Assembly (NCBI GenBank): GCA_003173895.1 | Contig: PJMG01000001.1 | Span: 15,576 to 79,575, forward strand | Origin: Candidatus Levyibacteriota bacterium | GTDB taxonomy: Bacteria > Patescibacteriota > Microgenomatia > Levybacterales > UBA12049 | Direction of reading: 5' to 3' | DNA: 64,000 bases | Part shown: positions 1-64,000 of the stretch, one piece after another | Layout: each line of letters begins with the position of its first letter | Position numbering within the stretch: position 1 is the stretch's first letter | Program-made: the position numbers and the translations under genes | Notes under the pieces: model-generated | Databases searched by the model: none | The model's input: only the letters and a program-made list of their open reading frames with translations | What the model was told of the DNA's origin: nothing

Positions 1-97
1 TAAAACTAACCACGATTTAGCTTTCGATTAGTATTAGAAAATTAGAGTTAAAGAATTTCTTGATTATCCTATAATCATTAAGTATAATATGTGAATT

Positions 98-808
98 ATG
101 CCAGAAAGAGTATCTGTCCAAACACTTGAAGTTTTGTATCCTTTTATATCCCGTAATCCAGTCCAAATACCACACCAATACGCTTTTACACATAGACTTA
201 TTTCAGATTATGAACACCAATATCCCAAGTTGGGTTGGCGGGACAGTGGTCAGGCTGTCAAGTACACATATAGCCTAAACATGACACCAGAAGATTATAG
301 AGGTAAAAAAGTGCTTGATGCAGGATCTGGTTTGGGAAGATTTAAGCGTGCATTAAAATCAATGGGAGTTGAGGCAGATGTTACGAATTTCGATGATGGA
401 GAAACGTATGGAAGAGGGGAAGATTATGTAGTAGATGTTCAAGGAAAAGTAGAACATATGCCATTTGCAGATAATACATTCGATGTTTCGGTTGTCAGTT
501 GGGTTTTCCCAAATCAGTTCTTAGATGAAACTGTAGATACAAATTTTATGGCAGAACAACTTCGTGAACTAGTTCGGGTTACTAAAAAAGGGGGAGGTAT
601 TATTCGCTATACTCCAGTCAGAATGTTTCAAGTATTGCAAGGACCAGAACAACAAGCCGTGTATGACGAAGCAACAATCAAAGCTTTTGCAGAATTAGAA
701 AAACTTCACAGAGAAAACCCTGGTATGAAAACTCGAATTACTCGTTTAATTGATGATCAAGATAACGGTCAAGATCAATTTGAAGATATACTTGAAATAA
801 CTCTCTAA
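98..808 (+). CDS. Class I SAM-dependent methyltransferase
   Basis: Glycine-rich SAM-binding motif I VLDAGSGLGRF. A downstream acidic/hydrophobic motif FDVSVVSWVF resembles methyltransferase motif II. Confidence 0.6.
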   Translation: MPERVSVQTLEVLYPFISRNPVQIPHQYAFTHRLISDYEHQYPKLGWRDSGQAVKYTYSLNMTPEDYRGKKVLDAGSGLGRFKRALKSMGVEADVTNFDDGETYGRGEDYVVDVQGKVEHMPFADNTFDVSVVSWVFPNQFLDETVDTNFMAEQLRELVRVTKKGGGIIRYTPVRMFQVLQGPEQQAVYDEATIKAFAELEKLHRENPGMKTRITRLIDDQDNGQDQFEDILEITL

Positions 809-857
809 TAAAAATTAGCTCATTAAAGCGACCTAATCGTAATCTGTGGATATATCT

Positions 858-878
858 GAAAAAAGTTGGAACCAACTT
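858..878 (-). terminator. Intrinsic terminator for minus-strand gene 1000..2037
   Basis: On the minus strand the transcript reads AAGUUGG-uu-CCAACUU followed by a U-run. It lies between convergent genes. Confidence 0.45.
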
Positions 879-999
879 GAAGATTACATTTGGAAGTGGT
901 CTCCGATATTACAAAATAGACAGGAAATAGATTTGGAATCGTATCACAGGTAGGTATTAGAGCCTATTAAAAATTTTCTGCAGTTGTTTTTTAAATATA

Positions 1000-2037
1000 T
1001 TAGTGAATAATACCTATTCTTCTTTCTGCTTTTTCAACAGCAACAATAATTTCTTTAAAGTTATCAGGATGATCACCTGCAGAAAGGATAGTCGGTGCAT
1101 CTTCTCTAAAAATATTTTCAATATATTCGTGTGCTTGTCTTGTACCAGTAAATCTGCTTATTTCAAGTATATCCCTTCCATTTTGAACAATTGTTTGTAC
1201 ATCGTCTGATTGCACTGAAGTATTGGAATACCTACCAATAAGTCTAGCGATCCTCCACATAATGGTTATGTTAAATAGATTGCTTGATGAATATACATAA
1301 GGTTCTAATAACGCATCTGGGATTCCTATTTGCCTCGCTTTAGAAATAATATTATGCAGTTCTCTGCCGTAGTCTGTATCTAGAAACTCGGAAGAACTTA
1401 TATGCTCTAAAGACTCATGACGAAGAGATGTACTTTCTCCAAAAATTTTTTTAGATTTAAACCTATTATACATATCTGCTGTATCCCATACGGACATTCC
1501 ATTTTCAAGTAGATTTCCCTCTCTAGTCATAGTTTTGTAGTAATAGCGATAAAGTCCCCTAATATGATCTCTACCACTCTGTCCCCTGTGGTAATCATGT
1601 ATTAAACCTCTAGAGGCATGGGATAATTCATGCGATGCTGTCATTGCAGTTTCTAAAGGATCATCTGCATCAACTTCGACTACTATTAAACCGTTCCAAA
1701 GCACATACCCACTAGTTTTTGTCCCTGTCTCATCAAATTCAGTAGTATTTACATAAATAGGCTTTAGTTTATCTATCCCTGTTGTTAGTAAACCTAATCT
1801 ATTTAACTTTTCAGTTAAAAAATTTCTTGTTACAATTTCTACTAGTTTTAGTTGCGATTGTAATAATGTGTCTTGATTAAAATCAAAAATAGATAATGTA
1901 GAAAACTTTTCTTGGTAACTATTTGTTCTATCACGTTGGTCATGTCGGGTTTGTCGATGTAATCTTCTTCCACTCTCTGCCTGTCTTGCATAGAATGGCA
2001 TAGTACTTTCAGTTGTATAAGACTCTGTTGTGGACAT
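1000..2037 (-). CDS. Hypothetical protein with HExxH (HELSH) zinc-metallopeptidase-like motif
   Basis: Long ORF. The sequence TASHELSHASRG contains HExxH. No other family recognised. Confidence 0.4.
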   Translation of the reverse strand: MSTTESYTTESTMPFYARQAESGRRLHRQTRHDQRDRTNSYQEKFSTLSIFDFNQDTLLQSQLKLVEIVTRNFLTEKLNRLGLLTTGIDKLKPIYVNTTEFDETGTKTSGYVLWNGLIVVEVDADDPLETAMTASHELSHASRGLIHDYHRGQSGRDHIRGLYRYYYKTMTREGNLLENGMSVWDTADMYNRFKSKKIFGESTSLRHESLEHISSSEFLDTDYGRELHNIISKARQIGIPDALLEPYVYSSSNLFNITIMWRIARLIGRYSNTSVQSDDVQTIVQNGRDILEISRFTGTRQAHEYIENIFREDAPTILSAGDHPDNFKEIIVAVEKAERRIGIIH

Positions 2038-2113
2038 AGTGTCCTATAATATACAGGCCGTGTTGTAATTTGTCAAATAAGATGTAATAATTTGCTGTTC
2101 AAAAATATATCTG

Positions 2114-2186
2114 TGGACGATGAGGGACTTGAACCCCCGACATCTTCAGTGTAAATGAAGCGCTCTACCAACTGAGCTAATCGTCC
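2114..2186 (-). tRNA. tRNA-Val (anticodon TAC)
   Basis: The reverse complement folds as a cloverleaf: acceptor GGACGAT/ATCGTCC, D-arm GCTCAGTTGGTAGAGC, anticodon stem CTTCA/TGAAG with loop TTTACAC, T-arm GGGGGTTCAAGTCCCTC. Confidence 0.8.
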
Positions 2187-2242
2187 AAAAGATGCTATAA
2201 TTGTATAAGATTTTCGGTTTGCACGCAAACCTAAGTGATTTT

Positions 2243-3577
2243 ATGAATAAATTTATTTTTTCTAAAAGAAATTTTAATTTAAAAACTAAAGAATTAAGTT
2301 TCACTTATAAACTCCAAACTAAAAATCAAACTTACGATTTTACAGAAAAATTAACTTTACCAGAGAATTTTGAAATTTTAAATAAAGATGACCAAATTCT
2401 GGACCAACTTTTAAAAAATCTCCATTTAATTTTAGGTATAAGTTATTGGAAATTAACTGCTACTTCAGATTTAGATTTAGGAGATATTAAATTAACTAAA
2501 GAAGAGGCTGATTTCTGGAATACTGTTTGGACTAAAGGTATGGGTGAATTTTTTTATGTAAATAAAATTGACTTTAAAAATTTAATTAACTTTCCCTATG
2601 AAGCTCAAACTTCAACCGTAACCTCTAAACTACAACCTATAACTCAGACTTCGAAAAGTCTCTTATTTTTCTCGGGTGGTAAGGATAGTATAGTTTCAGC
2701 GGAAATATTAAAAGATAAAAAAAATGACTTCACTTGTTTCTCTGTAAATCCAGTTTCATTTGTTTCTAATATACAAAAATTAACTAATACAAACTTTTTA
2801 ATTGTAAAACGTCAAATCGATCCTATGCTCTTGGCTTTAAACTCTAAGCAATTATTTTATAACGGGCATATTCCATTTAATGCTATCTTAGCTTTTATTT
2901 CACTTTTAGTTTCTTATCTTTATGGCTTTAACTTTTTAATTACGTCTAATGAAGAAAGCAGTAATTATCCAAATGTAGAGTATATTGGTGAAAAAATTAA
3001 TCACCAATGGAGTAAATCTTTTGAATTTGAAAAAATGTTTCATGACTATGTTAAAAAACTATTACCAAACATAAATTATTTTTCACTACTTAGAAATTTT
3101 AGCGAGTATGAAATATCAGAAAAATTAACACAATATTCTAAATACCTCCCATATTTTTCTAGCTGTAATCGCAATTTTTTAATCAAACCTACTACTCAAT
3201 ATTTAAAACCTAATCAACTCTGGTGTGGAAATTGTCCTAAATGTCTTTTCACTTTTATCATGCTCTCCGCTTTTTTACCTAGAATAAAAGTTTTAGAAAT
3301 TTTAGGTGAGGATTTATTAAATAAATATGAATTATTACAGATCTTCTGTGAACTTTTAGGAATTGATATAAAACCTTTCGAATGTGTAGGAACACCAGAT
3401 GAAGTCAAATTAGCTTTAAATAAAATTTATGAAAAAAAAGAATTTAATAATTCTATTTTAATGACCTATTTTATAGGTGAAATTTTACCAACCGTAAATG
3501 AGGGAGAATTAGAAAAAAATGTTATTAATAAAAAAGTAGAAAATTTAATACCAGAAGAAATTTATGAAAATAAATGA
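2243..3577 (+). CDS. PP-loop ATP pyrophosphatase superfamily protein (adenine nucleotide alpha-hydrolase fold) with C-terminal Cys cluster
   Basis: PP-loop SGGKDS is present in FFSGGKDSIVSAEIL. A Cys cluster C...WCGNCPKC lies near the C-terminus, resembling a QueC/TtuA-like Zn or Fe-S site. The ORF-track start at 2201 is a TTG abutting the tRNA, so ATG 2243 is preferred. The 3' end overlaps the murD start by 14 nt. Confidence 0.5.
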   Translation: MNKFIFSKRNFNLKTKELSFTYKLQTKNQTYDFTEKLTLPENFEILNKDDQILDQLLKNLHLILGISYWKLTATSDLDLGDIKLTKEEADFWNTVWTKGMGEFFYVNKIDFKNLINFPYEAQTSTVTSKLQPITQTSKSLLFFSGGKDSIVSAEILKDKKNDFTCFSVNPVSFVSNIQKLTNTNFLIVKRQIDPMLLALNSKQLFYNGHIPFNAILAFISLLVSYLYGFNFLITSNEESSNYPNVEYIGEKINHQWSKSFEFEKMFHDYVKKLLPNINYFSLLRNFSEYEISEKLTQYSKYLPYFSSCNRNFLIKPTTQYLKPNQLWCGNCPKCLFTFIMLSAFLPRIKVLEILGEDLLNKYELLQIFCELLGIDIKPFECVGTPDEVKLALNKIYEKKEFNNSILMTYFIGEILPTVNEGELEKNVINKKVENLIPEEIYENK

Positions 3578-4838
3578 TTTAAAAAATAAAAAAATTTTAA
3601 TCTTAGGCTATGGAGTAGAAGGAAAAGAAACAGAAAAATTTCTAAAAAAACACTTAGGAGAAAATTCCGTTATAGAAGTGGCAGACCAAAAATTAGATCC
3701 TACTTATTTAGAAAAACAAAATAATTTTGATATAGTCATTAAATCTCCGGGTATCCATAAATCAAAAGTGAAAATCCCTTATACTACAGCTACTAATATT
3801 TTTTTGGAAAATGCCAAAGGAATTATTATTGGAGTAACTGGAACTAAAGGAAAAAGTACTACTACTAAATTAATTTATGAAATTTTAAAAAACGCATTTG
3901 GTAATCGCGTGCATTTACTCGGTAACATTACACATAAATTAACCTCTTTAGGTAATCCACTTTTATCAGAATTAGAACTAGAAAAAAAAGATCAAATTTA
4001 TGTCTGTGAACTTTCCAGTTTTCAACTAGATGATATTAAAAAAAGTCCGCATATTTCAGTTTTTACTTCTTTTTTTCCAGAGCATATGGATTTTCATGAA
4101 AATCTAGAAAATTATTTCAACGCTAAAGCAAATATTACCAAATTTCAAGATGAAAAAGATTATTTTATTTATAATCCCAAGTTTAAAGAACTACAAAATT
4201 TAGCCAAACAAACAAAAGCTAAATCTGTACCACTAGATAAAAATTATGAAATAAAGAAAACAAATTTATCAGGTGAACATAATTTAGATAATATAAAATT
4301 AGCTATTACAGTAGCTAAAATCTTAAATGTTAACGACGAAATAATTAAAAAAACTATAGCAGATTTTAGACCTTTACCACATCGACTAGAAAAAGTAGGG
4401 GAGTATAGAGGAATAATTTTTTACGATGACGCCATCTCTACTACACCTCAATCAACCATCGCTGCTATTAAAGCATTAAAAAATATTGAAACTATTTTTT
4501 TAGGCGGACAGGATCGAGGATATGATTTTAAAAATTTGGCTAAAACAATTATAGAATATAAAATCCCAAATTTAGTTTTTTTTCCAGAAAGTGGAGAAAA
4601 AATTTTAGAAGCAATTAACGTCTTTGCGAGGAGTGAAAATACGAAGCAATCTTACTCTTATAGACCAAATATCTTATCAACTAAATCTATGCAAACGGCA
4701 GTAAAATTTGCTTATGAAAATACTAAACCAGGTAAAATTGTTCTACTTTCAAATGCATCACCTAGTTATAGTATTTGGAAAAATTTTGAAGAAAAAGCTA
4801 AAGACTTTAGAGAAGAACTCAAAAAACAGATTACTTAA
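3564..4838 (+). CDS. murD: UDP-N-acetylmuramoylalanine--D-glutamate ligase
   Basis: MurD-type N-terminus KKILILGYGVEGK. Mur ligase P-loop GVTGTKGKSTT. Confidence 0.75.
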   Translation: MKINDLKNKKILILGYGVEGKETEKFLKKHLGENSVIEVADQKLDPTYLEKQNNFDIVIKSPGIHKSKVKIPYTTATNIFLENAKGIIIGVTGTKGKSTTTKLIYEILKNAFGNRVHLLGNITHKLTSLGNPLLSELELEKKDQIYVCELSSFQLDDIKKSPHISVFTSFFPEHMDFHENLENYFNAKANITKFQDEKDYFIYNPKFKELQNLAKQTKAKSVPLDKNYEIKKTNLSGEHNLDNIKLAITVAKILNVNDEIIKKTIADFRPLPHRLEKVGEYRGIIFYDDAISTTPQSTIAAIKALKNIETIFLGGQDRGYDFKNLAKTIIEYKIPNLVFFPESGEKILEAINVFARSENTKQSYSYRPNILSTKSMQTAVKFAYENTKPGKIVLLSNASPSYSIWKNFEEKAKDFREELKKQIT

Positions 4839-4924
4839 TCTAAAAATTTGTACTTAAACTCCACTTACTAATTTCTTACCAAATTTTGAATGTCTTTTTT
4901 ACTATTTAATTCAAAATAAATCGT

Positions 4925-5149
4925 ATGGGTGAAGGAAATGGGAGAGGTTTTGCAGGAATGCCGCCTGAAAAACAGCGTTTAATTGCAAGTATGGGAGGAC
5001 GAAGAGCACATGAATTAGGTGTTGCACATACATTTACTACTGACGAAGCAAGAAAAGCAGGACGTAAAGGGGGTAAAACTTCTAGAAGGAAATCGATAAC
5101 TACGCAGAATATTTCTTTAGAACTAAATAATTCATTAACAGAACCTTAA
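4925..5149 (+). CDS. KGG-repeat general stress protein (YciG/GsiB-like)
   Basis: Repeated (E/K)AGRKGG motifs, EARKAGRKGGKTS. The gene is visibly GC-richer than its surroundings. Confidence 0.6.
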   Translation: MGEGNGRGFAGMPPEKQRLIASMGGRRAHELGVAHTFTTDEARKAGRKGGKTSRRKSITTQNISLELNNSLTEP

Positions 5150-5197
5150 TAATTTACGCCGCTGGACTAGAAGAAAAACTTATGCTAAAAATACTTC

Positions 5198-6082
5198 ATG
5201 TTAAAAGTAGTTGAAATAAACCCACCACATGAAACAAAAATCCATGATAAAATCCCTCTTTATTTAAAATATCCAGACATGCCTGAGCTGCAAATTATTG
5301 ATCCTCCAACTGCTGAACATTTTAGAGAAAAATATTTAGAAGATATAATCAATGCTAAAAAAATCAATGAAATAGAAGGATTTGAAAACTATATTCCTTA
5401 TAAATGGGAGAAATTAAAACAATATTTCCCAAAGAAAGAATATTTTGAGAAAGAAAATCATGCAGATGGAATTCATGGTATAGCGCATGCCATTAGAGTA
5501 GAGTTAAATGTTTTACCACTGGCGTTTTCTGAAGGATTAAATGAAGAAGAAACTAAGCTAGTTCTAGCTGCTGCCAGTTTACATGATAGATCACGTATTT
5601 ACGATACAGTAGATGAGGGGCATGGAGCTAGAGCCGCTAAATGGATAAATGATAATAGAAACTTTTTAATTAATGAAGGGTATAATTTTAGTGAAGAAGA
5701 ATTTGAAACCATAGAAACTTTAGTTACATATCATGAAGTAAATTATTCTAAAATACCTGAGGATGTAAAAAATAGATATGATCAGTATGGAAAAAATAAG
5801 ATTCCTCTTTTATCTGTATTAATGGATGCCGATAAACTCGAAAGATTTCGCTCACCTAATGAAGAATGGTGGCCAAAACCAGAATATTTTCAATTAAAAA
5901 GTACCTCTAAACTTTATGAGTCTCAAACGGCTAAAGCATTATGTCTATATTCTCAGTATTTTCAATTTTCACCACAGTACATGATTAGGAGAATTTTTAG
6001 ACACGAAGAACCGATAATTTCGTCTATCCACAGAAAAGCTAAAGACTTAGGATATATTAATTTCCATGGGGGAAGCACCTAA
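5198..6082 (+). CDS. HD-domain phosphohydrolase family protein
   Basis: H...HD signature: HGIAHAIRV ... ASLHDRSRIYD. Confidence 0.5.
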   Translation: MLKVVEINPPHETKIHDKIPLYLKYPDMPELQIIDPPTAEHFREKYLEDIINAKKINEIEGFENYIPYKWEKLKQYFPKKEYFEKENHADGIHGIAHAIRVELNVLPLAFSEGLNEEETKLVLAAASLHDRSRIYDTVDEGHGARAAKWINDNRNFLINEGYNFSEEEFETIETLVTYHEVNYSKIPEDVKNRYDQYGKNKIPLLSVLMDADKLERFRSPNEEWWPKPEYFQLKSTSKLYESQTAKALCLYSQYFQFSPQYMIRRIFRHEEPIISSIHRKAKDLGYINFHGGST

Positions 6083-6889
6083 TTCAGAGACTATTTTCGC
6101 AGCCATTTGAGTTCCTTTTAACATAGCTTGTTCAATATTATTACTCATTTTATATTTGTTCAAAAATGCAGAAATATATGCATCTCCAGCACCTGATGTA
6201 TCTATAACTTGTGACTTTATAATTTTCTGCTGATAGATTTTATTTTTATAAAAAACTAAACTTCCATTTTTACCAAGTAAAATTAAAACTAATTTATTAT
6301 TTTTATTTGCAAAATTTCTTAAAAATTTTATTTCTTTTTTGTTATTAATTTCCAAACTTTTAATGATAATATCTAATCCTAGACCATATTTTTCGATGGC
6401 ATCCAATGCTAAACTATATTCATAAATTCCTGAAAAATCTCCTGATTTTAGAGTTTGAGGTAATTTTAAACTGCAAAAATCGCTAAATATTTTTTCTGTA
6501 GATTTAAATAAAATAGAATGAGCAATTTCTGACGTTTTTAAAAATTCTTTTTCTGATAAACGAAGTTTTCTTTTTTCAATTATTTCTACATTTAAATTAA
6601 AGTATTCTGGATTATTATCACTTAATAAAACATTTATAGTACTAGTTTTTTTAGTATTTTCAACTTTTATAAATTCAATATTTATATTCAATTTTTTACA
6701 ATTTAATAAAAATGTTGCACCAAATTTATCTTTTCCAATAGATGAAATAATATTTGATTTAGCGTCTAATAAAGTAGAGTAGTAAGCAGTATTAAAAGCG
6801 CAACCCCCTAAAAAATATTTCTCTTCATTTATATAATGATCTATACATAAATCCCCAATAGCTGTAAAAATGATATTTTTATTTGACAT
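6047..6889 (-). CDS. PfkB-family carbohydrate/nucleoside kinase (ribokinase-like)
   Basis: C-terminal PfkB signature DTSGAGDAYISAF and a ribokinase-like N-terminus. Confidence 0.65.
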   Translation of the reverse strand: MSNKNIIFTAIGDLCIDHYINEEKYFLGGCAFNTAYYSTLLDAKSNIISSIGKDKFGATFLLNCKKLNINIEFIKVENTKKTSTINVLLSDNNPEYFNLNVEIIEKRKLRLSEKEFLKTSEIAHSILFKSTEKIFSDFCSLKLPQTLKSGDFSGIYEYSLALDAIEKYGLGLDIIIKSLEINNKKEIKFLRNFANKNNKLVLILLGKNGSLVFYKNKIYQQKIIKSQVIDTSGAGDAYISAFLNKYKMSNNIEQAMLKGTQMAAKIVSELGASPMEINIS

Positions 6890-6950
6890 TTTATAGTAGA
6901 TTGTAGCAAATTTTATTGAAACGATTTTATAAAAATCTTATAATATAATT

Positions 6951-7493
6951 ATGTCAGAATATTTAACACAAAATTTAATAGTAGGAGAAAATATTTTTAC
7001 TCCAGAAATGATTTACGGACAGGAAATTCCTATAAAATTAGGAAATACCATAGCATACATTTCTGATATAAATGATAGAGTAAGATTACGTACAGAAGAT
7101 AATAATTTCTCCTGTCAAGCAAGCATTGAAGATATTTATGGGGAACATTTCTTAACTTTTGAACTACATAACAATATTCCTTCCGAACGAGAACGTAGGG
7201 GCTTTCCTTCTGAAGAAGATTTCGTTAAGTTTGCGGCAGATATTATTTTGAAAAGAGAACGAATAAGTGGATTGTATGATTTTTGGGTTCAAACAGGTAT
7301 AGATTATAATGAATATATGAAATTAAAAAATCAAGGTTTACCTCCAAAAAATGCTGCTTTAAATACACCATTTGGTAAAAATATAGCACAACTACTTAAC
7401 TTTTCAGAAGTAAAAGAAATTGAAGAGGGAAAAGATGGACATGGAACAATTCCCTTTGTAATAGCTATTTTTACTCAATCTACGTCTGAATAA
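6951..7493 (+). CDS. Hypothetical protein
   Basis: Intact ORF with coding-like composition. No motif recognised. Confidence 0.4.
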   Translation: MSEYLTQNLIVGENIFTPEMIYGQEIPIKLGNTIAYISDINDRVRLRTEDNNFSCQASIEDIYGEHFLTFELHNNIPSERERRGFPSEEDFVKFAADIILKRERISGLYDFWVQTGIDYNEYMKLKNQGLPPKNAALNTPFGKNIAQLLNFSEVKEIEEGKDGHGTIPFVIAIFTQSTSE

Positions 7494-8183
7494 TTATTCT
7501 TTTATTGCGTACTCCAATGCTTTTCTGGCAAGAAGACGAGTAGTATCAATAAAAGGTAATGGAGAATTCTCTTTTGTAATAATTATTGGTAACTCTGTGC
7601 ATCCCAGTATTACACTATCACATCCTCTCTCTTTCAATTTTTGTATAACTCCTAGTACTTTTTTTGTAGTTTCAATTGTAGGATTACCAGGGATAACATT
7701 CTCCCATAAAACTGTATTAACAATTGCTTGTTCTTTTTTTGTAGGTACTACTGGATTAATGGAAACTTTTTTTAGAGGATTTATATATAAATTCCCACTC
7801 ATTGTTTCTTCTATACCTAATACACCTACTTTTTTAAAACCCATCTTTTGGCATTCATTAACTGTTACATTTACAATACTTAAAATTGGTAAAGGAGACA
7901 TCATTTGCGTTTGTTTGATAGCATAATGAGCTGCATTTGAGGGAATGATAATAAAATCTGCACCAATTAAAGCTAGTTTTTTAATTGAATTATTTAAAAC
8001 TATTGCGACACCCTTATAATCTTTTATCTTTTCCTTTTGAGTAATTTTATCGTGAGAAAAAGTATGTAAAGAAATTTCAGGATGAATGTTTTCTCCTAAT
8101 ATTTTTCCTGCTTGAGAAACTATCTCTTTATAACAGAGAGCTGCTCCTTCTGCAGTTACTGCTGCAATACCAATATGTTTCAT
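7494..8183 (-). CDS. Aspartate/glutamate racemase family protein (aspartate racemase-like), paralogue 1
   Basis: Asp/Glu racemase signatures IIIPSNAAHY and VILGCTELP, containing the two catalytic Cys. Paralogous to 16022..16831. Confidence 0.7.
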   Translation of the reverse strand: MKHIGIAAVTAEGAALCYKEIVSQAGKILGENIHPEISLHTFSHDKITQKEKIKDYKGVAIVLNNSIKKLALIGADFIIIPSNAAHYAIKQTQMMSPLPILSIVNVTVNECQKMGFKKVGVLGIEETMSGNLYINPLKKVSINPVVPTKKEQAIVNTVLWENVIPGNPTIETTKKVLGVIQKLKERGCDSVILGCTELPIIITKENSPLPFIDTTRLLARKALEYAIKE

Positions 8184-8253
8184 ACGAGAGAGTATAGTAT
8201 ATTTTACTATATATTAGCTAATTTAGAGGGGATAATAAGATTATAGGCTTCAA

Positions 8254-9423
8254 TTATTGATTACTATATTCTACTTTTTTACCATCATTCATACCAGCAA
8301 TTGCTTCATCTATTGCTGTCTGGTTAGTTTTTTCCAAAGCAGCAGGAGCAGGGAAACCAAATGAACCTTCTGCGTGTTTCTTTATAGCACCTCTATGAGC
8401 GCGTAAGAAAAGAGCAAATTTATCACTTGCTTGTTTTGCTAATTCGATAGCTAGTTCTCGTTGATGATGATCTAATGTAGATTCAGCAATTAATTCAGGA
8501 AGAGTTTTAAACTTTCCCTCTCTTACTTGTTCTATTAGGGAATCGGCATCTCTATCATAGGCTTTTTGATTTTCATCTCTTAAGAGTCTATCTTTAAATG
8601 CTTCATTTCCTCCTAGGAAATATCCTGCTAAATATGACCAAGCTGAAAATGCACCTGTTCCATGTCCTATATACTGTCCGTTACCTCCTAGATAAGGATC
8701 TAGTTGATAAAATTGTCCTGGAGTACGTACTCTATTTAAATAAACTACTGCTTCTACTACTGCATCTAAATCTTGTACCACCTCACTAAGTCTATCAAGT
8801 GATAAAATAGCGTAGTCACCTTCAACAATTTCTTTAAAAGTCTTATCAATACCACTTTGGGTTCTATAAAGAAGAATTTCTTGATCACGAGCTGCACTAG
8901 GTTCTAGAAAAGTTCTCGGTTCATCTACAGGATGATATAAAGATATATCTGACCAAGAAAGATTAGGATGTCTATTTTCTTTATCTGCTAGTAACTTTGT
9001 TCTTTTAAGAAGTAGAGAAGCATCTCTTCTAGAAATATATTCAGAATTTGTATTAAATGCACTATCATGTGCAATATCTAATGATCTAATCATCCAAACT
9101 AAATCTAAAATTGCAGCTCTTCTTTCTGTTACTCGATCATCTCTTAAAAGATTCTGGAATACTCCCTCTGGTATTTGTTTCAGCATTTCTTCTGCCTTAT
9201 CAAACAACTGACTGGCTGACATCTCACCATCCCTAACCATTTTATTATGTTTACCTAATTCATTTACTACATACTCACTAACTAACCCTAAAGGTCTAAT
9301 TTGTTCAATAACATTATCTGTATTTTCTATATGATTATTATTTAACAGTGTAACTGGATTAGATTCTGATGCAGGAATATTTGGTTGTTTTAGTTTTAAT
9401 AAACTTTCTCTATTAATGCTCAT
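8254..9423 (-). CDS. Hypothetical protein
   Basis: Long ORF, third gene of a minus-strand three-gene cluster. No motif recognised. Confidence 0.45.
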   Translation of the reverse strand: MSINRESLLKLKQPNIPASESNPVTLLNNNHIENTDNVIEQIRPLGLVSEYVVNELGKHNKMVRDGEMSASQLFDKAEEMLKQIPEGVFQNLLRDDRVTERRAAILDLVWMIRSLDIAHDSAFNTNSEYISRRDASLLLKRTKLLADKENRHPNLSWSDISLYHPVDEPRTFLEPSAARDQEILLYRTQSGIDKTFKEIVEGDYAILSLDRLSEVVQDLDAVVEAVVYLNRVRTPGQFYQLDPYLGGNGQYIGHGTGAFSAWSYLAGYFLGGNEAFKDRLLRDENQKAYDRDADSLIEQVREGKFKTLPELIAESTLDHHQRELAIELAKQASDKFALFLRAHRGAIKKHAEGSFGFPAPAALEKTNQTAIDEAIAGMNDGKKVEYSNQ

Positions 9424-9512
9424 AATATTAAAATTAGCGAAGATACCAATTTACTTTAAATATATAATAGAGAAATTTATTTTGTCAAGAGTCACGACAA
9501 CAATTATTTGAT

Positions 9513-9776
9513 TTACAATCCAGTATTTTCCCCAGGATAAAATCTATCAAAGTAAGATTTGTCATGACCTGTACGTTCTTTTCCTAAAATATTATCTTCA
9601 TCAGAAATCCATCCCGAACGTAACCACCTTCTTATATTACTAACCCTACGTAAACATTCTGGACAACCACACCCTCTACCATCCTGAAGATTATGCATTT
9701 GACTCTCTATAAGTGTTCTATTTGCCTGAGATTGTAGATCCCCTTGTACAAGAGGAGTTAATTTTTGTTCTGACAT
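9513..9776 (-). CDS. Small hypothetical protein with CxCxxC motif
   Basis: GCGCPEC motif. Lies between two larger hypotheticals on the same strand. Confidence 0.35.
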   Translation of the reverse strand: MSEQKLTPLVQGDLQSQANRTLIESQMHNLQDGRGCGCPECLRRVSNIRRWLRSGWISDEDNILGKERTGHDKSYFDRFYPGENTGL

Positions 9777-9803
9777 AGTTCAAATTATTATTTATTAATC
9801 AAT

Positions 9804-11261
9804 TTATGCTGTAAGTGGTAATGCTGTAACTTTATATGAACCAATTTTTTGTTTATATAAATCAGTTTCTACAATATGTCTTCCTAAAATATGGGGATAT
9901 TCATATGCAGGATCTTCTTGATCATGTGTATAGCTGTAAACTTCAATTTGTCCATTTGTTATAACTAAGAGAGATACATGTTTACTATGTGTACCATCTA
10001 AAATATTTGATAAATAAATTCCATCAGAAAGGTAAGAGAAATCTTCAATAATTCTCTCATTTTCAGAAAAACCTAAAGCTTGTTCTACTGTTCTCATAAT
10101 TCTTCCTGAATATTTTCCTACTTGATAACCTAATAATTTAAATGCCCTTCTATATATCTCACTACAATCAAAAATACCTCTTATATAGGGGACATCTAAC
10201 CCATATAAAAAATCTAATAACTCTTGTGGTGTTTCTAATTTTTCAGTTATTTTTTCTGATGATAAGTTATCAATAGGATAAAGACTAACATCTTTAGTCT
10301 TTTCATTTCTTTGGAGTATGTAATATTGTCCTGAATCTTCATAGACAGTATCACCAGGAAGTAATGTCCTTTTTTCTCTATTAATATCAGTATAGAAAAT
10401 AGGTTCACCACCCTTATAGTAAACTACCTTTGCATTTTGAATTATTTTTTGTTCATCGATACTAGCAACTTGATCAATATTAATCCATCCATATCCATCT
10501 CCACTAGTGGCTAATGCATAGTCTCCATAAGTAGCGAGAAGTACTACTTTATCACCACGTCCAAAACTGGTAACTTGCATTAAATTTACTTCATCTGAGT
10601 CAAATTCAGCTGAATTATTACTTGCCGCTATTGAAGTGGGCAACAGATTACCATATGTGATAGAATCTATTACTTCTACTTGTGGTCTTTCATTTGTGTT
10701 AAAAATTTTTAGTCTATCATTACTTTCTATTCCACGTCTTCTTTGACCTAAAGTTGTACGTAAATTCATTTTTAAATCTTCGATTAAAGGAAATATATCT
10801 ATCTGACTATCTATACTCTCCTTTTGAAAAAATGGAATATATACATGCTCAGGAAATAACCGAGAAGTACCATCTATCATACGAGATATCATTGATATTA
10901 CTTCTTGTTCTCCTAATGTAGATATAGATTCTGAAAGATGATTATATGGCGGAAGTTTTTTCAGCTTTTCAGCAAAACTAAGATTAGATACATCAGGAAT
11001 TTCATCTCTTTCGCTTGAAAAAGCTTTATAAGCTTCCTCATCTCCTCTTAACAAAGCAGAAGCTTGAGAAGAAGTGAGATGAACTGAATCTCGATAAATT
11101 TCTGGATCTGCTGCACCTATAAGTTCATTAAGTATTGGGTGGAGTTCATTCAAGGATGTAGGTTGTGTTAAACCTGCACGAACTCTTTTAGCTAAATCAT
11201 TGTAGATATTTAAAGTTAAATTTTCATTCATATTAATTGAATTAGTATTGTAACCAATCAA
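9804..11261 (-). CDS. Hypothetical protein with SH3b-like and NlpC/P60-like (Cys/His) regions, no signal peptide
   Basis: Central GDYALATSGDGYGWINIDQV is bacterial SH3-like. C-terminal GIFDCSEIYRRA followed by GTHSKHV suggests a papain-like Cys...His pair. No N-terminal signal peptide. Confidence 0.45.
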   Translation of the reverse strand: MIGYNTNSINMNENLTLNIYNDLAKRVRAGLTQPTSLNELHPILNELIGAADPEIYRDSVHLTSSQASALLRGDEEAYKAFSSERDEIPDVSNLSFAEKLKKLPPYNHLSESISTLGEQEVISMISRMIDGTSRLFPEHVYIPFFQKESIDSQIDIFPLIEDLKMNLRTTLGQRRRGIESNDRLKIFNTNERPQVEVIDSITYGNLLPTSIAASNNSAEFDSDEVNLMQVTSFGRGDKVVLLATYGDYALATSGDGYGWINIDQVASIDEQKIIQNAKVVYYKGGEPIFYTDINREKRTLLPGDTVYEDSGQYYILQRNEKTKDVSLYPIDNLSSEKITEKLETPQELLDFLYGLDVPYIRGIFDCSEIYRRAFKLLGYQVGKYSGRIMRTVEQALGFSENERIIEDFSYLSDGIYLSNILDGTHSKHVSLLVITNGQIEVYSYTHDQEDPAYEYPHILGRHIVETDLYKQKIGSYKVTALPLTA

Positions 11262-11284
11262 TTAAAAAAGTACAAGAAAATTTT

Positions 11285-11311
11285 TGACAACTTAGTATTT
11301 TTATGTATAAT
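11285..11311 (+). promoter_or_regulatory. Sigma70-like promoter, TTGACA-15-TGtATAAT (extended -10)
   Basis: TTGACA at 11285-11290. TATAAT at 11306-11311, preceded by TG. The ATG at 11319 is 8 nt downstream, implying a leaderless mRNA. Confidence 0.5.
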
Positions 11312-11318
11312 CTAATTT

Positions 11319-12518
11319 ATGTGGCAGCAAGCAAAAAATACATATCATCTTTTTCAAGGAATTACTGCTAATATTTATTATGGAAAACCTGGTAGGAAAT
11401 TAATTGTTATCGGTGTCACGGGAACTGATGGGAAAACCACTACAGTAAATCTTATTTATCATATTTTAAGAAATGCAGGGAAAAATGTATCAATTGTCTC
11501 AACTACAGGGGCCAATATACACGGAAAACAATCAAATTTAGCATTTCATGTTACTAATCCCGCTTCCTGGCCTTTACAGAAATTTTTAAATCAAGCAGCA
11601 AAAACTAACTTTAAAGAGAATTATATTGTTTTAGAAGTAAGTTCTCATGGTATTGACCAACATAGAGTATTTGGAATACCTTTTACTATTGGCGTTGTAA
11701 CTAATATAACTCCAGAACATTTGGATTATCATAAAACTTATAATGAATACGTTAGAACTAAAACTAAGCTTCTTAACAGAGCTAAAATAGCAGTAATAAA
11801 TAAGGATGATAGTTCTTATTCAAAAATATTAAGGTATCTAAAAAATAAAAATGTAGTTACTTATGGCATGGGTAAAAATGTTGATGTAAATGAAAAAATT
11901 TTCTCTTATAAATCACCTCTTATTGGAGATTTTAATAGATATAATGTTTTAGCTGCTATTAGTGCTTGTAAAAGTTTAGGACTAACAAATAAAGAGATAG
12001 CAAAAGGCATTGAAACTTTTAAAACTCCTCTAGGTAGAATGAATAAAATACCCAATAAGCTTGGAATTAATATTATTGTCGACTATGCCCATACTGCTAA
12101 TGGTATTAAACAAGCGCTAACAGCACTCAAAAAACAAAGTAAGAAAAAACTTATTGCAATTGTGGGTGGAGAAGGGTATAGAGATGAAAAGAAAAGACCT
12201 ATTATTGGAGAGGTTGCTACAAAGTTAGCTAATTATGTCATTATTAGTGCTGTGGATCCTAGAGGACTTCAAGAGGAAATTAATAAAGAAATCTTAGCAG
12301 GTGTTAAAAAGGCAGGCGGTAAATTAGATAAAAATATTTTTGTAATAAATGATCGAAAAGAAGCTATTGATTTTGCAATTAATAAACTGGCTAGAAAAGG
12401 AGATACCGTTAGTATGTTTGGTAAAGGGCATGAGAGATCTATGAATATAGATGGAAAACATGAGATTCCTTGGTCAGAATACGAAGCTGTAGCAAGTGCT
12501 CTTAAAAAACATATATAA
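11319..12518 (+). CDS. Mur ligase family protein, MurE-like, lacking the N-terminal substrate-binding domain
   Basis: Mur ligase P-loop GVTGTDGKTTT begins near residue 30. C-terminal GKGHE motif is typical of MurE. SAVDPRG sits at the position of the DNPR-type motif. Confidence 0.6.
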   Translation: MWQQAKNTYHLFQGITANIYYGKPGRKLIVIGVTGTDGKTTTVNLIYHILRNAGKNVSIVSTTGANIHGKQSNLAFHVTNPASWPLQKFLNQAAKTNFKENYIVLEVSSHGIDQHRVFGIPFTIGVVTNITPEHLDYHKTYNEYVRTKTKLLNRAKIAVINKDDSSYSKILRYLKNKNVVTYGMGKNVDVNEKIFSYKSPLIGDFNRYNVLAAISACKSLGLTNKEIAKGIETFKTPLGRMNKIPNKLGINIIVDYAHTANGIKQALTALKKQSKKKLIAIVGGEGYRDEKKRPIIGEVATKLANYVIISAVDPRGLQEEINKEILAGVKKAGGKLDKNIFVINDRKEAIDFAINKLARKGDTVSMFGKGHERSMNIDGKHEIPWSEYEAVASALKKHI

Positions 12519-12547
12519 TCTTCATTTTGAGGAATTAGTATTAAATT

Positions 12548-13480
12548 ATGAATAAGGTATCTTTAATTGGAATTCCTTTAGATTTGGGGGCAGAAAATTT
12601 GGGTGTAGATATTGGCCCTAATGCATTTCGTTATCAACATATTAAAGAGAAACTAGAAGAAAGTGGTATATTTATAAATGATCTAGGTAATATTCTTTGT
12701 AATCCCCGTACTTCTTTAAGAATAGGTGAACCTAAATTGAAGTATCTTCAAGAAATAGTTCGTGTATCAGAAAAATCTGCGAATAAAATTTTTAATATCA
12801 TTAAAAAAAATGGGAGAGTTATTGCTCTGGGAGGAGATCACTCAATAAGCTTAGGTTTAGTCTCGGGCGCTTCGGCAGCATTAAATGGTGATTTAGGATT
12901 AATATATCTTGATGCTCATGGAGATATGAATACTGATAAAACAACTTCTACTGGAAATATTCATGGTATGCATTTAGCATCATTAATGGGTTTTGGAGAT
13001 AAGAGACTTACAAATGTTTATGATACTTCAACTAAAATTAAAAAAGAAAATTTACTTCATATAGGAAGTAATGATCTAGATGAAGGTGAAATTACATTTA
13101 TAAAAAAAGAAGAATTACAATGTTATAGTATATTTGATATTCTATCTCATGGACTAGCTCCTTTATTTAAATTAATTGATAAACTTCAATCCTCCGTTAA
13201 AAATTTATGGATAAGTTTAGATCTAGATGTGATTGACAGCATTTATGCCCCAGGTGCTGGCATGCCTAATAAAGCAGGATTAAGTTATAGAGAAATAACT
13301 ACTATTGCTCAGTATATTGGAAATCATTGTAATATTATTGGATTGGATATCGTAGAGTATAATCCTTTACAAGATATCGAAGGAAAAACTGCTGAATTAG
13401 GAATTGAACTTATTGCTAAATTATTAGGACATAACTATAGTTGGTATACTAATTACATGAAAGAAAACAAAATTAAATAA
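12548..13480 (+). CDS. Arginase/agmatinase (ureohydrolase) family protein, arginase-like
   Basis: Ureohydrolase Mn-binding motifs GGDHS, DAHGD and SLDLDVID. Confidence 0.7.
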   Translation: MNKVSLIGIPLDLGAENLGVDIGPNAFRYQHIKEKLEESGIFINDLGNILCNPRTSLRIGEPKLKYLQEIVRVSEKSANKIFNIIKKNGRVIALGGDHSISLGLVSGASAALNGDLGLIYLDAHGDMNTDKTTSTGNIHGMHLASLMGFGDKRLTNVYDTSTKIKKENLLHIGSNDLDEGEITFIKKEELQCYSIFDILSHGLAPLFKLIDKLQSSVKNLWISLDLDVIDSIYAPGAGMPNKAGLSYREITTIAQYIGNHCNIIGLDIVEYNPLQDIEGKTAELGIELIAKLLGHNYSWYTNYMKENKIK

Positions 13481-13484
13481 GCTT

Positions 13485-14261
13485 ATGAGTAATTCTCTCT
13501 ATGAGCTAGCAAATGAGTATATAAATTTTAGGATTGGATTTAAAAAAATTAATGTTCCATATGCCATATCCTCTTATGCAATTAAAAAATATGGCATTGG
13601 AAGTAATATACAAGCAGCTACTACAGGCAAATTTGAAAATTATTCAGGTAAAGGAACTCCTAATCAAATCAGAAAAGCATTAATTAATGCAGCAAAAAAA
13701 GAAAACTTCAATTTGGATAAAGCTACGTCAAAAGATATTTATAAATTTATGGAATCGCATGGAATAGGTATAGATTGTTCTGGTTTTGTTTATAACATTT
13801 TAAATACATATTTAATTAAAAAAGAAAATAAAAGTTTAGATAATATAATTCTTCGCTATAAAGGAGTATTAGGATATTTTGAAAGATTTTTACTTGTAAA
13901 AAATCGTGTGAGAAGAAGCAGTGCGAATACCTTAACAAATGATTTAAATACAATAAAAATAAATAAAGTAAAAGATATAGAATTAGCCGATATAATCAGA
14001 CTTACTCATTCTGATTGGAAGGGGAAACATATTGCAATTATTGTTGATGTAAATAAAAAATATATTACCTATGCTATGAGCAGTGAGTATACTAAAATTA
14101 AAGGAGCTCATTTTGGGCGAATTAAAATAATAGATCCAGATAAAAGCCTTGAAAAACAACAATGGGAAGAGTTAACAAAGAAGGGTAAAAATTATGGAAG
14201 AGATGAATTTAATCCCAAAAGAGGAGATGCTGTTAAAAGATTAAGAATATTTAGTAAATAA
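13485..14261 (+). CDS. Hypothetical protein with NlpC/P60- or CHAP-like Cys motif
   Basis: GIDCSGFVYNIL with downstream His residues. Weak. Confidence 0.35.
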   Translation: MSNSLYELANEYINFRIGFKKINVPYAISSYAIKKYGIGSNIQAATTGKFENYSGKGTPNQIRKALINAAKKENFNLDKATSKDIYKFMESHGIGIDCSGFVYNILNTYLIKKENKSLDNIILRYKGVLGYFERFLLVKNRVRRSSANTLTNDLNTIKINKVKDIELADIIRLTHSDWKGKHIAIIVDVNKKYITYAMSSEYTKIKGAHFGRIKIIDPDKSLEKQQWEELTKKGKNYGRDEFNPKRGDAVKRLRIFSK

Positions 14262-14294
14262 AATTATCCAGATATTTATTCTAAAATAAAAAAA

Positions 14295-15278
14295 ATGAAA
14301 GTTAAAATAATAGAGCTTCAGAATCTAGCTCATAAAATACTCCATAAATATAATTATTCTACTCAAGAAATAGAAATAATTTTAGAAATACTTATGTATG
14401 CTCAACTACGAGGTAATAATCAAGGTTTAATAAAATTGGTGGGTCAAACTTTCCTTAAAAATTTAGACTCTAAACCTTTAGAGGTATTAAAAGAAACAAA
14501 ACTTTCTATTATCCTTAATGGTAATCAATCTCCAGCCATGATAGTTATGAAAAATGCTATGGATGGGGTTATAAAAAAAGCCTTAGAACATGGTTTTGGA
14601 ATTGCTGGAACTAATAATACTAGTTCGTCTACTGGAGCAATTGGTTATTATGCTAATGAAATAGCTAAAAAAGGATTGATCGGTTTCGTGTTTGCTGGAT
14701 CATCTGAAACTGTGGCTACTTATGGATCTTATGAACCAATATTCGGGACAAATCCTTTAGCAATAGGTATACCATCAGATAAAAACCCTATTGTATTGGA
14801 TATGGCAACAGCCGCAATGGCTTATTTTGGAATTGTGGAAGCAAAAGTTGCTGGAAAATCTATTCCTACTAATATTGCTTATGATTCAGAGGGAAATATA
14901 ACTACTGATCCTACAAAAGCATTAGAAGGAGCAATTATGACATTCGATAGAAGTTATAAAAGTGCAGGCTTAGCTATGATTATAGAAATATTAACTGGGC
15001 CATTAGTTGGTGCTACTTTTACTGGAATAGGTAAAGAAAATAATTGGGGAAATTTAATTTTTGCACTTGATCCGGATTTATTAGTAGATAAGGAAGAATT
15101 TAAACAAAATATTTCTTTGATGGTGAAAAAGATAAAAGGTAGTAAAAAATTACCAGAAACTAAAGAAATTTATGTTCCTGGAGAAAGAGGTAACAATTTA
15201 GCACAAAAAAGAATTTCCTTAGGAGAGATTGAAATTGAAGATAATTTATATAACCAATTAATGAAAATTATCAATTAA
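14295..15278 (+). CDS. Ldh_2 family (malate/L-lactate/pyrroline-2-carboxylate-type) NAD(P)H-dependent oxidoreductase
   Basis: Length and N-terminal pattern (EL..L...ILHKY..S..E.E.I.EIL.YAQLRGNNQG) are typical of the Ldh_2 family. Weak by-eye call. Confidence 0.45.
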   Translation: MKVKIIELQNLAHKILHKYNYSTQEIEIILEILMYAQLRGNNQGLIKLVGQTFLKNLDSKPLEVLKETKLSIILNGNQSPAMIVMKNAMDGVIKKALEHGFGIAGTNNTSSSTGAIGYYANEIAKKGLIGFVFAGSSETVATYGSYEPIFGTNPLAIGIPSDKNPIVLDMATAAMAYFGIVEAKVAGKSIPTNIAYDSEGNITTDPTKALEGAIMTFDRSYKSAGLAMIIEILTGPLVGATFTGIGKENNWGNLIFALDPDLLVDKEEFKQNISLMVKKIKGSKKLPETKEIYVPGERGNNLAQKRISLGEIEIEDNLYNQLMKIIN

Positions 15279-15297
15279 GATAATAAAGTTTAGTGAC

Positions 15298-16035
15298 TTA
15301 AAATGGCTGTTCATTTGGATGATTTTCACTCCACAGTTTTCTAAACTCAGCCAGGGCGATTAAACGAGAATTATTTAAAATCCCTTGATTCAGCGCCTGT
15401 AAATCTGTACGTAATAAAGTCCCTAATTGTGAAAATAGTGTGTCATATTCTGGATGACGAGTGCTATCTCCTTGTAAAGCATAACGTGTAAGAAAGCTAG
15501 CATATGGATCGCGACTAGAGTCAGCTTCTGGGAGAGAAGTATCTATATTTCCTTCATTTGGTCTTATTCTTGGATTCTTTTGATAATAAAGATCTCTTTT
15601 TATCATTCCTTCTAGAATAGAAGGTAAAATATCATGAGGTTTAGGATACATTTGTAAGTTAGTCCTATGATTTGCAGATTCTGTAGCTAGGACATTCCAT
15701 GCGTTAATAATCATTTTTCCTCTCATTGGATCATCTGATGTTCCGAAAGAGGGATTATGCTGATGAGGCGCAGTAATATTTAATATGTCTTCTGGAGAAT
15801 AAGGAGTTATATTTTCTTTATCCAAATAACCACTTGCAATAATCCATTTAAGAATCTCAGGTTGTAATTTAATGTGATCGCCTTGAGCAAATCTAAAAGA
15901 TTGCCTAAATAAACGGTGGGTTAATCCAAGAGTATCAACTTGTCGTTCCACTTTATTCTCAATAGCCATATTAATAAATATAGTAACACAAATTGGTTGC
16001 TTCGTATATAAAGTAGATTTATTACTTATCTTCAA
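15298..16035 (-). CDS. Hypothetical protein
   Basis: ORF. An internal start at MAIENK is possible. Confidence 0.4.
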   Translation of the reverse strand: MKISNKSTLYTKQPICVTIFINMAIENKVERQVDTLGLTHRLFRQSFRFAQGDHIKLQPEILKWIIASGYLDKENITPYSPEDILNITAPHQHNPSFGTSDDPMRGKMIINAWNVLATESANHRTNLQMYPKPHDILPSILEGMIKRDLYYQKNPRIRPNEGNIDTSLPEADSSRDPYASFLTRYALQGDSTRHPEYDTLFSQLGTLLRTDLQALNQGILNNSRLIALAEFRKLWSENHPNEQPF

Positions 16036-16831
16036 TATCTGCAGCTAATTCAAAAGCTTTTTTTGCCAATAAACGAGTTGTATCAATAAAGGGTAAGGGA
16101 GATTGTTCTTCGCTGGTAATGACAACAGGTATTTCTGTACATCCTGCAATAAATGCATCACAACCCATATCTTTTAGTTCTTGAATAAAATGTAGCATTT
16201 TACTTGTAGTTTCGGACGTAGGGCTACCTTCAATAATATCTTTAAAAATTAAATCGTTCAATTGTTTTTGTCTAGTAGGAGATAATGTTAGCGATTTTAT
16301 ACCAACTTTTTTTAACGCATCTTCGTATAACCCATCACTCATAGTAACATCTACTCCTAAAACACCTACCATATTGAACCCTCTTCTTTTACACTCTTCA
16401 ACTGTAATATCAACGATATTCATTACAGGAATTGGAGAAAGTTCTTGGACTTTTTTTATTGCATAATGAGGAGAATTTGATGGTATAAGTGCGAAATCCA
16501 CTCCAGATCTATCTAATAATTCTAAAGATTCTAGGAGTTTCTCTGCCACAACATCCCAATCTTTGGAATGGATAGCAGGATTAATCTCATTTAAAGGTAA
16601 GTTAGAGTAGGTAATTTGTGGATGGATTAGAGTGGTTTCACCAAAATACTTATAGCTTTCATTCATAATAGTCTCTATACATAAAAGCGCTCCGGGAATA
16701 GTTACCCCAGCAATACCAATATGTTTCATAGGCCTTCGAATCTCTCTTCTTTCTGCTTGACCTACTTGAATAACCTGAATTCCTTTATTTTCTAATTCAG
16801 AACTTCTTGGATTATTATCGGGTTGAGACAT
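16022..16831 (-). CDS. Aspartate/glutamate racemase family protein (aspartate racemase-like), paralogue 2
   Basis: ALIPSNSPHY and IAGCTEIP motifs. Clearly paralogous to 7494..8183. Confidence 0.7.
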   Translation of the reverse strand: MSQPDNNPRSSELENKGIQVIQVGQAERREIRRPMKHIGIAGVTIPGALLCIETIMNESYKYFGETTLIHPQITYSNLPLNEINPAIHSKDWDVVAEKLLESLELLDRSGVDFALIPSNSPHYAIKKVQELSPIPVMNIVDITVEECKRRGFNMVGVLGVDVTMSDGLYEDALKKVGIKSLTLSPTRQKQLNDLIFKDIIEGSPTSETTSKMLHFIQELKDMGCDAFIAGCTEIPVVITSEEQSPLPFIDTTRLLAKKAFELAADIEDK

Positions 16832-16892
16832 AAACCAATAAAGTATAACATAGGTAAAAATGTGTTTGCTCTACAGTTTTAACCGAACTTTA

Positions 16893-17234
16893 TTAGAACA
16901 GTTTTTCTCCAATTTTAGCTTCTTTATTAGGAGTGACTAAAACTACATTACCATTTTTATCTTTAACACCTAAGGTTAGTACTTCAGAAATAAATGGACC
17001 AATTTGCTTAGGCGGAAAATTTACTACTCCTAAAACTTGCGTATAAATTAAGTCTTCTTTTTTATAATTAGCTACAATTTGTGCCGATGATTTTTTAATT
17101 CCTATTTCTTCTCCAAAATCTATTTCTAGTTTGTATGCAGGTTTTCTAGCTTCTGGAAAATCTTCCACTTTAATTATTTTTCCAACCTTAATATCTATTT
17201 TTTCAAAACCAGAAAAATCAATCATATTATCCAT
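16893..17234 (-). CDS. Stand-alone tRNA-binding protein (CsaA/Trbp111, EMAP-II-like OB fold)
   Basis: IDIKVGKIIKVEDFPEARKPAYKLEIDFGEE matches the tRNA-binding domain normally found at the PheT or MetRS N- or C-terminus. Confidence 0.65.
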   Translation of the reverse strand: MDNMIDFSGFEKIDIKVGKIIKVEDFPEARKPAYKLEIDFGEEIGIKKSSAQIVANYKKEDLIYTQVLGVVNFPPKQIGPFISEVLTLGVKDKNGNVVLVTPNKEAKIGEKLF

Positions 17235-17298
17235 AGCAATTTATATAAGTGTTGACGGTTGTGTAAGGGAAAGTCGCGACAGAACCACAAGAATTAAA

Positions 17299-18756
17299 TT
17301 AATATGCTTGCGCAAAATACCATCTGTATTTTGCATCTTTACCACAATAAATGCATTTACCGTTTTCTTCTTTTGTATCAAAAGATAAACAGCGAGTAGT
17401 AGCTTTTGTTTCTTCTTTAATTTTAGCTTCACAGTTAGCATCTTCACACCATAATGCTTTTATAAAACCACGTTTAGTCGCCATAATTTTTTTGAATTCA
17501 TCATAGGAATCAATTGTATGGGTATTTTCATCTAAAAATTTCTTAGCATTTTTAAAAAGTTGATTTTGAACTTTTGAAAGTAAATGATCTACCTCCACTC
17601 CCGCTTTATCTAAAATAATTTCAAAACTATTTTTATCTTCAATACTAATTCTAGTTTTTACTGTTAATGATCTATTTTCTAACTCTTTTAAGCCAACGAC
17701 AATTCTAACTGGTATGCCTTTTAATTCTGCTTCGTTATTTTTAAAACCAAATGTTTTCCAACTCTCATCCCAAATTTCTATACCACCTGGAAATTCTGAA
17801 CTACTACTTTCTAAAATCTCTTTAATTTTTTTGGCATAATCCAGTATTTTTTCGTCTTCTTTGCCTAAGATTGGAATTATTACTATTTTAGTTGGTGCTA
17901 TTTTAGGAGGAAGAATGAGCCCTTGATCATCTCCATGAGTTAAGAAAAGGCCACCTAAACTTCGAGTAGAAAAACCCCAAGAAGTTTGCCAAACAAAATC
18001 ATTATTCCCTTCTTTATTTTGAAATGAAATATTAAAAGCTTTAGAAAAATTTTGTCCTAAATTATGAGATGTACACGCTTGAAGAGCTTTACCATCTGGC
18101 ATAAGTGCTTCCACTGTAAAAGTAGTTTTAGCACCAGCAAATTTTTCTTTTTCACTTTTTCGACCTGTTATAACAGGCATTGCATAATAATTCTCATAAG
18201 TTGTTTGATACCACTCAAGTGCTTTAGTTTGCATTTCTATTGCTTCCTTTTCGGTAGCATGAGCTGTATGTCCCTCTTGCCATAGAAATTCTGTAGTTCT
18301 AAGAAATAAATATGTTCTTTTTTCCCATCTAACTACATTATTCCATTGATTAATAAGTAGAGGTAAATCTCGCCAGGACTGAATCCACTTAGAATAAGTA
18401 TCGTACATAATAGTTTCTGAAGTAGGACGAACTACAACTGGCTCTTGAAGTTTCTCACCCCCACCAATAGTCACTACTGCTAATTCTGGTGAAAATCCTT
18501 CTACATGACTTTTCTCGCGATTTAAAAATCCCATTGGGATAAAAAGAGGGAAGTAAGCATTCTTTACTCCATAACTTTTAAACATCCTATCCAAAATATT
18601 CTGGACATTTTCCCAAATTGAATAACCATAAGGACGAATAATCATAGTTCCCTTAACAGGACCATAATCAGCTAGTTGAGCTTTTAAAACCACATCGTTA
18701 TACCACTCAGAAATGTTTTCAGATTTTTTAGTAATTTCTTTTTTATCAAAACTCAT
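17299..18756 (-). CDS. proS: Proline--tRNA ligase (archaeal/eukaryal-type class II)
   Basis: N-terminus SEWYNDVVLKAQLADYGPVKGTMIIRPYGYSIWE and class II motifs. C-terminal Zn-binding C..C...C..C. Confidence 0.85.
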   Translation of the reverse strand: MSFDKKEITKKSENISEWYNDVVLKAQLADYGPVKGTMIIRPYGYSIWENVQNILDRMFKSYGVKNAYFPLFIPMGFLNREKSHVEGFSPELAVVTIGGGEKLQEPVVVRPTSETIMYDTYSKWIQSWRDLPLLINQWNNVVRWEKRTYLFLRTTEFLWQEGHTAHATEKEAIEMQTKALEWYQTTYENYYAMPVITGRKSEKEKFAGAKTTFTVEALMPDGKALQACTSHNLGQNFSKAFNISFQNKEGNNDFVWQTSWGFSTRSLGGLFLTHGDDQGLILPPKIAPTKIVIIPILGKEDEKILDYAKKIKEILESSSSEFPGGIEIWDESWKTFGFKNNEAELKGIPVRIVVGLKELENRSLTVKTRISIEDKNSFEIILDKAGVEVDHLLSKVQNQLFKNAKKFLDENTHTIDSYDEFKKIMATKRGFIKALWCEDANCEAKIKEETKATTRCLSFDTKEENGKCIYCGKDAKYRWYFAQAY

Positions 18757-18774
18757 AATTTTAGTATATAAAAT

Positions 18775-19797
18775 TTATTTTATTAAAGATATCAAATCTT
18801 TAGGATCTTTCATATCAGGAAGTAAATTAAGTTCTTCACCAATTCCATATCTCTTTGACAATTCATAAGTGAGCCTTAGGGCAGAGTAGTCTTCTAAACC
18901 AATTCCTACAGAATCAAATAATGTTATCTCTTTATCATTTTCGCGTCCTTTTTGATTACCATTTATTATTTCAAACATTTCAGCACTTACCATTTTTTTA
19001 GCATCTTTCAGTTTTAAACGTTGAATTTCTCCTTCTATAAAAGATTGTTCAAAATATTCGACGACAATTCTGCTCCTATTTAGAATACTTAACTCAAGCT
19101 CTGTTTTTCCCACTGTATCTCCTCCAAGTGCATTAAGATGCATACCATTTTTAACCCAATCATTTTTAATTACATCTACATTGGCTTTACAAGCAGTACA
19201 AACTGTAATAATATCTGCATTTTCTATTGTTTCCTGTACATTTTTGCCACGAACAAGCTTAAGTCCACTATCTTTCATATTTTTTTCAAATTTATCCATT
19301 GCTTTAGCATCAATATCAAAGTATCTTACTTCTTTAATATCTCTAATTAATTGCATACCTTTAACTTGAAATTCACTTTGAGCACCTGTACCAATAACGG
19401 CTAAAACTTTAGCATTTTTTCGCGCCATTAAATTTGTAGCTAAAGCAGAATTAGCAGCAGTTCGAAGAGCAGTAAGTAAAGTCATCTCACTGAACATGAG
19501 TGGATAGCCTGTATCAATTCGTGACAACTGACCTGTGGCCACTATGGTCATTTTCCCACTTTCTGGATTTTTAGGATGACAATTTACATATTTAAATGTG
19601 TAATAAAGTTCATTATCACAAATAGGCATGAGCTCTAAAACTCCACCAGGAACATGCATAGCAGGGCGGGGCATTTTAGTAAATTTATCCCACCTACTAT
19701 AATCTCTCTTTAATGCTTCCATTAAATCTTTCAGATAGTTTTCAAAACCATGTTTTTCTAAAATTTTATTTAATGATTCAATTGATATTATTTTCAT
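18775..19797 (-). CDS. Ornithine cyclodeaminase/mu-crystallin family protein
   Basis: OCD-like pattern: LLTALRTAANSALAT, Rossmann VLAVIGTGAQS. Confidence 0.75.
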   Translation of the reverse strand: MKIISIESLNKILEKHGFENYLKDLMEALKRDYSRWDKFTKMPRPAMHVPGGVLELMPICDNELYYTFKYVNCHPKNPESGKMTIVATGQLSRIDTGYPLMFSEMTLLTALRTAANSALATNLMARKNAKVLAVIGTGAQSEFQVKGMQLIRDIKEVRYFDIDAKAMDKFEKNMKDSGLKLVRGKNVQETIENADIITVCTACKANVDVIKNDWVKNGMHLNALGGDTVGKTELELSILNRSRIVVEYFEQSFIEGEIQRLKLKDAKKMVSAEMFEIINGNQKGRENDKEITLFDSVGIGLEDYSALRLTYELSKRYGIGEELNLLPDMKDPKDLISLIK

Positions 19798-20047
19798 ATA
19801 TTTTTAAACAAAAAACCCTTGTAAAAACACCAATAAAAATATTGATATTCTTACAAGGGCCCTTCGACATTGCTCCGGACGGTACCACCTTGCTTTTACT
19901 CATTCATCCTCTTCTTTTATCTTTAAACAAAGAGTGCTGTCTTTTACACTTTCGCCTGTGTAGCTGCTCATCGCAGTCAGCTCATGGGTGGGAAACCCAA
20001 TCAACGCTTTATAAATTAAGTATACAAACTAAATTTAACTACGTCAA
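19798..20047 (-). promoter_or_regulatory. T-box leader (tRNA-sensing riboswitch) with promoter and intrinsic terminator, upstream of ocd-proS
   Basis: Minus-strand RNA contains the T-box motif GGUGGUACCG (forward 19880-19889). Next is a terminator hairpin CCCUUGUAA...UUACAAGGG + U6 (forward 19809-19859), then the ocd ATG. Promoter TTGACG-17-TATACT lies at forward 20019-20047. Confidence 0.6.
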
Positions 20048-20140
20048 TAATTAAAAAACTACTTTAGGAAAAAGAAATTTATTTCTTTCTTCTTACATTT
20101 TTCATATTGCAGCTTTGCAAAGGAAGCATTTAATATATCT

Positions 20141-20539
20141 ATGATTAGAAAAGCGGTAGTAGTGGAAGACAATACACCTACTATTGATTCTACTACATCA
20201 CTTAAAACTAAAAAAACTATTTTTCGATTTTATCAAGTAGTGTGGTATATATTGGGAACCATTGAATTATTACTAGCTTTTCGCTTTGCATTAAAATTAT
20301 TAGCAGCTAATCCCTATAGTTATTTTACTAATTTCATTTATAGTCTTTCCTATCCTTTAGTTTTACCTTTCGAAGGCATATTAAGAACTCCTTATATTAC
20401 TAATGGTTATATTTTTGAATGGTCTACTTTGATAGCTATGGCTGTTTATTTAGTTGTTGCTTATCTTATAGTAGAACTTTTACAACTTATCAAACCCGTT
20501 TCTCCAGAAGAAGTAGAAGAGGGTATAAATGAAGAATGA
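20141..20539 (+). CDS. Small integral membrane protein (YggT-like)
   Basis: Two predicted TM segments. The pattern FRFALKLLAANPYS...PLVLPFEGIL resembles YggT. Confidence 0.4.
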   Translation: MIRKAVVVEDNTPTIDSTTSLKTKKTIFRFYQVVWYILGTIELLLAFRFALKLLAANPYSYFTNFIYSLSYPLVLPFEGILRTPYITNGYIFEWSTLIAMAVYLVVAYLIVELLQLIKPVSPEEVEEGINEE

Positions 20540-20552
20540 AAGTAGGTGAAGT

Positions 20553-20696
20553 ATGGGAATATTAGTAACAATTGCTTTAATACTAGTAATATTTTGGTTA
20601 TTAGGTTTTATTTTTCATATAGCTGGAGCTTTTATTCATATTTTATTAGTTTTAGCAGTAATAAGCTTTATAGCAGGGTTTTTTATAAAGAAATAA
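20553..20696 (+). CDS. lmo0937-family small membrane protein (47 aa), not in ORF track
   Basis: ATG at 20553 is preceded by AGGTGA. The product is MGILVTIALILVIFWLLGFIFHIAGAFIHILLVLAVISFIAGFFIKK. Confidence 0.5.
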   Translation: MGILVTIALILVIFWLLGFIFHIAGAFIHILLVLAVISFIAGFFIKK

Positions 20697-20744
20697 TTCT
20701 TAAAGCATTAACAAATATACGAGTTGTGGTATTATTTGTTAACT

Positions 20745-21539
20745 ATGTTTGATGATTTTAAAAAAGAAATAAACCCCTATTGGATACAACTTTTAATGGG
20801 CGGTGGTAGATTATCAGTTAAAAATTCTATCCTTCGAATGTCCTATGAATCTTCACGTAGCAATTACTATACTTTGTCTCAGATTGATGATTGTACTGTT
20901 TATGCGAGAAAAGATTTTCGTTGGAAATTACCTCTTAGAATGACAGTAAAAGCACGTTTTTCACTACCAGCATCTAATCTTCAAACTAAAAATGGATTTC
21001 TAAAAGGTACTGCTGGTTTTGGTTTTTGGAATAATACATTTTCAGTGGATGGACGCGTTCATACTTTACCTGAAGCTATTTGGTTTTTCTATTCAGCTCC
21101 TCCTTCTAATATGAAACTCCTTCCCGGAATTCCAGGATGGGGATGGAAAGCTCAAGTAGTACATACTGCCAGGATAGAAAGTTTTGCTAATGTTTTACCT
21201 ATGGCTGCGGCTATTGGGTTAAATAGATTAACTGGTTACTCTAAACCTGGTGAGCATTTAATGCAACATTTAGCCGGCTCAGATGAAGTACTTATCAATG
21301 AAGATATAACTAAATGGCATGAATATAAATTAGAATGGTATAAAAATTATGCTAAATTTTGGGTAGATGGAAAATTAGTTTTGAGAAGCAAATATGCACC
21401 CTCACGACCTTTAGGCTTCGTAGCTTGGATTGATAATCTTTATGCTATAGCTACACCAATGGGAATCTATAAATTTGGAAAAGTTGATACAAGCTCTCAA
21501 TGGATGGATCTGGATTCAATTAAGATTGAGAAATTATAA
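20745..21539 (+). CDS. Hypothetical protein, possibly concanavalin-A-like/GH16-like beta-sandwich
   Basis: EWYKNYAKFWVDGKLVL-type segment. An alternative TTG start at 20724 is possible. Weak. Confidence 0.4.
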   Translation: MFDDFKKEINPYWIQLLMGGGRLSVKNSILRMSYESSRSNYYTLSQIDDCTVYARKDFRWKLPLRMTVKARFSLPASNLQTKNGFLKGTAGFGFWNNTFSVDGRVHTLPEAIWFFYSAPPSNMKLLPGIPGWGWKAQVVHTARIESFANVLPMAAAIGLNRLTGYSKPGEHLMQHLAGSDEVLINEDITKWHEYKLEWYKNYAKFWVDGKLVLRSKYAPSRPLGFVAWIDNLYAIATPMGIYKFGKVDTSSQWMDLDSIKIEKL

Positions 21540-21553
21540 GGAAATTTCATTTG

Positions 21554-21636
21554 TGCGGATGAGAGGAGTTGAACCTCCACACTCTTGCGAGCACAGCCAC
21601 CTCAAGGCTGCGTGTATACCATTTCACCACATCCGC
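21554..21636 (-). tRNA. tRNA-Leu (anticodon GAG)
   Basis: Reverse-complement cloverleaf with a long variable arm and anticodon loop TTGAGGT. Confidence 0.75.
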
Positions 21637-21697
21637 GTGTGTACAATTATAACAAATCTTACTATTCAGCTGTTGAAGTAAATTTCAAATAACTTAG

Positions 21698-21781
21698 TGT
21701 CGGGGGAGGGACTTGAACCCTCACGCTTTTTAAAGCATAGCGTTCTGAACACTACGTGTCTACCAATTCCACCACCTCGAC
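21698..21781 (-). tRNA. tRNA-Leu (anticodon CAG)
   Basis: Reverse-complement cloverleaf with a long variable arm and anticodon loop TTCAGAA. One acceptor-stem mismatch. Confidence 0.7.
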
Positions 21782-21884
21782 ATGCTTTTAAATTATACAC
21801 TCAAATAAGCATAATTCCTACTTCTTTATTCAAAATTCCTATCAAAATTTGACAAGTTTTTTAAAAAGTGACACTATAAATTGG

Positions 21885-22460
21885 ATGCGGAAACTGCTCA
21901 GTTTTTTCACATTTTTTGCTATTACACCGCTAGTACTTTTAATAAGTATAGTGTTTTTTTCTTATCGAAGTTTCCAAAGTCAAAACGCATTTAACATAAC
22001 TAATCTTTATCCATCTAAAACCATAGCTTTTTCAGCTATTCCTACGGATCCAAATTTAATAGATACTCAAATTAATACTAGTGATAGTAGAATAGAGCGG
22101 CTTTATCATTTTTTTAGTGTATACAATTCACCTTTAGCCAATTATGCACAGCAATTTGTAAGCGTAGCTGATCAATATGGTTTAGACTATAGACTTCTAC
22201 CTGCTATAGCTGCTCAAGAATCAGGACTTTGTGCTACCGCACCTAAAGATTCATATAATTGTTGGGGATGGGGAATTTATACTCATAAAATGACTATTTT
22301 TTCTTCTTATGCGGATGCTATTAATTCTATTGGTAGACAAATGTCCCAAAATTATTATAGTAAAGGGCTAACTACACCTGAATCTATTGGTAAAGTTTAT
22401 AACCCAGCTAGCCCAGAAGGATGGGCTAATCATATAAATTACTTCATAAATCAAATCTAA
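21885..22460 (+). CDS. Secreted/membrane-anchored lysozyme-like protein (glucosaminidase/lytic transglycosylase-like), paralogue 1
   Basis: N-terminal TM/signal segment. LPAIAAQESGLCATAPKDSYNCWGWGIY resembles glucosaminidase and SLT catalytic segments. Paralogous to 24884..25435. Confidence 0.45.
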   Translation: MRKLLSFFTFFAITPLVLLISIVFFSYRSFQSQNAFNITNLYPSKTIAFSAIPTDPNLIDTQINTSDSRIERLYHFFSVYNSPLANYAQQFVSVADQYGLDYRLLPAIAAQESGLCATAPKDSYNCWGWGIYTHKMTIFSSYADAINSIGRQMSQNYYSKGLTTPESIGKVYNPASPEGWANHINYFINQI

Positions 22461-22480
22461 AGATATTATATAATCATTGG

Positions 22481-23923
22481 GTGAATAAAGTTTCTCAACC
22501 AAATCTCAAATCAAAAGTCATTAAATCTTTTTCCTATTTACTTTTAAGAGAAGCTGGCATGAAAATTTTTGCTTTTTTAGGTCAGATTTTCTTAGCAAGA
22601 CTTCTTTTACCAACGGACTTTGGAATTTTTGCTATTTTTTCTTTTGTAATAAATTTTTTCCAACTTTTTACTACGTTAGGTTTTAATTATTCTATTATTC
22701 AACGGGAAAAAGAGATTACTAAAAAAGAAATTAATACTTCTTTTTTTATTCAAGAATTTTTTTCATTTTTATTTGTAATTTTAATTTTTATATTTGGCTC
22801 TAACTTAAAATTATTTTATCCAAATTTATCTACTACCAACATTTCTTGGTTAAAACTCTTCTCCTTAGGTATGATTATTACTCCCTATAGTAATACTGTT
22901 ACTGCTATTTTGGAGCGAAAATTAAGTTATAAGAAAGTTTCATTTGTAGAATTAAGTGGAGTAGTGATTTATGAAATTATAGCAGTAATTTTAGCTTTTC
23001 AGAGAATGGGTGTATTAAGTTTTATAATAGCAATTTTAGTGAAAGAAGTTTTTCAAGATATTTTACTTTTCATTTTAGAACCTTATTTACCAACTTTATC
23101 TTTTGATGCTAGAAAAATTAGATCACTTTTAAATTTTGGGCTTTTTGTGCAATTTCAGGGATTTTTAACTCTACTTTTAAATTCACTAAATCCCATTATT
23201 ATAGGTAAATTTCTTAATACATATTTTGTGGGTATTATTGATTTTGCAGCTACTATTGGCTATGCGCCTGAAGCACTAGCAGATAATTTAGGAAGAGTAT
23301 CCTTTGCTTCATTTTCTCGAATTCAAAAACAGAGAAAATCTCTTATAAGAGCAGCTCAAATCTCCACTAGTTTTATAGCATCTATTTGTTTTTTTGTTCT
23401 TATGATTATTTTTACCAGTGGATTTGATTTAATCAATTTTGTCTTCACTAGTAAATGGGTACTTTCTATCATTTCTATTTATTTCTTTTCTATTTCTATG
23501 CTTTTTTATTCTCTAAGAAGTCCATTGGTACAGATAGTTTTAGCTATGGGTAAATCTAAAGTATATTTTAGTATTAATTTAATAGGTTTTATTATCCAAG
23601 TAATATTATCATTAATCTTAATCAAACACTTTTCTTATAATTCTATAGCCATTGCAGCAGCTATTTCTACATTTTTAACTTACTTAATGTACCTTATAGT
23701 TCTTAATTTTCTCGATACAAATATAGGAAGCTTAAGGCTAATTATGCCCAAAATATTTATCTTTATATTGTCTTTAATTTTTAATTATGGCATGATCTTT
23801 TATCTGGTAAATATCACTTTTTGGTATAAAATAGCTTTTGATAGCATTTTTTATTTCTTATTATATTTTGTGTTCTGTAAAGAAGAATTTAAAGAACTTT
23901 TATCTTTAGTTAAAAACATTTAA
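22481..23923 (+). CDS. MOP-superfamily flippase (Wzx/MurJ-like polysaccharide biosynthesis protein)
   Basis: Polytopic membrane protein with Polysacc_synt-like N-terminus. Confidence 0.6.
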   Translation: MNKVSQPNLKSKVIKSFSYLLLREAGMKIFAFLGQIFLARLLLPTDFGIFAIFSFVINFFQLFTTLGFNYSIIQREKEITKKEINTSFFIQEFFSFLFVILIFIFGSNLKLFYPNLSTTNISWLKLFSLGMIITPYSNTVTAILERKLSYKKVSFVELSGVVIYEIIAVILAFQRMGVLSFIIAILVKEVFQDILLFILEPYLPTLSFDARKIRSLLNFGLFVQFQGFLTLLLNSLNPIIIGKFLNTYFVGIIDFAATIGYAPEALADNLGRVSFASFSRIQKQRKSLIRAAQISTSFIASICFFVLMIIFTSGFDLINFVFTSKWVLSIISIYFFSISMLFYSLRSPLVQIVLAMGKSKVYFSINLIGFIIQVILSLILIKHFSYNSIAIAAAISTFLTYLMYLIVLNFLDTNIGSLRLIMPKIFIFILSLIFNYGMIFYLVNITFWYKIAFDSIFYFLLYFVFCKEEFKELLSLVKNI

Positions 23924-24004
23924 CTTCAACTATTTAGACTCTTACTCTAATCCAATCGCTTGCTTGACCTATATTAATATCTTTAGTAAAATGCTGTCTT
24001 AGAT

Positions 24005-24655
24005 ATGACAAATGAAATAATTTCTAATCTCATAGGAGTTACTAAAAGATGGTTCGTAGGTGGTCAAAACATCCGAGAATTTGATTTAGATAAATCTCTC
24101 TTAGATCAAGAGAGTAATATTCTATTAAATGATTTGAAGTATAAAGTGGATCTCTTTGTAAAAATTTTTGGAAATCAAATAAATTCAATTATTTCCAATA
24201 CCGATTATTTTAATACATTTAAATCTTCATTAGGACTTATATTATTACCTTTAAATGTAGATAGTAACTACAATGTGGATATAATTAGAAATGTGCAAAA
24301 TAAATTAAAAGAAGAAGCACCTACTTTAGAAACTTTATCTGTTCAAGATTATTATAAATCTGTAATGACATCTGGTCTAGCTGCTGAAATTGGTCCGTTA
24401 TGGCAAGAGAGATTAAACTTAGAACGATTAAATACAGATTTTATTAGGAAATATTCTAATTCATCTTATGTAGGTGAAGATGTATTAAAACAAGATGATA
24501 ATAGAAATGAAGAAATTAGTAGAAGAATAAGGTTATTAAACAATTATCCATCTGAATATGATAGATATCAAGCTGATAGACAACAGGCAGATTTACTGGA
24601 TTTGAAAATCAAATACATATTACAATCTTTTGAAAGTAGGGCAGTTACAAAATAG
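24005..24655 (+). CDS. Hypothetical protein
   Basis: ORF downstream of promoter TTGACC-17-TAAAAT at about 23960-23990. Confidence 0.4.
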   Translation: MTNEIISNLIGVTKRWFVGGQNIREFDLDKSLLDQESNILLNDLKYKVDLFVKIFGNQINSIISNTDYFNTFKSSLGLILLPLNVDSNYNVDIIRNVQNKLKEEAPTLETLSVQDYYKSVMTSGLAAEIGPLWQERLNLERLNTDFIRKYSNSSYVGEDVLKQDDNRNEEISRRIRLLNNYPSEYDRYQADRQQADLLDLKIKYILQSFESRAVTK

Positions 24656-24756
24656 ACTAAATTTAGTCTTATATTAAGATAGCATTTGCTAGAGATCCTC
24701 ATTTTAGCCTCATTTTTAGACCAAAATATTCATTCGCTTTAATTTCGTATTGCCCC

Positions 24757-24838
24757 TTGACAATCCTATAATTATTTGGTAATATATTTATTAGATCCTA
24801 AGGTATGCCTATCCAATGCATACGTTAGGATTTTTTTT
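24757..24838 (+). promoter_or_regulatory. Promoter (TTGACA-17-TAATAT) followed immediately by a long hairpin + U8 (small RNA or leader attenuator)
   Basis: TTGACA at 24757-24762, TAATAT at 24780-24785. Hairpin GATCCTAAGGTATGC...GCATACGTTAGGAT + T8 spans 24794-24838. Confidence 0.4.
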
Positions 24839-24883
24839 ATGCACTAATATTTATGTAATAGTGCAAGGTAAATCAAACAATTT

Positions 24884-25435
24884 ATGAAGACAAAAATTAT
24901 ATTTTTTGTCCTCACAATATTTTCTCTTCTTCTTTTTAAATTTCCACAACCTATCTCAGCAGACACTCAAAATTCTAATTTTAGAGCTGTCTTAACTTCT
25001 AGTGATACTAGTGATTATCGTGCTATGGCTCTTAAGAGTTTTTTAGAGAAAAATAATTCTCCTTTAGCACCTTATGCCTTTTATATGGTAAATAAAGCTG
25101 ATCAATATGCTATACCTTGGGATTTACTAGCTGCTATATCAGGAACTGAATCTACTTGGGCTACAGCAGAACCCGCTAACTGTTATAACGCTTGGGGATT
25201 TGGAATTTATGGGGATCAAACTCGCTGTTTTAATTCATATGAAGAGGCAATTGACACTATTTCTAAATCTATCCGAACAGATTATATTGATAAAGGTGGA
25301 TGTAGATATGTAGATGACATTGGCAGAATGTATGCGTCATCTCCTTATTGGGCTGATCATACTAAAGGTTTCATGCAACAAATCGAAGACTACGCTGAAA
25401 GTTATAAAATTTATTCACTTCCAATTTCCATGTAA
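24884..25435 (+). CDS. Secreted lysozyme-like protein, paralogue 2
   Basis: Signal peptide. LLAAISGTESTWATAEPANCYNAWGFGIY aligns with the paralogue 1 catalytic segment. Confidence 0.45.
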   Translation: MKTKIIFFVLTIFSLLLFKFPQPISADTQNSNFRAVLTSSDTSDYRAMALKSFLEKNNSPLAPYAFYMVNKADQYAIPWDLLAAISGTESTWATAEPANCYNAWGFGIYGDQTRCFNSYEEAIDTISKSIRTDYIDKGGCRYVDDIGRMYASSPYWADHTKGFMQQIEDYAESYKIYSLPISM

Positions 25436-25457
25436 GATTTGGTATACTAAGTCTCAC

Positions 25458-25539
25458 GGGTCGGTGGCGGAATTGGTATACGCGTATGGTTTAGGACCAT
25501 ATCCCGCAAGGGTTGGGGGTTCAAGTCCCTTCCGACCCA
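25458..25539 (+). tRNA. tRNA-Leu (anticodon TAG)
   Basis: Acceptor GGGTCGG/CCGACCC, anticodon stem TATGG/CCATA with loop TTTAGGA, long variable arm CCCGCAAGGG. Confidence 0.75.
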
Positions 25540-25551
25540 CTAATTAAACTT

Positions 25552-26460
25552 ATGGCAAATAAGAAAACACAAACTAAAAAAACCGAAGTTAAGAAGACAG
25601 AAGAGCAGTCAACTAAAACTGCTACTCAACCTGGTATGAAGCGTGAAGAGAATGGAAATATAGTTTTAACTATAGCCATTCCAAGTGCCAATATTAAAAA
25701 AGTCTATGAGGAAGAAATAGGAAATGCAGTAAAAAATGCTACTTTACCTGGATTTAGGCCCGGAACTGCACCTAGAGCCATGGTGGAACCTAAATTAGAT
25801 AAAGAGAAATTAAAAGAAGAAGCTTTGAAAAAACTATTACCGGAATTTTATTTAAAAGCTATTGATGAAAATAAATTAAAACCTGTTATCTCTCCTAGAA
25901 TTCATATAGAAAAATTAGATGATCCAGAAATGGGGAATAATTGGACATTTGAAGCGACTACTTGTGAAGGACCTGACGTGAATTTAGGGAACTATAAAGA
26001 TGATATAAAAAAACTAACTGCTAAAAGCAAAATTATAGTTCCAGGAAAAGAACAACCAAAACCTAGTTTAGATGAAATTTTAGCAATACTCGTAAAATCA
26101 GTAAAAGTACTTATGCCTCAAATTATATTAGATGCTGAAACTGAAAGACTTTTATCACAGCTTTTAAATGAAATTAAAAGACTAGGGTTAACTTTAGACC
26201 AATATTTAGGATCAAGTAAAAAAACTATTGAGGAGTTAAAAAAAGATTATGAAGAAAAAGCTAAAGCTGATTTAACTATAGAGTTTGCATTGGCTAAAAT
26301 AGCTGATACAGAAAAAATTGAAGTTGCTCCAGAAGAATTAAATGAAGCTTTAACTAAAGCCCAAAGTCCTGCGGAAAAAGAACAGCTTCAAAAAAATATG
26401 TATCTACTAGCTAGTGTTCTAAGACAGCAAAAAACTTTAGACTTTTTGAAAAACCTTTGA
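25552..26460 (+). CDS. tig: Trigger factor-like chaperone (N- and C-terminal domains; PPIase domain apparently absent)
   Basis: Ribosome-binding signature LPGFRPGTAP. C-terminal arm-like region. Only about 300 aa, so there is no room for an FKBP domain. The start is set at ATG 25552 because the track start overlaps the tRNA. Confidence 0.65.
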   Translation: MANKKTQTKKTEVKKTEEQSTKTATQPGMKREENGNIVLTIAIPSANIKKVYEEEIGNAVKNATLPGFRPGTAPRAMVEPKLDKEKLKEEALKKLLPEFYLKAIDENKLKPVISPRIHIEKLDDPEMGNNWTFEATTCEGPDVNLGNYKDDIKKLTAKSKIIVPGKEQPKPSLDEILAILVKSVKVLMPQIILDAETERLLSQLLNEIKRLGLTLDQYLGSSKKTIEELKKDYEEKAKADLTIEFALAKIADTEKIEVAPEELNEALTKAQSPAEKEQLQKNMYLLASVLRQQKTLDFLKNL

Positions 26461-26472
26461 TAGTATATTCTT

Positions 26473-27261
26473 GTGAATGACGATAAAAATAATAACGATC
26501 CTCTAAAAATTCAGCTTTTTGGTAAACCCACTAATGCGTCTACTAGTTCTTTAAAGAACCAAGTTTTAGGCCCTTCTAAACCTGTTCATAAAAAACCACC
26601 TAAAATAATTCATAATTATGAAACCTTATCAGAACCTGTAGACGAATTAAAAAAAGACTTAAATAAACAAGTGGGCGCTAAAGATAGTATTAAAAAAGCC
26701 TGGGAACAACTATTGGGTGCAGATAATCTTTTCTTTGGTAAAACTGGTGGGAGTAGTGGAGGACTAGAACCAGGACAAGAACTAGATTTAAAAGCATTAC
26801 AACAGCAGCAAGAACAAAAAAATGAAGAAGAGCAAAAAAAACATAATATAGATCCTCATATTAAATATAAGGATGAAATCTTACATGGTACTGAAAGAGC
26901 CATTCAAAAAGAACGTCAAGAAACTACTCGTCAAGTACAGGAATTAGTAGTAGACGTAAGACAAGCAGGTGCGGCAGCCCAAATGGACAGACAAGCTATT
27001 CAAGCTACTGAAGGTTCTATGCAAGATGTAGGTATATCTCATAAAAGACATTTACAACGATTATTATCCTGGCTCCAAGAGTTAAAAACTAAACTAGAAG
27101 ATGGAGAAAGTTGGGTAAATGCAGTACAAGGTAAGAAAAATATGAAAGGTAAAATCGGTGCTCCTGCTAAACAACAATCTAAACATCAGATGAATATTAA
27201 GAAAATGGGAGAAAAATATAGACAATCCGGAGAGCGTGCTCTTAATAGCTCTGGAAATTAG
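26473..27261 (+). CDS. Hypothetical coiled-coil protein
   Basis: ORF with charged, Q-rich composition. Confidence 0.4.
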   Translation: MNDDKNNNDPLKIQLFGKPTNASTSSLKNQVLGPSKPVHKKPPKIIHNYETLSEPVDELKKDLNKQVGAKDSIKKAWEQLLGADNLFFGKTGGSSGGLEPGQELDLKALQQQQEQKNEEEQKKHNIDPHIKYKDEILHGTERAIQKERQETTRQVQELVVDVRQAGAAAQMDRQAIQATEGSMQDVGISHKRHLQRLLSWLQELKTKLEDGESWVNAVQGKKNMKGKIGAPAKQQSKHQMNIKKMGEKYRQSGERALNSSGN

Positions 27262-27407
27262 TTTCACAATTTTATTGACTTATTTACTATTATAATGCTA
27301 AACTAATAAACATTATGAATTGGCAGTGCCTTCACTATACAACTATTAATCTCTCAGCTAGAGGGATGCATTTGTGTGGGAGGATACAAGTCTAAAAAGA
27401 AATTAAA

Positions 27408-27440
27408 TAAAAAATTCAACCTCCCAAAATGGGAGGTTTT
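27408..27440 (+). terminator. Intrinsic terminator/attenuator hairpin AACCUCCC-AAAA-UGGGAGGUU + U-run
   Basis: Perfect inverted repeat followed by a T-run, immediately before the ATG at 27450. Confidence 0.5.
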
Positions 27441-27449
27441 TTAATATTT

Positions 27450-28262
27450 ATGATAAGCGAAAACGAACAACTTAAACAAATCCAAGAAGCTAAAGCTAAT
27501 TTAAAAATAAGCTATGATAATTATTGGCGACGAAGACGTGAGGTAGGCAATCCTCACATGAGCCAAGAAATATACACATTAAGAGAAAAATTGGCACAAG
27601 CAGAGGAAGGATATAGACAAACGCTAGGTATAGATGGAATAATTGTTCCCTCACATTTTAATTCTTTTTCAAACGAAAGAAATAAAATTAGAGATTTACA
27701 AGATCGTTTTGGAATGGAAATCACTACTGTGGGAAGAATTGGTACATTGGCTTTAAATGGAGAAGATCCAATTAGAGCTGCTGAAATATTAGAAGAGCGT
27801 GGTATACACTATGCAATATTAGTATCTGGTCCTGGTGGATCATATATTATAGAAGGAAGTAAAGGACAAAAACATAGTAATATAAGAGAAGCTTTGTGGG
27901 GAGTAGAACCAGAAATTGGTTTAAGACGTCCTGATGTGTCAGGTTTCATTTTTAATATCGATGGTAGAAAATTTTTTGTTACAGACGACCCTACGGGGGA
28001 TATGCTATGGCCTTCGTTACATTTTACCTTAGATAGTGGATATCAAATGGGCGCAGAAGTATTAAACGTTAACTCTAATCTTAATGGAGCAAGAAATATT
28101 TTTAATAAAACCAGACGTCAAATAGGAATAAAAAGATTAGATGATAAATCTGCAGTCATTTTATTAGGTGAAAGTTTAAAGCCTCTAATATTAAACACAT
28201 TTAATATGCAAGCAAAAATTAATCAAATAGAAGCGCGTATTAAAGGCCATCAATTTAATTAG
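27450..28262 (+). CDS. Hypothetical protein
   Basis: ORF with start reassigned to ATG 27450, downstream of the hairpin. Confidence 0.45.
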   Translation: MISENEQLKQIQEAKANLKISYDNYWRRRREVGNPHMSQEIYTLREKLAQAEEGYRQTLGIDGIIVPSHFNSFSNERNKIRDLQDRFGMEITTVGRIGTLALNGEDPIRAAEILEERGIHYAILVSGPGGSYIIEGSKGQKHSNIREALWGVEPEIGLRRPDVSGFIFNIDGRKFFVTDDPTGDMLWPSLHFTLDSGYQMGAEVLNVNSNLNGARNIFNKTRRQIGIKRLDDKSAVILLGESLKPLILNTFNMQAKINQIEARIKGHQFN

Positions 28263-29566
28263 TTCCCGAAGAAGTTTTCGTCGAATTCCATTTGTTTTTC
28301 AATATTTTTTAGAGCGAAGTTTTCATTCATCCCATGCATCATGCCATCTTCGTTAGCAAAAGGAACTAATACCTGAGGTTTATTTAAGGTTTGATCAAAG
28401 AAAACTATGACAGGCTCTGTTCCACCTACATATCTATGCAAAACTTCTTGGTTAAATATTTCTGAAAGTATTTTTTTAGCTTTTAAAACATATTTATTAT
28501 CTACATTAATTCTGACTGGATAAGTAGCTGCTTCTGATTCAAACTCATACTCAATATAGTCTGGAATATTTTCTTTAATAAATTTTTTAAGTTGTGAAAG
28601 AATTTTTTCAGGCACTTGGTTATTTACCAACCTTATATTAAATTTAACTGTAGTTTTAGATGGAATACTGTTTCGATATCCCACTCCTGTATAACCTGAA
28701 TTAAAACCTGTAATTTCTATACTAGGTTTTTGTCCTGTTTGCTGATATAAGTCTAAACCTTCTTCTGTTAAAACAGTCTTAGTTCCAGTATTTTTTTTAT
28801 AAGTTTCTAAGTCAAATGGAATCATTACTGATTTATCTAAAGGTAAAACATCTTCATAAAATCCTTCTATCATTACTTTTCTTTCATCATCAAAAATTTT
28901 ATTAATAAATGTTATAGCTTCTTTTACAGAACTGGGCGCCGCCCCTCCATAAAGTCCGGAATGTAAATCATTATTAGAAGAGAAAAAGGTGAGAGTACAA
29001 TTTATGACTCCACGCGTTCCTAACTCTATCGTAGGTTGTCCTGCTGACATTTCACCATCTGAAATCATGATAAAATCGCATTTTAAAAGATTTTTATGCT
29101 CTTTTATAAAACCTTCAATAAATTCTGATCCTGTTTCTTCATTTCCTTCTGAAATAAATTTAATATTATATTTTAATTTTTTCTCTTTTATTAAGTTAAC
29201 AATGGTAATCATATGAACAAAAAGTTGTCCTTTATCATCCATAATCCCACGACCAAATAATTTCCCCTCTTTTTCTACTACTTCAAATGGTTCAGTGTCC
29301 CAACCATCCTCTTTAGATGCAGGTTGTACGTCATAATGGCCATAGATAAGACAAGTTTCAGCATTAGGGTTAACCACATATTCAGCAAAGAAAACAGGAT
29401 TTCCTTCAGCTTCAAAAGTCTGCGTTTTAAAACCTACTGATTCTAAATATTTAGAAAAAAATTCAACCGTTTTTGTAGCTTCTCCTTTTAAGGAAGTATC
29501 AGCAGAAACAGTTTTAAAAGAAATTAATTCCTTTACTAATTTTTTATATTCATCAAGCATTTGCAT
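28259..29566 (-). CDS. M20-family metallopeptidase (dipeptidase-like)
   Basis: GHYDVQP and FGRGIMDDKGQ motifs. Confidence 0.7.
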   Translation of the reverse strand: MQMLDEYKKLVKELISFKTVSADTSLKGEATKTVEFFSKYLESVGFKTQTFEAEGNPVFFAEYVVNPNAETCLIYGHYDVQPASKEDGWDTEPFEVVEKEGKLFGRGIMDDKGQLFVHMITIVNLIKEKKLKYNIKFISEGNEETGSEFIEGFIKEHKNLLKCDFIMISDGEMSAGQPTIELGTRGVINCTLTFFSSNNDLHSGLYGGAAPSSVKEAITFINKIFDDERKVMIEGFYEDVLPLDKSVMIPFDLETYKKNTGTKTVLTEEGLDLYQQTGQKPSIEITGFNSGYTGVGYRNSIPSKTTVKFNIRLVNNQVPEKILSQLKKFIKENIPDYIEYEFESEAATYPVRINVDNKYVLKAKKILSEIFNQEVLHRYVGGTEPVIVFFDQTLNKPQVLVPFANEDGMMHGMNENFALKNIEKQMEFDENFFGN

Positions 29567-29590
29567 ATCTAGTTTAGTATAACGTATTTA

Positions 29591-30241
29591 TTATTTTATA
29601 GTAATAATATTTGGATCAGTACCTAATATCCACATTATAAAATATGGATATTGAGATAGGGTAGGATCAGTCTTAAAAGATGTAAGTCCCATTATTTCTA
29701 ATTCTTGGTGTATTTCAAATTCTTGAAGTTGGCCAAGCGCTTCCGCTGTTTGTTTATCATTTAATTCCTCATCACCAATTTCATCATAAATATAAGGATT
29801 ATACGAGCTTAGTACAGCACGTACTTCAGAATCCTCAGGGAATTTTGTTTCTAAGAGCAATTCCACTAATTTAAACGCACCAAAAAGTTTCAATCCTTTA
29901 ATAGCAGTTGCTAAAATATCTCTAGGATTAATTATCTTATCTTCAGAAGAAACTTCAGCATTAATTTCTCCATTATTTTTTGATACATATATATAAGAAT
30001 AGTTATTAGGTTGAGAAGAATTATTTGTACTTATTAATACTTTTTTAGATGAAACTTCATCCAACTGGTTCGCTGGAATTACGGATAAATATAAATGTTG
30101 GATAGTTCCATTTTCTAAATTTTGGTTAATGGTAATTATTCCTGTATCTTTCCTTAATACAGATATATCTCTATTAGATTCAACTAAATTTTTTAAATTT
30201 GTAATTGCTGTTTCTATATTCAAGCTTTCTGGATTTGACAT
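29591..30241 (-). CDS. Hypothetical protein
   Basis: ORF only. Confidence 0.4.
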   Translation of the reverse strand: MSNPESLNIETAITNLKNLVESNRDISVLRKDTGIITINQNLENGTIQHLYLSVIPANQLDEVSSKKVLISTNNSSQPNNYSYIYVSKNNGEINAEVSSEDKIINPRDILATAIKGLKLFGAFKLVELLLETKFPEDSEVRAVLSSYNPYIYDEIGDEELNDKQTAEALGQLQEFEIHQELEIMGLTSFKTDPTLSQYPYFIMWILGTDPNIITIK

Positions 30242-30319
30242 AAGCGTATTATATTAAATGTAATTCCACTTGTAAATTTAGTAGTTGACAGATAAACAAG
30301 CTGTTTGATAACATAATAT

Positions 30320-30429
30320 TCATAAATATGAAATCTACACAAATGTATATTGTCCTTTTTATTAACCGCTAAGGCGGAGGGACTTTTTCGTATAGAAAAG
30401 TTTTCAACCGCCAAATAGGCGGTTTTTTT
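30320..30429 (+). promoter_or_regulatory. Leader-peptide transcription attenuator, copy A (three hairpins ending in an intrinsic terminator)
   Basis: Hairpin 1 GUCC..CCGC-UAAG-GCGG..GGAC, hairpin 2 CUUUUU/GAAAAG, terminator AACCGCC-AAAU-AGGCGGUU + U7 at 30407-30429. An alternative GGCGG:CCGCC antiterminator is possible. Nearly identical to copy B. Confidence 0.55.
30328..30372 (+). CDS. Putative leader peptide MKSTQMYIVLFINR (14 aa)
   Basis: ATG 30328 to TAA 30370-30372. The stop codon sits in the loop of hairpin 1. The C-terminus is conserved with the copy B peptide. Confidence 0.4.
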   Translation: MKSTQMYIVLFINR

Positions 30430-30435
30430 GTGGAT

Positions 30436-31605
30436 ATGAAAGATAATTTACTTAAATTAAATTTAAAAAAAGATTATTCAGAACGTAAAAATATTGGTAC
30501 ATTTACCTCTATTTTTAGATCTCCTATGTTACAAGAATATATAGACTATTATTTAAATAAAAATTTTGTAGATAAAAATGCTTACGAATCTTTACATTAT
30601 TTAAAAGAAGATGTTTTAAGTAATTTTTTCCATTCTTTATTTGAGATAAAAGAAGGGAAAATTCTTACTACCTCTGGATCAACTGAATCTATATTATTAG
30701 CCTTATTTTATGCTAGAGAAAAAGCAAAAGTAGAAAAAGGTATTAATAAACCAAATATTATTGTAGGAGAGAATACTCATTATAGTATTCAGAATTGTGC
30801 ACGCTTCTTAAAAATACATGTAAAATATGCAGGATTAAATGATAAGTATGAAATAAATATTAAAGATGTAGAAAAAAGAATAGATAAAAATACTATTTTA
30901 TTAGTGGGTACGTTGGGTACTACGGAATTAGGAGTCGTTGATAATATTTTATTATTAGATAAATTAGCTATCGAATATAATATTCCTTTACATATTGATG
31001 CGGCTATAGGAGGCTTTATTCTCCCATTTTTAGAAAAGAATAATGATTATTCATTCTCTAGTTTAAAAAGTTTATTTTCTATGAATATATCCGGACATAA
31101 ATTTGGACTAGCCCTACCGGGTAGTGGGATACTCTTATTAAGAGAAAAACATTTAATCGATAATCATGGTGGTGAAATAGAATACTTAAGTTCAGGTAAA
31201 AGTATAGTAGAAAATCTTTTAATTTCATCTAACTCTCTTGGAGTTTTAAGTCTAGGTATAAATATATTAAGTTTAGGAAAAGAAGGATATAAAAATTTAG
31301 CTGAGAATTATTTAAAAACAAAAAAAGTATTACAGAGAGAATTAGACAATTTAAAGGTAGATTATTTTTCAGGATCTAACTACATGCCACAGTTATTTTT
31401 ACACCCAGAAAATGTTAAGGAGATATCAAAAAAACTTGCGGAAAATGGATGGATTCAACACACCTATAAGCCAAAAGGATTACAAAAAGAAGGAATTCGT
31501 ATTGTAATAAAGAATAATCAAGAAATGCTTTTAGAAAAAGACTTATTAGATGACTTAAAATTTTGGAATAAAGAGATGAAAGGAGAAAATTATATTTATG
31601 AATAA
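30436..31605 (+). CDS. PLP-dependent group II decarboxylase (MfnA/GadB-like)
   Basis: PLP-Lys motif NISGHKFGLA. Fold-type I pattern TTSGSTESILLAL...HIDAAIGG. Start taken as ATG 30436; GTG 30430 is the alternative. Confidence 0.7.
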   Translation: MKDNLLKLNLKKDYSERKNIGTFTSIFRSPMLQEYIDYYLNKNFVDKNAYESLHYLKEDVLSNFFHSLFEIKEGKILTTSGSTESILLALFYAREKAKVEKGINKPNIIVGENTHYSIQNCARFLKIHVKYAGLNDKYEINIKDVEKRIDKNTILLVGTLGTTELGVVDNILLLDKLAIEYNIPLHIDAAIGGFILPFLEKNNDYSFSSLKSLFSMNISGHKFGLALPGSGILLLREKHLIDNHGGEIEYLSSGKSIVENLLISSNSLGVLSLGINILSLGKEGYKNLAENYLKTKKVLQRELDNLKVDYFSGSNYMPQLFLHPENVKEISKKLAENGWIQHTYKPKGLQKEGIRIVIKNNQEMLLEKDLLDDLKFWNKEMKGENYIYE

Positions 31606-32959
31606 AAATGAAATACAAAATCATATAGTATTTCAAAATACTCCAGATGTATTAGACCCTGCTCAGATGAGCGGAGCTACTGGTAGAACGGCAGAATTAA
31701 TTATGAATTTATTAGCCAGAGCAAATCATATGGCTCTTACTGGAGATACTGTAATTAATTCTTCAAATGTCCCTGATGATTTTATTCAATATTTATCAGC
31801 TGTTACTGGGGAATATCCAGATATAGTAAAAACTCAAATAGAACCTCCTTTATTTACAAAAGATTTATTAGATGCTTTACCTACTGGATCTTTTGAAGGA
31901 TATTTACTTGATCCCTATATTCAGTCAAAAACTATTGCTCTATATAGTCAAGAACAAAATATACCCATGGCATATACTCCTTCTGAAACTATTTTAAATG
32001 GAGTTACCGATTTAGCAAATAATAAAAAATATTTTAGAGAAACTGCAAATCAATTAGGTATACCATTAATCCCTGATCAAGCAACGTTCACTACAGAAGA
32101 CTTTTCTGGGTTGCGAAAAAAAATTATAGATATGATGAAAAAACATAAGAGTGTATTTATACAAGCTAACAGTTCTGGTGGTGGCATTGGTAATATTGAT
32201 ATTAGAGGAAATACTTGGCAATCAAAATTAGGATTAGGTAAAGAGAAAGTTTTAGAAGAATTGAAAAAATGGATGAAAGAAATGAAAGACGCTGGATCGG
32301 ATACAATTCTTCTAGCTCCATATGTTGAATTACTTTCTAGTCCTACTGTTAGTGGATTTATTCCTAAGGAAGGCGAACCGATAATTTATGGTATTTTTGA
32401 CCAAACTTTAGATCCTACTTCTCATGACTATCAAGGATTTGAATGGCCAGCCAATGATCAATATTCAAAGATTTATGGATCTACTATGATTAAGGGAGCA
32501 AAAAAATGGTTTAAGCATCTACAAAAGTTAGGGTATGTAGGTCCTTCCGACGTGGATTACATTATAGGATACAATGATGCATTAGGAGAAGTAATAGGAG
32601 CAAGTGAATCAAATACTAGATGGGACGCATTTAGATTCGCTCTTCAACATGCAGGAAGATTACAGAGATGGAATTTAAGGACACTTGAAGGAATTGATGT
32701 TTTAAATGCTCCTTATATTAAATCTAATGATCATATACATACAAACGCAGCTTCAACTACAGAAATAGTTCAAAGATTACGTAATGGTAGAATTCCTCTG
32801 TTAGGATTAGATCATCAACAAATGGGAATTATTGTTATGGTACCTCCACAACCTACTGATAGACGAGGAGACCAACAATTAGCGTTGGCTGTTATTGGAC
32901 CAGATAAAAAAACAACGAAAAAACTTTTTGAAGATGCACAAATTTTACTGCATAGTTAA
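31598..32959 (+). CDS. ATP-grasp-like enzyme (putative amino-acid/peptide ligase)
   Basis: Gly-rich loop FIQANSSGGGIGNIDIR. The C-terminal ESNTRWD resembles the ATP-grasp E-x-N-x-R motif. Moderate confidence. Confidence 0.45.
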   Translation: MNKNEIQNHIVFQNTPDVLDPAQMSGATGRTAELIMNLLARANHMALTGDTVINSSNVPDDFIQYLSAVTGEYPDIVKTQIEPPLFTKDLLDALPTGSFEGYLLDPYIQSKTIALYSQEQNIPMAYTPSETILNGVTDLANNKKYFRETANQLGIPLIPDQATFTTEDFSGLRKKIIDMMKKHKSVFIQANSSGGGIGNIDIRGNTWQSKLGLGKEKVLEELKKWMKEMKDAGSDTILLAPYVELLSSPTVSGFIPKEGEPIIYGIFDQTLDPTSHDYQGFEWPANDQYSKIYGSTMIKGAKKWFKHLQKLGYVGPSDVDYIIGYNDALGEVIGASESNTRWDAFRFALQHAGRLQRWNLRTLEGIDVLNAPYIKSNDHIHTNAASTTEIVQRLRNGRIPLLGLDHQQMGIIVMVPPQPTDRRGDQQLALAVIGPDKKTTKKLFEDAQILLHS

Positions 32960-32964
32960 ATAAA

Positions 32965-34059
32965 ATGATTAAAATAAATAGGCAAAGACTTATAGAAAAT
33001 TTTATAGCTCTTGTTAAAACAAACAGTACTTCAGGGAATGAAAAAGATATTAGTAATTTTTTAAAAAGTAATTTAGAAAATTTAGGTGGTAAAGTAACTT
33101 TTGACTCTTATGGGAATCTTTTATCTTTTTTTGAAGGTAAAGGAGAAACAATAATATTAAATTGCCATTTAGACACAGTTCACCCAGGTGAAAATATAAG
33201 AACCATTCAAAAAGGAGATAGACTCTTTTCAGATGGTAAAACCATATTAGGAGCAGACGCAAAAGCAGGATTAGCGATAATTTTAGAGATTCTTAATTTA
33301 AGAAAAGAAAAAAAAATAAATTGTCCTCCTTTACAAATTATCCTCACTAAAGAAGAAGAATCTGGTCTTATTGGCGCTAGGAATTTAGACTTTAGTTTAG
33401 TTAAAGGGAAATATGGTTTGGTGTTTGATGGAGATTTTGGACCTGACAATATTACAATTTATGCTCCAGGTTATTATTTTTTTGAATGTTCAGTTTTAGG
33501 TAAAGCAGCTCATGCTGGAATGGAACCAGAAAAAGGCGTATCTGCTATTTTAGGTGCGGCAAAATTAATAAATAAAATTCCCTTTGGACGAATAGATTCC
33601 GAAACTACTCAAAATATCGGTATTATACAGGGTGGAGACGGTACTAATATAATTTCTAATAAAGTAATTTTTAAAGGAGAAATTAGGGGTAGAAATAAAA
33701 CTAAATTATTAAAGCAAATAAAAAAATTAAAGTTTATTATAGAAAAATTTTTAAGTGAAAATAAAAATATCAAAGTAAAATTAAATGGACAAATTATATT
33801 CGATCCTTACGCTTTTAGTCTAAAAAACAAATTTTTAAAAAAAATTCAATTAGCATATGAACCAATAGGATTAAAACCTAAATTTTTACCTTCAGGTGGA
33901 GGTACAGATGCTAATATTTTTAATAATAAGGGTTTTAATCTATTTCCTATAGGTTTTGGTGCATATAATACTCATACAACTTCTGAGTATCTAATTCTAT
34001 CTGAAATGGAAAAAACACTAATTTTTTGTATTAATCTTTTAAAAATAAAAAGAAGATAA
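32965..34059 (+). CDS. M20-family peptidase, PepT (tripeptidase)-like
   Basis: CHLDTVHPG, GADAKAGLAI and TKEEESGLIGA motifs. Confidence 0.7.
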   Translation: MIKINRQRLIENFIALVKTNSTSGNEKDISNFLKSNLENLGGKVTFDSYGNLLSFFEGKGETIILNCHLDTVHPGENIRTIQKGDRLFSDGKTILGADAKAGLAIILEILNLRKEKKINCPPLQIILTKEEESGLIGARNLDFSLVKGKYGLVFDGDFGPDNITIYAPGYYFFECSVLGKAAHAGMEPEKGVSAILGAAKLINKIPFGRIDSETTQNIGIIQGGDGTNIISNKVIFKGEIRGRNKTKLLKQIKKLKFIIEKFLSENKNIKVKLNGQIIFDPYAFSLKNKFLKKIQLAYEPIGLKPKFLPSGGGTDANIFNNKGFNLFPIGFGAYNTHTTSEYLILSEMEKTLIFCINLLKIKRR

Positions 34060-34088
34060 ATTCTTTTATCAATATTATTGTCCAGTAT

Positions 34089-34227
34089 TTGACATCATAT
34101 TTTAAATACACTATAATCTCATTATGAGTTCGAAATACGCACAAGTTTTTGTCCTTATTATTAACCGCTAAGGCGGAGGACTTTTTATATAAAAAAGTTT
34201 CAACCGCCAAAAAAGGCGGTTTTTTTG
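34089..34227 (+). promoter_or_regulatory. Sigma70 promoter (TTGACA-17-TATAAT) plus leader-peptide attenuator, copy B
   Basis: Perfect -35 and -10 at 34089-34094 and 34112-34117. Same three-hairpin element as copy A. Terminator AACCGCC-AAAAA-AGGCGGUU + U7 ends at 34227. Confidence 0.55.
34124..34171 (+). CDS. Putative leader peptide MSSKYAQVFVLIINR (15 aa), leaderless
   Basis: The ATG lies 7 nt after the -10 box. The TAA falls in the loop of hairpin 1. The C-terminal VL(I/F)INR-stop is conserved with copy A. Confidence 0.4.
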   Translation: MSSKYAQVFVLIINR

Positions 34228-34239
34228 TAAAATGAACTT

Positions 34240-35331
34240 ATGTTAGATCAAATAAAATTATTAACCAATATTTTACTCTCTATTCATTCTGTAAAAACAG
34301 AATTTGAGAATTTAAATTTAGCCTTAGAAGTGGCTGAAACAGAACTCTCTGAATTTAAAATAGAAAAATTTACCAGTAATAATTTCCCCAGCCTTTTAGT
34401 CTATAATCAACACACTTTACCTGCCAAATTTAAGGTAATTTTAAATGCTCATTTGGATGTCACACCAGCTCCTGATGAATTTTTCCATGCAAAAGAGAAA
34501 AGTGGAAAACTTTATGGTCGTGGAGTATATGATATGAAAGCAGCCGCAGCTGTAATGATTTTAGTTTTTAAAGAAATGGCTAAGAAGGTTAATTATCCGC
34601 TAGGACTTCAATTAGTAACTGATGAAGAACTAGGTGGCCATAATGGAACTAAATATCAAATAGAAAAAGGCGTAAAAAGCGATTTCGTTTTATGTGGAGA
34701 TGCTTCTAATTTAGAAGTAGTTAATAAATCTAAAGGCTTTGCTTGGATGAAGATAAGTTGTAAAGGTGCTACTTCTCATGGAGCTTATCCATGGGAAGGA
34801 GATAATGCTTTGTGGAAAATAAATCATTTTCTAAATAAATTAAAGCAAGCATTTCCAATACCTGAAAAAGATTCATGGGTTACTACTATTAATTTAGCTA
34901 AAATAGAAACATCTAATAATACATTTAATGAAATACCATCTGATTCTACAGTTTGGTTGGATATAAGATATATTCCTGAAGAAAAAAATATCTTAAGGAA
35001 AAAGATTCTAGATCTTATACCTAAAGATTTTTCTTATAAATTCGTATTAAATGAATCTTATGCATATCTAGATCCTAAGAATGAGTATATTCAGAAACTT
35101 CAAAACGCAAGCGAGAAAGTGATAAAAAAACCTTTAACTATCTCTGCTCACAATGGTGGATCTGATGCTAGACTTTATACTAATAAAGATATGGATAGCT
35201 TAGAATTCGGGCCTAAAGGTGGGAGATTACCTGATGGTAACGAATGGATAGATTTTAAAAATCTGGAAGAGTATCATAAAATTTTAAAAGAATTTTTAAA
35301 ATCAATAAATAATTTTTCATTAAACAATTAA
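34240..35331 (+). CDS. M20-family peptidase (ArgE/DapE-like), tandem paralogue 1
   Basis: NAHLDV, YGRGVYDMKA and LVTDEELGG motifs. Confidence 0.7.
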   Translation: MLDQIKLLTNILLSIHSVKTEFENLNLALEVAETELSEFKIEKFTSNNFPSLLVYNQHTLPAKFKVILNAHLDVTPAPDEFFHAKEKSGKLYGRGVYDMKAAAAVMILVFKEMAKKVNYPLGLQLVTDEELGGHNGTKYQIEKGVKSDFVLCGDASNLEVVNKSKGFAWMKISCKGATSHGAYPWEGDNALWKINHFLNKLKQAFPIPEKDSWVTTINLAKIETSNNTFNEIPSDSTVWLDIRYIPEEKNILRKKILDLIPKDFSYKFVLNESYAYLDPKNEYIQKLQNASEKVIKKPLTISAHNGGSDARLYTNKDMDSLEFGPKGGRLPDGNEWIDFKNLEEYHKILKEFLKSINNFSLNN

Positions 35332-35337
35332 CTGACC

Positions 35338-36453
35338 ATGACTATGGACGAAGATATTTTAGAATTAACTAAAAATCTAATAAGTTTACATACTGTGTCT
35401 AAAAATTCAGGAGTAAATGCTGACGCTTTAGCTTTTATAGAACATTATTTAAAGGATTCACATTTATTTTTTAAAAAATACCATAAAAATGGAATCTATA
35501 ATTTAGTTATTTCTAATAAACCAGTAACAAATAATTTTGATCTTATTTTGCATGGACACATAGATGTAATCCCTGCTACAAATCCAGAAGATTTTATTCC
35601 TAGAGTAGGGAACGGAAAATTATTTGGTCGCGGATCCATGGATATGAAAGGAGGATTGGCAGCCTTAATAGTTTTGATGAGAGAAATAGGAAAAGGAAAT
35701 ATTCAGATAGATAAAAATATTGCACTTTTTATAACTGCAGATGAAGAGTTGGGTGGAGCTAATGGAACTAAATATTTAATTCAACAGTTAGGCTATAAAT
35801 CTAAATTTTTTTTAACAGGCGAGGGAGTAAAAGAAAATTTTCCTATTTATAATAAGAGTAAAGGAGTTCTCTCTTTAAAAGTAAAATCTAAGGGAAAAGG
35901 AAAACATGCATCTCTACCTTGGTTAGGAGAAAGCGCTATAGATAATTTAATAAATTTCTATCATGATATTAGAATTTTATTTCCTAAAAAAGATAATAAA
36001 AATAATTGGTATTCTACCTGTTTATTAAGTACTATATATGGTGGAGAAGCTATTAATTCTGTATCAGAATATGCAGAAGGTAGTATAGACATACGCTTTA
36101 CAGAAGAATTCAAATCAGCAGATCAAGTTTTAGAAAAAATTTATAGTATTCAAAAAAATCATCCTGGAATTAGCTTGGAAGTAGTAGTAAAAAATGAAAT
36201 GTTAAATACTTCTAGAGATAATAACTATATTAAAATATTAGCAAATGCTGTTAAAAAAAATATCAATCCATGGAATAATTATTTTTTAAGTGCTCATGGA
36301 GTTTCAGATGCTAGATTTGCTGCTGAAAATGGAATACCTGGTGTAGAATTTGGTCCTTCTGGCAATAATAGTCATAGTACTAGTGAATATGTAAAAATTG
36401 ATAGTTTATCTGTGTTCTATGATATCTTAAAAGATTTTATTAAAAATATTTAA
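35338..36453 (+). CDS. M20-family peptidase (ArgE/DapE-like), tandem paralogue 2
   Basis: HGHIDVIP, FGRGSMDMKG and ITADEELGG motifs. Confidence 0.7.
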   Translation: MTMDEDILELTKNLISLHTVSKNSGVNADALAFIEHYLKDSHLFFKKYHKNGIYNLVISNKPVTNNFDLILHGHIDVIPATNPEDFIPRVGNGKLFGRGSMDMKGGLAALIVLMREIGKGNIQIDKNIALFITADEELGGANGTKYLIQQLGYKSKFFLTGEGVKENFPIYNKSKGVLSLKVKSKGKGKHASLPWLGESAIDNLINFYHDIRILFPKKDNKNNWYSTCLLSTIYGGEAINSVSEYAEGSIDIRFTEEFKSADQVLEKIYSIQKNHPGISLEVVVKNEMLNTSRDNNYIKILANAVKKNINPWNNYFLSAHGVSDARFAAENGIPGVEFGPSGNNSHSTSEYVKIDSLSVFYDILKDFIKNI

Positions 36454-36460
36454 ATTATTT

Positions 36461-37531
36461 ATGATTGACCAAATTAAATCTCTAAGCAGTTTACTTATTT
36501 CTATTCCTTCTGTAAAAGGAGATAGAAAAAGTTTAGACTTAGTTTTAACAGTAGCTAAACAAGAACTTTCAGACTTTAAAGTAAAAGAATTTGAAAGTAA
36601 TAATATTCCTAGTTTACTAGTTTATAATACTGAAACTTTACCTGAAAAATTTAAAGTTTTAATTAGTGCTCATTTAGATGTCGTTCCTGCTAAAAAAGAT
36701 CAATTTAATGCGGTTGAGAAAAATGGCCGGCTTTATGGTCGTGGAGCATATGATATGAAAGCTGGTGCAGCTGCCAGTATATTAGTATTTAAAGAAGTAG
36801 CTAAAAAAGTGAATTATCCCTTTGGCCTTCAATTAGTAACTGATGAGGAAATTGGTGGATATGATGGTGCTTTATATCAAGTGAAACAGGGAGTTAAAAC
36901 TGATTTTGTTATAGCCGGTGATTCATCTAACTTCTCGATGGTAACAGAAGCTAAAACACTCTTCTGGATAAAAGTTAGTGCACCGGGTAAAACAGAACAT
37001 GCAGGTTATCCCTGGTTGGGAGACAATGCAATTGATAAGATGGTAGATTTTGCTAAAAGAGTAAAAGAAGAATTTCCCACTTTAAAAGAAGATAAATGGA
37101 CCAATACAGTAACACTCTCTAAAATAGAAACTAATAATATAGCAATTAATAAAATACCTGCTGACTGTAGTACTACGTTTGATATTCGTTGTATTCCTGA
37201 AGATAGAGAAAAAGTTTTTAATAAATTTATCAGTTTAATTCCTAAAAATTTTAAATATGAAGTTTTATTAGATGAACCCGCAGAATTAACTCCTAAAGAT
37301 AGTCCATATTTACAGAAATTAGTCTCTACAGTTGAAAAAGTGACTGGAAAAAGACCAGAAATGATTACTAAACACGGTCTATCTGATGTACGTTTTTTTA
37401 TGGAACAAGGAGCACATGGTACCCAATTTGGTCCCAAGGGAGCAGGACATCATAGTGATGATGAGTGGGTAGACCTTAAAAATTTAAATGACTACTATCA
37501 TATATTAAAAAACTTCCTCCTTTCACTTTAA
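36461..37531 (+). CDS. M20-family peptidase (ArgE/DapE-like), tandem paralogue 3
   Basis: SAHLDVVP, YGRGAYDMKA and LVTDEEIGG motifs. Very similar to 34240..35331. Confidence 0.7.
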   Translation: MIDQIKSLSSLLISIPSVKGDRKSLDLVLTVAKQELSDFKVKEFESNNIPSLLVYNTETLPEKFKVLISAHLDVVPAKKDQFNAVEKNGRLYGRGAYDMKAGAAASILVFKEVAKKVNYPFGLQLVTDEEIGGYDGALYQVKQGVKTDFVIAGDSSNFSMVTEAKTLFWIKVSAPGKTEHAGYPWLGDNAIDKMVDFAKRVKEEFPTLKEDKWTNTVTLSKIETNNIAINKIPADCSTTFDIRCIPEDREKVFNKFISLIPKNFKYEVLLDEPAELTPKDSPYLQKLVSTVEKVTGKRPEMITKHGLSDVRFFMEQGAHGTQFGPKGAGHHSDDEWVDLKNLNDYYHILKNFLLSL

Positions 37532-37564
37532 CTTAAAAATATCCTTTGGTATAATCAAACAACG

Positions 37565-37637
37565 GACGGTTAGCTCAGTTGGTTAGAGCGTTACATTGAC
37601 ATTGTAAAGGTCACTGGTTCGAGTCCAGTACCGTCCA
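37565..37637 (+). tRNA. tRNA-Val (anticodon GAC)
   Basis: Acceptor GGACGGT/ACCGTCC, D-arm GCTCAGTTGGTTAGAGC, anticodon stem TTACA/TGTAA with loop TTGACAT, T-arm ACTGGTTCGAGTCCAGT. Confidence 0.8.
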
Positions 37638-37662
37638 CTAAATAATTTGCTACAATACTATT

Positions 37663-38214
37663 ATGACGCGAGATCAAGCTTGGGAAATCTTAAATAAACA
37701 TCTTAAAAACGATAAGCTTATTAAACACTGCTTAGCTGCTGAAGCTACTATGCGAGGTTTAGCAAGATATTTTGGTGAAGATCAAGAAGTTTGGGGAATA
37801 ACAGGACTTCTGCACGATGCAGATTATGAAAAGTCAAAAGGTCACCCAGAAAAACATGGACTTTTACTTTTTGAGTTAGAAAAAGATATCCCTGATGATA
37901 TAAAACATGCTATTCAGTCACATAATTACGATGATACTAATGTCATGCCAGAAACTAAAATGGATTGGGCTATCACTTGCTGTGATCAATTAACTGGACT
38001 TATAGTAGCCTGTGCACTAGTAACACCAAACAGAAAACTTTCCGAATTAACTAACGACTTTATTATAAAGAAATTAAAAGAAGTAAAATTTGCAGCAGGA
38101 GCAGATAGATCTAAAATTTATATGTGTGAGGAAAAATTAGGAATTCCTCTTATAGAATTCGTAACCATAGCATTAACTTCTATGCAGGAAATCAGCGATC
38201 AATTAGGCCTCTAG
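37663..38214 (+). CDS. HD-domain (HDIG-type) phosphohydrolase
   Basis: HCLAAEATMRGLA ... GLLHDADY motifs. Confidence 0.6.
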   Translation: MTRDQAWEILNKHLKNDKLIKHCLAAEATMRGLARYFGEDQEVWGITGLLHDADYEKSKGHPEKHGLLLFELEKDIPDDIKHAIQSHNYDDTNVMPETKMDWAITCCDQLTGLIVACALVTPNRKLSELTNDFIIKKLKEVKFAAGADRSKIYMCEEKLGIPLIEFVTIALTSMQEISDQLGL

Positions 38215-38240
38215 TTTTCTTATCTTATTCTTAAAATTAT

Positions 38241-38537
38241 TTGTTATTTAAAAAACCTATGAGTAAAAGACAATTTATAAAAACTAAATATATTAAAGAA
38301 GTACCCACGAATCAAGAAGTTAATAAATCGGCTGATAAATATTTAGCTGTAGACCGTTCTAAAAAAGCTTTATTTATAAATAATTTTATTGGTGGAATTG
38401 CATGGGGAATAGGAGCTAGTATTGGTGCGTCAATAATAATCACTATACTCGGATTTATTTTAGGACAATTGGGTTTTATTCCATTTCTTCATCCATATAC
38501 TTCACAAGTATTAAAATTTTTCCCACATAAACAGTAA
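38241..38537 (+). CDS. Small membrane protein, hypothetical
   Basis: C-terminal glycine-rich TM segments GGIAWGIGASIGASIIITILGFILGQLGF. Confidence 0.4.
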   Translation: MLFKKPMSKRQFIKTKYIKEVPTNQEVNKSADKYLAVDRSKKALFINNFIGGIAWGIGASIGASIIITILGFILGQLGFIPFLHPYTSQVLKFFPHKQ

Positions 38538-38545
38538 AATACTGC

Positions 38546-38684
38546 TTGCGTCGATAAATTATTCATGTTAATATATTTTTATGATTAAAAATATCGCAAT
38601 GAATTGTCCAACTACAAAGTCAACTTCTGATTAGGAGGTTTTCTTTTTGTGGAAAAGTATAACCTCCGAAAGGAGGTTTTTTTT
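38546..38684 (+). promoter_or_regulatory. Promoter (TTGCGT-17-TGtTAATAT) plus leaderless leader-peptide attenuator, copy C
   Basis: Antiterminator GGAGGUU (38634-38640) pairs with AACCUCC. The competing terminator AACCUCC-GAAA-GGAGGUU + U8 lies at 38661-38684. The leader-peptide stop codon overlaps the antiterminator 5' arm. Confidence 0.5.
38581..38634 (+). CDS. Putative leader peptide MIKNIAMNCPTTKSTSD (17 aa), leaderless
   Basis: ATG is 7 nt after the -10 box. The last seven sense codons include three Thr and two Ser. TAG lies at 38632-38634. Confidence 0.35.
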   Translation: MIKNIAMNCPTTKSTSD

Positions 38685-38692
38685 GTGCCTTT

Positions 38693-39880
38693 ATGGAATT
38701 AAAAATACAACCATCATTACAACCATTACATGAATTAGCAGAAAGCTCTTTTTCTTATGGTAGAGCACAGGCTAAAATACAACCTTTAGAGCAAGCTAAT
38801 AGAAATTCTCGTGTAATAGCTAGAAAATTAGGAGAGATCGTAGAGGGATTACAATTATCTATCGACATTCCTGAAACAAGAAGAATAATTAGTCATGATA
38901 ATGGCAATGCCTTTGCTGAAGTAATTTTAAACGGAAAAAAACATTTTATTATGGCTAGAACACCATTAGATGGAAGAAACTTTAGTGAATCTCTACAAGA
39001 ACAGAAGCCTGAAGTAACTATCGTAAGTGGTCCATGTTTATTTAGTGCCGATGCAGTACAAGCTATTTCTCATGAAGGAGAAAACTTTGCCCTTACTAGG
39101 CGCGGAGAAATAATTAATCAAACTATTTCTCATATAAATGTTGATAATAATTTATCCTTGTATGAAGCAGAAGCTATTTCTAGATTAAGTACTTTAATTC
39201 ATGATTTAGTACAAAATAACCAACATATTAAACACGTCGCGCTTAATATTCCAGAAGCAGAATATTATCTTTTTGGTCTGGAAGCATTTGAACAAGGACA
39301 TCTCTCTTCTCATCAATTAAGAGAATGGTTTAATAATGTGGATTATAGACATGATAGGCAAATTAAATTAATTAAAAATAGAATTCAAAGAGGTACAAAT
39401 GTAGAAATTTATGAATCTTCACCTCTTTTACCTGTTAAAAACTATATACGTATTAAAGTATTAAATAATGAATTACCAACCTTTTCTGAAGCTGTTGAAT
39501 TATTATCAGAAAATAATGAATTATGGAGAGATCTCTTTGCTGTAAGTAAAATTAACAATTGGCAAGATATTATTGATTTATCTTATGTATATGCTGAACT
39601 TGAAGCAGGAGAACAACACGGTGGAAAACCTACATTCGCTCTAGTTATAGAAAATCCAACTGAAAATAAAATATTTGCTAATGCTAAAAAGGTAGCTATA
39701 GAACTTCAGAAAATACGCTCAAGAATTTTTAATGTTGTGGCCATTTATCCTCATGAATTAATTCTTCCTGTAGGAGATAATGCTAATAGAACTATGTATC
39801 ATATAACAGAAACTACTGATGATAAATTTTCATTATTTAGACAAATTGTTAATATATATAGGAGAGGAGGATCTGTATGA
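38693..39880 (+). CDS. Hypothetical protein
   Basis: ORF, first gene downstream of attenuator C. Overlaps the next gene by 4 nt. Confidence 0.45.
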   Translation: MELKIQPSLQPLHELAESSFSYGRAQAKIQPLEQANRNSRVIARKLGEIVEGLQLSIDIPETRRIISHDNGNAFAEVILNGKKHFIMARTPLDGRNFSESLQEQKPEVTIVSGPCLFSADAVQAISHEGENFALTRRGEIINQTISHINVDNNLSLYEAEAISRLSTLIHDLVQNNQHIKHVALNIPEAEYYLFGLEAFEQGHLSSHQLREWFNNVDYRHDRQIKLIKNRIQRGTNVEIYESSPLLPVKNYIRIKVLNNELPTFSEAVELLSENNELWRDLFAVSKINNWQDIIDLSYVYAELEAGEQHGGKPTFALVIENPTENKIFANAKKVAIELQKIRSRIFNVVAIYPHELILPVGDNANRTMYHITETTDDKFSLFRQIVNIYRRGGSV

Positions 39881-40938
39881 AAAAGAATTTAAATTATCAA
39901 AATGCAATATCCATGATTCGGGGCTCTTCTATATATTCTACAGGAGGTGGATTTGCTTACAGTGGGCAAAAAAGAATGTTTAATAATCTTTTTAAAAAAG
40001 TAAATTCCATTAAATTAATTTCTATAGATGAATTAAAAGATAATGATTATATTTGTACTGCATATGCCGTAGGCTCTGCTGGAAATACAGACATTGACTT
40101 ATCACCAGCATTAAGACAAGGCCTTCAAGTCTTACAAAATTTTACTGGTATTAAACCCAAAGCTATTTTTGCTGGAGAAACGAATATTGATATTATTGCT
40201 TCTCAATCGGCAGTAGCTTTAAATTTACCTATATTAGACGCAGATAGTAATGGCGGTAGGGCTGTACCAGAAATACAAATGGATAATTTTGTAATTTATG
40301 ATAAACCCATTACTCCTGTGGTAGTTGTAACTTTAGACGGAGATGTTGCTATTTTGCAACAAACTAAAAATCCATATAATATAGAAAATTTTGTGAGATC
40401 TATCGCAGGTAATTCAAAAATTGGTATGGTAGCAGTATTAGATCATTTAATTCAAGTTAAACTAGCAAAGAAAATATTAACACATGGTATTTTTAGTAGA
40501 TCACTTAAATTGGGTCAATTAATTCAAGAGAATTATAATAATCAAGATTTGTTAGAAAAAATAATTAGAGAAATTAACGGGCAGTTATTAATTAAAGGAA
40601 AAGTTTTTAAATCTACTTTAAAAAGTAATTTAAAAGAAGGTTTTCTAAATGGGGATTATTTTATAAAAGATAGAAAAGGAAATGTGGTAAAAGTTTATGC
40701 TAAAAATGAGAATATAATTTGTTGGAAAAATAATAGAGTATTTGCTACAAGCCCTGATAGAATTTTGACTATTGATACTAAAACATTTTTAGGTATTCAT
40801 AACAGTCAATTAAAAGAAGATGAAGAAGTAGCTGTTATAGTAGCTAAAGCAAGTGAAATGTGGAGAAGTAAGAAAGCTCTAGAATTATTTGAACCTAGAC
40901 ATTTTGGTTTTTTATTTAAACCTAAATTATTAAAGTAA
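39877..40938 (+). CDS. Hypothetical protein (Gly-rich N-terminal GSSIYSTGGGFAYSG motif)
   Basis: ORF, translationally coupled to the upstream gene. Followed 38 nt later by thrS. Confidence 0.45.
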   Translation: MKKNLNYQNAISMIRGSSIYSTGGGFAYSGQKRMFNNLFKKVNSIKLISIDELKDNDYICTAYAVGSAGNTDIDLSPALRQGLQVLQNFTGIKPKAIFAGETNIDIIASQSAVALNLPILDADSNGGRAVPEIQMDNFVIYDKPITPVVVVTLDGDVAILQQTKNPYNIENFVRSIAGNSKIGMVAVLDHLIQVKLAKKILTHGIFSRSLKLGQLIQENYNNQDLLEKIIREINGQLLIKGKVFKSTLKSNLKEGFLNGDYFIKDRKGNVVKVYAKNENIICWKNNRVFATSPDRILTIDTKTFLGIHNSQLKEDEEVAVIVAKASEMWRSKKALELFEPRHFGFLFKPKLLK

Positions 40939-40976
40939 TTGTTTTAAAAACTAGTAGCGTTTGCTATCATATTGCT

Positions 40977-42740
40977 ATGAATGAGAACAAAGAAAAATTA
41001 GAACATCTTAGACATTCTGCAGCGCATTTACTTGCAGCGGCCATTATTGAATTATGGCCTGGCTCTAAACAAACTATTGGTCCTGCTATAGAAAATGGAT
41101 TTTATGAGGATATGGATTTAGGTGATGTAAAAATTTCAGAAGCAGACTTACCAAAGATTGAAGAAAAAATGAGAGAAATAGTTAAAGGGTGGAAAAAATT
41201 TGAAAGAATGGAAGTTTCTAAAGAAGAAGCCATTAAAGCGTTCCCTAATAATGAATATAAACATGAATTAATAAATGAATTTGCAGACCAAGGAAAAACA
41301 TTAACTATTTATAAATCTGGTGATTATATAGATCTTTGTCGTGGAGGACATGATATGGATCCATCTGAAGATTTAAAACATTTTAAGCTCTTAAAAATAG
41401 CAGGAGCATATTGGCGAGGAAATGAAAAAAATAAAATGTTAACTCGTATTTATGGAGCTGCATTTTTTACTCAAGAAGAATTAGATAATTATTTAAAAAT
41501 GCTGGAAGAAGCAGAAAAAAGAGATCACAAAAAGATCGGTCGAGAGCTGGATCTATTTATATTTGTAGATAGTGCTGCAGGGATGCCATATTGGTTACCA
41601 AAAGGATTGATAATCTACAACGAACTACTCAACTTCTCACGAGAAGTTCATAAAAAATTTGGGTATCAAGAAGTTATGACTCCTATTATAAATAAAAAAG
41701 AATTATTTGAAACTTCAGGACATTGGTTTCATTATCGAGATGATATGTTTATTTCACCGATGAGTTATCTGAGAAGCGATTCTAAAGATCCCTACGAAGG
41801 AACTGAAGTTTTTGGTATAAAACCTATGAATTGTCCCAATGCTATGAATATTTTTGATTCTAAAACTCGAAGTTATAGAGACTTACCTATGAGGCTTTCT
41901 GAAACTACAGCGCTTCATAGATTTGAATTATCTGGAACTTTAAACGGCTTATTTAGAGCCAGAGAATTTCATCAAGATGACTCTCATACTTTCTTAGCTG
42001 TTTCACAAGTAGAAGAAGAATTTAAAAAAATTATGGAAATGATCGAGATTTTTTATTCTAGTTTCAATCTTTCTTACAAACTCAGATTTGGTACTAGACC
42101 AGAGAATTTTATGGGTGAAGCTTCTGACTGGGATATTGCAGAAAAAAGCCTTGAAGGAGTTTTAAAAGAATCAGGTAAAGAATATTTTAAAGTAGAAGGA
42201 GAAGGAGCATTTTATGGTCCAAAAGTAGATATTTTAATGAAAGATTCGCTAGGGCGTGAATGGCAGACAGGAACGATTCAACTAGATTTTCAGCAACCAA
42301 AGAATTTTAAATTAAAATATACTGATTCAAACGGTAAAGAAACACAACCAGTAGTTTTACATAAAGCCATTTATGGCTCATTAGAACGTTTTTTAGGCAT
42401 ACTAATTGAGAATTATATTGGTAAACTCCCACTTTGGCTTTCGCCAGTTCAAGTAGTAATTTTACCAATTGCTGATAGACATATAGATTTTGCTAAAAAA
42501 CTTACCAATGAACTATCCACTGCTAATATTCGTACGGAAATTGATATAACTAGCGAGCGTTTGCAAGCTAAAATACGAAATTTTACTTTACAAAAAGTGC
42601 CCTTTATGGGTATAATAGGAGATCAGGAAGTCGAAAATTCATCTGTTGCTATAAGATCCCGAGAGGGTGAAGATTTAGGAAAGATGAAATTAAACGACTT
42701 AATTAATTTCTTAAAAGACAAAATTGATAAAAAGATTTAA
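40977..42740 (+). CDS. thrS: Threonine--tRNA ligase (lacking N-terminal TGS domain)
   Basis: HSAAHLLAAA (HxxxH editing/N2 motif) sits at the very N-terminus. Class II core and anticodon-binding domain follow. Shorter than canonical ThrRS. Confidence 0.85.
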   Translation: MNENKEKLEHLRHSAAHLLAAAIIELWPGSKQTIGPAIENGFYEDMDLGDVKISEADLPKIEEKMREIVKGWKKFERMEVSKEEAIKAFPNNEYKHELINEFADQGKTLTIYKSGDYIDLCRGGHDMDPSEDLKHFKLLKIAGAYWRGNEKNKMLTRIYGAAFFTQEELDNYLKMLEEAEKRDHKKIGRELDLFIFVDSAAGMPYWLPKGLIIYNELLNFSREVHKKFGYQEVMTPIINKKELFETSGHWFHYRDDMFISPMSYLRSDSKDPYEGTEVFGIKPMNCPNAMNIFDSKTRSYRDLPMRLSETTALHRFELSGTLNGLFRAREFHQDDSHTFLAVSQVEEEFKKIMEMIEIFYSSFNLSYKLRFGTRPENFMGEASDWDIAEKSLEGVLKESGKEYFKVEGEGAFYGPKVDILMKDSLGREWQTGTIQLDFQQPKNFKLKYTDSNGKETQPVVLHKAIYGSLERFLGILIENYIGKLPLWLSPVQVVILPIADRHIDFAKKLTNELSTANIRTEIDITSERLQAKIRNFTLQKVPFMGIIGDQEVENSSVAIRSREGEDLGKMKLNDLINFLKDKIDKKI

Positions 42741-43284
42741 TAAACCCAATACTAAGTTTTATAGAATTAACGAGAGGATTTTTGCTAACGAGCTTCGTGT
42801 AATAGATAGCGAAGGAAAGCAAATCGGAATTTTAAGTAAACAGGAAGCATTAAGTAAAGCCAGAGAAGAGGGATTAGATTTAGTAGAAATAGCGGAAAAT
42901 GCGAAGCCACCTGTAGCTAAGATTATTGATTTTAATAAATTTTTATATCAGGAAGCGAAGCGTAAACAGGAGGAGAAGAAAAAAGCTAAAACGACAGATA
43001 CTAAAGAGATTAGACTCGGCCCATTCATGGGTGAAAATGATTTGCAGACCATGATTAGCCGTGCGAGAGGATTTTTAGAGGATGGGAATAAAGTAAGATT
43101 TGTGGTAAAATTTAGAGGAAGACAGATAATTAGGACTAATTTTGGCTTTGAACTTTTACAGAGAATATTTAAAAATTTAGAAGATATTTCTAAAGTAGAT
43201 AGAGAACCAAAATTAGAAGGTAAACAGATTTTTTCGATTATATCGCCAGAAAGGAAAACTAAAAATGCCAAAACAGAAAATTAA
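42724..43284 (+). CDS. infC: Translation initiation factor IF-3
   Basis: YRINERIFANELRVIDSEGKQIGI...LDLVEI...PPVAKIIDFNKFLYQ. The start is non-canonical (TTG 42724 or ATA 42727) and overlaps the thrS 3' end. Confidence 0.8.
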   Translation: MIKRFNKPNTKFYRINERIFANELRVIDSEGKQIGILSKQEALSKAREEGLDLVEIAENAKPPVAKIIDFNKFLYQEAKRKQEEKKKAKTTDTKEIRLGPFMGENDLQTMISRARGFLEDGNKVRFVVKFRGRQIIRTNFGFELLQRIFKNLEDISKVDREPKLEGKQIFSIISPERKTKNAKTEN

Positions 43285-43462
43285 AAGATCCGTACAAAGA
43301 CGTTTTAGAGTGACTAGAACTGGAAAAGTTATTTTCGCTCATCAGTATAATAGTCATTTAAAAAGCGGTAAAAGTAAATCTAGAAAAAGAAGACAAGCAG
43401 TACCAGGAGTTTTAAATGTTGCTTTTGCTAGGAAAATAAAGAGATTATTAGGATATTTATAA
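43265..43462 (+). CDS. rpmI: 50S ribosomal protein L35
   Basis: MPKQKIKRSVQRRFRVTRTGKV. Confidence 0.8.
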   Translation: MPKQKIKRSVQRRFRVTRTGKVIFAHQYNSHLKSGKSKSRKRRQAVPGVLNVAFARKIKRLLGYL

Positions 43463-43466
43463 ATAT

Positions 43467-43811
43467 ATGAGAGTTAAAAGAGGACTAGTTTCTAAAAGAA
43501 AACATAATAAGATTTTTGATTTAACTAAAGGTTATCGAGGATCTAGAAATAGACTTATCAGAACTGCTAAACAATCAGTTATTCAAGCAGGTGCTTATTC
43601 TTTTGCTGGTCGAAAAAACAGAAAAAGAGATTTTAGAGCTCTTTGGATTACCAGAATTTCAGAAGCTGTAAAAGAATATGGAGTTTCATATAGTAAATTT
43701 GTAAAACAATTAAAAACAGCACAAGTAAATTTAAATCGTAAAATGTTAGCAGATTTAGTATTAAATGATAAAGAAAGTTTTAAAAAAGTGGTTGAAGCAG
43801 TAAAAGCCTAA
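43467..43811 (+). CDS. rplT: 50S ribosomal protein L20
   Basis: MRVKRGLVSKRKHNKIF...GYRGSRNRLIRTAKQ. Confidence 0.85.
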   Translation: MRVKRGLVSKRKHNKIFDLTKGYRGSRNRLIRTAKQSVIQAGAYSFAGRKNRKRDFRALWITRISEAVKEYGVSYSKFVKQLKTAQVNLNRKMLADLVLNDKESFKKVVEAVKA

Positions 43812-43836
43812 AAAGCTTTTAAAGTTTCAACTACAT

Positions 43837-43859
43837 AATCCGCTTATAGCGGATTTTTT
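43837..43859 (+). terminator. Intrinsic terminator after rplT
   Basis: AATCCGC-TTATA-GCGGATT + T-run. Confidence 0.55.
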
Positions 43860-43912
43860 AATAGAAAATTAGATTCTGGACAAGCCAGAATGACGCAAGA
43901 TATAATCAATTT

Positions 43913-44953
43913 ATGATTGAAGAACTTTTACAAATTAAAAATGATGCAATTTCTTTAATTCTCTCAACTCAAACCACCGAGCAACTAGAAGAAATAAGAA
44001 TTCAATTTTTAGGAAGATCTGGAAAATTAAATATTGCAATGAAGCAATTACCTAAACTGACTCCAGAAGAACGTGCTAGATTTGGTAAAACTGCTAACGA
44101 AATAAAAAATATTTTGGAAGAAGCTATAATAAATCAAAAATCAAAGTTAAAAAATCAAAATAAAAATAAAGAAAAATTATCCATTGATTTTACTACGCCT
44201 AGTATACCTCCTAAAATAGGCCATTTACACCCTATAACTCAGGCTATAACTGATACCGTAGAAGTTTTTAAAATGTTAGGTTATCAAGCTGCAGATGGAC
44301 CAGAAATAGAAACAGATTATTATAATTTTGAAGCATTAAATATTCCTAAAGATCATCCATCCCGCGATACCCAAATGACTTTTTATTTGGATGATAAAGA
44401 AGTACAGACAAATACTCCTGGAGAAATAATTCTAAGAACACAAATGTCGGGCATGCAAGCTCGTGTTATGGAAAAAATGGAGCCACCAGTTCGTGTTATA
44501 GTCCCTGGAAAAGTGTATAGATATGAACAGGTTGACGCATCACATGGGTTTGAATTCTGGCAATTGGAAGGATTTTTAGTAGATAAACATGTAAGATTAA
44601 CTGATCTTTTTGGAACTTTAGATTATGTTTTAAAAGCACTACTAGGTAAAAATATAGAATTAAAATTTGCTACTACTAACTTCCCGTTTGTGGAACCAGG
44701 TGTAGATACATATATTAAATGCACTGTCTGTGGAGGAATAGGATGTAGTTTTTGCAAAAATAGCGGATGGAGTGAAATAATGCCTGCCGGAATGATTCAT
44801 CCAAATGTTTTAAGAAATGTAGGATTTGATCCTAAAGTTTATAATGGATTCGCTTTTTGTATAGGTTTTTCCAGACTTGTAACTCTTAAATATCAAATGA
44901 GTGATTTAAGATTATTAAGTAACCCTGATTTAAGAATTATCAATCAATTTTAA
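43913..44953 (+). CDS. pheS: Phenylalanine--tRNA ligase alpha subunit
   Basis: Class II motifs, FPFVEPG and GWSEIMPAGMIHPNV. Confidence 0.85.
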   Translation: MIEELLQIKNDAISLILSTQTTEQLEEIRIQFLGRSGKLNIAMKQLPKLTPEERARFGKTANEIKNILEEAIINQKSKLKNQNKNKEKLSIDFTTPSIPPKIGHLHPITQAITDTVEVFKMLGYQAADGPEIETDYYNFEALNIPKDHPSRDTQMTFYLDDKEVQTNTPGEIILRTQMSGMQARVMEKMEPPVRVIVPGKVYRYEQVDASHGFEFWQLEGFLVDKHVRLTDLFGTLDYVLKALLGKNIELKFATTNFPFVEPGVDTYIKCTVCGGIGCSFCKNSGWSEIMPAGMIHPNVLRNVGFDPKVYNGFAFCIGFSRLVTLKYQMSDLRLLSNPDLRIINQF

Positions 44954-44958
44954 TTTAT

Positions 44959-46836
44959 ATGTTAGTACCTTTATCTTGGCTAAAAGAATATGTTAATGTA
45001 ACGCTGGACCCTAGAACTTTAGGTGATCGATTAACTGAAGTGGGACTTTCATGCGAAAAAATTATAAAAACTTCAGATGATGTCATTCTAGAGTTAGAAA
45101 TTACTCCTAATCGTCCTGATTGGTTATCAATTATGGGTGTAGCACGTGAAGTAGCAGCAATCGAGAATAAAAAAATAAATTATCCAAAGTTAAAAACTAA
45201 TTTAAAACCAAAAGGTGATATTTTACCTCTTAAAATTCATCCAAATTATAAAATAACACCAAGAATTTCAGGAATAATCATCAATAATGTTAAAGTCGGT
45301 CTATCGCCAAAATGGCTGGTTGAGAAATTAGAACAATTAGGACAAAGGTCAATTAATAATATTGTGGATATAACTAATTTTGTGATGTGGGAGTTGGGAA
45401 ATCCTATTCATTCGTTTGATTATCATAGAATTGAAGGTTCTGAGATGTGGGTAAAACAATCAGCGGGTGGCGAAGAATTTGAATCTGTAGATAATATTAA
45501 ATATAAATTACCAAAAGGAGCAATAGTTTATGAAGATAAGAATAAAATATTTGATTTAGTAGGAATTAAAGGCGGCGCGAATAGTGGAACTTATGATGAT
45601 ACAAAAGCAGTATTTATAGTTGTAGAAGTTGATGACCCGGTACTAATTAGAAAGGCATCACAAAAATTAGCTCTTAGATCTGATGCTAGTGCTATATTTG
45701 AAAGAAATGTTAATCGTGGTGGAACAATTGATGCTCTAAGGCGAGTTACTGATTTAATTTTAGAATTAGCAGGAGGCAATATAGCTAGTAATTTAATAGA
45801 TCTTAAAGAAGAAGAATTTAATCCATGGAAATTAGATTTAAGTTTAGAAAGATTAGAATTTGTGTTAGGAATTAAAATATCAGAAAAAGATGTAATAAAT
45901 ATTTTAGATAAATTATCGCTAAATCCTAAAAAATTAAAAGGCAATATTATTCAGTGTTTAATTCCTACTTACCGAAATGATTTAAAAATAGAAGAGGATT
46001 TAATAGAAGAAGTCGCTAGAATTTATGGTTATAATAATTTTCCAAAAACTCTTCCAACTGGACAAATTCCAACTGATGAAATTCCACATTATAAAGATTA
46101 TTTACTTTACGATAAAGCTAAAAATATTTTAACAGGCGCAGGATTTTCTGAAATTTATACTTACTCTCTAGTTAGTAAAAAGGATTTAGAAGAGAATGAT
46201 ATAGAAATAGTAGATTTAATCAAAGTTACTAATCCTGTGAGTTTAGAATTTGAATATCTAAGACCGAGTTTATTAATAAATCTTAAAAAAGCATATAAAT
46301 TAAATATATCTAATTTTAAAGAGGTAAATTTATTTGAGTTAGGTAAAATTTATCATGGTAAAACTTTAGAAACAGCCAAAGAACCATATTATTTAAGTGG
46401 AATTACAAATTCTTTAAATTTCGCACGGGTAAAAGGAGTTATAGAAAGACTAATTAGTGAATTAGGATTAGCTGATGCTAAATATGATATTTCCTTAAGT
46501 GGTAAAACTATAATTTTTGACATGAATTTTAGTGATGCTATAAAAAATAGAAATACTAAAAAAATCTTTAAACCAATTTCTAAATATCCACCCATAACTG
46601 AAGATTTATCTCTAGAATTAAATGAAAATGTAAAAGTCGGTGAAGTAATAGAAGTAATTAAAAAACAGAGTAATTTAGTGTCTGATGTTTCACTTTTAGA
46701 TATTTATGGAAACACTAAAACATTTCATATTATTTATTTAGACGAAAATAAAAATTTAACCAATGAAGAAGTAGGGGAGATTAGAGAAAAAATTATAAAA
46801 GTACTAAAAGATAAATTTAATGCGAGAATTAAATAA
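44959..46836 (+). CDS. pheT: Phenylalanine--tRNA ligase beta subunit (shortened, no N-terminal tRNA-binding domain)
   Basis: N-terminus MLVPLSWLKEYVNV. B3/4, B5 and C-terminal FDX-ACB-like regions. About 625 aa, against roughly 800 aa typical. Confidence 0.8.
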   Translation: MLVPLSWLKEYVNVTLDPRTLGDRLTEVGLSCEKIIKTSDDVILELEITPNRPDWLSIMGVAREVAAIENKKINYPKLKTNLKPKGDILPLKIHPNYKITPRISGIIINNVKVGLSPKWLVEKLEQLGQRSINNIVDITNFVMWELGNPIHSFDYHRIEGSEMWVKQSAGGEEFESVDNIKYKLPKGAIVYEDKNKIFDLVGIKGGANSGTYDDTKAVFIVVEVDDPVLIRKASQKLALRSDASAIFERNVNRGGTIDALRRVTDLILELAGGNIASNLIDLKEEEFNPWKLDLSLERLEFVLGIKISEKDVINILDKLSLNPKKLKGNIIQCLIPTYRNDLKIEEDLIEEVARIYGYNNFPKTLPTGQIPTDEIPHYKDYLLYDKAKNILTGAGFSEIYTYSLVSKKDLEENDIEIVDLIKVTNPVSLEFEYLRPSLLINLKKAYKLNISNFKEVNLFELGKIYHGKTLETAKEPYYLSGITNSLNFARVKGVIERLISELGLADAKYDISLSGKTIIFDMNFSDAIKNRNTKKIFKPISKYPPITEDLSLELNENVKVGEVIEVIKKQSNLVSDVSLLDIYGNTKTFHIIYLDENKNLTNEEVGEIREKIIKVLKDKFNARIK

Positions 46837-46838
46837 TT

Positions 46839-47210
46839 ATGTTTAAAAATATTTCTACTGTTTTAATTTGGTCAGAAAATTTCAGAGCACTTTCTGACTG
46901 GTATAAAGAAAAGTTAAATTTAGAAGTGGCTAATGAACTAAATCATCCACAGGATACTGGAGTTTTATTTAAAGTCGGCAATGTTAACTTATGGATCGGA
47001 CAGCACGATAAGGTTCATGGTAAAAATTTAGATCCACATCGTCATATGTTTAATATAAATGTGGACTCAGTAACTGAAGGTTACGAACTTTTAAAAAGTC
47101 GCGGTGTAGAATTTTTAGCCACTCCTTTTAAAGCACCTACTATGGATCGCTATTTCGCCACTTTTTATGATTTAGATGGAAATTTAGTGCAGTTAATAGG
47201 AGATAAATAA
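46839..47210 (+). CDS. VOC/glyoxalase-bleomycin resistance family protein
   Basis: Two beta-alpha-beta-beta-beta modules, with His/Glu positions typical of VOC. Confidence 0.55.
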   Translation: MFKNISTVLIWSENFRALSDWYKEKLNLEVANELNHPQDTGVLFKVGNVNLWIGQHDKVHGKNLDPHRHMFNINVDSVTEGYELLKSRGVEFLATPFKAPTMDRYFATFYDLDGNLVQLIGDK

Positions 47211-47211
47211 C

Positions 47212-47478
47212 ATGGCAACCCTGGATGATTTAGAAAAAAGAGTAGAGAAGATAGAAAACAGAAATAAAAGAGTGGAAACAGATAAAGCTTGGGAAGGAAG
47301 TTGGACTCGTAAAATTCTTCTTATTATTTTTACATATTTATCCATTTCTCTTTATTTGAAATTTATAGTTGGCATTGATCCATGGATTAATGCTGTAATC
47401 CCAGCCATTGGCTTTCTATTATCAACCCTCACTCTCCCATGGTTTAAAAAATTGTGGAGTAACTATTGGCACAAATAA
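47212..47478 (+). CDS. Small membrane protein, hypothetical
   Basis: Coiled-coil N-terminus plus two TM segments. Confidence 0.35.
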   Translation: MATLDDLEKRVEKIENRNKRVETDKAWEGSWTRKILLIIFTYLSISLYLKFIVGIDPWINAVIPAIGFLLSTLTLPWFKKLWSNYWHK

Positions 47479-47567
47479 ATTCAAATCCTGAAATTCCAAT
47501 ATCCCAATATAGGATCAAAGCTACGCCGTTTTATAATCCTTAATTTACCTATTTTTCTAAATATGAA

Positions 47568-49559
47568 TTGACAAATTACAAACATCATGATATAAGACAA
47601 GTTAAATTATATTATATGCCTACTTTACCTGAACAATTTCAAGCAGCCATGGAAAGGATACAAGGTGCTATAGGTGGAGCAGAAAATCGTATTGAAAGAT
47701 CGCGAAAATTTCTTAATGACATCTCTAGAGGTAGTAATTACACATTTGTACCAGGAGATAAATTTGCAATTGATCCCACTACTGGAATAGCAACTTATAA
47801 TGTTGAATTTTATCTTGAGCGTGGTTATTCTGAAAGACAAATGCTATTCGCTTTAGCTCATGAATTGAGAGATCATCTGGTTGAACACGATAAGTTAGTG
47901 GCTACGCCTGAAGGAGAAATAGCAGCCGAGAATCAACAAATAGAACTAGCAAATAAAGAATGGCTTAGAATTTGGCGAAATTCTAGAGAAGATATTGCAG
48001 GTAATCTATCTATTCTTAAATATCTTGCTCCTTCTTTACGTCCTGCTACTGAACGTTTATATAGAAAAAAACTTTTCCCAAATAGAGATTTTACCCAACT
48101 TCCTAGACATGTACAATTTTCTTATGCGGTTTTGGTAAAAACCATGTTACCAAATGCAACTGATATTAAAATTTCTCCTGAAGTTCAAGAAGTTTTAGAT
48201 AGGCTATCTAATACAGAATTTGAAGCTCCAGATAATGACGGAACCCTAACTAACATGGAAAATCCATTAGCCTATGTAACAGCTCCAGATGATTTATATA
48301 GCGCAAATGAACGCGCTTTATGGAGATTACAAGTAAGTAGAGATCTTATCGAACCTGAAATAGAAAAACTTTATCAACAAGATCTGGCTAATCCTAATAA
48401 AAATTGGTCAAAAGGAAATAATGATGATTCATTTTCAGAAGTTTATAAACAATATGATGACAGTATTCATCCTGATCCATGGGATAATCCCAATGAGCCA
48501 AAAAAAGAAAAAAAAGGTGGTAAGGATAAATCTGATGACAAAACAGGAGAGGATAAAGAGGCTGAAAATGAGGATGAAGAGGAAAAAGAAGCGGATGCAG
48601 ATATAGATGAAGATGAATTGCACGGAGATATGGAACAAAAAATGCGTGCTGCATTTATGCGCCAAAATAATCTAACTGAAGGAGAAATGAGTGTATTAGA
48701 TAATTATGATAGTGTATACAAACAAATTCAACCTTACCTAGATAAATTAAAAACTATATTTTTATCTATCGTTGATAGAACCATTAATATAGAGGAGGAT
48801 ATTGCTATACGTCAGAGAAGAGGACGTTTAACGTCTGAGGGAATTCATAGTGCATATGTTTATAGTAAAAGAGGTATTAGTGAACCACCTCCGGGTCGAA
48901 CAAATTTATCAGGAGAAATAATTCATGAAGAAGTACGACCTATTCCTTCCACTTGGCATTTAGTGGCTGATCAAAGCTCAAGTATGCAAGGAGAAAGAAC
49001 TCGAGCTCAATTACGTTCGGCAGTATTGTTCATTGAGGTGCTAGCTGAGATTGAAGAACAATTAAAATCTATGAGAAATATACATTCAAGCGCTATTGAC
49101 ATCAAATCTGATTTAAGAGGTTTTAGCTCAGGCGTAAGAATATATAAAAAAATTGAAGATATACTTTCTCCTCAAAAAAGAATCGAAATATTTCAAGGAT
49201 TATCCCGAACTTTTTTAGATACTAACGATTATGATGCCTTGGAACAAATTGCAAATGAGATTGATAAAAAAGGCTCAAATTATAAAAATGAAATTGCTAC
49301 TAGACATAGGAAAGAAATTGTGGTAGTGTTATCAGACGGACAAAGCAATAGCAGCAAGCTATTAAAAGAACAGATAGAAAGATTAAGAGATATGGGAGTA
49401 AAAGTTATAGGACTAGGTATGACTGAAAGTGCAATATCAATTATAGATTCCTATAGTCCTGAAGGAAGAGTTTGTAAAGATATTTCAGATTTACCTAAAT
49501 ACTTAGCTGAAATTATTCTTGAAGATTTAGTTGTAAAAGAAAGTGAGGAAACAAATTAA
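47568..49559 (+). CDS. VWA-domain protein with N-terminal HExxH (zincin/SprT-like) motif and acidic linker
   Basis: The MIDAS motif D-Q-S-S-S lies within LVADQSSSMQGER. VVLSDGQSN is typical of VWA domains. An N-terminal motif LAHELRDHLVEHD contains HExxH. A poly-acidic D/E/K stretch follows. Confidence 0.55.
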   Translation: MTNYKHHDIRQVKLYYMPTLPEQFQAAMERIQGAIGGAENRIERSRKFLNDISRGSNYTFVPGDKFAIDPTTGIATYNVEFYLERGYSERQMLFALAHELRDHLVEHDKLVATPEGEIAAENQQIELANKEWLRIWRNSREDIAGNLSILKYLAPSLRPATERLYRKKLFPNRDFTQLPRHVQFSYAVLVKTMLPNATDIKISPEVQEVLDRLSNTEFEAPDNDGTLTNMENPLAYVTAPDDLYSANERALWRLQVSRDLIEPEIEKLYQQDLANPNKNWSKGNNDDSFSEVYKQYDDSIHPDPWDNPNEPKKEKKGGKDKSDDKTGEDKEAENEDEEEKEADADIDEDELHGDMEQKMRAAFMRQNNLTEGEMSVLDNYDSVYKQIQPYLDKLKTIFLSIVDRTINIEEDIAIRQRRGRLTSEGIHSAYVYSKRGISEPPPGRTNLSGEIIHEEVRPIPSTWHLVADQSSSMQGERTRAQLRSAVLFIEVLAEIEEQLKSMRNIHSSAIDIKSDLRGFSSGVRIYKKIEDILSPQKRIEIFQGLSRTFLDTNDYDALEQIANEIDKKGSNYKNEIATRHRKEIVVVLSDGQSNSSKLLKEQIERLRDMGVKVIGLGMTESAISIIDSYSPEGRVCKDISDLPKYLAEIILEDLVVKESEETN

Positions 49560-52000
49560 TGGCAAATATAGAATTAACACCAATACCTAACAGACCTGCT
49601 AATTTAGATCCCAGAGTTATAGCTGCAGCAGATGCAATAACAGAAAGGACTAGACTTGAAAGCGTACAAGCAGGACTGGGAACTAGTATTCAAACTGGAA
49701 TATATTCTGAATTAGATCAAAGAACTAGAAGAGGATTAGCTGCTAGATTAACTGAATTAGATTCTCAAATAAATGTAGTACAGCAAGATAAAAGACTTAA
49801 TGAAGCTTTAGACAACGAAATTCAACGCAGAGATATAATTAGTCAACGTGCTCAACAAGCTTTAACTAGTGATAAAAGTATATATGATCTAAGAATTCTA
49901 GAACGGGGTTTAGTAAATAATAAACAGATACCTGTAGAAGCAAGACAAACTGCCATAAGTGAACTTAAACAACAATTATTAGAAGAATTACAAAGAAGAC
50001 AAGCTTTATTAAAAGAACCTAGCGTATTTTTTGAATATAGGCTGCAAAAATTGATGGAGTACCAACAGCAACTCTTGACAGGAGATCATTTTGTGGAATT
50101 ACCTACTCGTTTAGACCTTCAATATAAAATAATTGATGAATGGCTACATGGAAGTAGAGTTATGGCAGTAGGGCATACCGGTACTGGAAAAACTGAATTA
50201 ATGAAACATGCAGCAAGAGTTGTATCTGGAAAAGAACCATATGTTCTCCAAGGTGATCCTCATTTATTACCAGGTGAATTTGTGGGAGATTGGACTATGC
50301 AAGATGGATCAACTGTTTATCAACCTGCTGATTTAGTCAAAGCAATTATTCGTGGAGAACCATTCATTTATGACGATATGAACGTAACTCCAAATAGAAC
50401 TAATATGGGACTTAAATCTCTTTTTAACTTAAGAACAGGTAGTAAAATTAATGTTAAGAAACCTGATGGATCAGGAGTAGTACAAGAGACAGTAGCTGAA
50501 GGTTATTATTTTGGAGGGACACAAAATCCTCCAACAACTCAGTACAGACGCGAAGAAACATGGACAGAAATTGATAAAAATTTTTCTCATATAGATGTAG
50601 ATTATTTACCTGCAGATGAATTATATGACTTAGTAGTAGCGTCTATGTTAGATAGTACAGGTGGTTTACCCTTATCTAAAAATGACGCTCAAAATACTCT
50701 TAGAGAGCTTTGTGATACAGTAGCTTTTATACAACAAGCATATACGGGACAAGCAAATATTGAAGGTAGTGGTGGAATAATTAATAAAACTCAAACTTTA
50801 GAAAAAACGGTTGTAGATGCAGGAAAAATTATTTCTATGTTAAGTGGTTGGGAAGGTGCATCATCTTCTGAAAGTTTTAAAACTTATATAAGCCGTCAAT
50901 TTTTAAGAGAGTTTATTAATAATAAAAATTTGCCACCTTCTGATAGATACTATCTATTACAAATTATGGTTTTAAGAGGATTTTTCAGGGGCTTTAATGT
51001 ATCAGAATTTAATATTGAGGGTTATCCTACAGAGATACTTAAGAGTGACCTAAGTGCCTGGGGATTTTCATCAGCAGATAAACAAACTCATGATCATCAA
51101 GAATTATATCCTGAAGAAGTAGCAAGATTGGATCCTTACGGAAAAGTTCTTTCACTTATGAGAGAAGTTAATGTTCACCCTGATCACGAGGTTGTGAGAC
51201 AAGGAAGAAGAAGGATAACGCCTATTAGTTCTAATGATGACGAGAGAGTAGCAGCTATATTAAGAGGAGGAAAAAAAAATAATGGGTCAACAACGTCCAC
51301 ATCAGGAGAAGCAATAGTAGAATCTCATAATGAAGCGTTAGCACGTATAAAAAGTGTTAAAAGACAGATTAAATTTATGACTACTCCTCCAAGGACATTT
51401 TTTGTATTTCCAGGAGTAGGCATAGATGAACTTGAGGATTTACGACCTGCAATCATTAATCTTTTAGCTCCATTAACATACAATAGATTAAGATGGTATG
51501 AAAGATTATTGATTAATAGGGAAAAACAGCTAGTTAATGCTATTCAGAGATCTCCAGTATTCTCAGTTGAGGAATGGACAGAAGCTGTAAAAGCATATAA
51601 TGCTTTATCTTCTAGAGAAAATACTGAAGGCAATACAGATGAATTTTCTTTTACTGTAATTCCTGCAGACCGTAGAATGACTTATAAATTCACAATGTCT
51701 GGAGAAGCAGCAAGTGCAATTAATAATCGTTTTCCTAGACTTACTAGTGGCGAAGATGTAAAGAAGATCTGGAATGTCCTTTTTTCTAGACCAATCAAGG
51801 ATGATAAATATTCTGAGGTACAAAAAGCAACTATATTATCATTATATCAATTATTAAGAACTACTAATCTACCAGACATAAAACAAATGGCTTATATGTA
51901 TTTAAAAGATTTTATCTCTTCTTCTAGAAATTCTGCTTTAGTTGAAAAATGGTATGGTGCCAGTCAAGCTGCTTCAATTCGCCGAGCTCTAGGCTTATAA
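49559..52000 (+). CDS. AAA+ ATPase domain protein (MoxR-like partner of VWA protein), large
   Basis: Walker A VGHTGTGKTEL. Coiled-coil N-terminus. Start overlaps the upstream stop (ATGG/TAATGG). Confidence 0.5.
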   Translation: MANIELTPIPNRPANLDPRVIAAADAITERTRLESVQAGLGTSIQTGIYSELDQRTRRGLAARLTELDSQINVVQQDKRLNEALDNEIQRRDIISQRAQQALTSDKSIYDLRILERGLVNNKQIPVEARQTAISELKQQLLEELQRRQALLKEPSVFFEYRLQKLMEYQQQLLTGDHFVELPTRLDLQYKIIDEWLHGSRVMAVGHTGTGKTELMKHAARVVSGKEPYVLQGDPHLLPGEFVGDWTMQDGSTVYQPADLVKAIIRGEPFIYDDMNVTPNRTNMGLKSLFNLRTGSKINVKKPDGSGVVQETVAEGYYFGGTQNPPTTQYRREETWTEIDKNFSHIDVDYLPADELYDLVVASMLDSTGGLPLSKNDAQNTLRELCDTVAFIQQAYTGQANIEGSGGIINKTQTLEKTVVDAGKIISMLSGWEGASSSESFKTYISRQFLREFINNKNLPPSDRYYLLQIMVLRGFFRGFNVSEFNIEGYPTEILKSDLSAWGFSSADKQTHDHQELYPEEVARLDPYGKVLSLMREVNVHPDHEVVRQGRRRITPISSNDDERVAAILRGGKKNNGSTTSTSGEAIVESHNEALARIKSVKRQIKFMTTPPRTFFVFPGVGIDELEDLRPAIINLLAPLTYNRLRWYERLLINREKQLVNAIQRSPVFSVEEWTEAVKAYNALSSRENTEGNTDEFSFTVIPADRRMTYKFTMSGEAASAINNRFPRLTSGEDVKKIWNVLFSRPIKDDKYSEVQKATILSLYQLLRTTNLPDIKQMAYMYLKDFISSSRNSALVEKWYGASQAASIRRALGL

Positions 52001-52184
52001 TTAATATATTCTTATTCCACAAAGTAAATAAAATAACATATATTTGGACGAGCAGTTAAAGAACTTTTAATAAAAAAATAGTGAATAAAAGAGCAGGGAT
52101 TTTCTTCAAAATTTTAGAACAAAATAAAAATAATTCTATGTCAAATTCTAAAATTAAATTTATTATTAATGCTACAATATTACT

Positions 52185-53354
52185 ATGTTTAAAGCTATAA
52201 TTTTAATAATTTTTGGACTCTTCTTAGGAAGTATAGCATCATTAATTTATATTTTTTATTTTTATAACACTCCTATTAAATTAAATAATTTCTCGTTTAA
52301 TCAAATCATCAATAATACTTCATCCAAACAAATAATTGGATTTCTTCCATATTGGCTTTTAGATAAAGCACAAACTGATTATTCTAAATACGTTACTACA
52401 CTTTCATATTTTGCCATCCGAATAAGTAGTGATGGAAGTATTCAAAAATTATCTACTCCTACTCAAGAAGAAGCAGGATGGTATGCACTAGAAAGTGGAA
52501 AAGTAGATCCATTCTTAAATTTTGCAAAACAGAATAACGAAAAACTTTCATTAGTAGTCGATAGTGGTGATGTTAATGCCATAAATAAATTTATTTCTAA
52601 TCCTGAAAAAAGTAGTATAAATTTGATTAGTGATGTAAAACCATTATTAAACAAGTATGGATTTTCTGATCTAAATTTAGATATAGAATACACTCAAGAT
52701 GCATCAGATCAACAGAGATCGGAATTTAGTAATTTTATAAAGGATGTTCGCGTACTTTTACCAAAAGATAAAACTCTTACACTTGAGATTAGTCCAATTG
52801 ATGCAGTTCAAAAAAGATTAATAGATATTAAAGCAATAAATCCTTACATAGACCATATAGTTATTATGGCTTATGATTATCATGCACCAGATTCATTTGT
52901 TACAGGCCCCGTAGCACCTTTAAATGGAGGAGGAATAACCTCAGAGTATGATGTATCAGAAGCAATTGATAAAACACTATTAATTATTTCACCGTCAAAA
53001 TTAATTTTAGGAATACCACTTTATGGCTATGAATGGGAGATTTTAGGAGATGTTCCCAGAAGTGCGGTAATTCCAGGAAGTGGAGTGATTGCTAGTAATG
53101 ATAGAGTAGAGAATTTATTAAATAATTGTACTAATTGTAAGTTAGCGTTTGATTCTCAAGCTCAAGAATCTTATGTAACTTTTTTTAGCAATGATACTAA
53201 TACAACTCATTTAATATATTTCCCAGATATAACTTCCACAAAAGCTAAAGTAAATTTTGCGAATGATAATAATCTGGGTGGATTAGCACTTTGGGCGTTA
53301 GGTTATGAAGGAAGTAATATTTTAAACCCGATTATAAATTATAAAAATAATTAA
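52185..53354 (+). CDS. Glycoside hydrolase family 18-like protein, membrane-anchored
   Basis: The GH18 catalytic motif D-x-x-D-x-D-x-E appears as DLNLDIEY, together with MAYDYH. N-terminal TM segment. TACAAT -10 box lies 6 nt before the ATG, so the mRNA is leaderless. Confidence 0.6.
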   Translation: MFKAIILIIFGLFLGSIASLIYIFYFYNTPIKLNNFSFNQIINNTSSKQIIGFLPYWLLDKAQTDYSKYVTTLSYFAIRISSDGSIQKLSTPTQEEAGWYALESGKVDPFLNFAKQNNEKLSLVVDSGDVNAINKFISNPEKSSINLISDVKPLLNKYGFSDLNLDIEYTQDASDQQRSEFSNFIKDVRVLLPKDKTLTLEISPIDAVQKRLIDIKAINPYIDHIVIMAYDYHAPDSFVTGPVAPLNGGGITSEYDVSEAIDKTLLIISPSKLILGIPLYGYEWEILGDVPRSAVIPGSGVIASNDRVENLLNNCTNCKLAFDSQAQESYVTFFSNDTNTTHLIYFPDITSTKAKVNFANDNNLGGLALWALGYEGSNILNPIINYKNN

Positions 53355-54004
53355 GGATTAGTCGTGAAAGTTTTAGAATTATTATTAAAAATTAAATCTT
53401 CACCACTTTTAATATTTTGAATAATAGTTTTATTATTAGTATCAGTAAAAGCAATGGTTACATCGCCGGTTTTTATACTTATTTTAATGGTAGAGTCATT
53501 TTTATCTACACTGATTTCACTTTCACCATCATTAATATTTATTAATAAATCCAGCGCTCTAACTGAAACAGGAATACTACTATTTAATTTTTCATATTCT
53601 AATTTACCAAATAATTGATTAAAAACTAAATTAGCAGGAAGTGTTTGAATAATAGATAACTTACTATTAGCACTTATAGAAATAAAAACAATGTTATTAA
53701 AAGCCATTTTTAAACTACTATTAGTACCCGTTTCTACTTCTTCTCCCTGTTGAATATTTTGAGGTTTAGTGATTAACTGCTGATTATTATCACGAGCTGT
53801 CCAAAGTATAGTTCCTGATAAACCAGTAATTTTCCCAGTTAAACTGTCACTTGGAGCATTAAAAAGTGAAAGTTCAGAAGTTATAAGTGGAGAAACAATT
53901 TTATTTACGTTTACTTTATTAATTTTAAAATAAATAAAAATTGTTGATAAAAATCCTATTACTACAGCTAAGAAAAATAAAAATATTTTAAATATAAATT
54001 TCAC
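53351..54004 (-). CDS. Hypothetical membrane-anchored protein
   Basis: N-terminal TM segment. ORF only. Confidence 0.4.
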   Translation of the reverse strand: MKFIFKIFLFFLAVVIGFLSTIFIYFKINKVNVNKIVSPLITSELSLFNAPSDSLTGKITGLSGTILWTARDNNQQLITKPQNIQQGEEVETGTNSSLKMAFNNIVFISISANSKLSIIQTLPANLVFNQLFGKLEYEKLNSSIPVSVRALDLLININDGESEISVDKNDSTIKISIKTGDVTIAFTDTNNKTIIQNIKSGEDLIFNNNSKTFTTNP

Positions 54005-54024
54005 TTCCTATTTATAATATCAGA

Positions 54025-56313
54025 TTAATGTCCCGGTGTTGGAGACGGGGTAGGAGATATATTTAATGACTTTAACAAATCATCCGTAGGATACCATTGA
54101 TAATCTGCTGCTGAATGATTATCGTGAACCCAATTATCAATCCCAATTTGCCATCTATTCTGCCCATCTGTAGAAACAGGATCATTTTCGCGAATTACAT
54201 AATAAGTCTTTCCTTGGAATTGTTTATAAATTGGTGAAACAGTAGTAGGTTCTGTACCTTTTATAAAATATTCTGAGCGAGTTGGCTGTCCTGAATAGGG
54301 AAGTCCACCAAAGAGTGAATCTATTTGAAGAGCATTTACATCATCAGGCTTAGTAGGTGATTTATCAGGTTTTCCTTTTAGGACATAACTCATCACAGAA
54401 TTCCAAATAGGTGATGCTCCCGTTTCACCTGATGATATAGCTTGATTCATTGGTTCATTATTATTATTTCCTACCCAAACACCTACTACATAATCTGGTG
54501 AGTAACCAATAGTCCAGTTATCTCGTTTTTCATCAGTCGTTCCCGTTTTTACACTTACGGATGGATGAGATGGTAAAAATAGATAAGAATTTAGACCGAA
54601 ATCTAAACTTCTCGCATTATTATCCAGTAAAATGTGTGATGTTAAAAACGTTATATCCGCGGGTAAAACACGTGGACCGGTAGTGGGATGATATTGATAT
54701 AAAACATTACCTTTAGAATCTGTAACTTTTAAAATAAAGATAGGATCCTGTCTTATACCACTATTAGCCAATACACTATATGCTGTAGTTTCATCTAGTA
54801 AACTTACCTCACGCCCTCCTAAAACTAAAGATAAACCTACACTACTTAGATTTTGAGGAGTTGGATTCCAGTTAGAAAGTCCCATATTATAACCCAGTTG
54901 CATAAAGTTTTTAACACCTACTAACGCCTCCATTTTAACAGCAGGAATATTTAATGAATTAGCTAGTGCAAATCTTATTTGGACAGGTCCTAAAAATTTA
55001 CCACTATAATTTACTGGAGTATAAGTAGGATCGGTTGGATCACCTGTAGGAAAATCTGTCTTAGTATCCATTATCATCGTAGAAGGTGTATAACCTTTCT
55101 CAAAAGCTAGTGAATAAAGAATAGGTTTAGTAGAAGAACCGGGTTGTCTATTTACCACGGCTGCATTAACGTTAGGATCAAACACACAGTTTACACCGGG
55201 ATTACAACCTTTAGGAGAAGGATCACCAAAATAATCTTTACTTCCAGCCATAGCTAAAATCTCTCCAGTTTTAGGATCTCGAACTATTACTGCACCATTG
55301 CCTACGTTATATACTTTAAGACCATCTATTTGGGTTTTTAATTGATCTTCAGCATATTTTTCAATGTTATAATCCAGTGTAGTAGTGACTTGAAGGCCAC
55401 CATTTTCTACTTCGCTAGCACCAAATTCCTGAGTTAGAAGTTGTTTAACATAAATTACGAAATGAGGAGCTTTTATAGAAATATTATTATTTTGGAAATT
55501 AGTATTTTTTATTTCGTTATAAGCGCTCTCTGCTTGTTTTTGAGTAATATATCCACTATCAACCATCGCATTTAAAACGTTTTGAGTTCTATCTAAATAA
55601 TATTTATATCCACTAAAAGGTGAATAAGCATTTGGATCTTGAGGAAGACCTGCTAGAAAAGCACTCTGTGCTAAATCTAAATGCTGCACATCTTCACCAA
55701 AATATGTCTGAGATGCTGCCTCTACACCTTGGTTGGGACCTCCATAACCGACATCATTTAAGTACATCTCTAAGATTTGATCTTTAGAATAAGTTTTATT
55801 TACTTGAATTGATAAAATTAATTCTTTTATTTTGCGCTGTAAATTTTGAGCATTGGTTAGTAAAGTATTTTTCACTAACTGCTGAGTAAGTGTAGATCCA
55901 CCGCTCAACTGGTGATAAACTAAAATATTTCTTATTGCACGTAAATATCCAGTTATGGAAAATCCTTGGTTGTTATAAAAATTTTTATCTTCAATAGCAA
56001 TGGTAGCTTCTTGGAGGTATTTCGGAATACTTGGTAATTTTACATAAACTCTATTTTGATCCTGATAAACAGAATAGAGAAGTGTATTATTTCGATCATA
56101 AATTCTGGTAGACTGAGAACTTTGCGCTTCAATTAATTTACCTGGTGTAGGTAAATCACGTGAGTACCAGAAAAATAAGAAGATGGTAATTATAACTGTT
56201 GCTATTAAACCAAAAAATAAAAATGTAGCTATTTTGGAGTAAAGAGCAATTTTCGATTGTGACGAAATATGCTTTCTTCGGGATCTAAAATCCTGCATAT
56301 AGATATTATACAC
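54025..56313 (-). CDS. Class A penicillin-binding protein (PBP1A-type bifunctional transglycosylase/transpeptidase)
   Basis: GT51 motif ATIAIEDKNFY. Transpeptidase motifs SSTKP, SLN and KTGT. Confidence 0.8.
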   Translation of the reverse strand: MYNIYMQDFRSRRKHISSQSKIALYSKIATFLFFGLIATVIITIFLFFWYSRDLPTPGKLIEAQSSQSTRIYDRNNTLLYSVYQDQNRVYVKLPSIPKYLQEATIAIEDKNFYNNQGFSITGYLRAIRNILVYHQLSGGSTLTQQLVKNTLLTNAQNLQRKIKELILSIQVNKTYSKDQILEMYLNDVGYGGPNQGVEAASQTYFGEDVQHLDLAQSAFLAGLPQDPNAYSPFSGYKYYLDRTQNVLNAMVDSGYITQKQAESAYNEIKNTNFQNNNISIKAPHFVIYVKQLLTQEFGASEVENGGLQVTTTLDYNIEKYAEDQLKTQIDGLKVYNVGNGAVIVRDPKTGEILAMAGSKDYFGDPSPKGCNPGVNCVFDPNVNAAVVNRQPGSSTKPILYSLAFEKGYTPSTMIMDTKTDFPTGDPTDPTYTPVNYSGKFLGPVQIRFALANSLNIPAVKMEALVGVKNFMQLGYNMGLSNWNPTPQNLSSVGLSLVLGGREVSLLDETTAYSVLANSGIRQDPIFILKVTDSKGNVLYQYHPTTGPRVLPADITFLTSHILLDNNARSLDFGLNSYLFLPSHPSVSVKTGTTDEKRDNWTIGYSPDYVVGVWVGNNNNEPMNQAISSGETGASPIWNSVMSYVLKGKPDKSPTKPDDVNALQIDSLFGGLPYSGQPTRSEYFIKGTEPTTVSPIYKQFQGKTYYVIRENDPVSTDGQNRWQIGIDNWVHDNHSAADYQWYPTDDLLKSLNISPTPSPTPGH

Positions 56314-56397
56314 GAATTCCTTGTCTTGTCATCTTAAATGAGTAATCAGAATGACATAATGACTTAAGTAGCAATATTTGCTAATATTAGGCAAGAT

Positions 56398-57594
56398 ATG
56401 GATAAAATTGAAGAGATATTAACACGCGGGGTAGCTAATATTATTCCAGATAAAAATAAACTGCGAGAACTCTTAAAATCAGGTAAAAAATTAAATATTT
56501 ATTTAGGTATTGATCCTACCGCTATTAAAATTCATTTAGGACATGCAGTTCCACTTCGAAAATTACAAGCATTTGCAGAATTAGGTCATAATATTAGTTT
56601 TTTGATAGGTGATTTTACAGCACTTATTGGAGACACATCAGATAAAGATTCAGAGCGTCCTGTTTTAACTACTGAGCAAATTGAAGAAAATTTTCAAACT
56701 TATAAAAAGCAGGCTAGTAAAATTTTGGATTTTAATTTAAAAAATGTAAAGGTAGTACATAATAGTGAGTGGCTTAAAAAATTAAATTTTGAAGATATTA
56801 TAAAATTATGTCAGCATTTTTCCTTTGGAGATTTTGCTAGTCGTGAACTTATTGCAAAACGTTTAAAAAATAAAACTCATGTAGGACTTCATGAAGCTCT
56901 TTATCCAGTTATGCAAGGATATGATAGTTATTTTATGAATACAGATATCCAGCTAGGTGGTACTGACCAAACTTTTAATATGCAAGCAGGTAGAGTTCTA
57001 CAAAAAGATCTAAGAAATAAAGAATCATTTGTACTAGCTAACGAATTTTTAATTGGGACTGATGGCAAGAAAATGAGTAAAACCGGAGGAAATGCTATTT
57101 GGATAGATGACGACGCAAACACTATGTTTGGTAAAGTTATGGCTATAAATGATGATCTAATTATACAATATGCTTTACTTGGAACTAGATTATCTATTGA
57201 AGAAGTTAATGAATTTCAAAAAAGATTAACAGCGAATGAAAATCCTAGAGATATTAAAAAAGATTTAGCATTAGAAATAGTTAGTGAATTTTATGGAGAG
57301 AAAACTGCATTAGCAGCAAAAGGACTTTTTGAGAAAACAGTTCAGAAAAAAGAGATTCCAGACGAAATACCTATTTTTAAATTAGATAAAACAAATAAAC
57401 TTATTACAATCACAGATTTATTATTATCAACTCAAATGGCTGAAAGTAGATCAGAAGCTAAGCGTTTAATAGAACAGGGTGGAGTAGAATTAGATGGAGA
57501 AAAAATAACTGAAATTAATAAAGATCTGGAGATAAATGACGAAGCAATTTTAAAAGTTGGAAAGAGAAAATACTTAAAGATAGTTCATAGTTAA
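56398..57594 (+). CDS. tyrS: Tyrosine--tRNA ligase
   Basis: HIGH motif (HLGH), KMSKT motif, C-terminal S4 domain. Confidence 0.85.
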   Translation: MDKIEEILTRGVANIIPDKNKLRELLKSGKKLNIYLGIDPTAIKIHLGHAVPLRKLQAFAELGHNISFLIGDFTALIGDTSDKDSERPVLTTEQIEENFQTYKKQASKILDFNLKNVKVVHNSEWLKKLNFEDIIKLCQHFSFGDFASRELIAKRLKNKTHVGLHEALYPVMQGYDSYFMNTDIQLGGTDQTFNMQAGRVLQKDLRNKESFVLANEFLIGTDGKKMSKTGGNAIWIDDDANTMFGKVMAINDDLIIQYALLGTRLSIEEVNEFQKRLTANENPRDIKKDLALEIVSEFYGEKTALAAKGLFEKTVQKKEIPDEIPIFKLDKTNKLITITDLLLSTQMAESRSEAKRLIEQGGVELDGEKITEINKDLEINDEAILKVGKRKYLKIVHS

Positions 57595-57780
57595 CAGTTC
57601 ACTATAATCAGTTATAAATAAAATTAGTCAATTTTGAACTGTGAATTTTAAATTGATAACTAATATATGGAATTTTTAAGAAATAATTCGTGGATCTGGA
57701 AAGTAGTAATGGTAATAGCCAGTTTATGTCTTATAGCAGCTTCAGTATTTCCATATTTGATTTTAAGCCGATAAATAATC

Positions 57781-59802
57781 ATGGATCTTAATGCAAAAAT
57801 TAAAACTCAAGGTGGAGTTTATAAAAGATATGCACCACTCCTAGAAAAATTAGAAATAATAAATTTTTCGGATTTTCTATATCATATCCCTTCTCATTTC
57901 GATGATTTTACAAATATAAAAAAAATAAAAGATTTGCAAATTGGGGAAATAACAACACTAATCGGAACTATTGAAACAGTTAAAAATGTTTATACTAAAT
58001 CATATAAAAAGATACAACAAGTAGTTATTACAGACGAAACCGGAAAATTAGAGTTAGTCTGGTTTAATCAACCATTTATTTTAAATGTAATTAAAAAAGG
58101 AGATAAAATCTCAGTAGCAGGTAGAATAGAAAAAACTGGAAATTTTAAGATTGTTTCACCTGAATATGAAATTTTATTTAATGAGCAAACCAACTTAATT
58201 CATACAGGAAGATTAGTACCTGTATATCCTTTGACTCAGGGTTTAACGTCTAAATGGATTCGACGACAAACATATAAACTAATTCATGAAAATTTAGAAA
58301 ATTTAAATGATTATTTACCTATTTTAATTTTAAATGAGCAAAATTTAATGCCATTAACAAGTGCGTTTGAACAGTTACATTTTCCAAAAACTCTATCAGA
58401 TTTTAATAAAGCTAAAGAAAGATTAGCATTTGATGAAATTTTCATTTTAGATCTACTTTCTAAACAAAGAAAACAGTTATGGAATAAAAATAAAACCAAC
58501 TTAAAAATAAATTATGAAAAATATAAAGATAAAATTGAAGATTTTATAAAAAATTTGCCTTTTGAATTAACAAATTCTCAAAAAACAGCCATTAATGATA
58601 TGTTTTCAGATTTTAAAAATTTGAAATCTATGAATAGACTCCTTTTAGGAGATGTAGGAAGTGGTAAAACTATCGTAGCAGCTATTTTAATGTATTTAGC
58701 TCATTTAAATGGATATAAATCAGCTTTCATGGCACCAACTGAAATTTTAGCGACTCAACATTTTAAAACAATATCTAATCTACTAATACCACTTGGTCTA
58801 AAAATTGGAATACAAACAGGCAGCCAGAAAACGTTTAATCAAAATAACACAATTAATATAATTATTGGTACTCATGCACTCCTTTCAGATAAGCTTAATA
58901 TTCCAAACTTAGGCCTAGCTATAGTGGACGAACAACATAGATTTGGAGTCGAACAAAGAACTATTCTGAGAAAAAAAGGTGATAATATTCATTTTTTAGC
59001 CATGTCAGCTACACCTATCCCCAGAACTGTAGTCTTAACTGCATATGGAGATCTCGATGTCTCATATCTATCTGACATGCCAAAAGGAAGAAAAGTAATT
59101 AAAACTTGGCTTGTCCCTAATAATAAAAGAGAAGGAGCATATAAATGGATAGAAAAGCAAATTAAAAAGGGTGATCAAGCTTTTATTGTTTGTCCATTTA
59201 TCGAAGAATCAGAAAGTATGACTACGGTTAAAGCAGCCAAAAAAGAATTTGAGAGACTACAGAAAGAAATTTTCCCCAACTTAAAACTTGCTATGTTACA
59301 TGGAAAAATAAAAGCTAAAGAGAAAGACAAAATTCTATCGGATTTTAAAGATAAAAAATATGATATTTTAGTAGCCACTCCTGTCGTGGAAGTAGGGATT
59401 GATATTCCAAATGCTACAATCATATTAATCGAAGCTGCAGAGAGATTTGGATTAGCACAACTTCACCAACTTAGAGGTAGAGTAGGACGAGGAGAAAAGC
59501 AATCTTATTGTTTATTATTTAGTGAATCCAATAATATTCAAACTAGAGAACGACTCAAAAAAATGGAAAATATAAGTAGTGGGATAGAATTGGCTGAATT
59601 AGATTTACATTTACGGGGTGGAGGAGATATTTACGGAACTCTTCAATCTGGAAGTAAATTATTAAAAATAGCTTCATTTTCTGATTTTGAATTAATTTCT
59701 AAAGCTAAAAATGCAGCAAATAAAATTTGGCCGGAAATTAAAAAATATCCTGAACTTTTAAAAAAATTAGAAGAAAACTCCCATGATATAATGCCCGATT
59801 AA
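57781..59802 (+). CDS. recG: ATP-dependent DNA helicase RecG
   Basis: Wedge/OB N-terminus. Walker A GDVGSGKT, DEQHRFG, and C-terminal QLHQLRGRVGRG. Confidence 0.85.
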   Translation: MDLNAKIKTQGGVYKRYAPLLEKLEIINFSDFLYHIPSHFDDFTNIKKIKDLQIGEITTLIGTIETVKNVYTKSYKKIQQVVITDETGKLELVWFNQPFILNVIKKGDKISVAGRIEKTGNFKIVSPEYEILFNEQTNLIHTGRLVPVYPLTQGLTSKWIRRQTYKLIHENLENLNDYLPILILNEQNLMPLTSAFEQLHFPKTLSDFNKAKERLAFDEIFILDLLSKQRKQLWNKNKTNLKINYEKYKDKIEDFIKNLPFELTNSQKTAINDMFSDFKNLKSMNRLLLGDVGSGKTIVAAILMYLAHLNGYKSAFMAPTEILATQHFKTISNLLIPLGLKIGIQTGSQKTFNQNNTINIIIGTHALLSDKLNIPNLGLAIVDEQHRFGVEQRTILRKKGDNIHFLAMSATPIPRTVVLTAYGDLDVSYLSDMPKGRKVIKTWLVPNNKREGAYKWIEKQIKKGDQAFIVCPFIEESESMTTVKAAKKEFERLQKEIFPNLKLAMLHGKIKAKEKDKILSDFKDKKYDILVATPVVEVGIDIPNATIILIEAAERFGLAQLHQLRGRVGRGEKQSYCLLFSESNNIQTRERLKKMENISSGIELAELDLHLRGGGDIYGTLQSGSKLLKIASFSDFELISKAKNAANKIWPEIKKYPELLKKLEENSHDIMPD

Positions 59803-59947
59803 ATAAAAAAATGGCCGCTGTCCCCTGATTACAACGGCCAATTATAATTATACATCCGAAAATGAAAAATAGTTGAAGATTTAGTAAGTAATTTGTAAAA
59901 ATAAATCAATATTGCCAACTCTATGTTATTTTTGCTAAAATACCTAT

Positions 59948-60133
59948 ATGCCACACGAACCAAAAAGACGACATTCAACTGAGAGAAAAGGCCAAAGACG
60001 AGCCGCTATAAAATTGAATACACCAAAAGGTGTTATTTGTGCTAATTGCGGAAAAAGTATAAAAGCACATAGTATTTGTAAATATTGTGGTTATTATAAA
60101 GGGAAACAAGTTCTAAAAACCCCTAAAAAATAA
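59948..60133 (+). CDS. rpmF: 50S ribosomal protein L32
   Basis: PKRRHSTERKGQRR ... CANCG...CKYCGYYKG zinc ribbon. Confidence 0.7.
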   Translation: MPHEPKRRHSTERKGQRRAAIKLNTPKGVICANCGKSIKAHSICKYCGYYKGKQVLKTPKK

Positions 60134-60499
60134 ATGAAAGCACCTCTAGATCCTAGACATCAAAAAAGACAAAATCTTTTGGAAGAGATTTTTAAAATGG
60201 ATTTTTTACCTCAAGAAGTAAGTAGTAAAGCAAAAGAAATTTATAGTAAAAAAAAAGAATTGGATGAGCTTATAGTTAAATCTGCACCAGCTTTTCCGAT
60301 TGATAAAATTAACAAAGTGGATTTAGCTATTTTAAGACTTGCTTTTTATGAACTTTTTTTTGAAAAAAGTGAACCACCAAAGGCTATAATAGATGAAGCA
60401 ATAGAATTAGCTAAAGAATATGGGGGAGAAACTAGCCCGTCTTTTATAAATGGAGCACTTGGGAAAAATCTTGATATAATAAAATCGAAAGGAAAATAA
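60134..60499 (+). CDS. nusB: Transcription antitermination factor NusB
   Basis: C-terminal AIIDEAIELAKEYGGETSPSFINGALG matches the NusB signature. Confidence 0.7.
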   Translation: MKAPLDPRHQKRQNLLEEIFKMDFLPQEVSSKAKEIYSKKKELDELIVKSAPAFPIDKINKVDLAILRLAFYELFFEKSEPPKAIIDEAIELAKEYGGETSPSFINGALGKNLDIIKSKGK

Positions 60500-61158
60500 T
60501 GTTACCAAAATTTAAAAACCAAAAATTATTTGAACAGGCTTTTATTCATCGATCTTACTTAAATGAATTTAGACATTTAGAAGAATCTAATGAAAGACTA
60601 GAGTTTTTAGGTGATAGTATTTTATCTTTTGTGGTTTCTTGTTATCTTTATGATCATTTCCCACAATTTGAAGAAGGTACATTAACTAATGTTAGATCTA
60701 ATTTAGTTAATACTAAAATTCTAGCCAAATTAGCTAATAATTTAGGCTTTGGTAAATTATTAAAACTTTCTAAAGGAGAAGAGGAGAGTAATGGACGAGA
60801 AAATCAAAGTTTACTGGCTGATAGTTTTGAGGCATTTATCGGAGCATTATTTTTAGATCAGGGTCTAGAGATAGTCAAAGAATTTATTCTATCCAATTTA
60901 GATTCAGAATTAAAACTTTTGATTAGTGGAAAATCATTAAAAGATCCAAAGAGTTTACTTCAAGAGAAATCACAAGCAGCTAAATTTGGTACTCCTGTTT
61001 ATAAAGTTATTGATGAATCTGGCCCTGCACATAGTAAAATTTTTACAGTTCAAGTGGCTATAAATGATAAAATCGAGGGTATTGGGAAGGGTAAATCTAA
61101 ACAAGAAGCTGAGATCGAAGCCGCTAAAGTCGCTCTTGAGAAGAACTTCTTAAAATGA
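60499..61158 (+). CDS. rnc: Ribonuclease III
   Basis: ERLEFLGDS catalytic signature and C-terminal dsRBD. Confidence 0.85.
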   Translation: MLPKFKNQKLFEQAFIHRSYLNEFRHLEESNERLEFLGDSILSFVVSCYLYDHFPQFEEGTLTNVRSNLVNTKILAKLANNLGFGKLLKLSKGEEESNGRENQSLLADSFEAFIGALFLDQGLEIVKEFILSNLDSELKLLISGKSLKDPKSLLQEKSQAAKFGTPVYKVIDESGPAHSKIFTVQVAINDKIEGIGKGKSKQEAEIEAAKVALEKNFLK

Positions 61159-61170
61159 TAAAATACAAAT

Positions 61171-61404
61171 ATGGCATTAACAATTAGACTTACTAAACTT
61201 GGTAAAAAAGGCGAGGCTAAATTTAGAGTTATCGTTAAAGAAAAACGTGATAAAAGAGATGGAAAAGCTCTAGAATTTTTAGGCTTTTTTGAAAAATTGA
61301 CCGGTGGACGTGTGAATAAAAATTTAAAAATGGATCGTATTAAATACTGGATGTCTATGGGTGCTAAACCCAGTGCAACAGTTAGAAAATTAATAGAAGG
61401 ATGA
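61171..61404 (+). CDS. rpsP: 30S ribosomal protein S16
   Basis: MALTIRLTKLGKKGEAKFRVIV. Confidence 0.85.
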   Translation: MALTIRLTKLGKKGEAKFRVIVKEKRDKRDGKALEFLGFFEKLTGGRVNKNLKMDRIKYWMSMGAKPSATVRKLIEG

Positions 61405-61646
61405 AAGACGCTCTTTTATACATATTAAAATCTATAGTTGAAGATACAGATTCTTTATCTGTTGATGAAAATGATGACAATGGATTCGTTACTTTAGTAA
61501 TTCATGCAAATCCAAGTGAAATCGGGAAAATAATTGGTAAAAATGGAAAGATTATTAGAAGTATCAGAAATGTAATAAAAATTAAAGCTATTAAGGAAAA
61601 TAAGAAGATTCAAATCTCTATTGCAGAAACAAATCCACAAATATAA
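61401..61646 (+). CDS. KH-domain RNA-binding protein (KhpA/YlqC-like)
   Basis: GKIIGKNGKIIRSIR (GxxG KH motif). Conserved position between rpsP and trmD. Confidence 0.7.
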   Translation: MKDALLYILKSIVEDTDSLSVDENDDNGFVTLVIHANPSEIGKIIGKNGKIIRSIRNVIKIKAIKENKKIQISIAETNPQI

Positions 61647-61657
61647 TTATCACCTGG

Positions 61658-62356
61658 ATGAAAATAAACATTTTAACTCTTTTCCCAGAAATGTTTTCTG
61701 GCCCATTTCAACACTCAATAATTAAAAGAGCTATTTTTGATAAAAAAATTCAAGTTAATTTTATAAATATTCGTGATTTTGGTTTAGGAAAACATAAAGT
61801 GGTGGATGATAAGGTTTTTGGTGGGGGAGTAGGGATGATTTTAAGAGTAGATGTTATAGCAAAAGCTTTAGAGTCAATAAAAGAAGCTAATTCGCCAGCT
61901 GGCGGAAAAACAAAAACCATTTTATTAGATGCGAGAGGCAAAACTTTTAGTCAAAAGCTTGCAAAAGAGTTTTCAGATTTTGAAATATTAAATATCATTT
62001 GTGGACATTATGAAGGGTTTGATGAGAGAATTTTAGAATTAGTAGATGAAACCATCTCAATTGGAGATTTTATTTTAACTGGTGGAGAAATCGCAGCTAT
62101 GCTAATTACAGATAGCGTAGCGCGTTTAGTATTAGGCGTTTTAAAAGATGGAGCAACCAATAATGAATCATTCTCAATTTCTGATCAAGACCATAATCAA
62201 CTTTTAGAATATCCCCAGTATACACTCCCTCGTGAATTTAATGGCATGAAAGTTCCAGAAATTCTTTTAAATGGTAATCATAAAGAAATAGAGAAATGGA
62301 AAAAAGAAAAAGCTATAGAAATAACTAAGAAACAACGGCCTGATTTAGTGAGATAA
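61658..62356 (+). CDS. trmD: tRNA (guanine37-N1)-methyltransferase
   Basis: MKINILTLFPEMF ... SPOUT knot motifs. Confidence 0.85.
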   Translation: MKINILTLFPEMFSGPFQHSIIKRAIFDKKIQVNFINIRDFGLGKHKVVDDKVFGGGVGMILRVDVIAKALESIKEANSPAGGKTKTILLDARGKTFSQKLAKEFSDFEILNIICGHYEGFDERILELVDETISIGDFILTGGEIAAMLITDSVARLVLGVLKDGATNNESFSISDQDHNQLLEYPQYTLPREFNGMKVPEILLNGNHKEIEKWKKEKAIEITKKQRPDLVR

Positions 62357-63037
62357 AATCCCGCTTTGACTGGAAATATTATAAAAATTAGAATTAAACA
62401 CGGATAAATCTCTAATAGTTTTTAAATCGTCTGTTGATAAAGTGGAAAGAGGAAGTACAGGATTAAAAGCTACTGTAGTAGTGGGATCATAATAAAAAGA
62501 AACAGTTATTAAAGATGTATTTACACCTTGAATGGTTATTTGCGTAATATTATTTAAAGGTAATTCATTTTTAATTGCCCCTAGAAATTCTTCTACTTGT
62601 GTAGCACCGCCTAAAATAGTTAGGTTAATTCCAATACTATTTTGATTTACCAAGTTAGTTTTTAAGTCTCCTATTTGAAAATTATAATCACCCAAAGAAA
62701 CTCCTGATTTATTTTCTGCATCTGCTATAGAATTTAATATTCCTTCAAAATCTTTTGTTTGAGGAAGAGCACTTGTAACAGTATTAGTATAGTTATCTAG
62801 ATTATTAGTACTCAGACTAGTTGCTATATTCAAATTTTTATTTAGAATAGATAAAGTATTTTCAGCATTTTGCAAGTCACTTTTTTCATTTTGATAATTC
62901 TGTATATTAGAAAGAGTAAAGTAGAAAAATATTAAAATCCCCAACAACCCGAAAATAGATGGTAAAATGTACTCTTTATATTTTAAATAAAGTATTCTAA
63001 ATGTAGTTGAGTTAGAAAAATTAATATTTAAATCCAT
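62345..63037 (-). CDS. Type IV pilus assembly PilO-like membrane protein
   Basis: Single TM plus coiled coil. Position immediately downstream of pilN. Confidence 0.4.
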   Translation of the reverse strand: MDLNINFSNSTTFRILYLKYKEYILPSIFGLLGILIFFYFTLSNIQNYQNEKSDLQNAENTLSILNKNLNIATSLSTNNLDNYTNTVTSALPQTKDFEGILNSIADAENKSGVSLGDYNFQIGDLKTNLVNQNSIGINLTILGGATQVEEFLGAIKNELPLNNITQITIQGVNTSLITVSFYYDPTTTVAFNPVLPLSTLSTDDLKTIRDLSVFNSNFYNISSQSGILSH

Positions 63038-63038
63038 A

Positions 63039-63563
63039 TTAAAAAATTTGTCCTGATATTGATAATGAATATTTACCAGTGCCTGAATCTAAAAGGACAG
63101 AACTTATAACTATATTACTAAATATTTCTTTTTTGTTATAAAGTCCTATTAAAAAATCTGAAACATTATTAATATCTTTTAGGTTCTGAGAAGAAAAAGA
63201 AGCTGAGATATTTTTTTTATCAACTGAAACACTATCTGTGGATACGTCTGAGGGAATCCCATTTAAAATGGTTGATAAATAACCCTCGAAATTATCTCTA
63301 CTTTTTAAGATATTATTTATTTTAGTTAATCTATCTTTTATAAAAAGCAGTTTAGAAATTTTATCGTTTTGGGCTTTTATTTTATTTTCCACATATGATT
63401 CTTGAACTGTAACGTAGCTGGGATCAGAAATTTTACTTAAATAGAAAAATATTAAACCTAAAAGTAAACTTAAACCAAAAAAAGTATAAGAAACTATTTT
63501 AAAAATTAGGATGCCATTATTAGATTTTTTATTTATTCGTAATAAATTTATTTCATCATTCAT
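63039..63563 (-). CDS. pilN: Type IV pilus assembly protein PilN
   Basis: N-terminal INLL motif (MNDEINLLRINKK) followed by a TM segment. Confidence 0.5.
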   Translation of the reverse strand: MNDEINLLRINKKSNNGILIFKIVSYTFFGLSLLLGLIFFYLSKISDPSYVTVQESYVENKIKAQNDKISKLLFIKDRLTKINNILKSRDNFEGYLSTILNGIPSDVSTDSVSVDKKNISASFSSQNLKDINNVSDFLIGLYNKKEIFSNIVISSVLLDSGTGKYSLSISGQIF

Positions 63564-64000
63564 AAGTTCTCATAGCTAAACCTACAGCTATAGTGAAAGA
63601 AGGTGCATCATTAGTAATTTCAGCTGGTAATTTTTGATCTTTTAAGATTTTCCAAGGATTTCCTATAACTGTTTCTATTCCAGTATCAGCCGTAAAATAG
63701 GCATCTAAACCAGGAAGATTAGCACTTCCTCCACTAAGTATTAATTGGCTAATTGGGTCATCATTAGGATATTTTTCTTTATAAAAAGCTACTGCCTTTT
63801 TAATTTCCCCGCTTAGAGTGGAGAGGATGGGAATAGCTGCATGTCCGATTTTCCCTGAAAAATTATCTTTTTCTATTCCATAAGTTTTTTTATATTCTTC
63901 CGCTTGGCTAGCTGAAAATCCAAAATCAGATGCTATAGCTCGAGTTAAAGCTACACCACCTACAGGAACTGTATATACGAAAATTAAAAATGAATTTTTA
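63556..64000 (-). CDS. pilM: Type IV pilus assembly ATPase-like protein PilM (C-terminal part; runs off window)
   Basis: Minus-strand translation reads ...GGVALTRAIASDFG...LILSGGSANLPGLDAYFTADTGIETVIGNPWKIL..., an actin-like PilM C-terminus. The stop overlaps the pilN start (ATGA). Confidence 0.55.
   Translation of the reverse strand, partial: KNSFLIFVYTVPVGGVALTRAIASDFGFSASQAEEYKKTYGIEKDNFSGKIGHAAIPILSTLSGEIKKAVAFYKEKYPNDDPISQLILSGGSANLPGLDAYFTADTGIETVIGNPWKILKDQKLPAEITNDAPSFTIAVGLAMRTYE

Follow-up and report, generated by a model that had tools for sequence, protein, structure and literature searches.

At the locus under study lies an operon of three genes encoding M20 deacylases/peptidases of the ArgE/DapE family, read on the forward strand and spaced 6–7 nt apart. 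Directly upstream stands a compact candidate regulatory element, here named copy B, which is one of several in the window (the whole stretch of 64,000 nucleotides that was analysed). The original prediction had described at this place a TTGACA-17-TATAAT promoter, an ATG at 34124 opening a 15-codon reading frame (ORF), a TAA stop codon in the loop of a first hairpin and, downstream, a tandem triplet of M20 peptidases; all of these statements on the sequence hold. The features of the locus are the following.

34089 to 34094, forward strand: −35 box TTGACA of the copy B promoter (sequence match)
34112 to 34117, forward strand: −10 box TATAAT of the copy B promoter, 6 nt before the leader ATG
34124 to 34171, forward strand: leader ORF of copy B, 15 codons plus TAA (ATG at 34124, TAA at 34169–34171), MSSKYAQVFVLIINR
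34145 to 34162, forward strand: candidate regulatory codons of the leader, GTT TTT GTC CTT ATT ATT
34151 to 34168, forward strand: segment 1, lying within the ORF and forming the 5′ arm of hairpin 1 (outer GUCCU 34151–34155, inner CCGC 34165–34168)
34169 to 34171, forward strand: leader stop codon TAA, part of the UAAG loop of hairpin 1 (sequence and folding)
34172 to 34181, forward strand: segment 2, GGCGGAGGAC, whose partner is segment 1 or else, by way of GGCGG, the CCGCC in segment 3 (antiterminator)
34179 to 34199, forward strand: middle hairpin GACUUUUU-AUAUA-AAAAAGUUU, found by folding in both conformers
34202 to 34208, forward strand: segment 3, AACCGCC, 5′ arm of the terminator or 3′ arm of the antiterminator
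34202 to 34226, forward strand: intrinsic terminator, AACCGCC-A6-GGCGGTT then T7, ending 13 nt before the M20 ATG at 34240
34215 to 34226, forward strand: segment 4, GGCGG plus T7, 3′ arm of the terminator and U-tract (fold of −11.2 kcal/mol)
34240 to 37531, forward strand: operon of three ArgE/DapE-family M20 genes, the candidate regulated genes (34240–35331, 35338–36453 and 36461–37531)

The perfect combination TTGACA-17-TATAAT occurs a single time in the 64 kb, as the promoter of copy B, for 0.05 occurrences expected, and it is the sole promoter site matching at 12 positions out of 12 between 29.5 and 39.5 kb. Leaderless starts are, by prediction, the norm in this genome: just 9 of 49 genes display a Shine-Dalgarno-like motif, and in ordinary genes of the window the −10 box most often lies 6–7 nt from the ATG (mode 6). 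In copy B, where the gap is 6 nt, the transcript is predicted to begin on the A of ATG 34124 or on a neighbouring nucleotide. A leaderless copy B mRNA, as predicted from the sequence, fits the consensus promoter, the 6-nt gap and the lack of a Shine-Dalgarno motif. The −10 box had been placed 6–9 nt from the ATG in both copy B and its upstream sibling, copy A. This stands for copy B. In copy A the best promoter is an extended-TG TTGACA-18-TAACAT, whose end is 13 nt away from the ATG; CATAAT, first taken as its −10 box, would impose a spacer of 21 nt. Strict leaderlessness is therefore well supported for copy B only.

The RNA can adopt two exclusive conformations. In hairpin 1, the inner stem pairs CCGC (34165–34168) with GCGG (34173–34176) around the UAAG loop, and the outer stem pairs GUCCU (34151–34155) with AGGAC (34177–34181); the fold is modest (−10.2 kcal/mol) and contains a 9-nt asymmetric internal loop. 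A U5 stretch immediately 3′ of hairpin 1, in the middle hairpin region, may act as a pause signal. The antiterminator is formed when GGCGG (34172–34176) pairs with CCGCC (34204–34208), a segment 2:3 pairing worth −9.6 kcal/mol vs −3.8 kcal/mol in shuffled sequences (p < 0.005). A nascent RNA that still lacks segment 4 and whose segment 1 is masked adopts this antiterminator fold (−14.1 kcal/mol). The antiterminator and terminator forms of the complete RNA are isoenergetic (−16.3 and −16.4 kcal/mol), as expected for a switch that is decided kinetically, and the folding of copy B as a whole stands at z = −4.1 against shuffles. Neither a promoter nor a Shine-Dalgarno motif is found between the terminator and the first M20 ATG. 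Because the terminator ends 13 nt upstream of that ATG with no promoter in between, expression of the M20 operon depends on read-through.

Together with the family evidence given below, this arrangement makes it highly probable, in our view, that copy B attenuates transcription in the manner of the trp, ilv and phe leaders, through a ribosome translating a leader peptide on a leaderless transcript. RNA polymerase would initiate on the A of ATG 34124 or on its neighbour, and a ribosome would take up the 15-codon leader as soon as its 5′ AUG emerges. With plentiful charged tRNAs for the Val, Phe, Val, Leu, Ile and Ile codons, the ribosome would reach the TAA and cover segment 2 (34172–34181); AACCGCC could then pair only with GGCGGUU, and the resulting terminator would stop transcription at the U-tract (34220–34226), 13 nt before the M20 operon. 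Were one of these tRNAs scarce, the ribosome would stall 11–25 nt upstream of segment 2, melting hairpin 1 and leaving segment 2 free. The free GGCGG would pair with CCGCC once the latter is transcribed, closing the middle hairpin into the antiterminator; the terminator would not form, and the three M20 deacylase genes would be transcribed. In the case when no ribosome comes, hairpin 1 would hold segment 2 and transcription would terminate. The purpose of such a device would be to step up enzymes that liberate amino acids whenever a hydrophobic one becomes scarce, in a host that probably cannot synthesise these compounds. The lineage is described as unable to make amino acids (10.64898/2026.07.13.738296).

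Copy B does not stand alone. The window holds four elements, namely A, B, a newly found copy D and a weaker candidate, C. The three companions of copy B are the following.

27275 to 27442, forward strand: candidate copy C, a 26-codon ORF MNWQCLHYTTINLSARGMHLCGRIQV (27315–27395) and a terminator (27418–27442); 23.1 bits with the covariance model, E = 0.038
30285 to 30432, forward strand: copy A, promoter TTGACA-18-TAACAT, leader MKSTQMYIVLFINR (30328–30372), same hairpins and terminator; 74 bits with the covariance model
38546 to 38684, forward strand: copy D, promoter TTGCGT-17-TAATAT, a 6-nt gap, ATG at 38581, leader MIKNIAMNCPTTKSTSD; 53 bits with the covariance model

Copy A is followed by genes for a PLP-dependent decarboxylase, an ATP-grasp, peptide-ligase-like protein of 453 residues and a PepT-like M20 enzyme. 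Copy D has its stop codon TAG (38632–38634) in the loop and the same sequence, GGAGGUU, as segment 2 and as segment 4; its terminator spans 38661–38684, and the genes that follow code for an uncharacterised 395-aa protein and an S-Me-THD-like product. In candidate C, a GGGAGG inside the ORF is complementary to the 5′ arm of the terminator, and the next gene codes for an uncharacterised 270-aa protein. Neither Pfam nor NCBIfam assigns a function to the 270-aa and 395-aa proteins, and Pfam assigns none to the uncharacterised families met in relatives; a PDB sequence search retrieved nothing for the 395-aa protein or for the 560-aa family discussed below. As for copies A and B, they had been described as almost identical beyond the 5′ part of the ORF, which is borne out: the core is 89% identical (73 of 82 columns), against 61% for the 5′ part of the ORF and 59% for the promoter region. 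The motif AACCGCTAAGGCGG is found exactly twice, for 0.09 occurrences expected, and the apex pair of the middle hairpin changes from C-G to U-A between the two copies. Sharing so much of their core, A and B are not independent witnesses.

Further evidence comes from related Microgenomates contigs, which display more than 40 additional elements. A leader ORF, meaning an ATG-initiated frame 12 or more codons long that ends within 75 nt, is present at 40 of the 43 terminators located directly before genes, vs 12.2 ± 2.8 in dinucleotide shuffles and 5 on the reverse complement. (Terminators that lack a downstream gene were discarded as a control, because the ends of genuine genes confounded it.) Complementarity for the antiterminator is significant (p ≤ 0.05) in 38 of 42 leaders, with a summed energy of −448 kcal/mol vs −187 kcal/mol in shuffles. 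In an unguided MAFFT alignment of 18 leaders, 80% of the cells pair, in the terminator state and in the antiterminator (80.7%) alike, vs at most 61% when the partners are slid; compensatory changes are seen in the same alignment. A similar test of the 1:2 duplex is significant in just 5 of 42 leaders, and it is folding and pair counts that speak for hairpin 1 instead. Finally, the covariance model recovers A, B and D, together with candidate C, which had been left out of its training set. Its 44 matches in Microgenomates-type loci include 42 on the gene strand; the M20 loci of proteobacteria and of high-G+C (likely actinobacterial) genomes yield none.

Could the RNA sense something by itself, the short ORF being incidental? 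Such a switch might respond to a small ligand, to uncharged tRNA in the manner of T-boxes, or to an RNA-binding protein; the choice between terminator and antiterminator is a topology common to riboswitches, T-boxes and protein-dependent antiterminators, and the asymmetric internal loop of hairpin 1 could in principle bind something. Yet conservation across the family is limited to the G+C-rich stems, with no common loop or bulge motif, so that no candidate binding pocket or protein site appears. Searching the window with Rfam retrieves only tRNAs at gathering thresholds and, at permissive thresholds, only leader families scoring below threshold, hence no RNA family but weak matches to leader-peptide families. 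Moreover, the excess of leader ORFs over chance, the runs of codons and the fixed distance to segment 2 described below would play no role in a switch of this kind, and we hold it to be very unlikely.

Translation of the leader, as the attenuator model would have it, should be reflected in the choice of codons. Runs of the same residue are more frequent in the leaders than in shuffles (a statistic of 145 vs 103.9 ± 4.0). They consist of Phe, Ile, Leu, Thr or Cys, and they track the family of the downstream gene. An uncharacterised 560-aa family has Phe-rich leaders in 5 of 5 orthologues, while the orthologues of a 600-aa family have Leu/Ile-rich leaders. In two Microgenomates-type contigs (L096 and L092, one of them a named Woesebacteria assembly), Phe-rich leaders sit between rplT and pheS. 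Another relative (L061) carries a CCC leader, MIKTVSYCCCGSRV. In L092, a Thr6 leader precedes thrS. A link to thrS was also considered for the Thr-rich leaders of copy D and of relative L001, but in both the window and L001 thrS is served by a leaderless promoter of its own, so the link was dropped in these two cases; it holds only in L092. The last regulatory codon begins at a median of 14 nt (interquartile range 11–15) before segment 2, wherever the stop codon lies. This spacing equals the reach of the ribosome, from the A site to its leading edge. In copy B, the final Ile codon begins 11 nt 5′ of segment 2.

Copy B itself is less explicit, its V-F-V-L-I-I series being devoid, as is the leader of copy A, of a single-residue run (at most 2 identical residues per 6; p = 0.96 vs shuffles). 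What it senses is therefore a guess, most likely Ile together with Leu, Val and Phe in a multivalent fashion, and low sensitivity to any one amino acid is to be expected. Comparison with L001 is suggestive in this respect. There, the orthologues of the three M20 genes of the window each have a leader of their own (MKNLSIIRVIIIR, MIATFTFFFTFTL and MKHTVMQLLLLDR), and V-F-V-L-I-I matches the union of these separate Ile, Phe and Leu leaders. The window organism may have merged three separately controlled M20 genes under a single multivalent leader. The M20 enzymes themselves are of little help for the assignment, as the three proteins of the window all fall below every NCBIfam equivalog cutoff. 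Exact look-ups with the M20 protein of the window matched no contig, and a contig scan made with one protein retrieved only distant proteobacterial M20 genes, all without the element. In more distant Microgenomates, most M20 homologues come behind another gene of their operon and so have no attenuator immediately before them.

A different use of the leader would be that of a nascent-peptide sensor, its hydrophobic product arresting its own ribosome in response to a small molecule, in the style of TnaC or Erm leaders, rather than reporting tRNA charging. TnaC works by arrest at termination, and it is true that the stop codon of copy B is placed exactly in the loop. Furthermore, the leaders of copies A and B, and that of relative L003a, have a common C-terminus, (I/F)VL(F/I)INR-stop. 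The original prediction had seen in its conservation between A and B a mark of selection on the peptide. I-N-R-stop is indeed conserved, but it coincides with the nucleotides of stem 1 and is insufficient, alone, for that conclusion. Arrest at the stop codon would place the ribosome over segment 2 and so favour termination; the stop codon lies outside the loop in 17 of 42 leaders; and the leaders are highly diverse, defined by their residue runs and devoid of a common arrest motif. Arrest of this type is highly improbable.

Control might also be mainly translational, with leader translation opening the RNA or handing ribosomes to the M20 start and termination being secondary. The first M20 gene, 116 nt into the predicted mRNA, has no Shine-Dalgarno motif. 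Segment 4 reads GGAGG or GAGG in C, D and many relatives, with the spacing to the gene's ATG expected of a Shine-Dalgarno sequence, so that the terminator hairpin would also hide the ribosome-binding site, and leaderless short ORFs of mycobacteria behave in a translational manner (10.1101/834739). The 5′ end of copy B (34124–34131) can also pair with the M20 start region (34234–34241), at −11.2 kcal/mol (p < 0.01). Pairing of this type looked conserved between A and B. As a feature of the family it was rejected, the sum of −161.9 vs −157.6 ± 11.6 being at chance level. Against a mainly translational device, every element ends in a canonical G+C-rich stem followed by a run of at least five T, which is a transcription signal, and the GGCGG that serves as segment 4 in A and B makes a poor Shine-Dalgarno sequence. 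We give this proposal very little credence as the principal mechanism; translational control and transcription attenuation can coexist.

Hardly tenable, finally, is the view that copy B is a stand-alone gene for a 15-residue protein, complete with promoter and terminator, or else a repeated terminator or recent segmental duplication without regulatory role: the peptide is hydrophobic, as are many small membrane peptides, and the A and B cores are nearly the same, but the M20 operon needs read-through, the duplicated unit is only about 100 nt long and precedes unrelated first genes (decarboxylase vs M20), a near-identical core is found in another genome (L003a) whose M20 is just 65% identical, segment 2:3 complementarity is far above chance, and the elements lie upstream of genes and downstream of their own promoters, almost all on the gene strand, with no 3′-end repeats seen. 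The family thus differs from REP-like elements, which would lie at 3′ ends, in either orientation and without an ORF. Copies devoid of an in-frame ORF or of a stop codon in the loop had been named beforehand as pointing to such a repeat. ORFs are almost always there, as we have seen, and the stop codon is in the loop in 25 of 42 leaders; the remaining 17 have an ORF that continues through segment 2, an arrangement also compatible with the attenuation model.

A leader-peptide attenuator on a leaderless transcript, belonging to several copies that form a regulon, was the core of the original prediction, and it finds support in the additional copies, the excess of ORFs, antiterminator complementarity, codon runs, their spacing and the mode of the −10-to-ATG gap. 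A broader reading is tentative, and we are slightly more inclined to doubt it than to adopt it: Microgenomates, within the CPR, would run a 'ribulon' of amino-acid-specific, mostly leaderless attenuators, acting on genes of one variable island between tig-DUF5660 and DUF5665-thrS-infC-rplT-pheS and extending to thrS and pheS, where the leader codons (Phe, Ile, Leu, Thr, Cys, or Trp/Tyr/His) report the amino acid supplied by the downstream product. If true, this would provide first functional predictions for the paralogous M20 deacylases and for several uncharacterised families of 450–950 aa, and reveal a dedicated system for amino-acid salvage.

Almost nothing is known of gene regulation in CPR/Patescibacteria. 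Rfam is without such an element, and our full-text literature searches returned no paper linking leader-peptide attenuation or leaderless mRNAs to these organisms. If the elements work as proposed, ultra-small cells reputed to be amino-acid auxotrophs would monitor the charging of individual tRNAs and would answer by inducing hydrolases and uncharacterised enzymes, not biosynthetic pathways; the leaders would be built-in labels of amino-acid specificity for unannotated protein families. The host organism is uncultured. As the promoter is of the consensus sigma-70 type and the RNA simple, the switch lends itself to direct tests in E. coli extracts or reporters, with no need for a culture.

With reference to known systems, we are probably facing a known mechanism in a new form, placed before putative amino-acid-releasing enzymes and uncharacterised proteins, not before biosynthesis genes. 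In the pheM-pheST attenuator and the pheA leader of E. coli, a Phe-rich or hydrophobic leader ORF overlaps segment 1, the hairpins 1:2, 2:3 and 3:4 alternate, and a terminator precedes the structural gene; pheM lies between rplT and pheS. Copy B likewise has a hydrophobic leader ORF over segment 1, alternative hairpins and a terminator, and the Phe-rich leaders of L096 and L092 occupy the very map position of pheM. Phe_leader (RF01859) is accordingly the best, though weak, Rfam match for A, B and the L096 element, with 32.1 bits for copy A and 23.8 for copy B, both below the gathering threshold of 55. By contrast with its E. coli counterparts, copy B precedes M20 deacylases rather than a synthetase or biosynthetic operon, is predicted to be leaderless, and mixes Val, Phe, Leu and Ile codons with no Phe run.

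In Firmicutes, aminoacyl-tRNA synthetase genes are usually controlled by T-boxes. These have the same purpose, sensing tRNA charging via a choice between terminator and antiterminator ahead of amino-acid-related genes. The element described here differs in its length (about 105 nt vs 200 or more) and in containing a leader ORF; between 30000 and 34500, the T-box model finds no match even at E ≤ 10, and there is neither a specifier loop nor a T-box sequence.

The multivalent character supposed for copy B recalls attenuators of the ilvGMEDA or ilvBN type (Proteobacteria; ilvBNC of Corynebacterium, PMC11857589), which use several kinds of Ile, Leu and Val codons, three hairpins and a terminator/antiterminator choice. 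Copies A and B, too, most likely answer any of several hydrophobic amino acids. The ilv leaders, however, have many more regulatory codons and govern biosynthetic enzymes, whereas the 15-codon ORF of copy B offers six hydrophobic codons and precedes hydrolases that probably release amino acids.

As for the leaderless start, the poly-Cys 'ribulon' of mycobacteria relies on leaderless sensory short ORFs, reported to unmask a ribosome-binding site and thus to act on translation (10.1101/834739), and small leader peptides have been reported ahead of trpE, leuA, ilvB and aroF in Corynebacterium (PMC3890552). Common to these systems and, by prediction, to ours are a sensory ORF at the 5′ end of the mRNA without a Shine-Dalgarno sequence, and many operons tied together by pausing on runs of residues. 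The elements of Microgenomates differ from the mycobacterial ones in carrying canonical intrinsic terminators, and in using several different amino acids, each for different operons of one gene island.

Copy B, the leader element of an operon of three tightly packed genes of the M20 deacylase/peptidase family, matches exactly the sequence and layout that the original prediction ascribed to it. Its promoter, TTGACA (34089-94), 17 nt, then TATAAT (34112-17), is the one promoter of the 64 kb that matches the consensus perfectly (0.05 expected by chance), and within the 10 kb around it no other site scores 12/12. A leader ORF opens with an ATG at 34124, 6 nt past the -10 box, and ends after 15 codons (MSSKYAQVFVLIINR) at TAA 34169-71. 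On folding, this stop codon makes the UAAG loop of hairpin 1, whose outer stem joins GUCCU (34151-55) to AGGAC (34177-81) and whose inner stem joins CCGC (34165-68) to GCGG (34173-76). An A/U-rich middle hairpin follows, then an intrinsic terminator, AACCGCC-A6-GGCGGUU-U7, at 34202-26, 13 nt from its end to the first M20 ATG. The M20 proteins are of the ArgE/DapE deacylase family, score under every curated equivalog cutoff and have an uncharacterised M20 as their closest solved structure. The window has a G+C content of 30%, and the closest named homologues of its proteins, at ~50% identity, are from Microgenomates-group CPR bacteria (Roizman-, Woese- and Daviesbacteria).

Directly 3' of the M20 operon lies a tRNA-Val(GAC) gene (37564-37638, +), with its own promoter-like site (37528-37555). 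It reads GUC and GUU, both Val codons of leader B, which may be a coincidence. At its 5' end (34124-34131, AUGAGUUC) the copy-B transcript is complementary to the stretch around the start of the first M20 gene (34234-34241, GAACUUAU, in which an A and a U belong to the ATG); the duplex, at -11.2 kcal/mol, is equalled by none of 300 shuffles and is no feature of the family.

The element is not alone. Scanning the window for terminators directly preceding genes gave two sites, D and candidate C, in addition to copies A and B:

30285-30432: copy A, before genes for a PLP-dependent decarboxylase, a 453-aa protein and a PepT-like M20
31598-32959, +: gene of the 453-aa protein, between those of the decarboxylase and the PepT-like peptidase
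38546-38684, +: copy D, TTGCGT, 17 nt, TAATAT, 6 nt, ATG; predicted leaderless 17-codon ORF MIKNIAMNCPTTKSTSD
27275-27442, +: candidate C, 26-codon ORF MNWQCLHYTTINLSARGMHLCGRIQV before an unannotated 270-aa gene; less clear than D

Copies A and B are 89% identical in their core, and only ~60% in the promoter and the first half of the ORF; there are exactly two occurrences of the 14-mer AACCGCTAAGGCGG. The 453-aa protein matches no Pfam or NCBIfam family above threshold; over its N-terminal 170 residues it is similar to a protein of solved structure, an 'ATP-grasp peptide ligase' (8ynd, E = 7.7e-6). Copy D has its TAG inside the hairpin-1 loop and, as 3' arm of that hairpin (segment 2), GGAGGUU, the very sequence of its terminator 3' arm; it precedes genes for a 395-aa protein without family match and an S-Me-THD-like protein (PF06032/PF20906). 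The candidate-C leader, with one Trp, one Tyr, one Gln, two Cys and two His, resembles FWYHYH, YHYH and FWYH leaders of relatives (L011, L016, L095, L061), which precede 950-972-aa proteins and a hydantoin-racemase-like gene. It may be a sensor of rare or aromatic residues.

The same layout is found before M20 genes on the contigs that carry their closest relatives:

L001, three leaders: MKNLSIIRVIIIR; MIATFTFFFTFTL; MKHTVMQLLLLDR
L004, one leader: MNFLSKIGIQIITR
L003, two leaders: MKSLLTCVVVTLA; MNKQFATMIVLINR

A catalogue over ~100 loci yielded 43 non-redundant terminators directly preceding genes. With a covariance model trained on 18 leaders, the scores are 81 bits for B, 74 for A and 53 for D; the model also recovers candidate C from outside its training set (23 bits, E = 0.038). 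It has 44 matches in the loci, 42 of them on the gene strand, and none in proteobacterial or high-G+C (likely actinobacterial) M20 loci. An Rfam search placed the element in no family.

Several observations accompany this catalogue. A conserved gene frame (window 25513-43284; L088, L092, L096) runs from trigger factor and DUF5660 through a variable island to DUF5665, thrS, infC, (rpmI), rplT and pheS; the genes of the island predicted to be under attenuator control encode M20s, aminotransferases, racemase-like proteins and unknown 450-950-aa proteins. Two full leader-plus-terminator units stand in series before a single gene at L001:10051-10257 and L014:2987-3241. Both L001 units are Thr-rich; the ATG of the second leader comes immediately after the U-tract of the first terminator, whose GGGAGG arm could provide that ATG with a Shine-Dalgarno sequence. 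A sub-family has leaders beginning M-x-x-K-V-L (L030:1200-1326, L063:1707-1831, L019:3767-3923, L026:23-148, L022:158-275). The corresponding RNA (GGUUUUAUC; in L026, GGUUUUAUUUACC) is complementary to the stretch between segment 2 and the terminator 5' arm (GAUAAAACC; GGUAAAUAAAACC), which suggests an additional long-range helix around hairpin 1. Directly 5' of M20 genes in more distant Microgenomates (L012, L021, L036), a G+C-rich hairpin with a T-run holds TATAAT in its loop; this would be the upstream gene's terminator with the next gene's -10 box embedded.

Are the leader ORFs translated? At 40 of the 43 sites there is an ORF that opens with ATG, has 12 or more codons and ends at most 75 nt from the terminator, versus 12.2 +/- 2.8 in dinucleotide shuffles (maximum 22 in 200) and 5 in the reverse complement. 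Among the 49 long ORFs of the window only 9 have a Shine-Dalgarno-like motif, and for ordinary genes the distance from a good -10 box to the ATG has a sharp peak at 6-7 nt (13 genes, against ~1 per other offset; leaderless-type examples are, on the + strand, 98, 6951, 11319, 37663, 40977, 43913 and 52185, and on the - strand, 30241, 29566, 16831, 6889 and 56298). Leaderless mRNAs thus appear to be the main mode in this genome and, copy B having the same gap, its ORF should be translated like normal genes. Family leaders with a recognisable promoter have gaps of 5-16 nt, so that their transcripts would be leaderless or have very short untranslated leaders. Our literature search found nothing linking leader peptides or leaderless mRNAs to CPR bacteria.

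Runs of the same residue in the leaders are strongly enriched (145, versus 103.9 +/- 4.0 in shuffles) and their type tracks the downstream gene:

L096:15804-15905 (Woesebacteria assembly): Phe-rich leader MKEAFIFTNFFFRIN between rplT and pheS, its ATG overlapping the rplT stop
L092:20399-20490: Phe-rich leader MIFKSTSFSFRIK between rplT and pheS
L092:16959-17075: Thr6 leader MKSVFKTTTTTTSQIGEELLWI before thrS, followed by another 120-nt structured spacer (CCCUCC...GGAGGG)
L030:3310-4992, L018:3293-4981, L089:3913-5610, L017:3287-4966, L088:2922-4595: 560-aa family, Phe-rich leaders in 5/5 orthologues (FFFFFYFY, FGFFFF, FFRFYF, FNFFF, FSFF)
L030:1375-3165, L089:1965-3788, L014:3247-4992, L040:2493-4307, L055:446-2176: 600-aa family, Leu/Ile-rich leaders

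The interval between rplT and pheS on these two Microgenomates-type contigs is the position of pheM in E. coli; pheS and thrS of the window have plain leaderless promoters only. Thr runs are built from synonymous ACA, ACT and ACC codons. Members of the 560-aa and 600-aa families that we tested have no Pfam match, and a PDB sequence search with the former gave none; both are candidates for amino-acid-specific functions. From the start of the last run codon to segment 2 the median distance is 14 nt (interquartile range 11-15), both in the 25 leaders with the stop in the loop and in the 17 where it lies beyond segment 2. Such a spacing is expected if a ribosome stalled at the run has to stop just short of masking segment 2. 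No run of a single residue occurs in copy B, where the stretch 11-26 nt ahead of segment 2 contains six hydrophobic codons, V F V L I I. The three M20 genes have orthologues in L001, each with its own leader, at 59% (Ile leader), 42% (Phe/Thr leader) and 72% (Leu leader) identity. The mixed copy-B leader looks like the union of these signals, and we infer from this that the response would be multivalent, covering Ile, Leu, Val and Phe.

The RNA can fold in two ways. For 38 of 42 leaders the terminator 5' arm (segment 3) is complementary, at p <= 0.05, to the segment at or just after the ORF end; the energies add up to -448 kcal/mol, versus -187 kcal/mol by chance. An unguided MAFFT alignment has 80.3% paired for terminator-state pairs and 80.7% for antiterminator pairs, against at most 61% for slid partners, and several pairs change on both sides. 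When segment 1 (the 5' arm of hairpin 1, within the ORF) is masked and segment 4 (the terminator 3' arm) not yet made, nascent copy-B RNA takes the antiterminator fold (-14.1 kcal/mol); the full RNA has two isoenergetic conformers (-16.3 and -16.4 kcal/mol), as suits a kinetically decided switch. With ample charged tRNAs, the ribosome would get to the TAA and cover GGCGGAGGAC, and the terminator would form. Were a hydrophobic charged tRNA short, it would stall on segment 1, GGCGG would pair with CCGCC, and the polymerase would read into the M20 operon. The U5 after hairpin 1 may be a pause site at which the polymerase waits for the ribosome.

A translational role is compatible with termination and can coexist with it. 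Segment 4, GGCGG in copies A and B, is GGAGG in copies C, D and many relatives, at Shine-Dalgarno distance from the gene ATG, so that termination and translation may there be controlled jointly. A switch made of RNA only would have to do without a conserved pocket or motif, and does not account for the ORFs, the runs and their spacing. For a sensor based on arrest by the nascent peptide the leaders are too diverse, and a ribosome held at the stop codon would favour termination. Neither the lack of a promoter after the terminator nor the strand and position bias of the family fits a stand-alone small-protein gene or a repeat element. The evidence supports the leader-peptide attenuator first proposed from the sequence.

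This element would act in the manner of the trp, phe and ilv attenuators, whose mechanism PMC1183508 summarises, and it is similar to mycobacterial short sensory ORFs, which are leaderless (10.1101/834739). In Corynebacterium, small leader peptides were reported 5' of trpE, leuA, ilvB and aroF (PMC3890552). Its main interest is the regulon-scale picture in a poorly understood group of bacteria, where a well-known mechanism would be met in a new form: it differs from known attenuators in lineage, in its predicted leaderless start and in its targets, which are hydrolases and unknown proteins, whereas the known systems control biosynthetic operons.

Follow-up and report, generated by a model that had tools for sequence, protein, structure and literature searches.

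A putative threonine-sensing leader-peptide attenuator ahead of an uncharacterised gene pair and thrS in an uncultured Microgenomates-type bacterium

The host is an uncultured Microgenomates-type bacterium (CPR), of which a 64-kb stretch of DNA was analysed (the window, below). A promoter-like site, a short leader ORF and a series of complementary RNA segments ending in a U tract precede three genes on the + strand (Table 1), which are laid out as an earlier, sequence-only reading had proposed: gene A, gene B, which shares its first 4 nt with gene A, and, after a gap of 38 nt, thrS. A profile search with gene A gives 446 representatives at E<=1e-3, and ten of these family representatives tested had no Pfam match. 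Its AlphaFold model has a pLDDT of 80.5, with weak Foldseek matches only, to cyclodipeptide synthases and class I aminoacyl-tRNA synthetases. Gene B scores far under the equivalog cut-offs for thiohydantoin desulfurases; in each of the ten A loci seen, the two genes are neighbours.

Table 1. Coordinates of features at the attenuator locus (positions in the window).
Feature	Position	Strand	Description	Basis or remark
Promoter-like site	38546..38574	+	-35 TTGCGT 38546-38551, 17-nt spacer, extended -10 TGtTAATAT 38566-38574	read from sequence
Leader ORF	38581..38634	+	MIKNIAMNCPTTKSTSD + TAG; putatively leaderless	homologous mini-ORFs in all related loci
Proposed sensing codons	38611-38616	+	ACU ACA (T11-T12)	covariance-model alignment
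Segment 1	38612..38628	+	CUACAAAG uc AACUUCU	anti-antiterminator 5' strand, inside leader ORF
Segment 2	38634..38652	+	GGAGGUU uucu UUUUGUGG	alternative partner of segment 1 or segment 3
Segment 3	38653..38667	+	AACCUCC 38661-67	terminator 5' arm and antiterminator 3' arm
Segment 4	38672..38684	+	GGAGGUU 38672-38678 and U tract	terminator scan
Gene A	38693..39880	+	395-aa protein, uncharacterised family	no Pfam or NCBIfam match
Gene B	39877..40938	+	DUF917 / S-Me-THD-like protein	PF06032 + PF20906
thrS promoter-like site	40943..40970	+	TTTAAA, 16 nt, TGcTATCAT (40962-40970), 6 nt to ATG	
thrS	40977..42740	+	threonine--tRNA ligase, 587 aa	TIGR00418, 654 bits

The promoter and leader ORF of the sequence-only reading are present as it described them. 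The ATG at 38581 lies six bases past the -10, and the 17 codons end in a TAG (38632-38634) whose final base, G38634, is also the first of segment 2 and its GGAGGUU (38634-38640). At 8/12 the promoter falls under the threshold of the consensus scan, and in DNA this AT-rich, promoter-like sites in general are no commoner than expected (60 found, 61.6 expected); its support comes from conserved position, not from consensus score. In all 21 homologous leaders that stand first in line, a TTGACA-like -35 is present and the -10 ends 6-13 nt 5' of the leader ATG, and the same 21 lack a Shine-Dalgarno sequence. More widely, a -10-like hexamer lies 5-9 nt 5' of the start codon in 18 of 52 long ORFs (vs 11% of random positions), and just 9 of the 52 long ORFs in this genome have a Shine-Dalgarno-like core; leaderless starts are plausible here on these counts.

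Downstream of the ATG, the two mutually exclusive hairpins proposed earlier, GGAGGUU...AACCUCC and a terminator followed by eight U, are both borne out. The antiterminator (38634-38667, inner stem closed by GAAAAG at 38652-57) has a predicted stability of -13.1 kcal/mol, and segments 3:4 form an intrinsic terminator with a helix of -10.9 kcal/mol, a GAAA loop between AACCUCC (38661-38667) and GGAGGUU (38672-38678), and a run of eight U (38677-38684), two of them inside the stem. Segment 1, which had been overlooked, completes a four-segment attenuator layout: the minimum-free-energy fold of 38581-38680 includes its pairing, with -12.4 kcal/mol for the 1:2 helix (38612-38628 with 38634-38652). 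The region as a whole folds better than shuffles (z = -2.3).

The effect of ribosome position was examined by equilibrium folding with a masked ribosome on 24 leaders. For the window element, the predicted probability of the terminator is 0.90 in the absence of a ribosome, falls to 0.02-0.08 when the A site is at N8-T11, and is 0.92-0.94 once the ribosome has reached the final codons or the stop; on the last two or three codons it already covers segment 2, so that termination is predicted to be favoured. Both arms of the earlier proposal, a terminator when the ribosome reaches the stop and an antiterminator when it stalls at the upstream Thr codons, are thus reproduced by the calculation, and most of the 24 leaders have a profile like that of the window. 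Thr accounts for 50 of 115 permissive codons, vs 36 of 262 elsewhere, and in transcripts ending at segment 3 the antiterminator is permitted by 81 of 86 Thr codons. When segment 1 is masked, the energies for the window element lean slightly to the terminator state over the antiterminator (-14.8 vs -13.1 kcal/mol), so read-through would hinge on kinetics.

This architecture recurs in relatives. All ten gene A homologue loci seen have a promoter-proximal mini-ORF, a switch of complementary segments (three- or four-way) and a U tract; every copy has 5-8 U directly after a GC-rich stem, stop codon and segment 2 are separated by 0-5 nt in all 19 short-type leaders, and a start codon is reached 0-12 nt past the U tract in relatives. 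The identity of segment 2 with segment 4, both complementary to segment 3, is preserved through five sequence solutions: GGAGG/CCUCC, GGGGUU/GACCCC, GAGGGG/CCCCUC, GGCGG/CCGCC and GCGGGG/CCCCGC. Of 89 U-tract terminators in the window and at related loci, 55 are preceded by a second copy of their 3' arm, next to which a short ORF ends; shuffling the upstream sequence gives an expectation of 0.6. Pairing within the helices is 79-82% in register, vs 25-65% when slid. It does not exceed that of shuffles, and formal tests for covariation gave no significant result; RNAalifold recovered the terminator alone, and no Rfam family matches the switch element.

The amino acid sensed is suggested chiefly by leaders at related thrS loci. 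In at least 13 of 34 of these the same switch lies within about 1 kb 5' of thrS, with 3-6 Thr codons per leader (e.g., MKIQIALTTTTTLS, MQNKQLVITTTTTTL, MNKQFALTTTTAL, MIYSDIITTTIIL); in three (L011, L017, L039; Thr runs of 4-6) no gene intervenes, and in L002 a Thr-run switch (4-6 Thr codons) precedes DUF2000-thrS. The same loci have Phe/Tyr/Trp-rich leaders before pheA, aroA, aroK and pheS, and this match between leader composition and downstream gene argues for amino-acid specificity. A covariance model (R1) trained only on thrS-adjacent Thr-run leaders of relatives, such as the first two of those just listed, matches the window at 38584-38684 (48.4 bits, E = 3.6e-8), placing CCA ACU ACA AAG on the Thr-run columns with ACU ACA (T11-T12) on the Thr run itself. 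Thr is also the sole residue that the eight closest A-B leaders all have in their permissive window. Threonine is most likely the signal, with ACU ACA as the putative sensing codons and possibly their neighbours too.

The proposal that clustered Thr and Ser codons do the sensing holds for ACU ACA; it does not hold for UCA ACU UCU, which on pairing grounds are mostly structural: they would constitute segment 1, complementary to GGAGGU, and their positions read KTFL or KHLL in other lineages. The window leader has two adjacent Thr codons and one later, vs 4-6 in thrS-proximal relatives, and Thr sensing alone does not explain its conserved N-C-(P/S)-x-T-K motif.

What the switch controls is a separate question. 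The switch belongs primarily to the A-B pair, with which it travels, and not strictly to thrS; in other genomes this module is followed by lysS or another gene, not thrS. The leaders of more distant A-B pairs are Thr/Lys-rich (LTKKTKKK), hydrophobic (YKFVLIIR) or His-containing (KHHLLAH), and the module is thus not tied to threonine across its family. As the sequence-only reading had allowed, there is a promoter-like site for thrS itself within 40939-40976, and a -10-like hexamer lies 6-10 nt 5' of the thrS ATG in 25 of 34 related loci. A + strand scan of 38684-43837 found no terminator-like site, so read-through could extend through thrS, infC, rpmI and rplT. An attenuator feeding thrS accordingly stands in part: read-through can reach the gene and may add to its expression, without being its sole source.

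The locus is best read as a classical four-segment ribosome-mediated (leader-peptide) transcription attenuator that senses threonine, gates genes A and B, and can reach thrS (probability roughly 0.7). This rests on in silico evidence: anatomy, conservation, homology to the thrS-adjacent Thr-run leaders, and fold as a function of ribosome position. From it we infer the transcription start, leader translation, the amino acid sensed, and actual termination and read-through, as follows. The mRNA would be leaderless, starting at or beside the A of the ATG, with the 17 codons translated while RNA polymerase advances. With no ribosome, or an unhindered one at the last codons or TAG, segment 2 would be paired with segment 1 or covered; the GC-rich 3:4 hairpin and U tract would then end transcription at about 38684. 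When charged tRNA-Thr is scarce, the ribosome would stall with ACU or ACA (T11/T12) in the A site, to which Lys13 or the preceding Asn-Cys-Pro codons may add. Segment 1 would be melted and segment 2 left free to take segment 3 once made, blocking the terminator and leaving the Shine-Dalgarno-like segment 4 single-stranded, and the polymerase would enter genes A and B and could go on into thrS-infC-rpmI-rplT. Given the apparently constitutive leaderless promoter-like site of thrS, the attenuator would supply an added, starvation-induced component. The earlier reading keeps its leaderless leader, its exclusive hairpins and its read-through on Thr stalling, all backed by the relatives' Thr-run leaders, with four corrections.

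One alternative, an unlikely one, is that the attenuator responds to more than threonine or to something else, A-B-type leaders sensing Lys and/or Cys or Asn along with Thr. Multivalent attenuation is known from the E. coli thr leader (Thr and Ile). A Thr-Lys pair occurs in nearly all A-B-type leaders (TTK, STK, CTKK, TTKK, TKKTKKK), the TTKK leader being at a locus with lysS after A-B; Lys13 permits the antiterminator in a kinetic proxy; and Cys lies inside the permissive window in six of the eight closest A-B leaders. However, Lys is absent from the tandem copy L001b (GTETSTS) and Cys from L003 and L005, and only Thr is common to all eight permissive windows. The alignment of the window codons with the Thr run of thrS leaders, and thrS as the window's own downstream gene, also favour threonine.

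As a second and decidedly improbable possibility, the element might be mainly a translational switch, or a sensor of general ribosome slowdown, in which 3:4 hides segment 4 and any stall opens it, as with the erm and cat leaders. Segment 4 does resemble a Shine-Dalgarno site (GGAGG), the antiterminator frees it, and in relatives a start codon comes directly past the U tract. In the window, though, 16 nt separate GGAGG from the gene A ATG, which is long for such a site; masking alone needs no U tract, yet every copy keeps one after its GC-rich stem; and a general sensor does not fit leaders whose composition follows the downstream gene.

A third, very improbable possibility is that the mini-ORF product is a small peptide with a function of its own, such as a Cys/Ser/Thr-rich precursor modified by A and B, with a leaky terminator setting the precursor:enzyme ratio, an arrangement seen in certain RiPP or microcin C-type operons. 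The Cys-, Ser- and Thr-rich C-terminus, the tandem copies of the switch in L001 and L002, and the uncharacterised A and B enzymes are compatible with this; the S/T tail, however, is set by complementarity to GGAGG, leader peptides at distant A-B pairs are unrelated, and the Pfam and NCBIfam searches turned up no known RiPP enzyme family. The same architecture stands directly before thrS, pheS, pheA, aroA and peptidase genes, with matching leaders, and a precursor has no part for a four-segment switch or a fixed distance from stop to segment 2. Finally, the idea that the hairpin just ends transcription of the DUF5665 gene before it (stop codon 124 nt 5' of the hairpin), with ORF and sub-threshold promoter arising by chance, is effectively refuted by the comparative data: promoter, ORF and terminator-arm copy are conserved jointly, the unit in L003 comes after murB, and the 55 units far exceed chance.

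Among known systems, the preferred threonine attenuator resembles E. coli thrL and further classical amino-acid attenuators (trpL, hisL, pheL, leuL), sharing a promoter-proximal short ORF with cognate codons, four segments forming 1:2, 2:3 and 3:4 helices, an intrinsic terminator ahead of the structural genes and, by prediction here, read-through on stalling and termination after finished or no translation. It differs in its apparently leaderless mRNA, its two or three Thr codons, and its targets, which are two unknown enzymes and a tRNA synthetase instead of a biosynthetic operon. Its segments are GGAGG/CCUCC repeats of Shine-Dalgarno/anti-Shine-Dalgarno type, so that the terminator 3' arm is a ribosome-binding-site sequence. 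It has no sequence or Rfam relationship to E. coli thrL (no match at all to Thr_leader); Phe_leader matches the window weakly (23.5 bits, gathering score 55), a resemblance of terminator and hairpin only. In Bacillus thrS/thrZ a T-box binds the uncharged tRNA itself, and in E. coli the translational operator of thrS binds ThrRS; both likewise make thrS expression depend on the state of tRNA-Thr or ThrRS, but neither employs a translated leader, and Rfam found no T-box in the window region searched. Leader-peptide attenuation of an aminoacyl-tRNA synthetase gene through cognate codons is familiar, for another amino acid and other taxa, from E. coli pheM-pheST. The hisS paralogues of bacilli, too, are preceded by leader peptides that control them in this way (PMC2965389), again with a different amino acid and taxa.

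In Streptomyces lividans, of another phylum, a leaderless thrL (MKRVRPFLETTPGFVPAR, two Thr codons) lies directly 5' of thrS and has been read as Thr-dependent attenuation (Droste et al. 2021, PMC8079986). With this short leaderless Thr-codon ORF already annotated, the claim that the window element is distinct from all known thrS controls was overstated. The Streptomyces element has no clear U-tract terminator (PMC8079986), whereas the window has a canonical one, and two extra genes between switch and thrS. The 64-kb window also has two other clear attenuators, and one more candidate that is weaker.

The switch in front of gene A (395 aa), the first gene of a pair with gene B (a DUF917 gene), is best read as a ribosome-mediated attenuator, with a probability of about 0.85 judged from sequence and predicted folding. 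It has the features of the class: a short ORF near the predicted transcription start, mutually exclusive 2:3 (antiterminator) and 3:4 (terminator) helices, and a 1:2 (anti-antiterminator) helix. The parts noticed in the sequence-only reading (promoter-like site, leader ORF, G-rich repeat overlapping the stop codon, terminator, and three downstream ORFs on the same strand) are all present (Table), and the competing helices it proposed are found on folding, at −13.1 kcal/mol for 2:3 and −10.9 kcal/mol for 3:4. It had overlooked segment 1, within the leader ORF, which pairs with segment 2 in a predicted helix of −12.4 kcal/mol; with it, the layout of 1:2, 2:3, and 3:4 helices is complete. The observation is thus confirmed, and the interpretation placed on it appears largely right, with corrections needed for the codons and for thrS.

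Table. Positions of the leader element, neighboring genes, and other attenuator-like units in the window.
Feature	Position	Particulars
Promoter-like site	38546-51, 38566-74	TTGCGT, 17-nt spacer, TGtTAATAT
Leader ORF	ATG 38581; TAG 38632-34	MIKNIAMNCPTTKSTSD, 17 codons; ATG six bases past the −10
Segment 1	38612-38628	CUACAAAG..AACUUCU
Segment 2	38634-38652	GGAGGUU (38634-40)..UUUUGUGG; first G common to stop codon and repeat
Segment 3	38653-38667	AACCUCC (38661-67), then GAAA
Segment 4	38672-38684	GGAGGUU (38672-78); eight U (38677-84)
GTG frame	38649-38702	MEKYNLRKEVFFVPLWN, 17 codons; GTG ten bases past segment 2 GGAGG
Gene A	38693-39880	same strand as the leader
Gene B	39877-40938	same strand as the leader
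thrS promoter-like site	40943-40970	TTTAAA-16-TGcTATCAT; ends six bases before ATG
thrS	40977-42740	same strand as the leader
Hairpin	43837-55	
pheS	43913 (start)	TGGACA-18-TATAAT, ATG six bases on
Attenuator-like unit	27274-27445	TTGACT-17-TGcTAAACT; ORF MNWQCLHYTTINLSARGMHLCGRIQV; terminator AACCUCCCA-AAA-UGGGAGGUU + U tract; R1 31.7 bits
ORF without Pfam match	27450-28262	follows the 27274-27445 unit
M20 gene	28259-29566	minus strand
Third attenuator	30286-30431	leader MKSTQMYIVLFINR; GGCGG/CCGCC; R1 29 bits
PLP-dependent decarboxylase	30436-31605	then a 453-aa ORF and a PepT-like M20 peptidase
M20 gene	32965-34059	
Second attenuator	34092-34228	TTGACA-17-TATAAT, ATG six bases on; leader MSSKYAQVFVLIINR; segments GGCGGAGG / CAACCGCC / GGCGGU + seven U; R1 29.9 bits
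M20 deacylase genes	34240-35331, 35338-36453, 36461-37531	directly 3′ of the second attenuator

Judged from the window sequence alone, the promoter call is weak: the site scores 8/12 in a consensus promoter scan, which is why it is absent from the scan's list, and promoter-like matches are not enriched in the window's AT-rich DNA. A separate observation concerns the GTG frame, which crosses the terminator and stops over the start of gene A. A comparable TTG frame occurs in the related locus L001; such frames could be due to chance or could be a coupling device.

The DNA upstream of gene A, in every locus that could be fetched, follows one plan: a TTGACA-type promoter, a mini-ORF that starts a few bases past the −10, a G-rich segment right where the ORF stops, the complement of that segment, a second G-rich copy, and a U tract. 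The leaders themselves vary: L001 has tandem leaders MIRLFAANCPSTKTTS and MIRNFNSNCPGTETSTS; L002 also has two in tandem, MKRIFAIVCSTKTTS and ...NNCSTTKTTAS; L006 has MKFNFVNCVCTKKTFL; L003 and L005 have MNS(R/H)IA..TTKKHLLSERDAFVV; and more distant A-B pairs have ..LTKKTKKKPF.., ..STKKTKREPL.., MRSFAYKFVLIIR (in L058), and MKIIELQNSMKHHLLAHAG. Across all the leaders compared, including those near thrS in relatives, there are five distinct sequence solutions, all keeping segment 2 equal to segment 4 and both complementary to segment 3. Covariation, assessed on a MAFFT alignment with explicit 2:3 and 1:2 pair counts, is not significant (the pairs are in register, but not above shuffles). The pairing is therefore treated as conserved rather than statistically covarying, and the case rests on per-sequence folding and the five concerted solutions. 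When MAFFT alignments of 21 and 14 leaders were given to RNAalifold, it recovered the terminator and no other helix, because indels between segments misalign the others. Across the window and related loci, 55 of 89 U-tract terminators have the attenuator layout, where 0.6 would be expected from shuffled upstream sequence. In L002, the public gene call at 1548-2837 (P0003, 429 aa) begins inside the second leader/attenuator, while alignment supports a start for this gene A homologue at about 1647-1653; gene callers evidently swallow leader ORFs in these genomes.

The effect of ribosome position was modeled by hiding the mRNA from its 5′ end to 15 nt past the first base of the P-site codon, moving this mask codon by codon, and computing the terminator-helix probability each time. 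For the window leader this is 0.90 without a ribosome, 0.02-0.08 with the A site at N8-T11, 0.48 at T12, 0.80-0.82 at K13 and S14, and 0.92-0.94 from T15 to the stop codon. Most of 24 homologous leaders share the three-helix architecture, and most give the same three-phase profile; the exceptions are L017, with no permissive codons (ribosome positions at which folding favors the antiterminator over the terminator), and L12a and L39, with one each. The placement of regulatory codons in this model fits the attenuator class, with a stall freeing segment 2 and a ribosome at the stop codon covering it; the distance from stop codon to segment 2 is 0-5 nt in all 19 short-type leaders. At equilibrium, with segment 1 masked, the window terminator (−14.8 kcal/mol) is slightly favored over the antiterminator (−13.1 kcal/mol). 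No thermodynamic switch is therefore claimed, and a proxy was added in which transcripts were truncated before segment 4 and then folded. The antiterminator then forms with stalls at any codon through the third-last, and with the ribosome at the final one to three codons or the stop codon it does not form in any of the 24 leaders. Readings as a plain terminator, or as a device that acts only by masking a Shine-Dalgarno (SD) sequence, were considered and rank low.

As to the amino acid sensed, L002 has a third switch, with leader MKQYFAVTTTTTAL, placed after gene B and before DUF2000-thrS. When genomes were scanned with the window ThrS as query, 34 related thrS loci were obtained, in which leaders were sought by three marks: a terminator, a repeat of its arm further upstream, and a short ORF. 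In at least 13 of the 34, Thr-run leaders lie no more than about 1 kb ahead of thrS, among them MKIQIALTTTTTLS, MKSAQITTITTNS, MQNKQLVITTTTTTL, MNKQFALTTTTAL, MANQFISTTTTIS, MIYSDIITTTIIL, MSNFSKIITTTTTP, and MIANHNITTTTIPS. No gene separates the switch from thrS in L011, L017, and L039; in the other loci the two are set apart by small unknown genes, by a HAD phosphatase, or by a P-loop kinase with DUF2000. None of the 49 species representatives in the ThrS-based scan has an A-B pair upstream of thrS. A covariance model (R1) trained solely on 14 thrS-proximal Thr-run leaders, with the window left out, matches the window over the full model at 38584-38684 (48.4 bits, E = 3.6e-8 over 110 kb), and scores 40-56 bits against the A-B leaders of L001, L002, and L006.

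The sequence-only reading had taken the whole run of Thr and Ser codons as the stalling site, and this probably holds for part of it. ACU ACA fall on the Thr-run columns of R1 (CCA ACU ACA AAG aligned), so that T11-T12 are a remnant of, or counterpart to, a Thr run. The following UCA ACU UCU, however, are segment 1; other lineages have KTFL or KHLL there with complementarity to segment 2 kept, and the “Ser/Thr-rich tail” is therefore largely structural. Threonine is the only residue common to the permissive windows of all eight closest A-B leaders, and accounts for 50 of 115 permissive codons overall. On balance these comparisons point to threonine as the main signal of the window element. As a match of codons to target, thrS lies downstream, while the direct targets are genes A and B; other A-B lineages have leaders that differ from the Thr-type leader of the window.

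The proposal that the attenuator feeds thrS (a 587-aa ORF; TIGR00418, 654 bits) stands in so far as the path is open: from 38684 up to the hairpin at 43837-55, a terminator scan detected nothing terminator-like, so read-through can reach thrS-infC-rpmI-rplT. Expression of thrS need not depend on it, however, since the gene has a promoter-like site of its own, and 25 of 34 relatives likewise have a comparable −10, placed 6-10 nt ahead of thrS. The predicted ThrS begins at the editing/second additional domain, and its TIGR00418 match starts at residue 12, leaving no room for the N-terminal TGS domain of E. coli ThrRS.

A DUF917 gene follows gene A in all ten loci and adjoins it in each locus examined (the window, L001-L006, and L058-L062), making A-B a conserved module. 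What comes next varies: thrS in the window; another attenuator, DUF2000, and thrS in L002; lysS in L003 and L004; and, for L061 and L062, a gene for a RuvB-like AAA ATPase. It is thus the A-B module, and not thrS itself, to which the switch belongs. The lysS of L003 (8319-10490; also L004 2546-3382) encodes a 723-aa LysRS with a C-terminal extension of about 240 aa matching the PheRS beta B3_4 domain.

Neither Pfam nor NCBIfam has a match to gene A, and its family is likewise unannotated, with no Pfam match. A word-indexed search of 5.8 billion proteins found just six gene A clusters, a profile search added 446 representatives that are more distant (E ≤ 1e-3), including versions of 545-883 aa, and a metagenome scan with the gene A alignment found solely the contig type already known from L003. 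The closest relatives of gene A and of thrS are in Microgenomates/Patescibacteria assemblies. Gene A is modeled with confidence by AlphaFold (pLDDT 80.5, pTM 0.84); Foldseek against the PDB gives weak matches, foremost to cyclodipeptide synthases (CDPS; best E = 8e-3, target TM 0.43) and class I synthetases, and a profile search against PDB sequences gave none, so the CDPS-like idea is a lead only. Gene B (353 aa) is DUF917/S-Me-THD-like, far below the equivalog cut-offs of the characterized desulfurases. It has been proposed that DUF917 proteins resemble hydantoinases, and they are enriched in gene clusters of cyclodipeptide oxidases (bioRxiv 10.1101/2023.09.25.559410). The ORF upstream of the switch is DUF5665. 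A RiPP precursor operon ranks low as an alternative, since there is no recognized modification enzyme (gene A being without a family and gene B a DUF917) and the leader peptides of distant A-B pairs are unrelated.

In all 21 first-in-line leaders, a near-consensus −35 is followed, after a spacer of 16-18 nt, by an often extended −10; this ends 6-13 nt before the ATG, and no SD sequence is present. Among the 52 window ORFs of at least 150 aa (e.g., those at 40977, 43913, 37663, and 52185), 18 carry a −10-like hexamer that ends 5-9 nt ahead of the start codon, compared with 11% at random positions, and just 9 have an SD-like core. Leaderless initiation therefore seems common in this organism. 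The pheS gene has a promoter-like site of this kind just before its ATG (Table).

The proposed mechanism is that of the classical trp/thr/pheST scheme. In E. coli pheST, a leader peptide precedes the synthetase gene. Leader peptides also precede synthetase genes in the case of hisS paralogues in bacilli (PMC2965389), and Streptomyces lividans has leaderless leaders before leuS, trpS, alaS, and thrS (PMC8079986), the thrL leader, MKRVRPFLETTPGFVPAR, being a precedent for a leaderless leader before thrS. In the literature collection searched by full text, there was no paper on attenuation in Patescibacteria or the candidate phyla radiation (CPR). The element is thus new by phylum and by its orphan-module target, while the principle is known. 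Among Rfam models, Thr_leader (RF00506) had no match at E ≤ 10 in 37500-43500 or at E ≤ 1 in six related loci; Phe_leader (RF01859) gave sub-threshold matches only, that in the window being at 38629-38686 (23.5 bits against a gathering threshold of 55, E = 1.5); and no other known leader, T-box, or riboswitch matched in 37500-43500 or the six loci.

Leaders of other types occur with the same switch. In the related thrS loci, Phe/Tyr/Trp-rich leaders (e.g., MFFMIKGLNFGFYFTHPTGR, MSKHTMSLYFKFTSL, MTNKLFFFTFISFN; L013 7980-8100, L024 6889-6985, L023 6986-7090, L034 7159-7245, and similar cases) precede genes for prephenate dehydratase, EPSP synthase, shikimate kinase, and pheS, and Leu/Ile-rich leaders such as MQKIKNLILVILNSLKGGKSDA precede small unknown ORFs. 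Nothing argues more strongly for amino-acid-specific, ribosome-mediated attenuation in the clade than this match of leader composition to downstream gene. In the window, the attenuators of the three-gene M20 operon and of the PLP-decarboxylase operon have hydrophobic leaders. The latter shares its sequence solution with the former, and its leader type with the distant A-B pair L058. For the unit at 27274-27445, the ribosome-mask model gave no clear permissive window.

To our knowledge, almost nothing is known of gene regulation in uncultured CPR/Patescibacteria. Taken together, the findings allow a tentative, rather speculative reading: that a Microgenomates-type lineage uses leaderless leader-peptide attenuators instead of T-boxes and riboswitches, in a broad regulon whose targets may include aminoacyl-tRNA synthetases, aromatic-pathway genes, M20 peptidases/deacylases, and the A-B module, the last being an unrecognized starvation-induced module. 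Its products, a protein with a faint cyclodipeptide-synthase/class I synthetase-like fold and a DUF917 hydantoinase-like protein, may serve in amino-acid-starvation-induced salvage or act on aminoacyl-tRNA; a salvage role would be coherent with the setting of M20 genes and attenuators. If this is correct, a leaderless mini-ORF with SD/anti-SD repeats, the simplest possible device, would tell these small-genome bacteria how far their tRNAs are charged, and through it they would turn on peptidases, synthetases, and unknown enzymes. Leader codon content would then be a free functional label for hypothetical genes downstream. By that label the A-DUF917 module would be one induced by starvation for threonine or lysine, and this orphan pair would become experimentally approachable. 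For thrS, it would add a third phylum-level solution beside the translational operator and the T-box.

Many assemblies with a thrS 60-74% identical to that of the window and the same CPR-style leaders (L009, L010, L013, L016, L019, and others) are titled “uncultured Gammaproteobacteria bacterium,” “Candidatus Eisenbacteria,” “Sulfotelmatobacter,” or “Acidiferrales”; these record titles look taxonomically unreliable. Five M20-family peptidase/deacylase genes lie within 28259-37531 of the window (Table), none reaching an equivalog cut-off; the cluster suggests heavy investment in the salvage of peptides or N-acyl amino acids.

Follow-up and report, generated by a model that had tools for sequence, protein, structure and literature searches.

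A divergent gene pair encoding a predicted zincin-like/VWA protein and a MoxR-class AAA+ ATPase in a Candidatus Levyibacteriota chromosome

Described MoxR-VWA systems and the present locus

The nearest described counterpart of the gene pair analyzed here is the phage "CobT/CobS-like" metallopeptidase-vWA and MoxR pair, usually annotated as CobS/CobT (for example, p013/p014 of Ochrobactrum phage vB_OspM_OC). Its published description is that of a MoxR-vWA pair carrying an N-terminal metallopeptidase, with a proposed function in virion assembly (Iyer et al. 2021, PMC7824862). A common design of the VWA partners of AAA_5 rings has also been described (PMC9976466, PMC13036017). NorQ-NorD and CbbQ-CbbO consist of an AAA_5 motor and an adaptor with an N-terminal specificity domain, a disordered linker and a MIDAS VWA domain. 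Each works on a single fixed client, cNOR or Rubisco, the genes of which are usually close by, and has no known tag or variable modules. NorQ and CbbQ are proteins of about 270 aa with a canonical Walker B motif and arginine finger. Midasin/Rea1 combines six AAA modules in one chain of about 5,000 aa, and its ligands are the UBL domains of ribosome assembly factors. In the vWA-MoxR-VMAP systems, the VWA domain is N-terminal and the effectors are C-terminal, and in the ternary-system model a peptidase releases the effector domains (Kaur et al. 2020, PMC7159879). AAA ATPase-CLec proteins are retroelement targets in CPR bacteria (Paul et al. 2017, as summarized in PMC10907252).

The window, a stretch of 64,000 nucleotides from a Candidatus Levyibacteriota bacterium (contig PJMG01000001.1), contains a pair of genes, ORF A and ORF B (Table 1), which resembles these systems to different degrees. 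The phage CobT-like adaptor has the layout of ORF A: an HExxH domain, a downstream NxxED, a low-complexity linker and a C-terminal VWA domain with DxSxS. The phage pair also shares the VWA-first gene order and the AAA_5 core with the window pair. The phage ATPase (312 aa), however, lacks the N-terminal helical region, the middle region, the LDPY junction and the variable module of ORF B. The N-terminal domain of ORF A matched phage CobT-like VWA proteins in fold with TM scores of 0.40-0.47 and a probability of up to 0.99. One of these proteins carries HESAH and NVCEDV in register with the family HMM, where NSREDIAGN is aligned with NVCEDVRID; the profile link between the family and the phage protein is marginal (12.4 bits; hhalign probability 26%).

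Table 1. Coordinates of the features of ORF A and ORF B in the window
Feature	Position	Strand	Remarks
ORF A: predicted zincin-like domain, charged linker, VWA/MIDAS	47616..49559	+	647 aa from ATG
N-terminal zincin-like domain (predicted)	47616..48401	+	aa 1-262; phmmer family and AF2 model
Motif HELRDHLVEH	47859..47888	+	aa 82-91; HExxxH, then E90
Second conserved motif NSREDIAGN	47979..48005	+	N122, D126, N130
Lys/Asp/Glu-rich low-complexity linker	48498..48617	+	aa 295-334
C-terminal VWA domain	48936..49556	+	Pfam VWA and Foldseek
MIDAS DxSxS (DQSSS)	48969..48983	+	aa 452-456; site completed by T536, D574
GAGGA ribosome-binding-like site and TAATG stop/start overlap	49545..49561	+	read from sequence
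ORF B: large MoxR-class AAA+ ATPase	49559..52000	+	813 aa; longest ORF in the window
N-terminal helical (coiled-coil-like) region	49616..50143	+	weak BBP1_C match
AAA_5 ATPase core	50144..50638	+	Pfam AAA_5, E 5e-11
Walker A GHTGTGKT	50171..50194	+	aa 205-212; intact
Walker B variant PFIYDDMN	50360..50383	+	D272, D273; catalytic Glu to Asp
Sensor 1 (TQNPP, N323) through Lys340	50519..50578	+	ten-ATPase alignment; IDKNF
Conserved middle region after the ATPase core	50639..51073	+	ends GFF...W; alignment with ten partner ATPases
Junction motif LYPEEVARLDPY	51104..51139	+	aa 516-527; consensus (E/D)VAxLDP(Y/F)
C-terminal variable module of ORF B	51140..51997	+	aa 528-813; common only to P0003

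These resemblances raise the question of a CobS/CobT cobaltochelatase pair, or of a phage-derived CobS/CobT-like cassette in a prophage. The phage-like N-terminal fold would fit this interpretation, as would the AAA core of a canonical relative (L004), which is about 30% identical to phage CobS, and the weak matches of 2 of 50 relatives to TIGR01651 CobT and CobT_C. We nevertheless consider it highly improbable. ORF A matched no CobT model and ORF B itself had no phage match; in tblastn, neither protein had a match among 50,697 phage records. At more than twice the size of CobS, the ATPase also contains additional conserved regions. The longest ORF in the window has 813 aa, so that CobN is absent from it. 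The pair is chromosomal and lies amid housekeeping genes (pheST and cell-wall genes), not phage genes, the flanking genes being those for PheS, PheT, a glyoxalase, a small membrane protein, GH18 and PBP1A. It is worth noting that the Pfam families DUF2201_N, a putative metallopeptidase, and DUF2201 show the same domain order, an HExxH domain followed by a VWA-like domain. DUF2201_N weakly matched 2 of 50 relatives (E 1.9e-4), and matched neither ORF A nor the family consensus.

The gene pair and its conserved domains

The two ORFs lie on the same strand and overlap, as the earlier note had claimed, by one base (TAATG), and a GAGGA Shine-Dalgarno-like site is located 10 nt upstream of the ATG of ORF B. 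ORF A and ORF B are a translationally coupled pair. Overlapping or abutting pairs are likewise found in four loci of relatives (L021, L020, L022 and L025). Because of their length in DNA of 30% GC and the homologues found for each, both ORFs are real and not chance products. A TTG at 47568 was listed as an alternative start of ORF A. It is probably wrong, and the ATG at 47616 appears to be the most likely start, since the NCBI product (P0001, 647 aa) starts there and the N-termini of the homologues line up with it. Homologues of the two ORFs adjoin in 9 of 9 informative loci. The gene order varies within the family and is VWA-first in the phage pair as well; the earlier view of the order in the window as unusual is therefore not supported.

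The N-terminal domain of ORF A belongs to a family of at least 185 clusters, represented at E<=1e-3 in an exhaustive phmmer search. Its AF2 model (pLDDT 90.5, pTM 0.86) shows three beta strands (43-61) followed by the motif-bearing helix (73-94), a confidently modelled topology that is predicted to be zincin-like. The best PDB fold matches were all to selecase, a small zinc peptidase, and were not significant. The motif, which the earlier note had read as HExxH, is in fact HExxxH (HELRDH; a regular expression for HE..H gave 0 matches in ORF A), and literal HExxH occurs only in relatives. Among 135 aligned members, the spacing is HExxH in 89 and HExxxH in 46. The proposed zincin context is upheld by a conserved domain and by the predicted order of strands and helix, but not by the literal motif or by significant structural matches. 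The more specific assignment to SprT or WLM was not supported, as Pfam gave no such match for ORF A, the family consensus or 50 relatives.

Conservation in this domain extends beyond the motif. In an alignment of 50 relatives, the members of which were not chosen by motif, conservation is complete at H82 and E83 and reaches at least 90% at H87. In the second motif, N122 is retained in 133, D126 in 135 and N130 in 125 of the 135 members, and D126 is a candidate third metal ligand. The near-invariant residues include ones that the selection filter did not impose. The family signature is HExxH or HExxxH, E/D at +3 and, about 40 residues later, NxxxD(I/V)xxN.

The charged linker reported before was also found. 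It is disordered (pLDDT below 50 over residues 291-332), and relatives have a linker at the same place with variable length and composition. The C-terminal VWA domain matched Pfam VWA above the gathering score (E 2e-7; aa 449-604, or 465-620 in the TTG numbering). The MIDAS is intact, as claimed: D452, S454, S456, T536 and D574 are invariant or nearly so in the 50 relatives, and DxSxS is present in 111 of 114 full-length relatives. The best Foldseek matches of the domain were human MDN1 MIDAS, Rea1 MIDAS and NorD. The match to MDN1/Rea1, the best structural one, covers about 312 columns versus about 200 for other VWA domains. Midasin/Rea1 and ORF A also share an acidic low-complexity region directly before the MIDAS and an AAA_5 partner, whereas midasin has no zincin-like domain. 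The N-terminal domains of NorD and CbbO, in turn, are unrelated to that of ORF A. We concluded that ORF A is a VWA/MIDAS co-factor of ORF B, built like NorD, CbbO and the midasin/Rea1 tail.

ORF B is a MoxR-class (AAA_5) AAA+ ATPase and is atypically large. Its Pfam match is above the gathering score, its Walker A motif and sensor 1 are intact, and NorQ is the best PDB sequence match of its core. These facts bear out the AAA+ and VWA/MIDAS pairing suggested earlier and the notion of a large ATPase. The N-terminal region is a putative coiled coil, judging from its composition and a weak BBP1_C match. It is kept in the partner ATPases from about aa 63 on, and BLAST alignments with relatives start at aa 33-145. 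The middle region had no Pfam match.

The Walker B motif and the arginine finger, in contrast, deviate. The Walker B motif is DE in 8 of 10 partner ATPases and DD only in ORF B and P0003. At the aligned arginine-finger position ORF B has Lys340, while the other eight have Arg in this segment (IVRVF, ISRMF, FLRRF and similar); 8 of 10 are thus canonical at both sites. By the earlier note's own standard, these two substitutions and the non-significant fold matches to zincins count in part against its reading, whereas the HMM supports the AAA+ call. It is conceivable that the window copy is degenerate, with an ATPase that binds ATP and barely hydrolyses it and an inactive zincin-like domain, and that it is no more than a nucleotide-dependent scaffold or switch or is decaying. 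The one-residue insertion in the ORF A motif with Asp at i+4, which is unique (the residue is A, C or S in the other HExxxH members), and the replacement by Val of Arg174, present in 116 of 135 relatives, point in the same direction. Both ORFs are intact and coupled, however, and H82, E83, H87, N122, D126, N130 and the whole MIDAS site are kept. The HExxxH spacing is shared by a large minority of relatives, and an active HExxGH motif is known from the M49 dipeptidyl-peptidase III family. Moreover, P0003, only 34% identical to ORF B, keeps the same DD and Lys, which argues for selection and against decay. We judge degeneration unlikely.

The junction motif and the variable modules

A junction motif located 3' of the ATPase body, (E/D)VAxLDP(Y/F), is new in the present analysis. 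Fourteen instances were tabulated and further ones were found. All 16 matches of the motif expression in 468 kb of loci fall in the modules described below, and a six-frame translation of the whole window contains the motif a single time. From one relative to the next, the modules that follow it show no relationship. Some are fused to the ATPase, and others are encoded by separate neighbouring genes that start with the motif; up to five such genes are found in relatives, and tandem arrays occur. ORF B itself has one fused module, which is 27% identical to the C-terminus of P0003, resembles none of the modules found in other relatives, and had no significant Pfam or PDB match.

In one locus (L027), a retroelement has diversified the ATPase gene at its 3' end: 18 of 20 VR/TR mismatches are at template adenines. 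The variable region is at the extreme C-terminus of this ORF B homologue, and bAvd and a reverse transcriptase adjoin. In these respects it resembles the AAA ATPase-CLec targets as far as they are summarized in PMC10907252; the module had no Pfam lectin-type match. The ORF B copy in the window has no variable region or template repeat.

The combination of a MoxR-vWA couple, variable and sometimes retroelement-diversified modules, and a peptidase (here a putative one) is also that of the vWA-MoxR-VMAP systems, to which the pair had been related. This assignment was not supported. No VMAP is encoded among the neighbours, the VWA domain is C-terminal with the zincin-like domain fused N-terminal to it, and the variable modules are on the ATPase or in separate tagged genes, not at the vWA C-terminus. 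PADLOC, which has no model for the pair, gave nothing significant.

Possible role of the pair

The pair might be a chaperone dedicated to assembly or maturation, comparable to NorQ-NorD, CbbQ-CbbO, RavA-ViaA or the phage CobS/CobT-like pair, in which the ATPase, acting through the VWA adaptor, remodels one specific client complex and the HExxH-type domain gives client specificity or binds metal without cleavage. The layout of ORF A matches that of MoxR partners (PMC9976466), NorQ is the closest PDB sequence, the module lies amid housekeeping genes, and the phage counterpart was proposed for virion assembly (PMC7824862). We regard this interpretation as doubtful. No conserved client gene lies beside the pair, and the flanks differ between loci. 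Modules that are unrelated, in tandem and, in one case, retroelement-diversified do not fit a single fixed client, and the Glu following the first His, invariant in the 50-member alignment, is putatively catalytic.

ORF A and ORF B genuinely belong to a widespread and so far unstudied module, of which they form a divergent copy. We tentatively favor an interpretation in which the motor ATPase and the MIDAS adaptor capture tagged modules and the zincin-like domain processes them. If NorQD, CbbQO and Rea1 are a guide, the VWA domain would dock on the ATPase hexamer, and the MIDAS ion would bind an acidic residue of the client. The client would be the tag (E/D)VAxLDP(Y/F), located after the ATPase body in the fused forms. 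Powered by ATP, the motor would pull through the linker and so deliver the tagged polypeptide to the zincin-like domain, where cleavage would set free or activate the variable module. Proteolysis, zinc binding, complex formation and tag recognition are all activities that we infer here. Several observations weigh against this interpretation: the profile link to the phage protein is weak, the window copy deviates at the Walker B Glu, the arginine finger, the i+4 position of the motif and Arg174, PADLOC has no model for the pair, its neighbours are housekeeping genes, and the ATPase gene of one relative (L003) lacks a VWA gene directly upstream.

Since the modules are unrelated and one is retroelement-diversified, we propose that they are recognition or effector domains of a system that serves conflict or surveillance, not housekeeping maturation. 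Given its one fused module, the DD Walker B motif, the Lys at the finger position and the atypical HELRDH, the window copy is probably a slow or switch-like variant.

The gene pair and its neighbours

The earlier note had described a two-gene module of a VWA protein and an AAA+ ATPase, and this observation was largely right. ORF A, the zincin-like/VWA protein, matched the Pfam VWA profile (31.7 bits against a cut-off of 23.8, E 2e-7), and ORF B, the partner ATPase, matched AAA_5 (43.3 bits, cut-off 22, E 5e-11). The partner homologues score 47-52 bits on AAA_5, and the top match of ORF B among PDB sequences was NorQ. The assignment to the MoxR-VWA pairs therefore holds. The ORF A stop and the ORF B start have one base in common (TAATG), with GAGGA 10 nt ahead of the ORF B ATG, which points to a putative translational coupling.

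An alternative start of ORF A in the ORF list is a TTG at 47568. The ATG was taken as the start, since the public product starts there and the N-termini of the homologues align with that Met. The TTG sits inside a TTGACA-17 nt-TATAAG sequence just upstream of the likely ATG. As a promoter this sequence was rejected, because such sites are no commoner in this AT-rich region than in shuffled sequence; promoter-like and terminator-like sites around the pair showed no excess over shuffled sequence.

The pair is flanked in the window by PheS, PheT, glyoxalase, an 88-aa membrane protein, GH18, a FecR-like protein and PBP1A. These flanks are of the housekeeping or cell-wall type, and there is no third conserved partner among them. 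A prophage was rejected on account of the housekeeping flanks and the lack of phage similarity. The GC content rises mildly over window 48001-52000 (0.33-0.34, against about 0.30 in most of the window). The Rfam matches at the gathering threshold in the window are tRNA genes only, none of them near the pair (Table).

As to the co-occurrence that had been proposed as a check, an ORF B homologue adjoins an ORF A homologue in 9 of the 9 informative loci, the window included (the contigs L023 and L024, outside these nine, are too short to judge pairing). The gene order, which had been called unusual, varies among the loci. The ATPase gene follows the VWA gene in the window, L021 (a Candidatus Levybacteria MAG), L020/L030, L022, L031 and L032, precedes it in L025 and L027, with a retroelement between the two genes in the latter, and is divergent in L028/L029. 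L003 has a relative only of the ATPase, and the gene immediately upstream of it is exonuclease-like, not VWA. No synteny of the flanks was found between loci, including the comparison with the Levybacteria locus.

Table. Locations of the features discussed (window or relatives' contigs, L0xx).
Feature	Location	Strand	Remarks
ORF A	window 47616-49559	+	public product of 647 aa, ATG start; residues numbered from this ATG
ORF B	window 49559-52000	+	813 aa; longest ORF in the window
TTGACA-17 nt-TATAAG	window 47568-47615		rejected as promoter
Armadillo-like stretch	window 51164-51355		ORF B aa 536-599
tRNA genes	window 2114-2186, 21554-21781, 25458-25539, 37564-37637		five genes; Rfam
ATPase homologues split into two ORFs	L003:6539-9040; L020:9802-12344		metagenome loci
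Tagged genes	L032:4638-5030, 8798-12700		leader of ~12 residues, (E/D)VAxLDP(Y/F)
Tagged genes	L021:7100-7504 (-), 7565-7933, 11812-13840		two of them paralogous
Tagged gene	L004:1727-2593		same ~12-residue leader
Variable region	L027:4185-4290		extreme C-terminus of ORF B homologue
Template repeat	L027:4543-4648
bAvd and reverse transcriptase	L027:4646-5921
Three tandem paralogous ORFs	L024:2-5194		5.3 kb contig

Domains of ORF A and their phage counterparts

The intact MIDAS motif (DQSSS) reported for ORF A was confirmed. All or almost all of 50 relatives keep residues D452, S454, S456, T536 and D574, and DxSxS is kept in 111 of the 114 full-length relatives. The profile match and the DxSxS...T...D pattern together indicate a predicted MIDAS site. 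The full-length model (pLDDT 83.9, from a 50-sequence alignment) showed a confident N-terminal domain and a VWA domain, and aa 291-332, the place of a Lys/Asp/Glu-rich run, were modelled as disordered. A Foldseek search of ORF A against the PDB gave the MIDAS domains of human MDN1 and fungal Rea1 first and NorD among the top matches (E 6e-8 for the MIDAS domains). The VWA domains of MDN1, Rea1 and NorD all act with AAA_5 rings.

The N-terminal motif had been misread in the earlier note. HELRDH is HExxxH, not HExxH, and a regular-expression search of ORF A for HE..H gave zero matches; at the position of the zincin signature HExxH on the active-site helix, ORF A thus has HExxxH. Word-indexed homologue searches returned 1, 2 and 3 matches, almost all self, for which low-complexity words are the likely cause. 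This problem was overcome by an exhaustive phmmer search limited to the N-terminal domain (289 residues), which gave 185 cluster representatives at E<=1e-3, 68 of them at E<=1e-10, mostly of 600-750 aa. Among the 135 representatives aligned after a filter for the His-Glu...His motif, 89 have HExxH and 46 have HExxxH, with the His-Glu...His columns in register. The extra residue of the HExxxH members, at i+4, is A, C or S, and is Asp solely in ORF A. In the alignment of 50 members, to which no motif filter was applied, every member has H82 and E83, and at least 90% have H87. Residues outside the motif filter are also widely kept among the 135: N122 in 133, D126 in 135, N130 in 125, Y149 in 132, H165 in 126, Q167 in 133 and R174 in 116, the last being Val in ORF A.

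Modelled alone, the N-terminal domain (pLDDT 90.5, pTM 0.86) has three strands, then the motif-bearing helix, then a helix with N122, D126 and N130. In the model, this order of elements would be that expected of a zincin. A Foldseek search of the model against the PDB gave nothing significant, and the five best matches (E 0.37 or worse) were all selecase, a minimal zinc peptidase. No Pfam model covers this domain. The proposal of a SprT/WLM-like domain was accordingly rejected, as neither ORF A (E<=1) nor the 50 relatives nor the family consensus (E<=10) had such a match. ORF A also has no match to DUF2201_N/DUF2201, whereas 2 of the 50 relatives have a weak match to DUF2201_N (E 1.9e-4). PDB sequence searches with both proteins and the N-terminal profile found nothing useful, and no informative family came from PADLOC, NCBIfam or PHROGs. 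The cobaltochelatase CobNST was rejected, since ORF A has no NCBIfam CobT match and the window has no ORF longer than 813 aa and hence no CobN.

MoxR-VWA pairs are common, and the mechanism has been worked out for few of them, such as NorQD, CbbQO and Rea1. NorD, CbbO, ViaA and Rea1 consist of an N-terminal domain, a disordered linker and a MIDAS VWA domain (PMC9976466). In NorQD, a finger of the VWA domain enters the pore of the ATPase, with remodelling of the linker (PMC13036017). Jumbo phages have a MoxR-vWA pair in which the vWA protein carries an N-terminal metallopeptidase, and a role in virion assembly was proposed; this version occupies one paragraph of a jumbo-phage survey (PMC7824862). 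The published example, ASV44728/9, was not met with in three stretches of Atu_ph07.

The pair described here is a probable cellular, expanded relative of this phage pair. With the N-terminal model, BFVD gave phage proteins of 600-800 aa named 'CobT VWA domain' or VWFA (TM 0.40-0.47, E 0.05-0.25, probability up to 0.99); for S-CBP3 the BFVD match was not found. In one canonical relative, with DE in Walker B and an Arg finger, the AAA core had matches to phage CobS in 556 records. A 699-aa 'CobT' gene lies directly upstream of a 312-aa CobS-like gene in Ochrobactrum phage vB_OspM_OC (p014/p013), in agreement with ORF A and ORF B in both architecture and gene order. In the CobT-like protein, HESAH precedes NVCEDVRID, and a low-complexity linker leads from there to a VWA domain with DxSxS. 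The family HMM matched it weakly, with the motifs in register (12.4 bits, E 3e-6 for one comparison), and the hhalign probability between the N-terminal family and this protein was 26%. A tblastn search against phages with ORF A, ORF B and the N-terminal consensus gave no match. The cellular family comprises at least 185 clusters with the same adaptor layout as the phage pair, and its ATPase is much larger.

Active-site substitutions in ORF B

According to the earlier note, the AAA+ assignment would depend on profile support and on the Walker B and arginine-finger residues. The profile support was found, whereas the residues are changed. Walker A (GHTGTGKT, aa 205-212) and sensor 1 (TQNPP, with N323 aligned to the A(T/S)xN motif of the relatives) are intact. 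Walker B reads IYDDMN, with Asp at the position of the catalytic Glu, and so departs from hhhhDE. Lys340 aligns with the conserved Arg of the relatives, a placement of the putative arginine finger made by alignment; Arg331 nearby is conserved. DE and Arg are both present in 8 of the 10 partner ATPases. The deviants are ORF B and its relative P0003, from a 2.7 kb metagenome contig. Since P0003 keeps both substitutions at 34% identity to ORF B, simple decay is disfavoured. The intact ORFs, the retained candidate metal ligands and the substitutions common to P0003 likewise disfavour a dead gene. The substitutions in the ATPase and the zincin-like domain suggest that the window copy may be a slow or switch-like variant.

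The similarity of the relatives to ORF B extends beyond the core, from the N-terminal helical region to about aa 530. Scans of genomes and viral contigs with the ATPase alignment returned nothing. Two homologues from metagenome loci are split into two ORFs, just before Walker A in L020 and just after the first strand region in L003. This could be an assembly error, decay or a real split.

The junction tag and its modules

After the ATPase body and a conserved GFF...W segment, ORF B has the junction motif L-x-x-x-(E/D)-V-A-x-L-D-P-(Y/F) at aa 516-527 (as a peptide, LYPEEVARLDPYGKV). Beyond this tag the sequence is not conserved: ORF B resembles P0003 only, L003, L004 and L021 have one second type of module, and L020, L022 and L027 each have a different one. 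The tag lies either inside fused ATPases or, at residues 8-25, in separate genes that neighbour the pair, two downstream and two upstream in L021, one in L004, and four downstream and one upstream in L032. Past the leader, the tagged proteins vary. The loci fetched amount to 468 kb; about 190 kb of this is phage DNA with no relation to the pair, and over a dozen unrelated AAA_5 loci are also included. Translated in six frames, they gave 16 matches to the motif, all within such modules. The window has exactly one match, in ORF B. Gene fission and fusion thus fall precisely at the tag. We read the tag, from these sequence comparisons, as a putative conserved handle of interchangeable modules. 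In the literature searched, we found no earlier description of this tag-and-module organisation; a short junction tag marking a swappable set of modules is new here.

One module carries a diversified region. The last 100 nt of the L027 ATPase gene (AAA_5, 907 aa) form a variable region, and the template repeat that matches it lies 358 nt downstream. Variable region and template differ at 20 of 106 positions, 18 of which are template adenines. Such adenine-specific diversification marks a ligand-binding surface. The gene order is ATPase, template repeat, bAvd and reverse transcriptase, and zincin-VWA gene. Among the retroelement targets of CPR bacteria, AAA ATPases are the commonest according to the passage of PMC10907252 that cites Paul et al. 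The L027 arrangement fits the description of CPR targets in that passage, and its ATPase may be of the same family.

The earlier note had linked the pair with the vWA-MoxR-VMAP conflict systems. These have in common with our loci variable or retroelement-diversified modules and peptidase themes (PMC7159879, PMC10907252). They need, however, a VMAP protein, and their vWA domain is N-terminal with variable C-terminal effectors (PMC7159879), whereas ORF A has a C-terminal VWA domain and a conserved N-terminal domain. Because of this domain order, and because no VMAP gene stands beside the pair (none among the flanking genes in the window), a VMAP ternary system was rejected.

It is possible, though less likely than not, that these genes constitute the core of an undescribed tag-guided protein-processing system, in which a MoxR motor and a MIDAS-zincin adaptor would cleave or release interchangeable sensor or effector modules carrying the tag as leader, some of them hypervariable. 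A module might be fused to the motor or be encoded by one of several tagged cassette genes. The VWA domain would dock on the ATPase ring, the tag Asp would be bound by the MIDAS ion, and the zincin-like domain might cut at or near the tag, so that the module is released or activated. The modules may then serve in recognition or as conflict effectors. The main rival explanation is a chaperone for the maturation of a single client. The modules vary between relatives, however, and there is no conserved client gene, which makes the single-client chaperone less likely.

If tag-guided processing is correct, the pair would be the equivalent, in two proteins, of the MoxR-vWA conflict systems, and would supply the missing partner and a mechanism for the AAA-ATPase retroelement targets reported for CPR bacteria. 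With the tag as the client signal, there would be a simple, testable model of how a MIDAS adaptor chooses the substrates of an AAA+ motor, and the retroelement-diversified AAA ATPases of small-genome bacteria would gain a defined partner protein. The window copy, in which both catalytic residues of the ATPase are changed, would be a natural variant bearing on the need for hydrolysis.

Part of the C-terminal module of ORF B (Table) has a weak similarity to designed armadillo-repeat proteins, with a whole-sequence E of 1.6e-4 and no single stretch passing. This hints that the module may be a helical repeat.

In L024, the ATPase is absent beside the family member P0021, and there are three tandem paralogous ORFs with another N-terminal peptide, MPKPPQFEGGGL. 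A related ORF upstream is truncated by the contig edge, its N-terminus lying outside the sequence. The tandem ORFs may represent tagged cassettes of a second kind.
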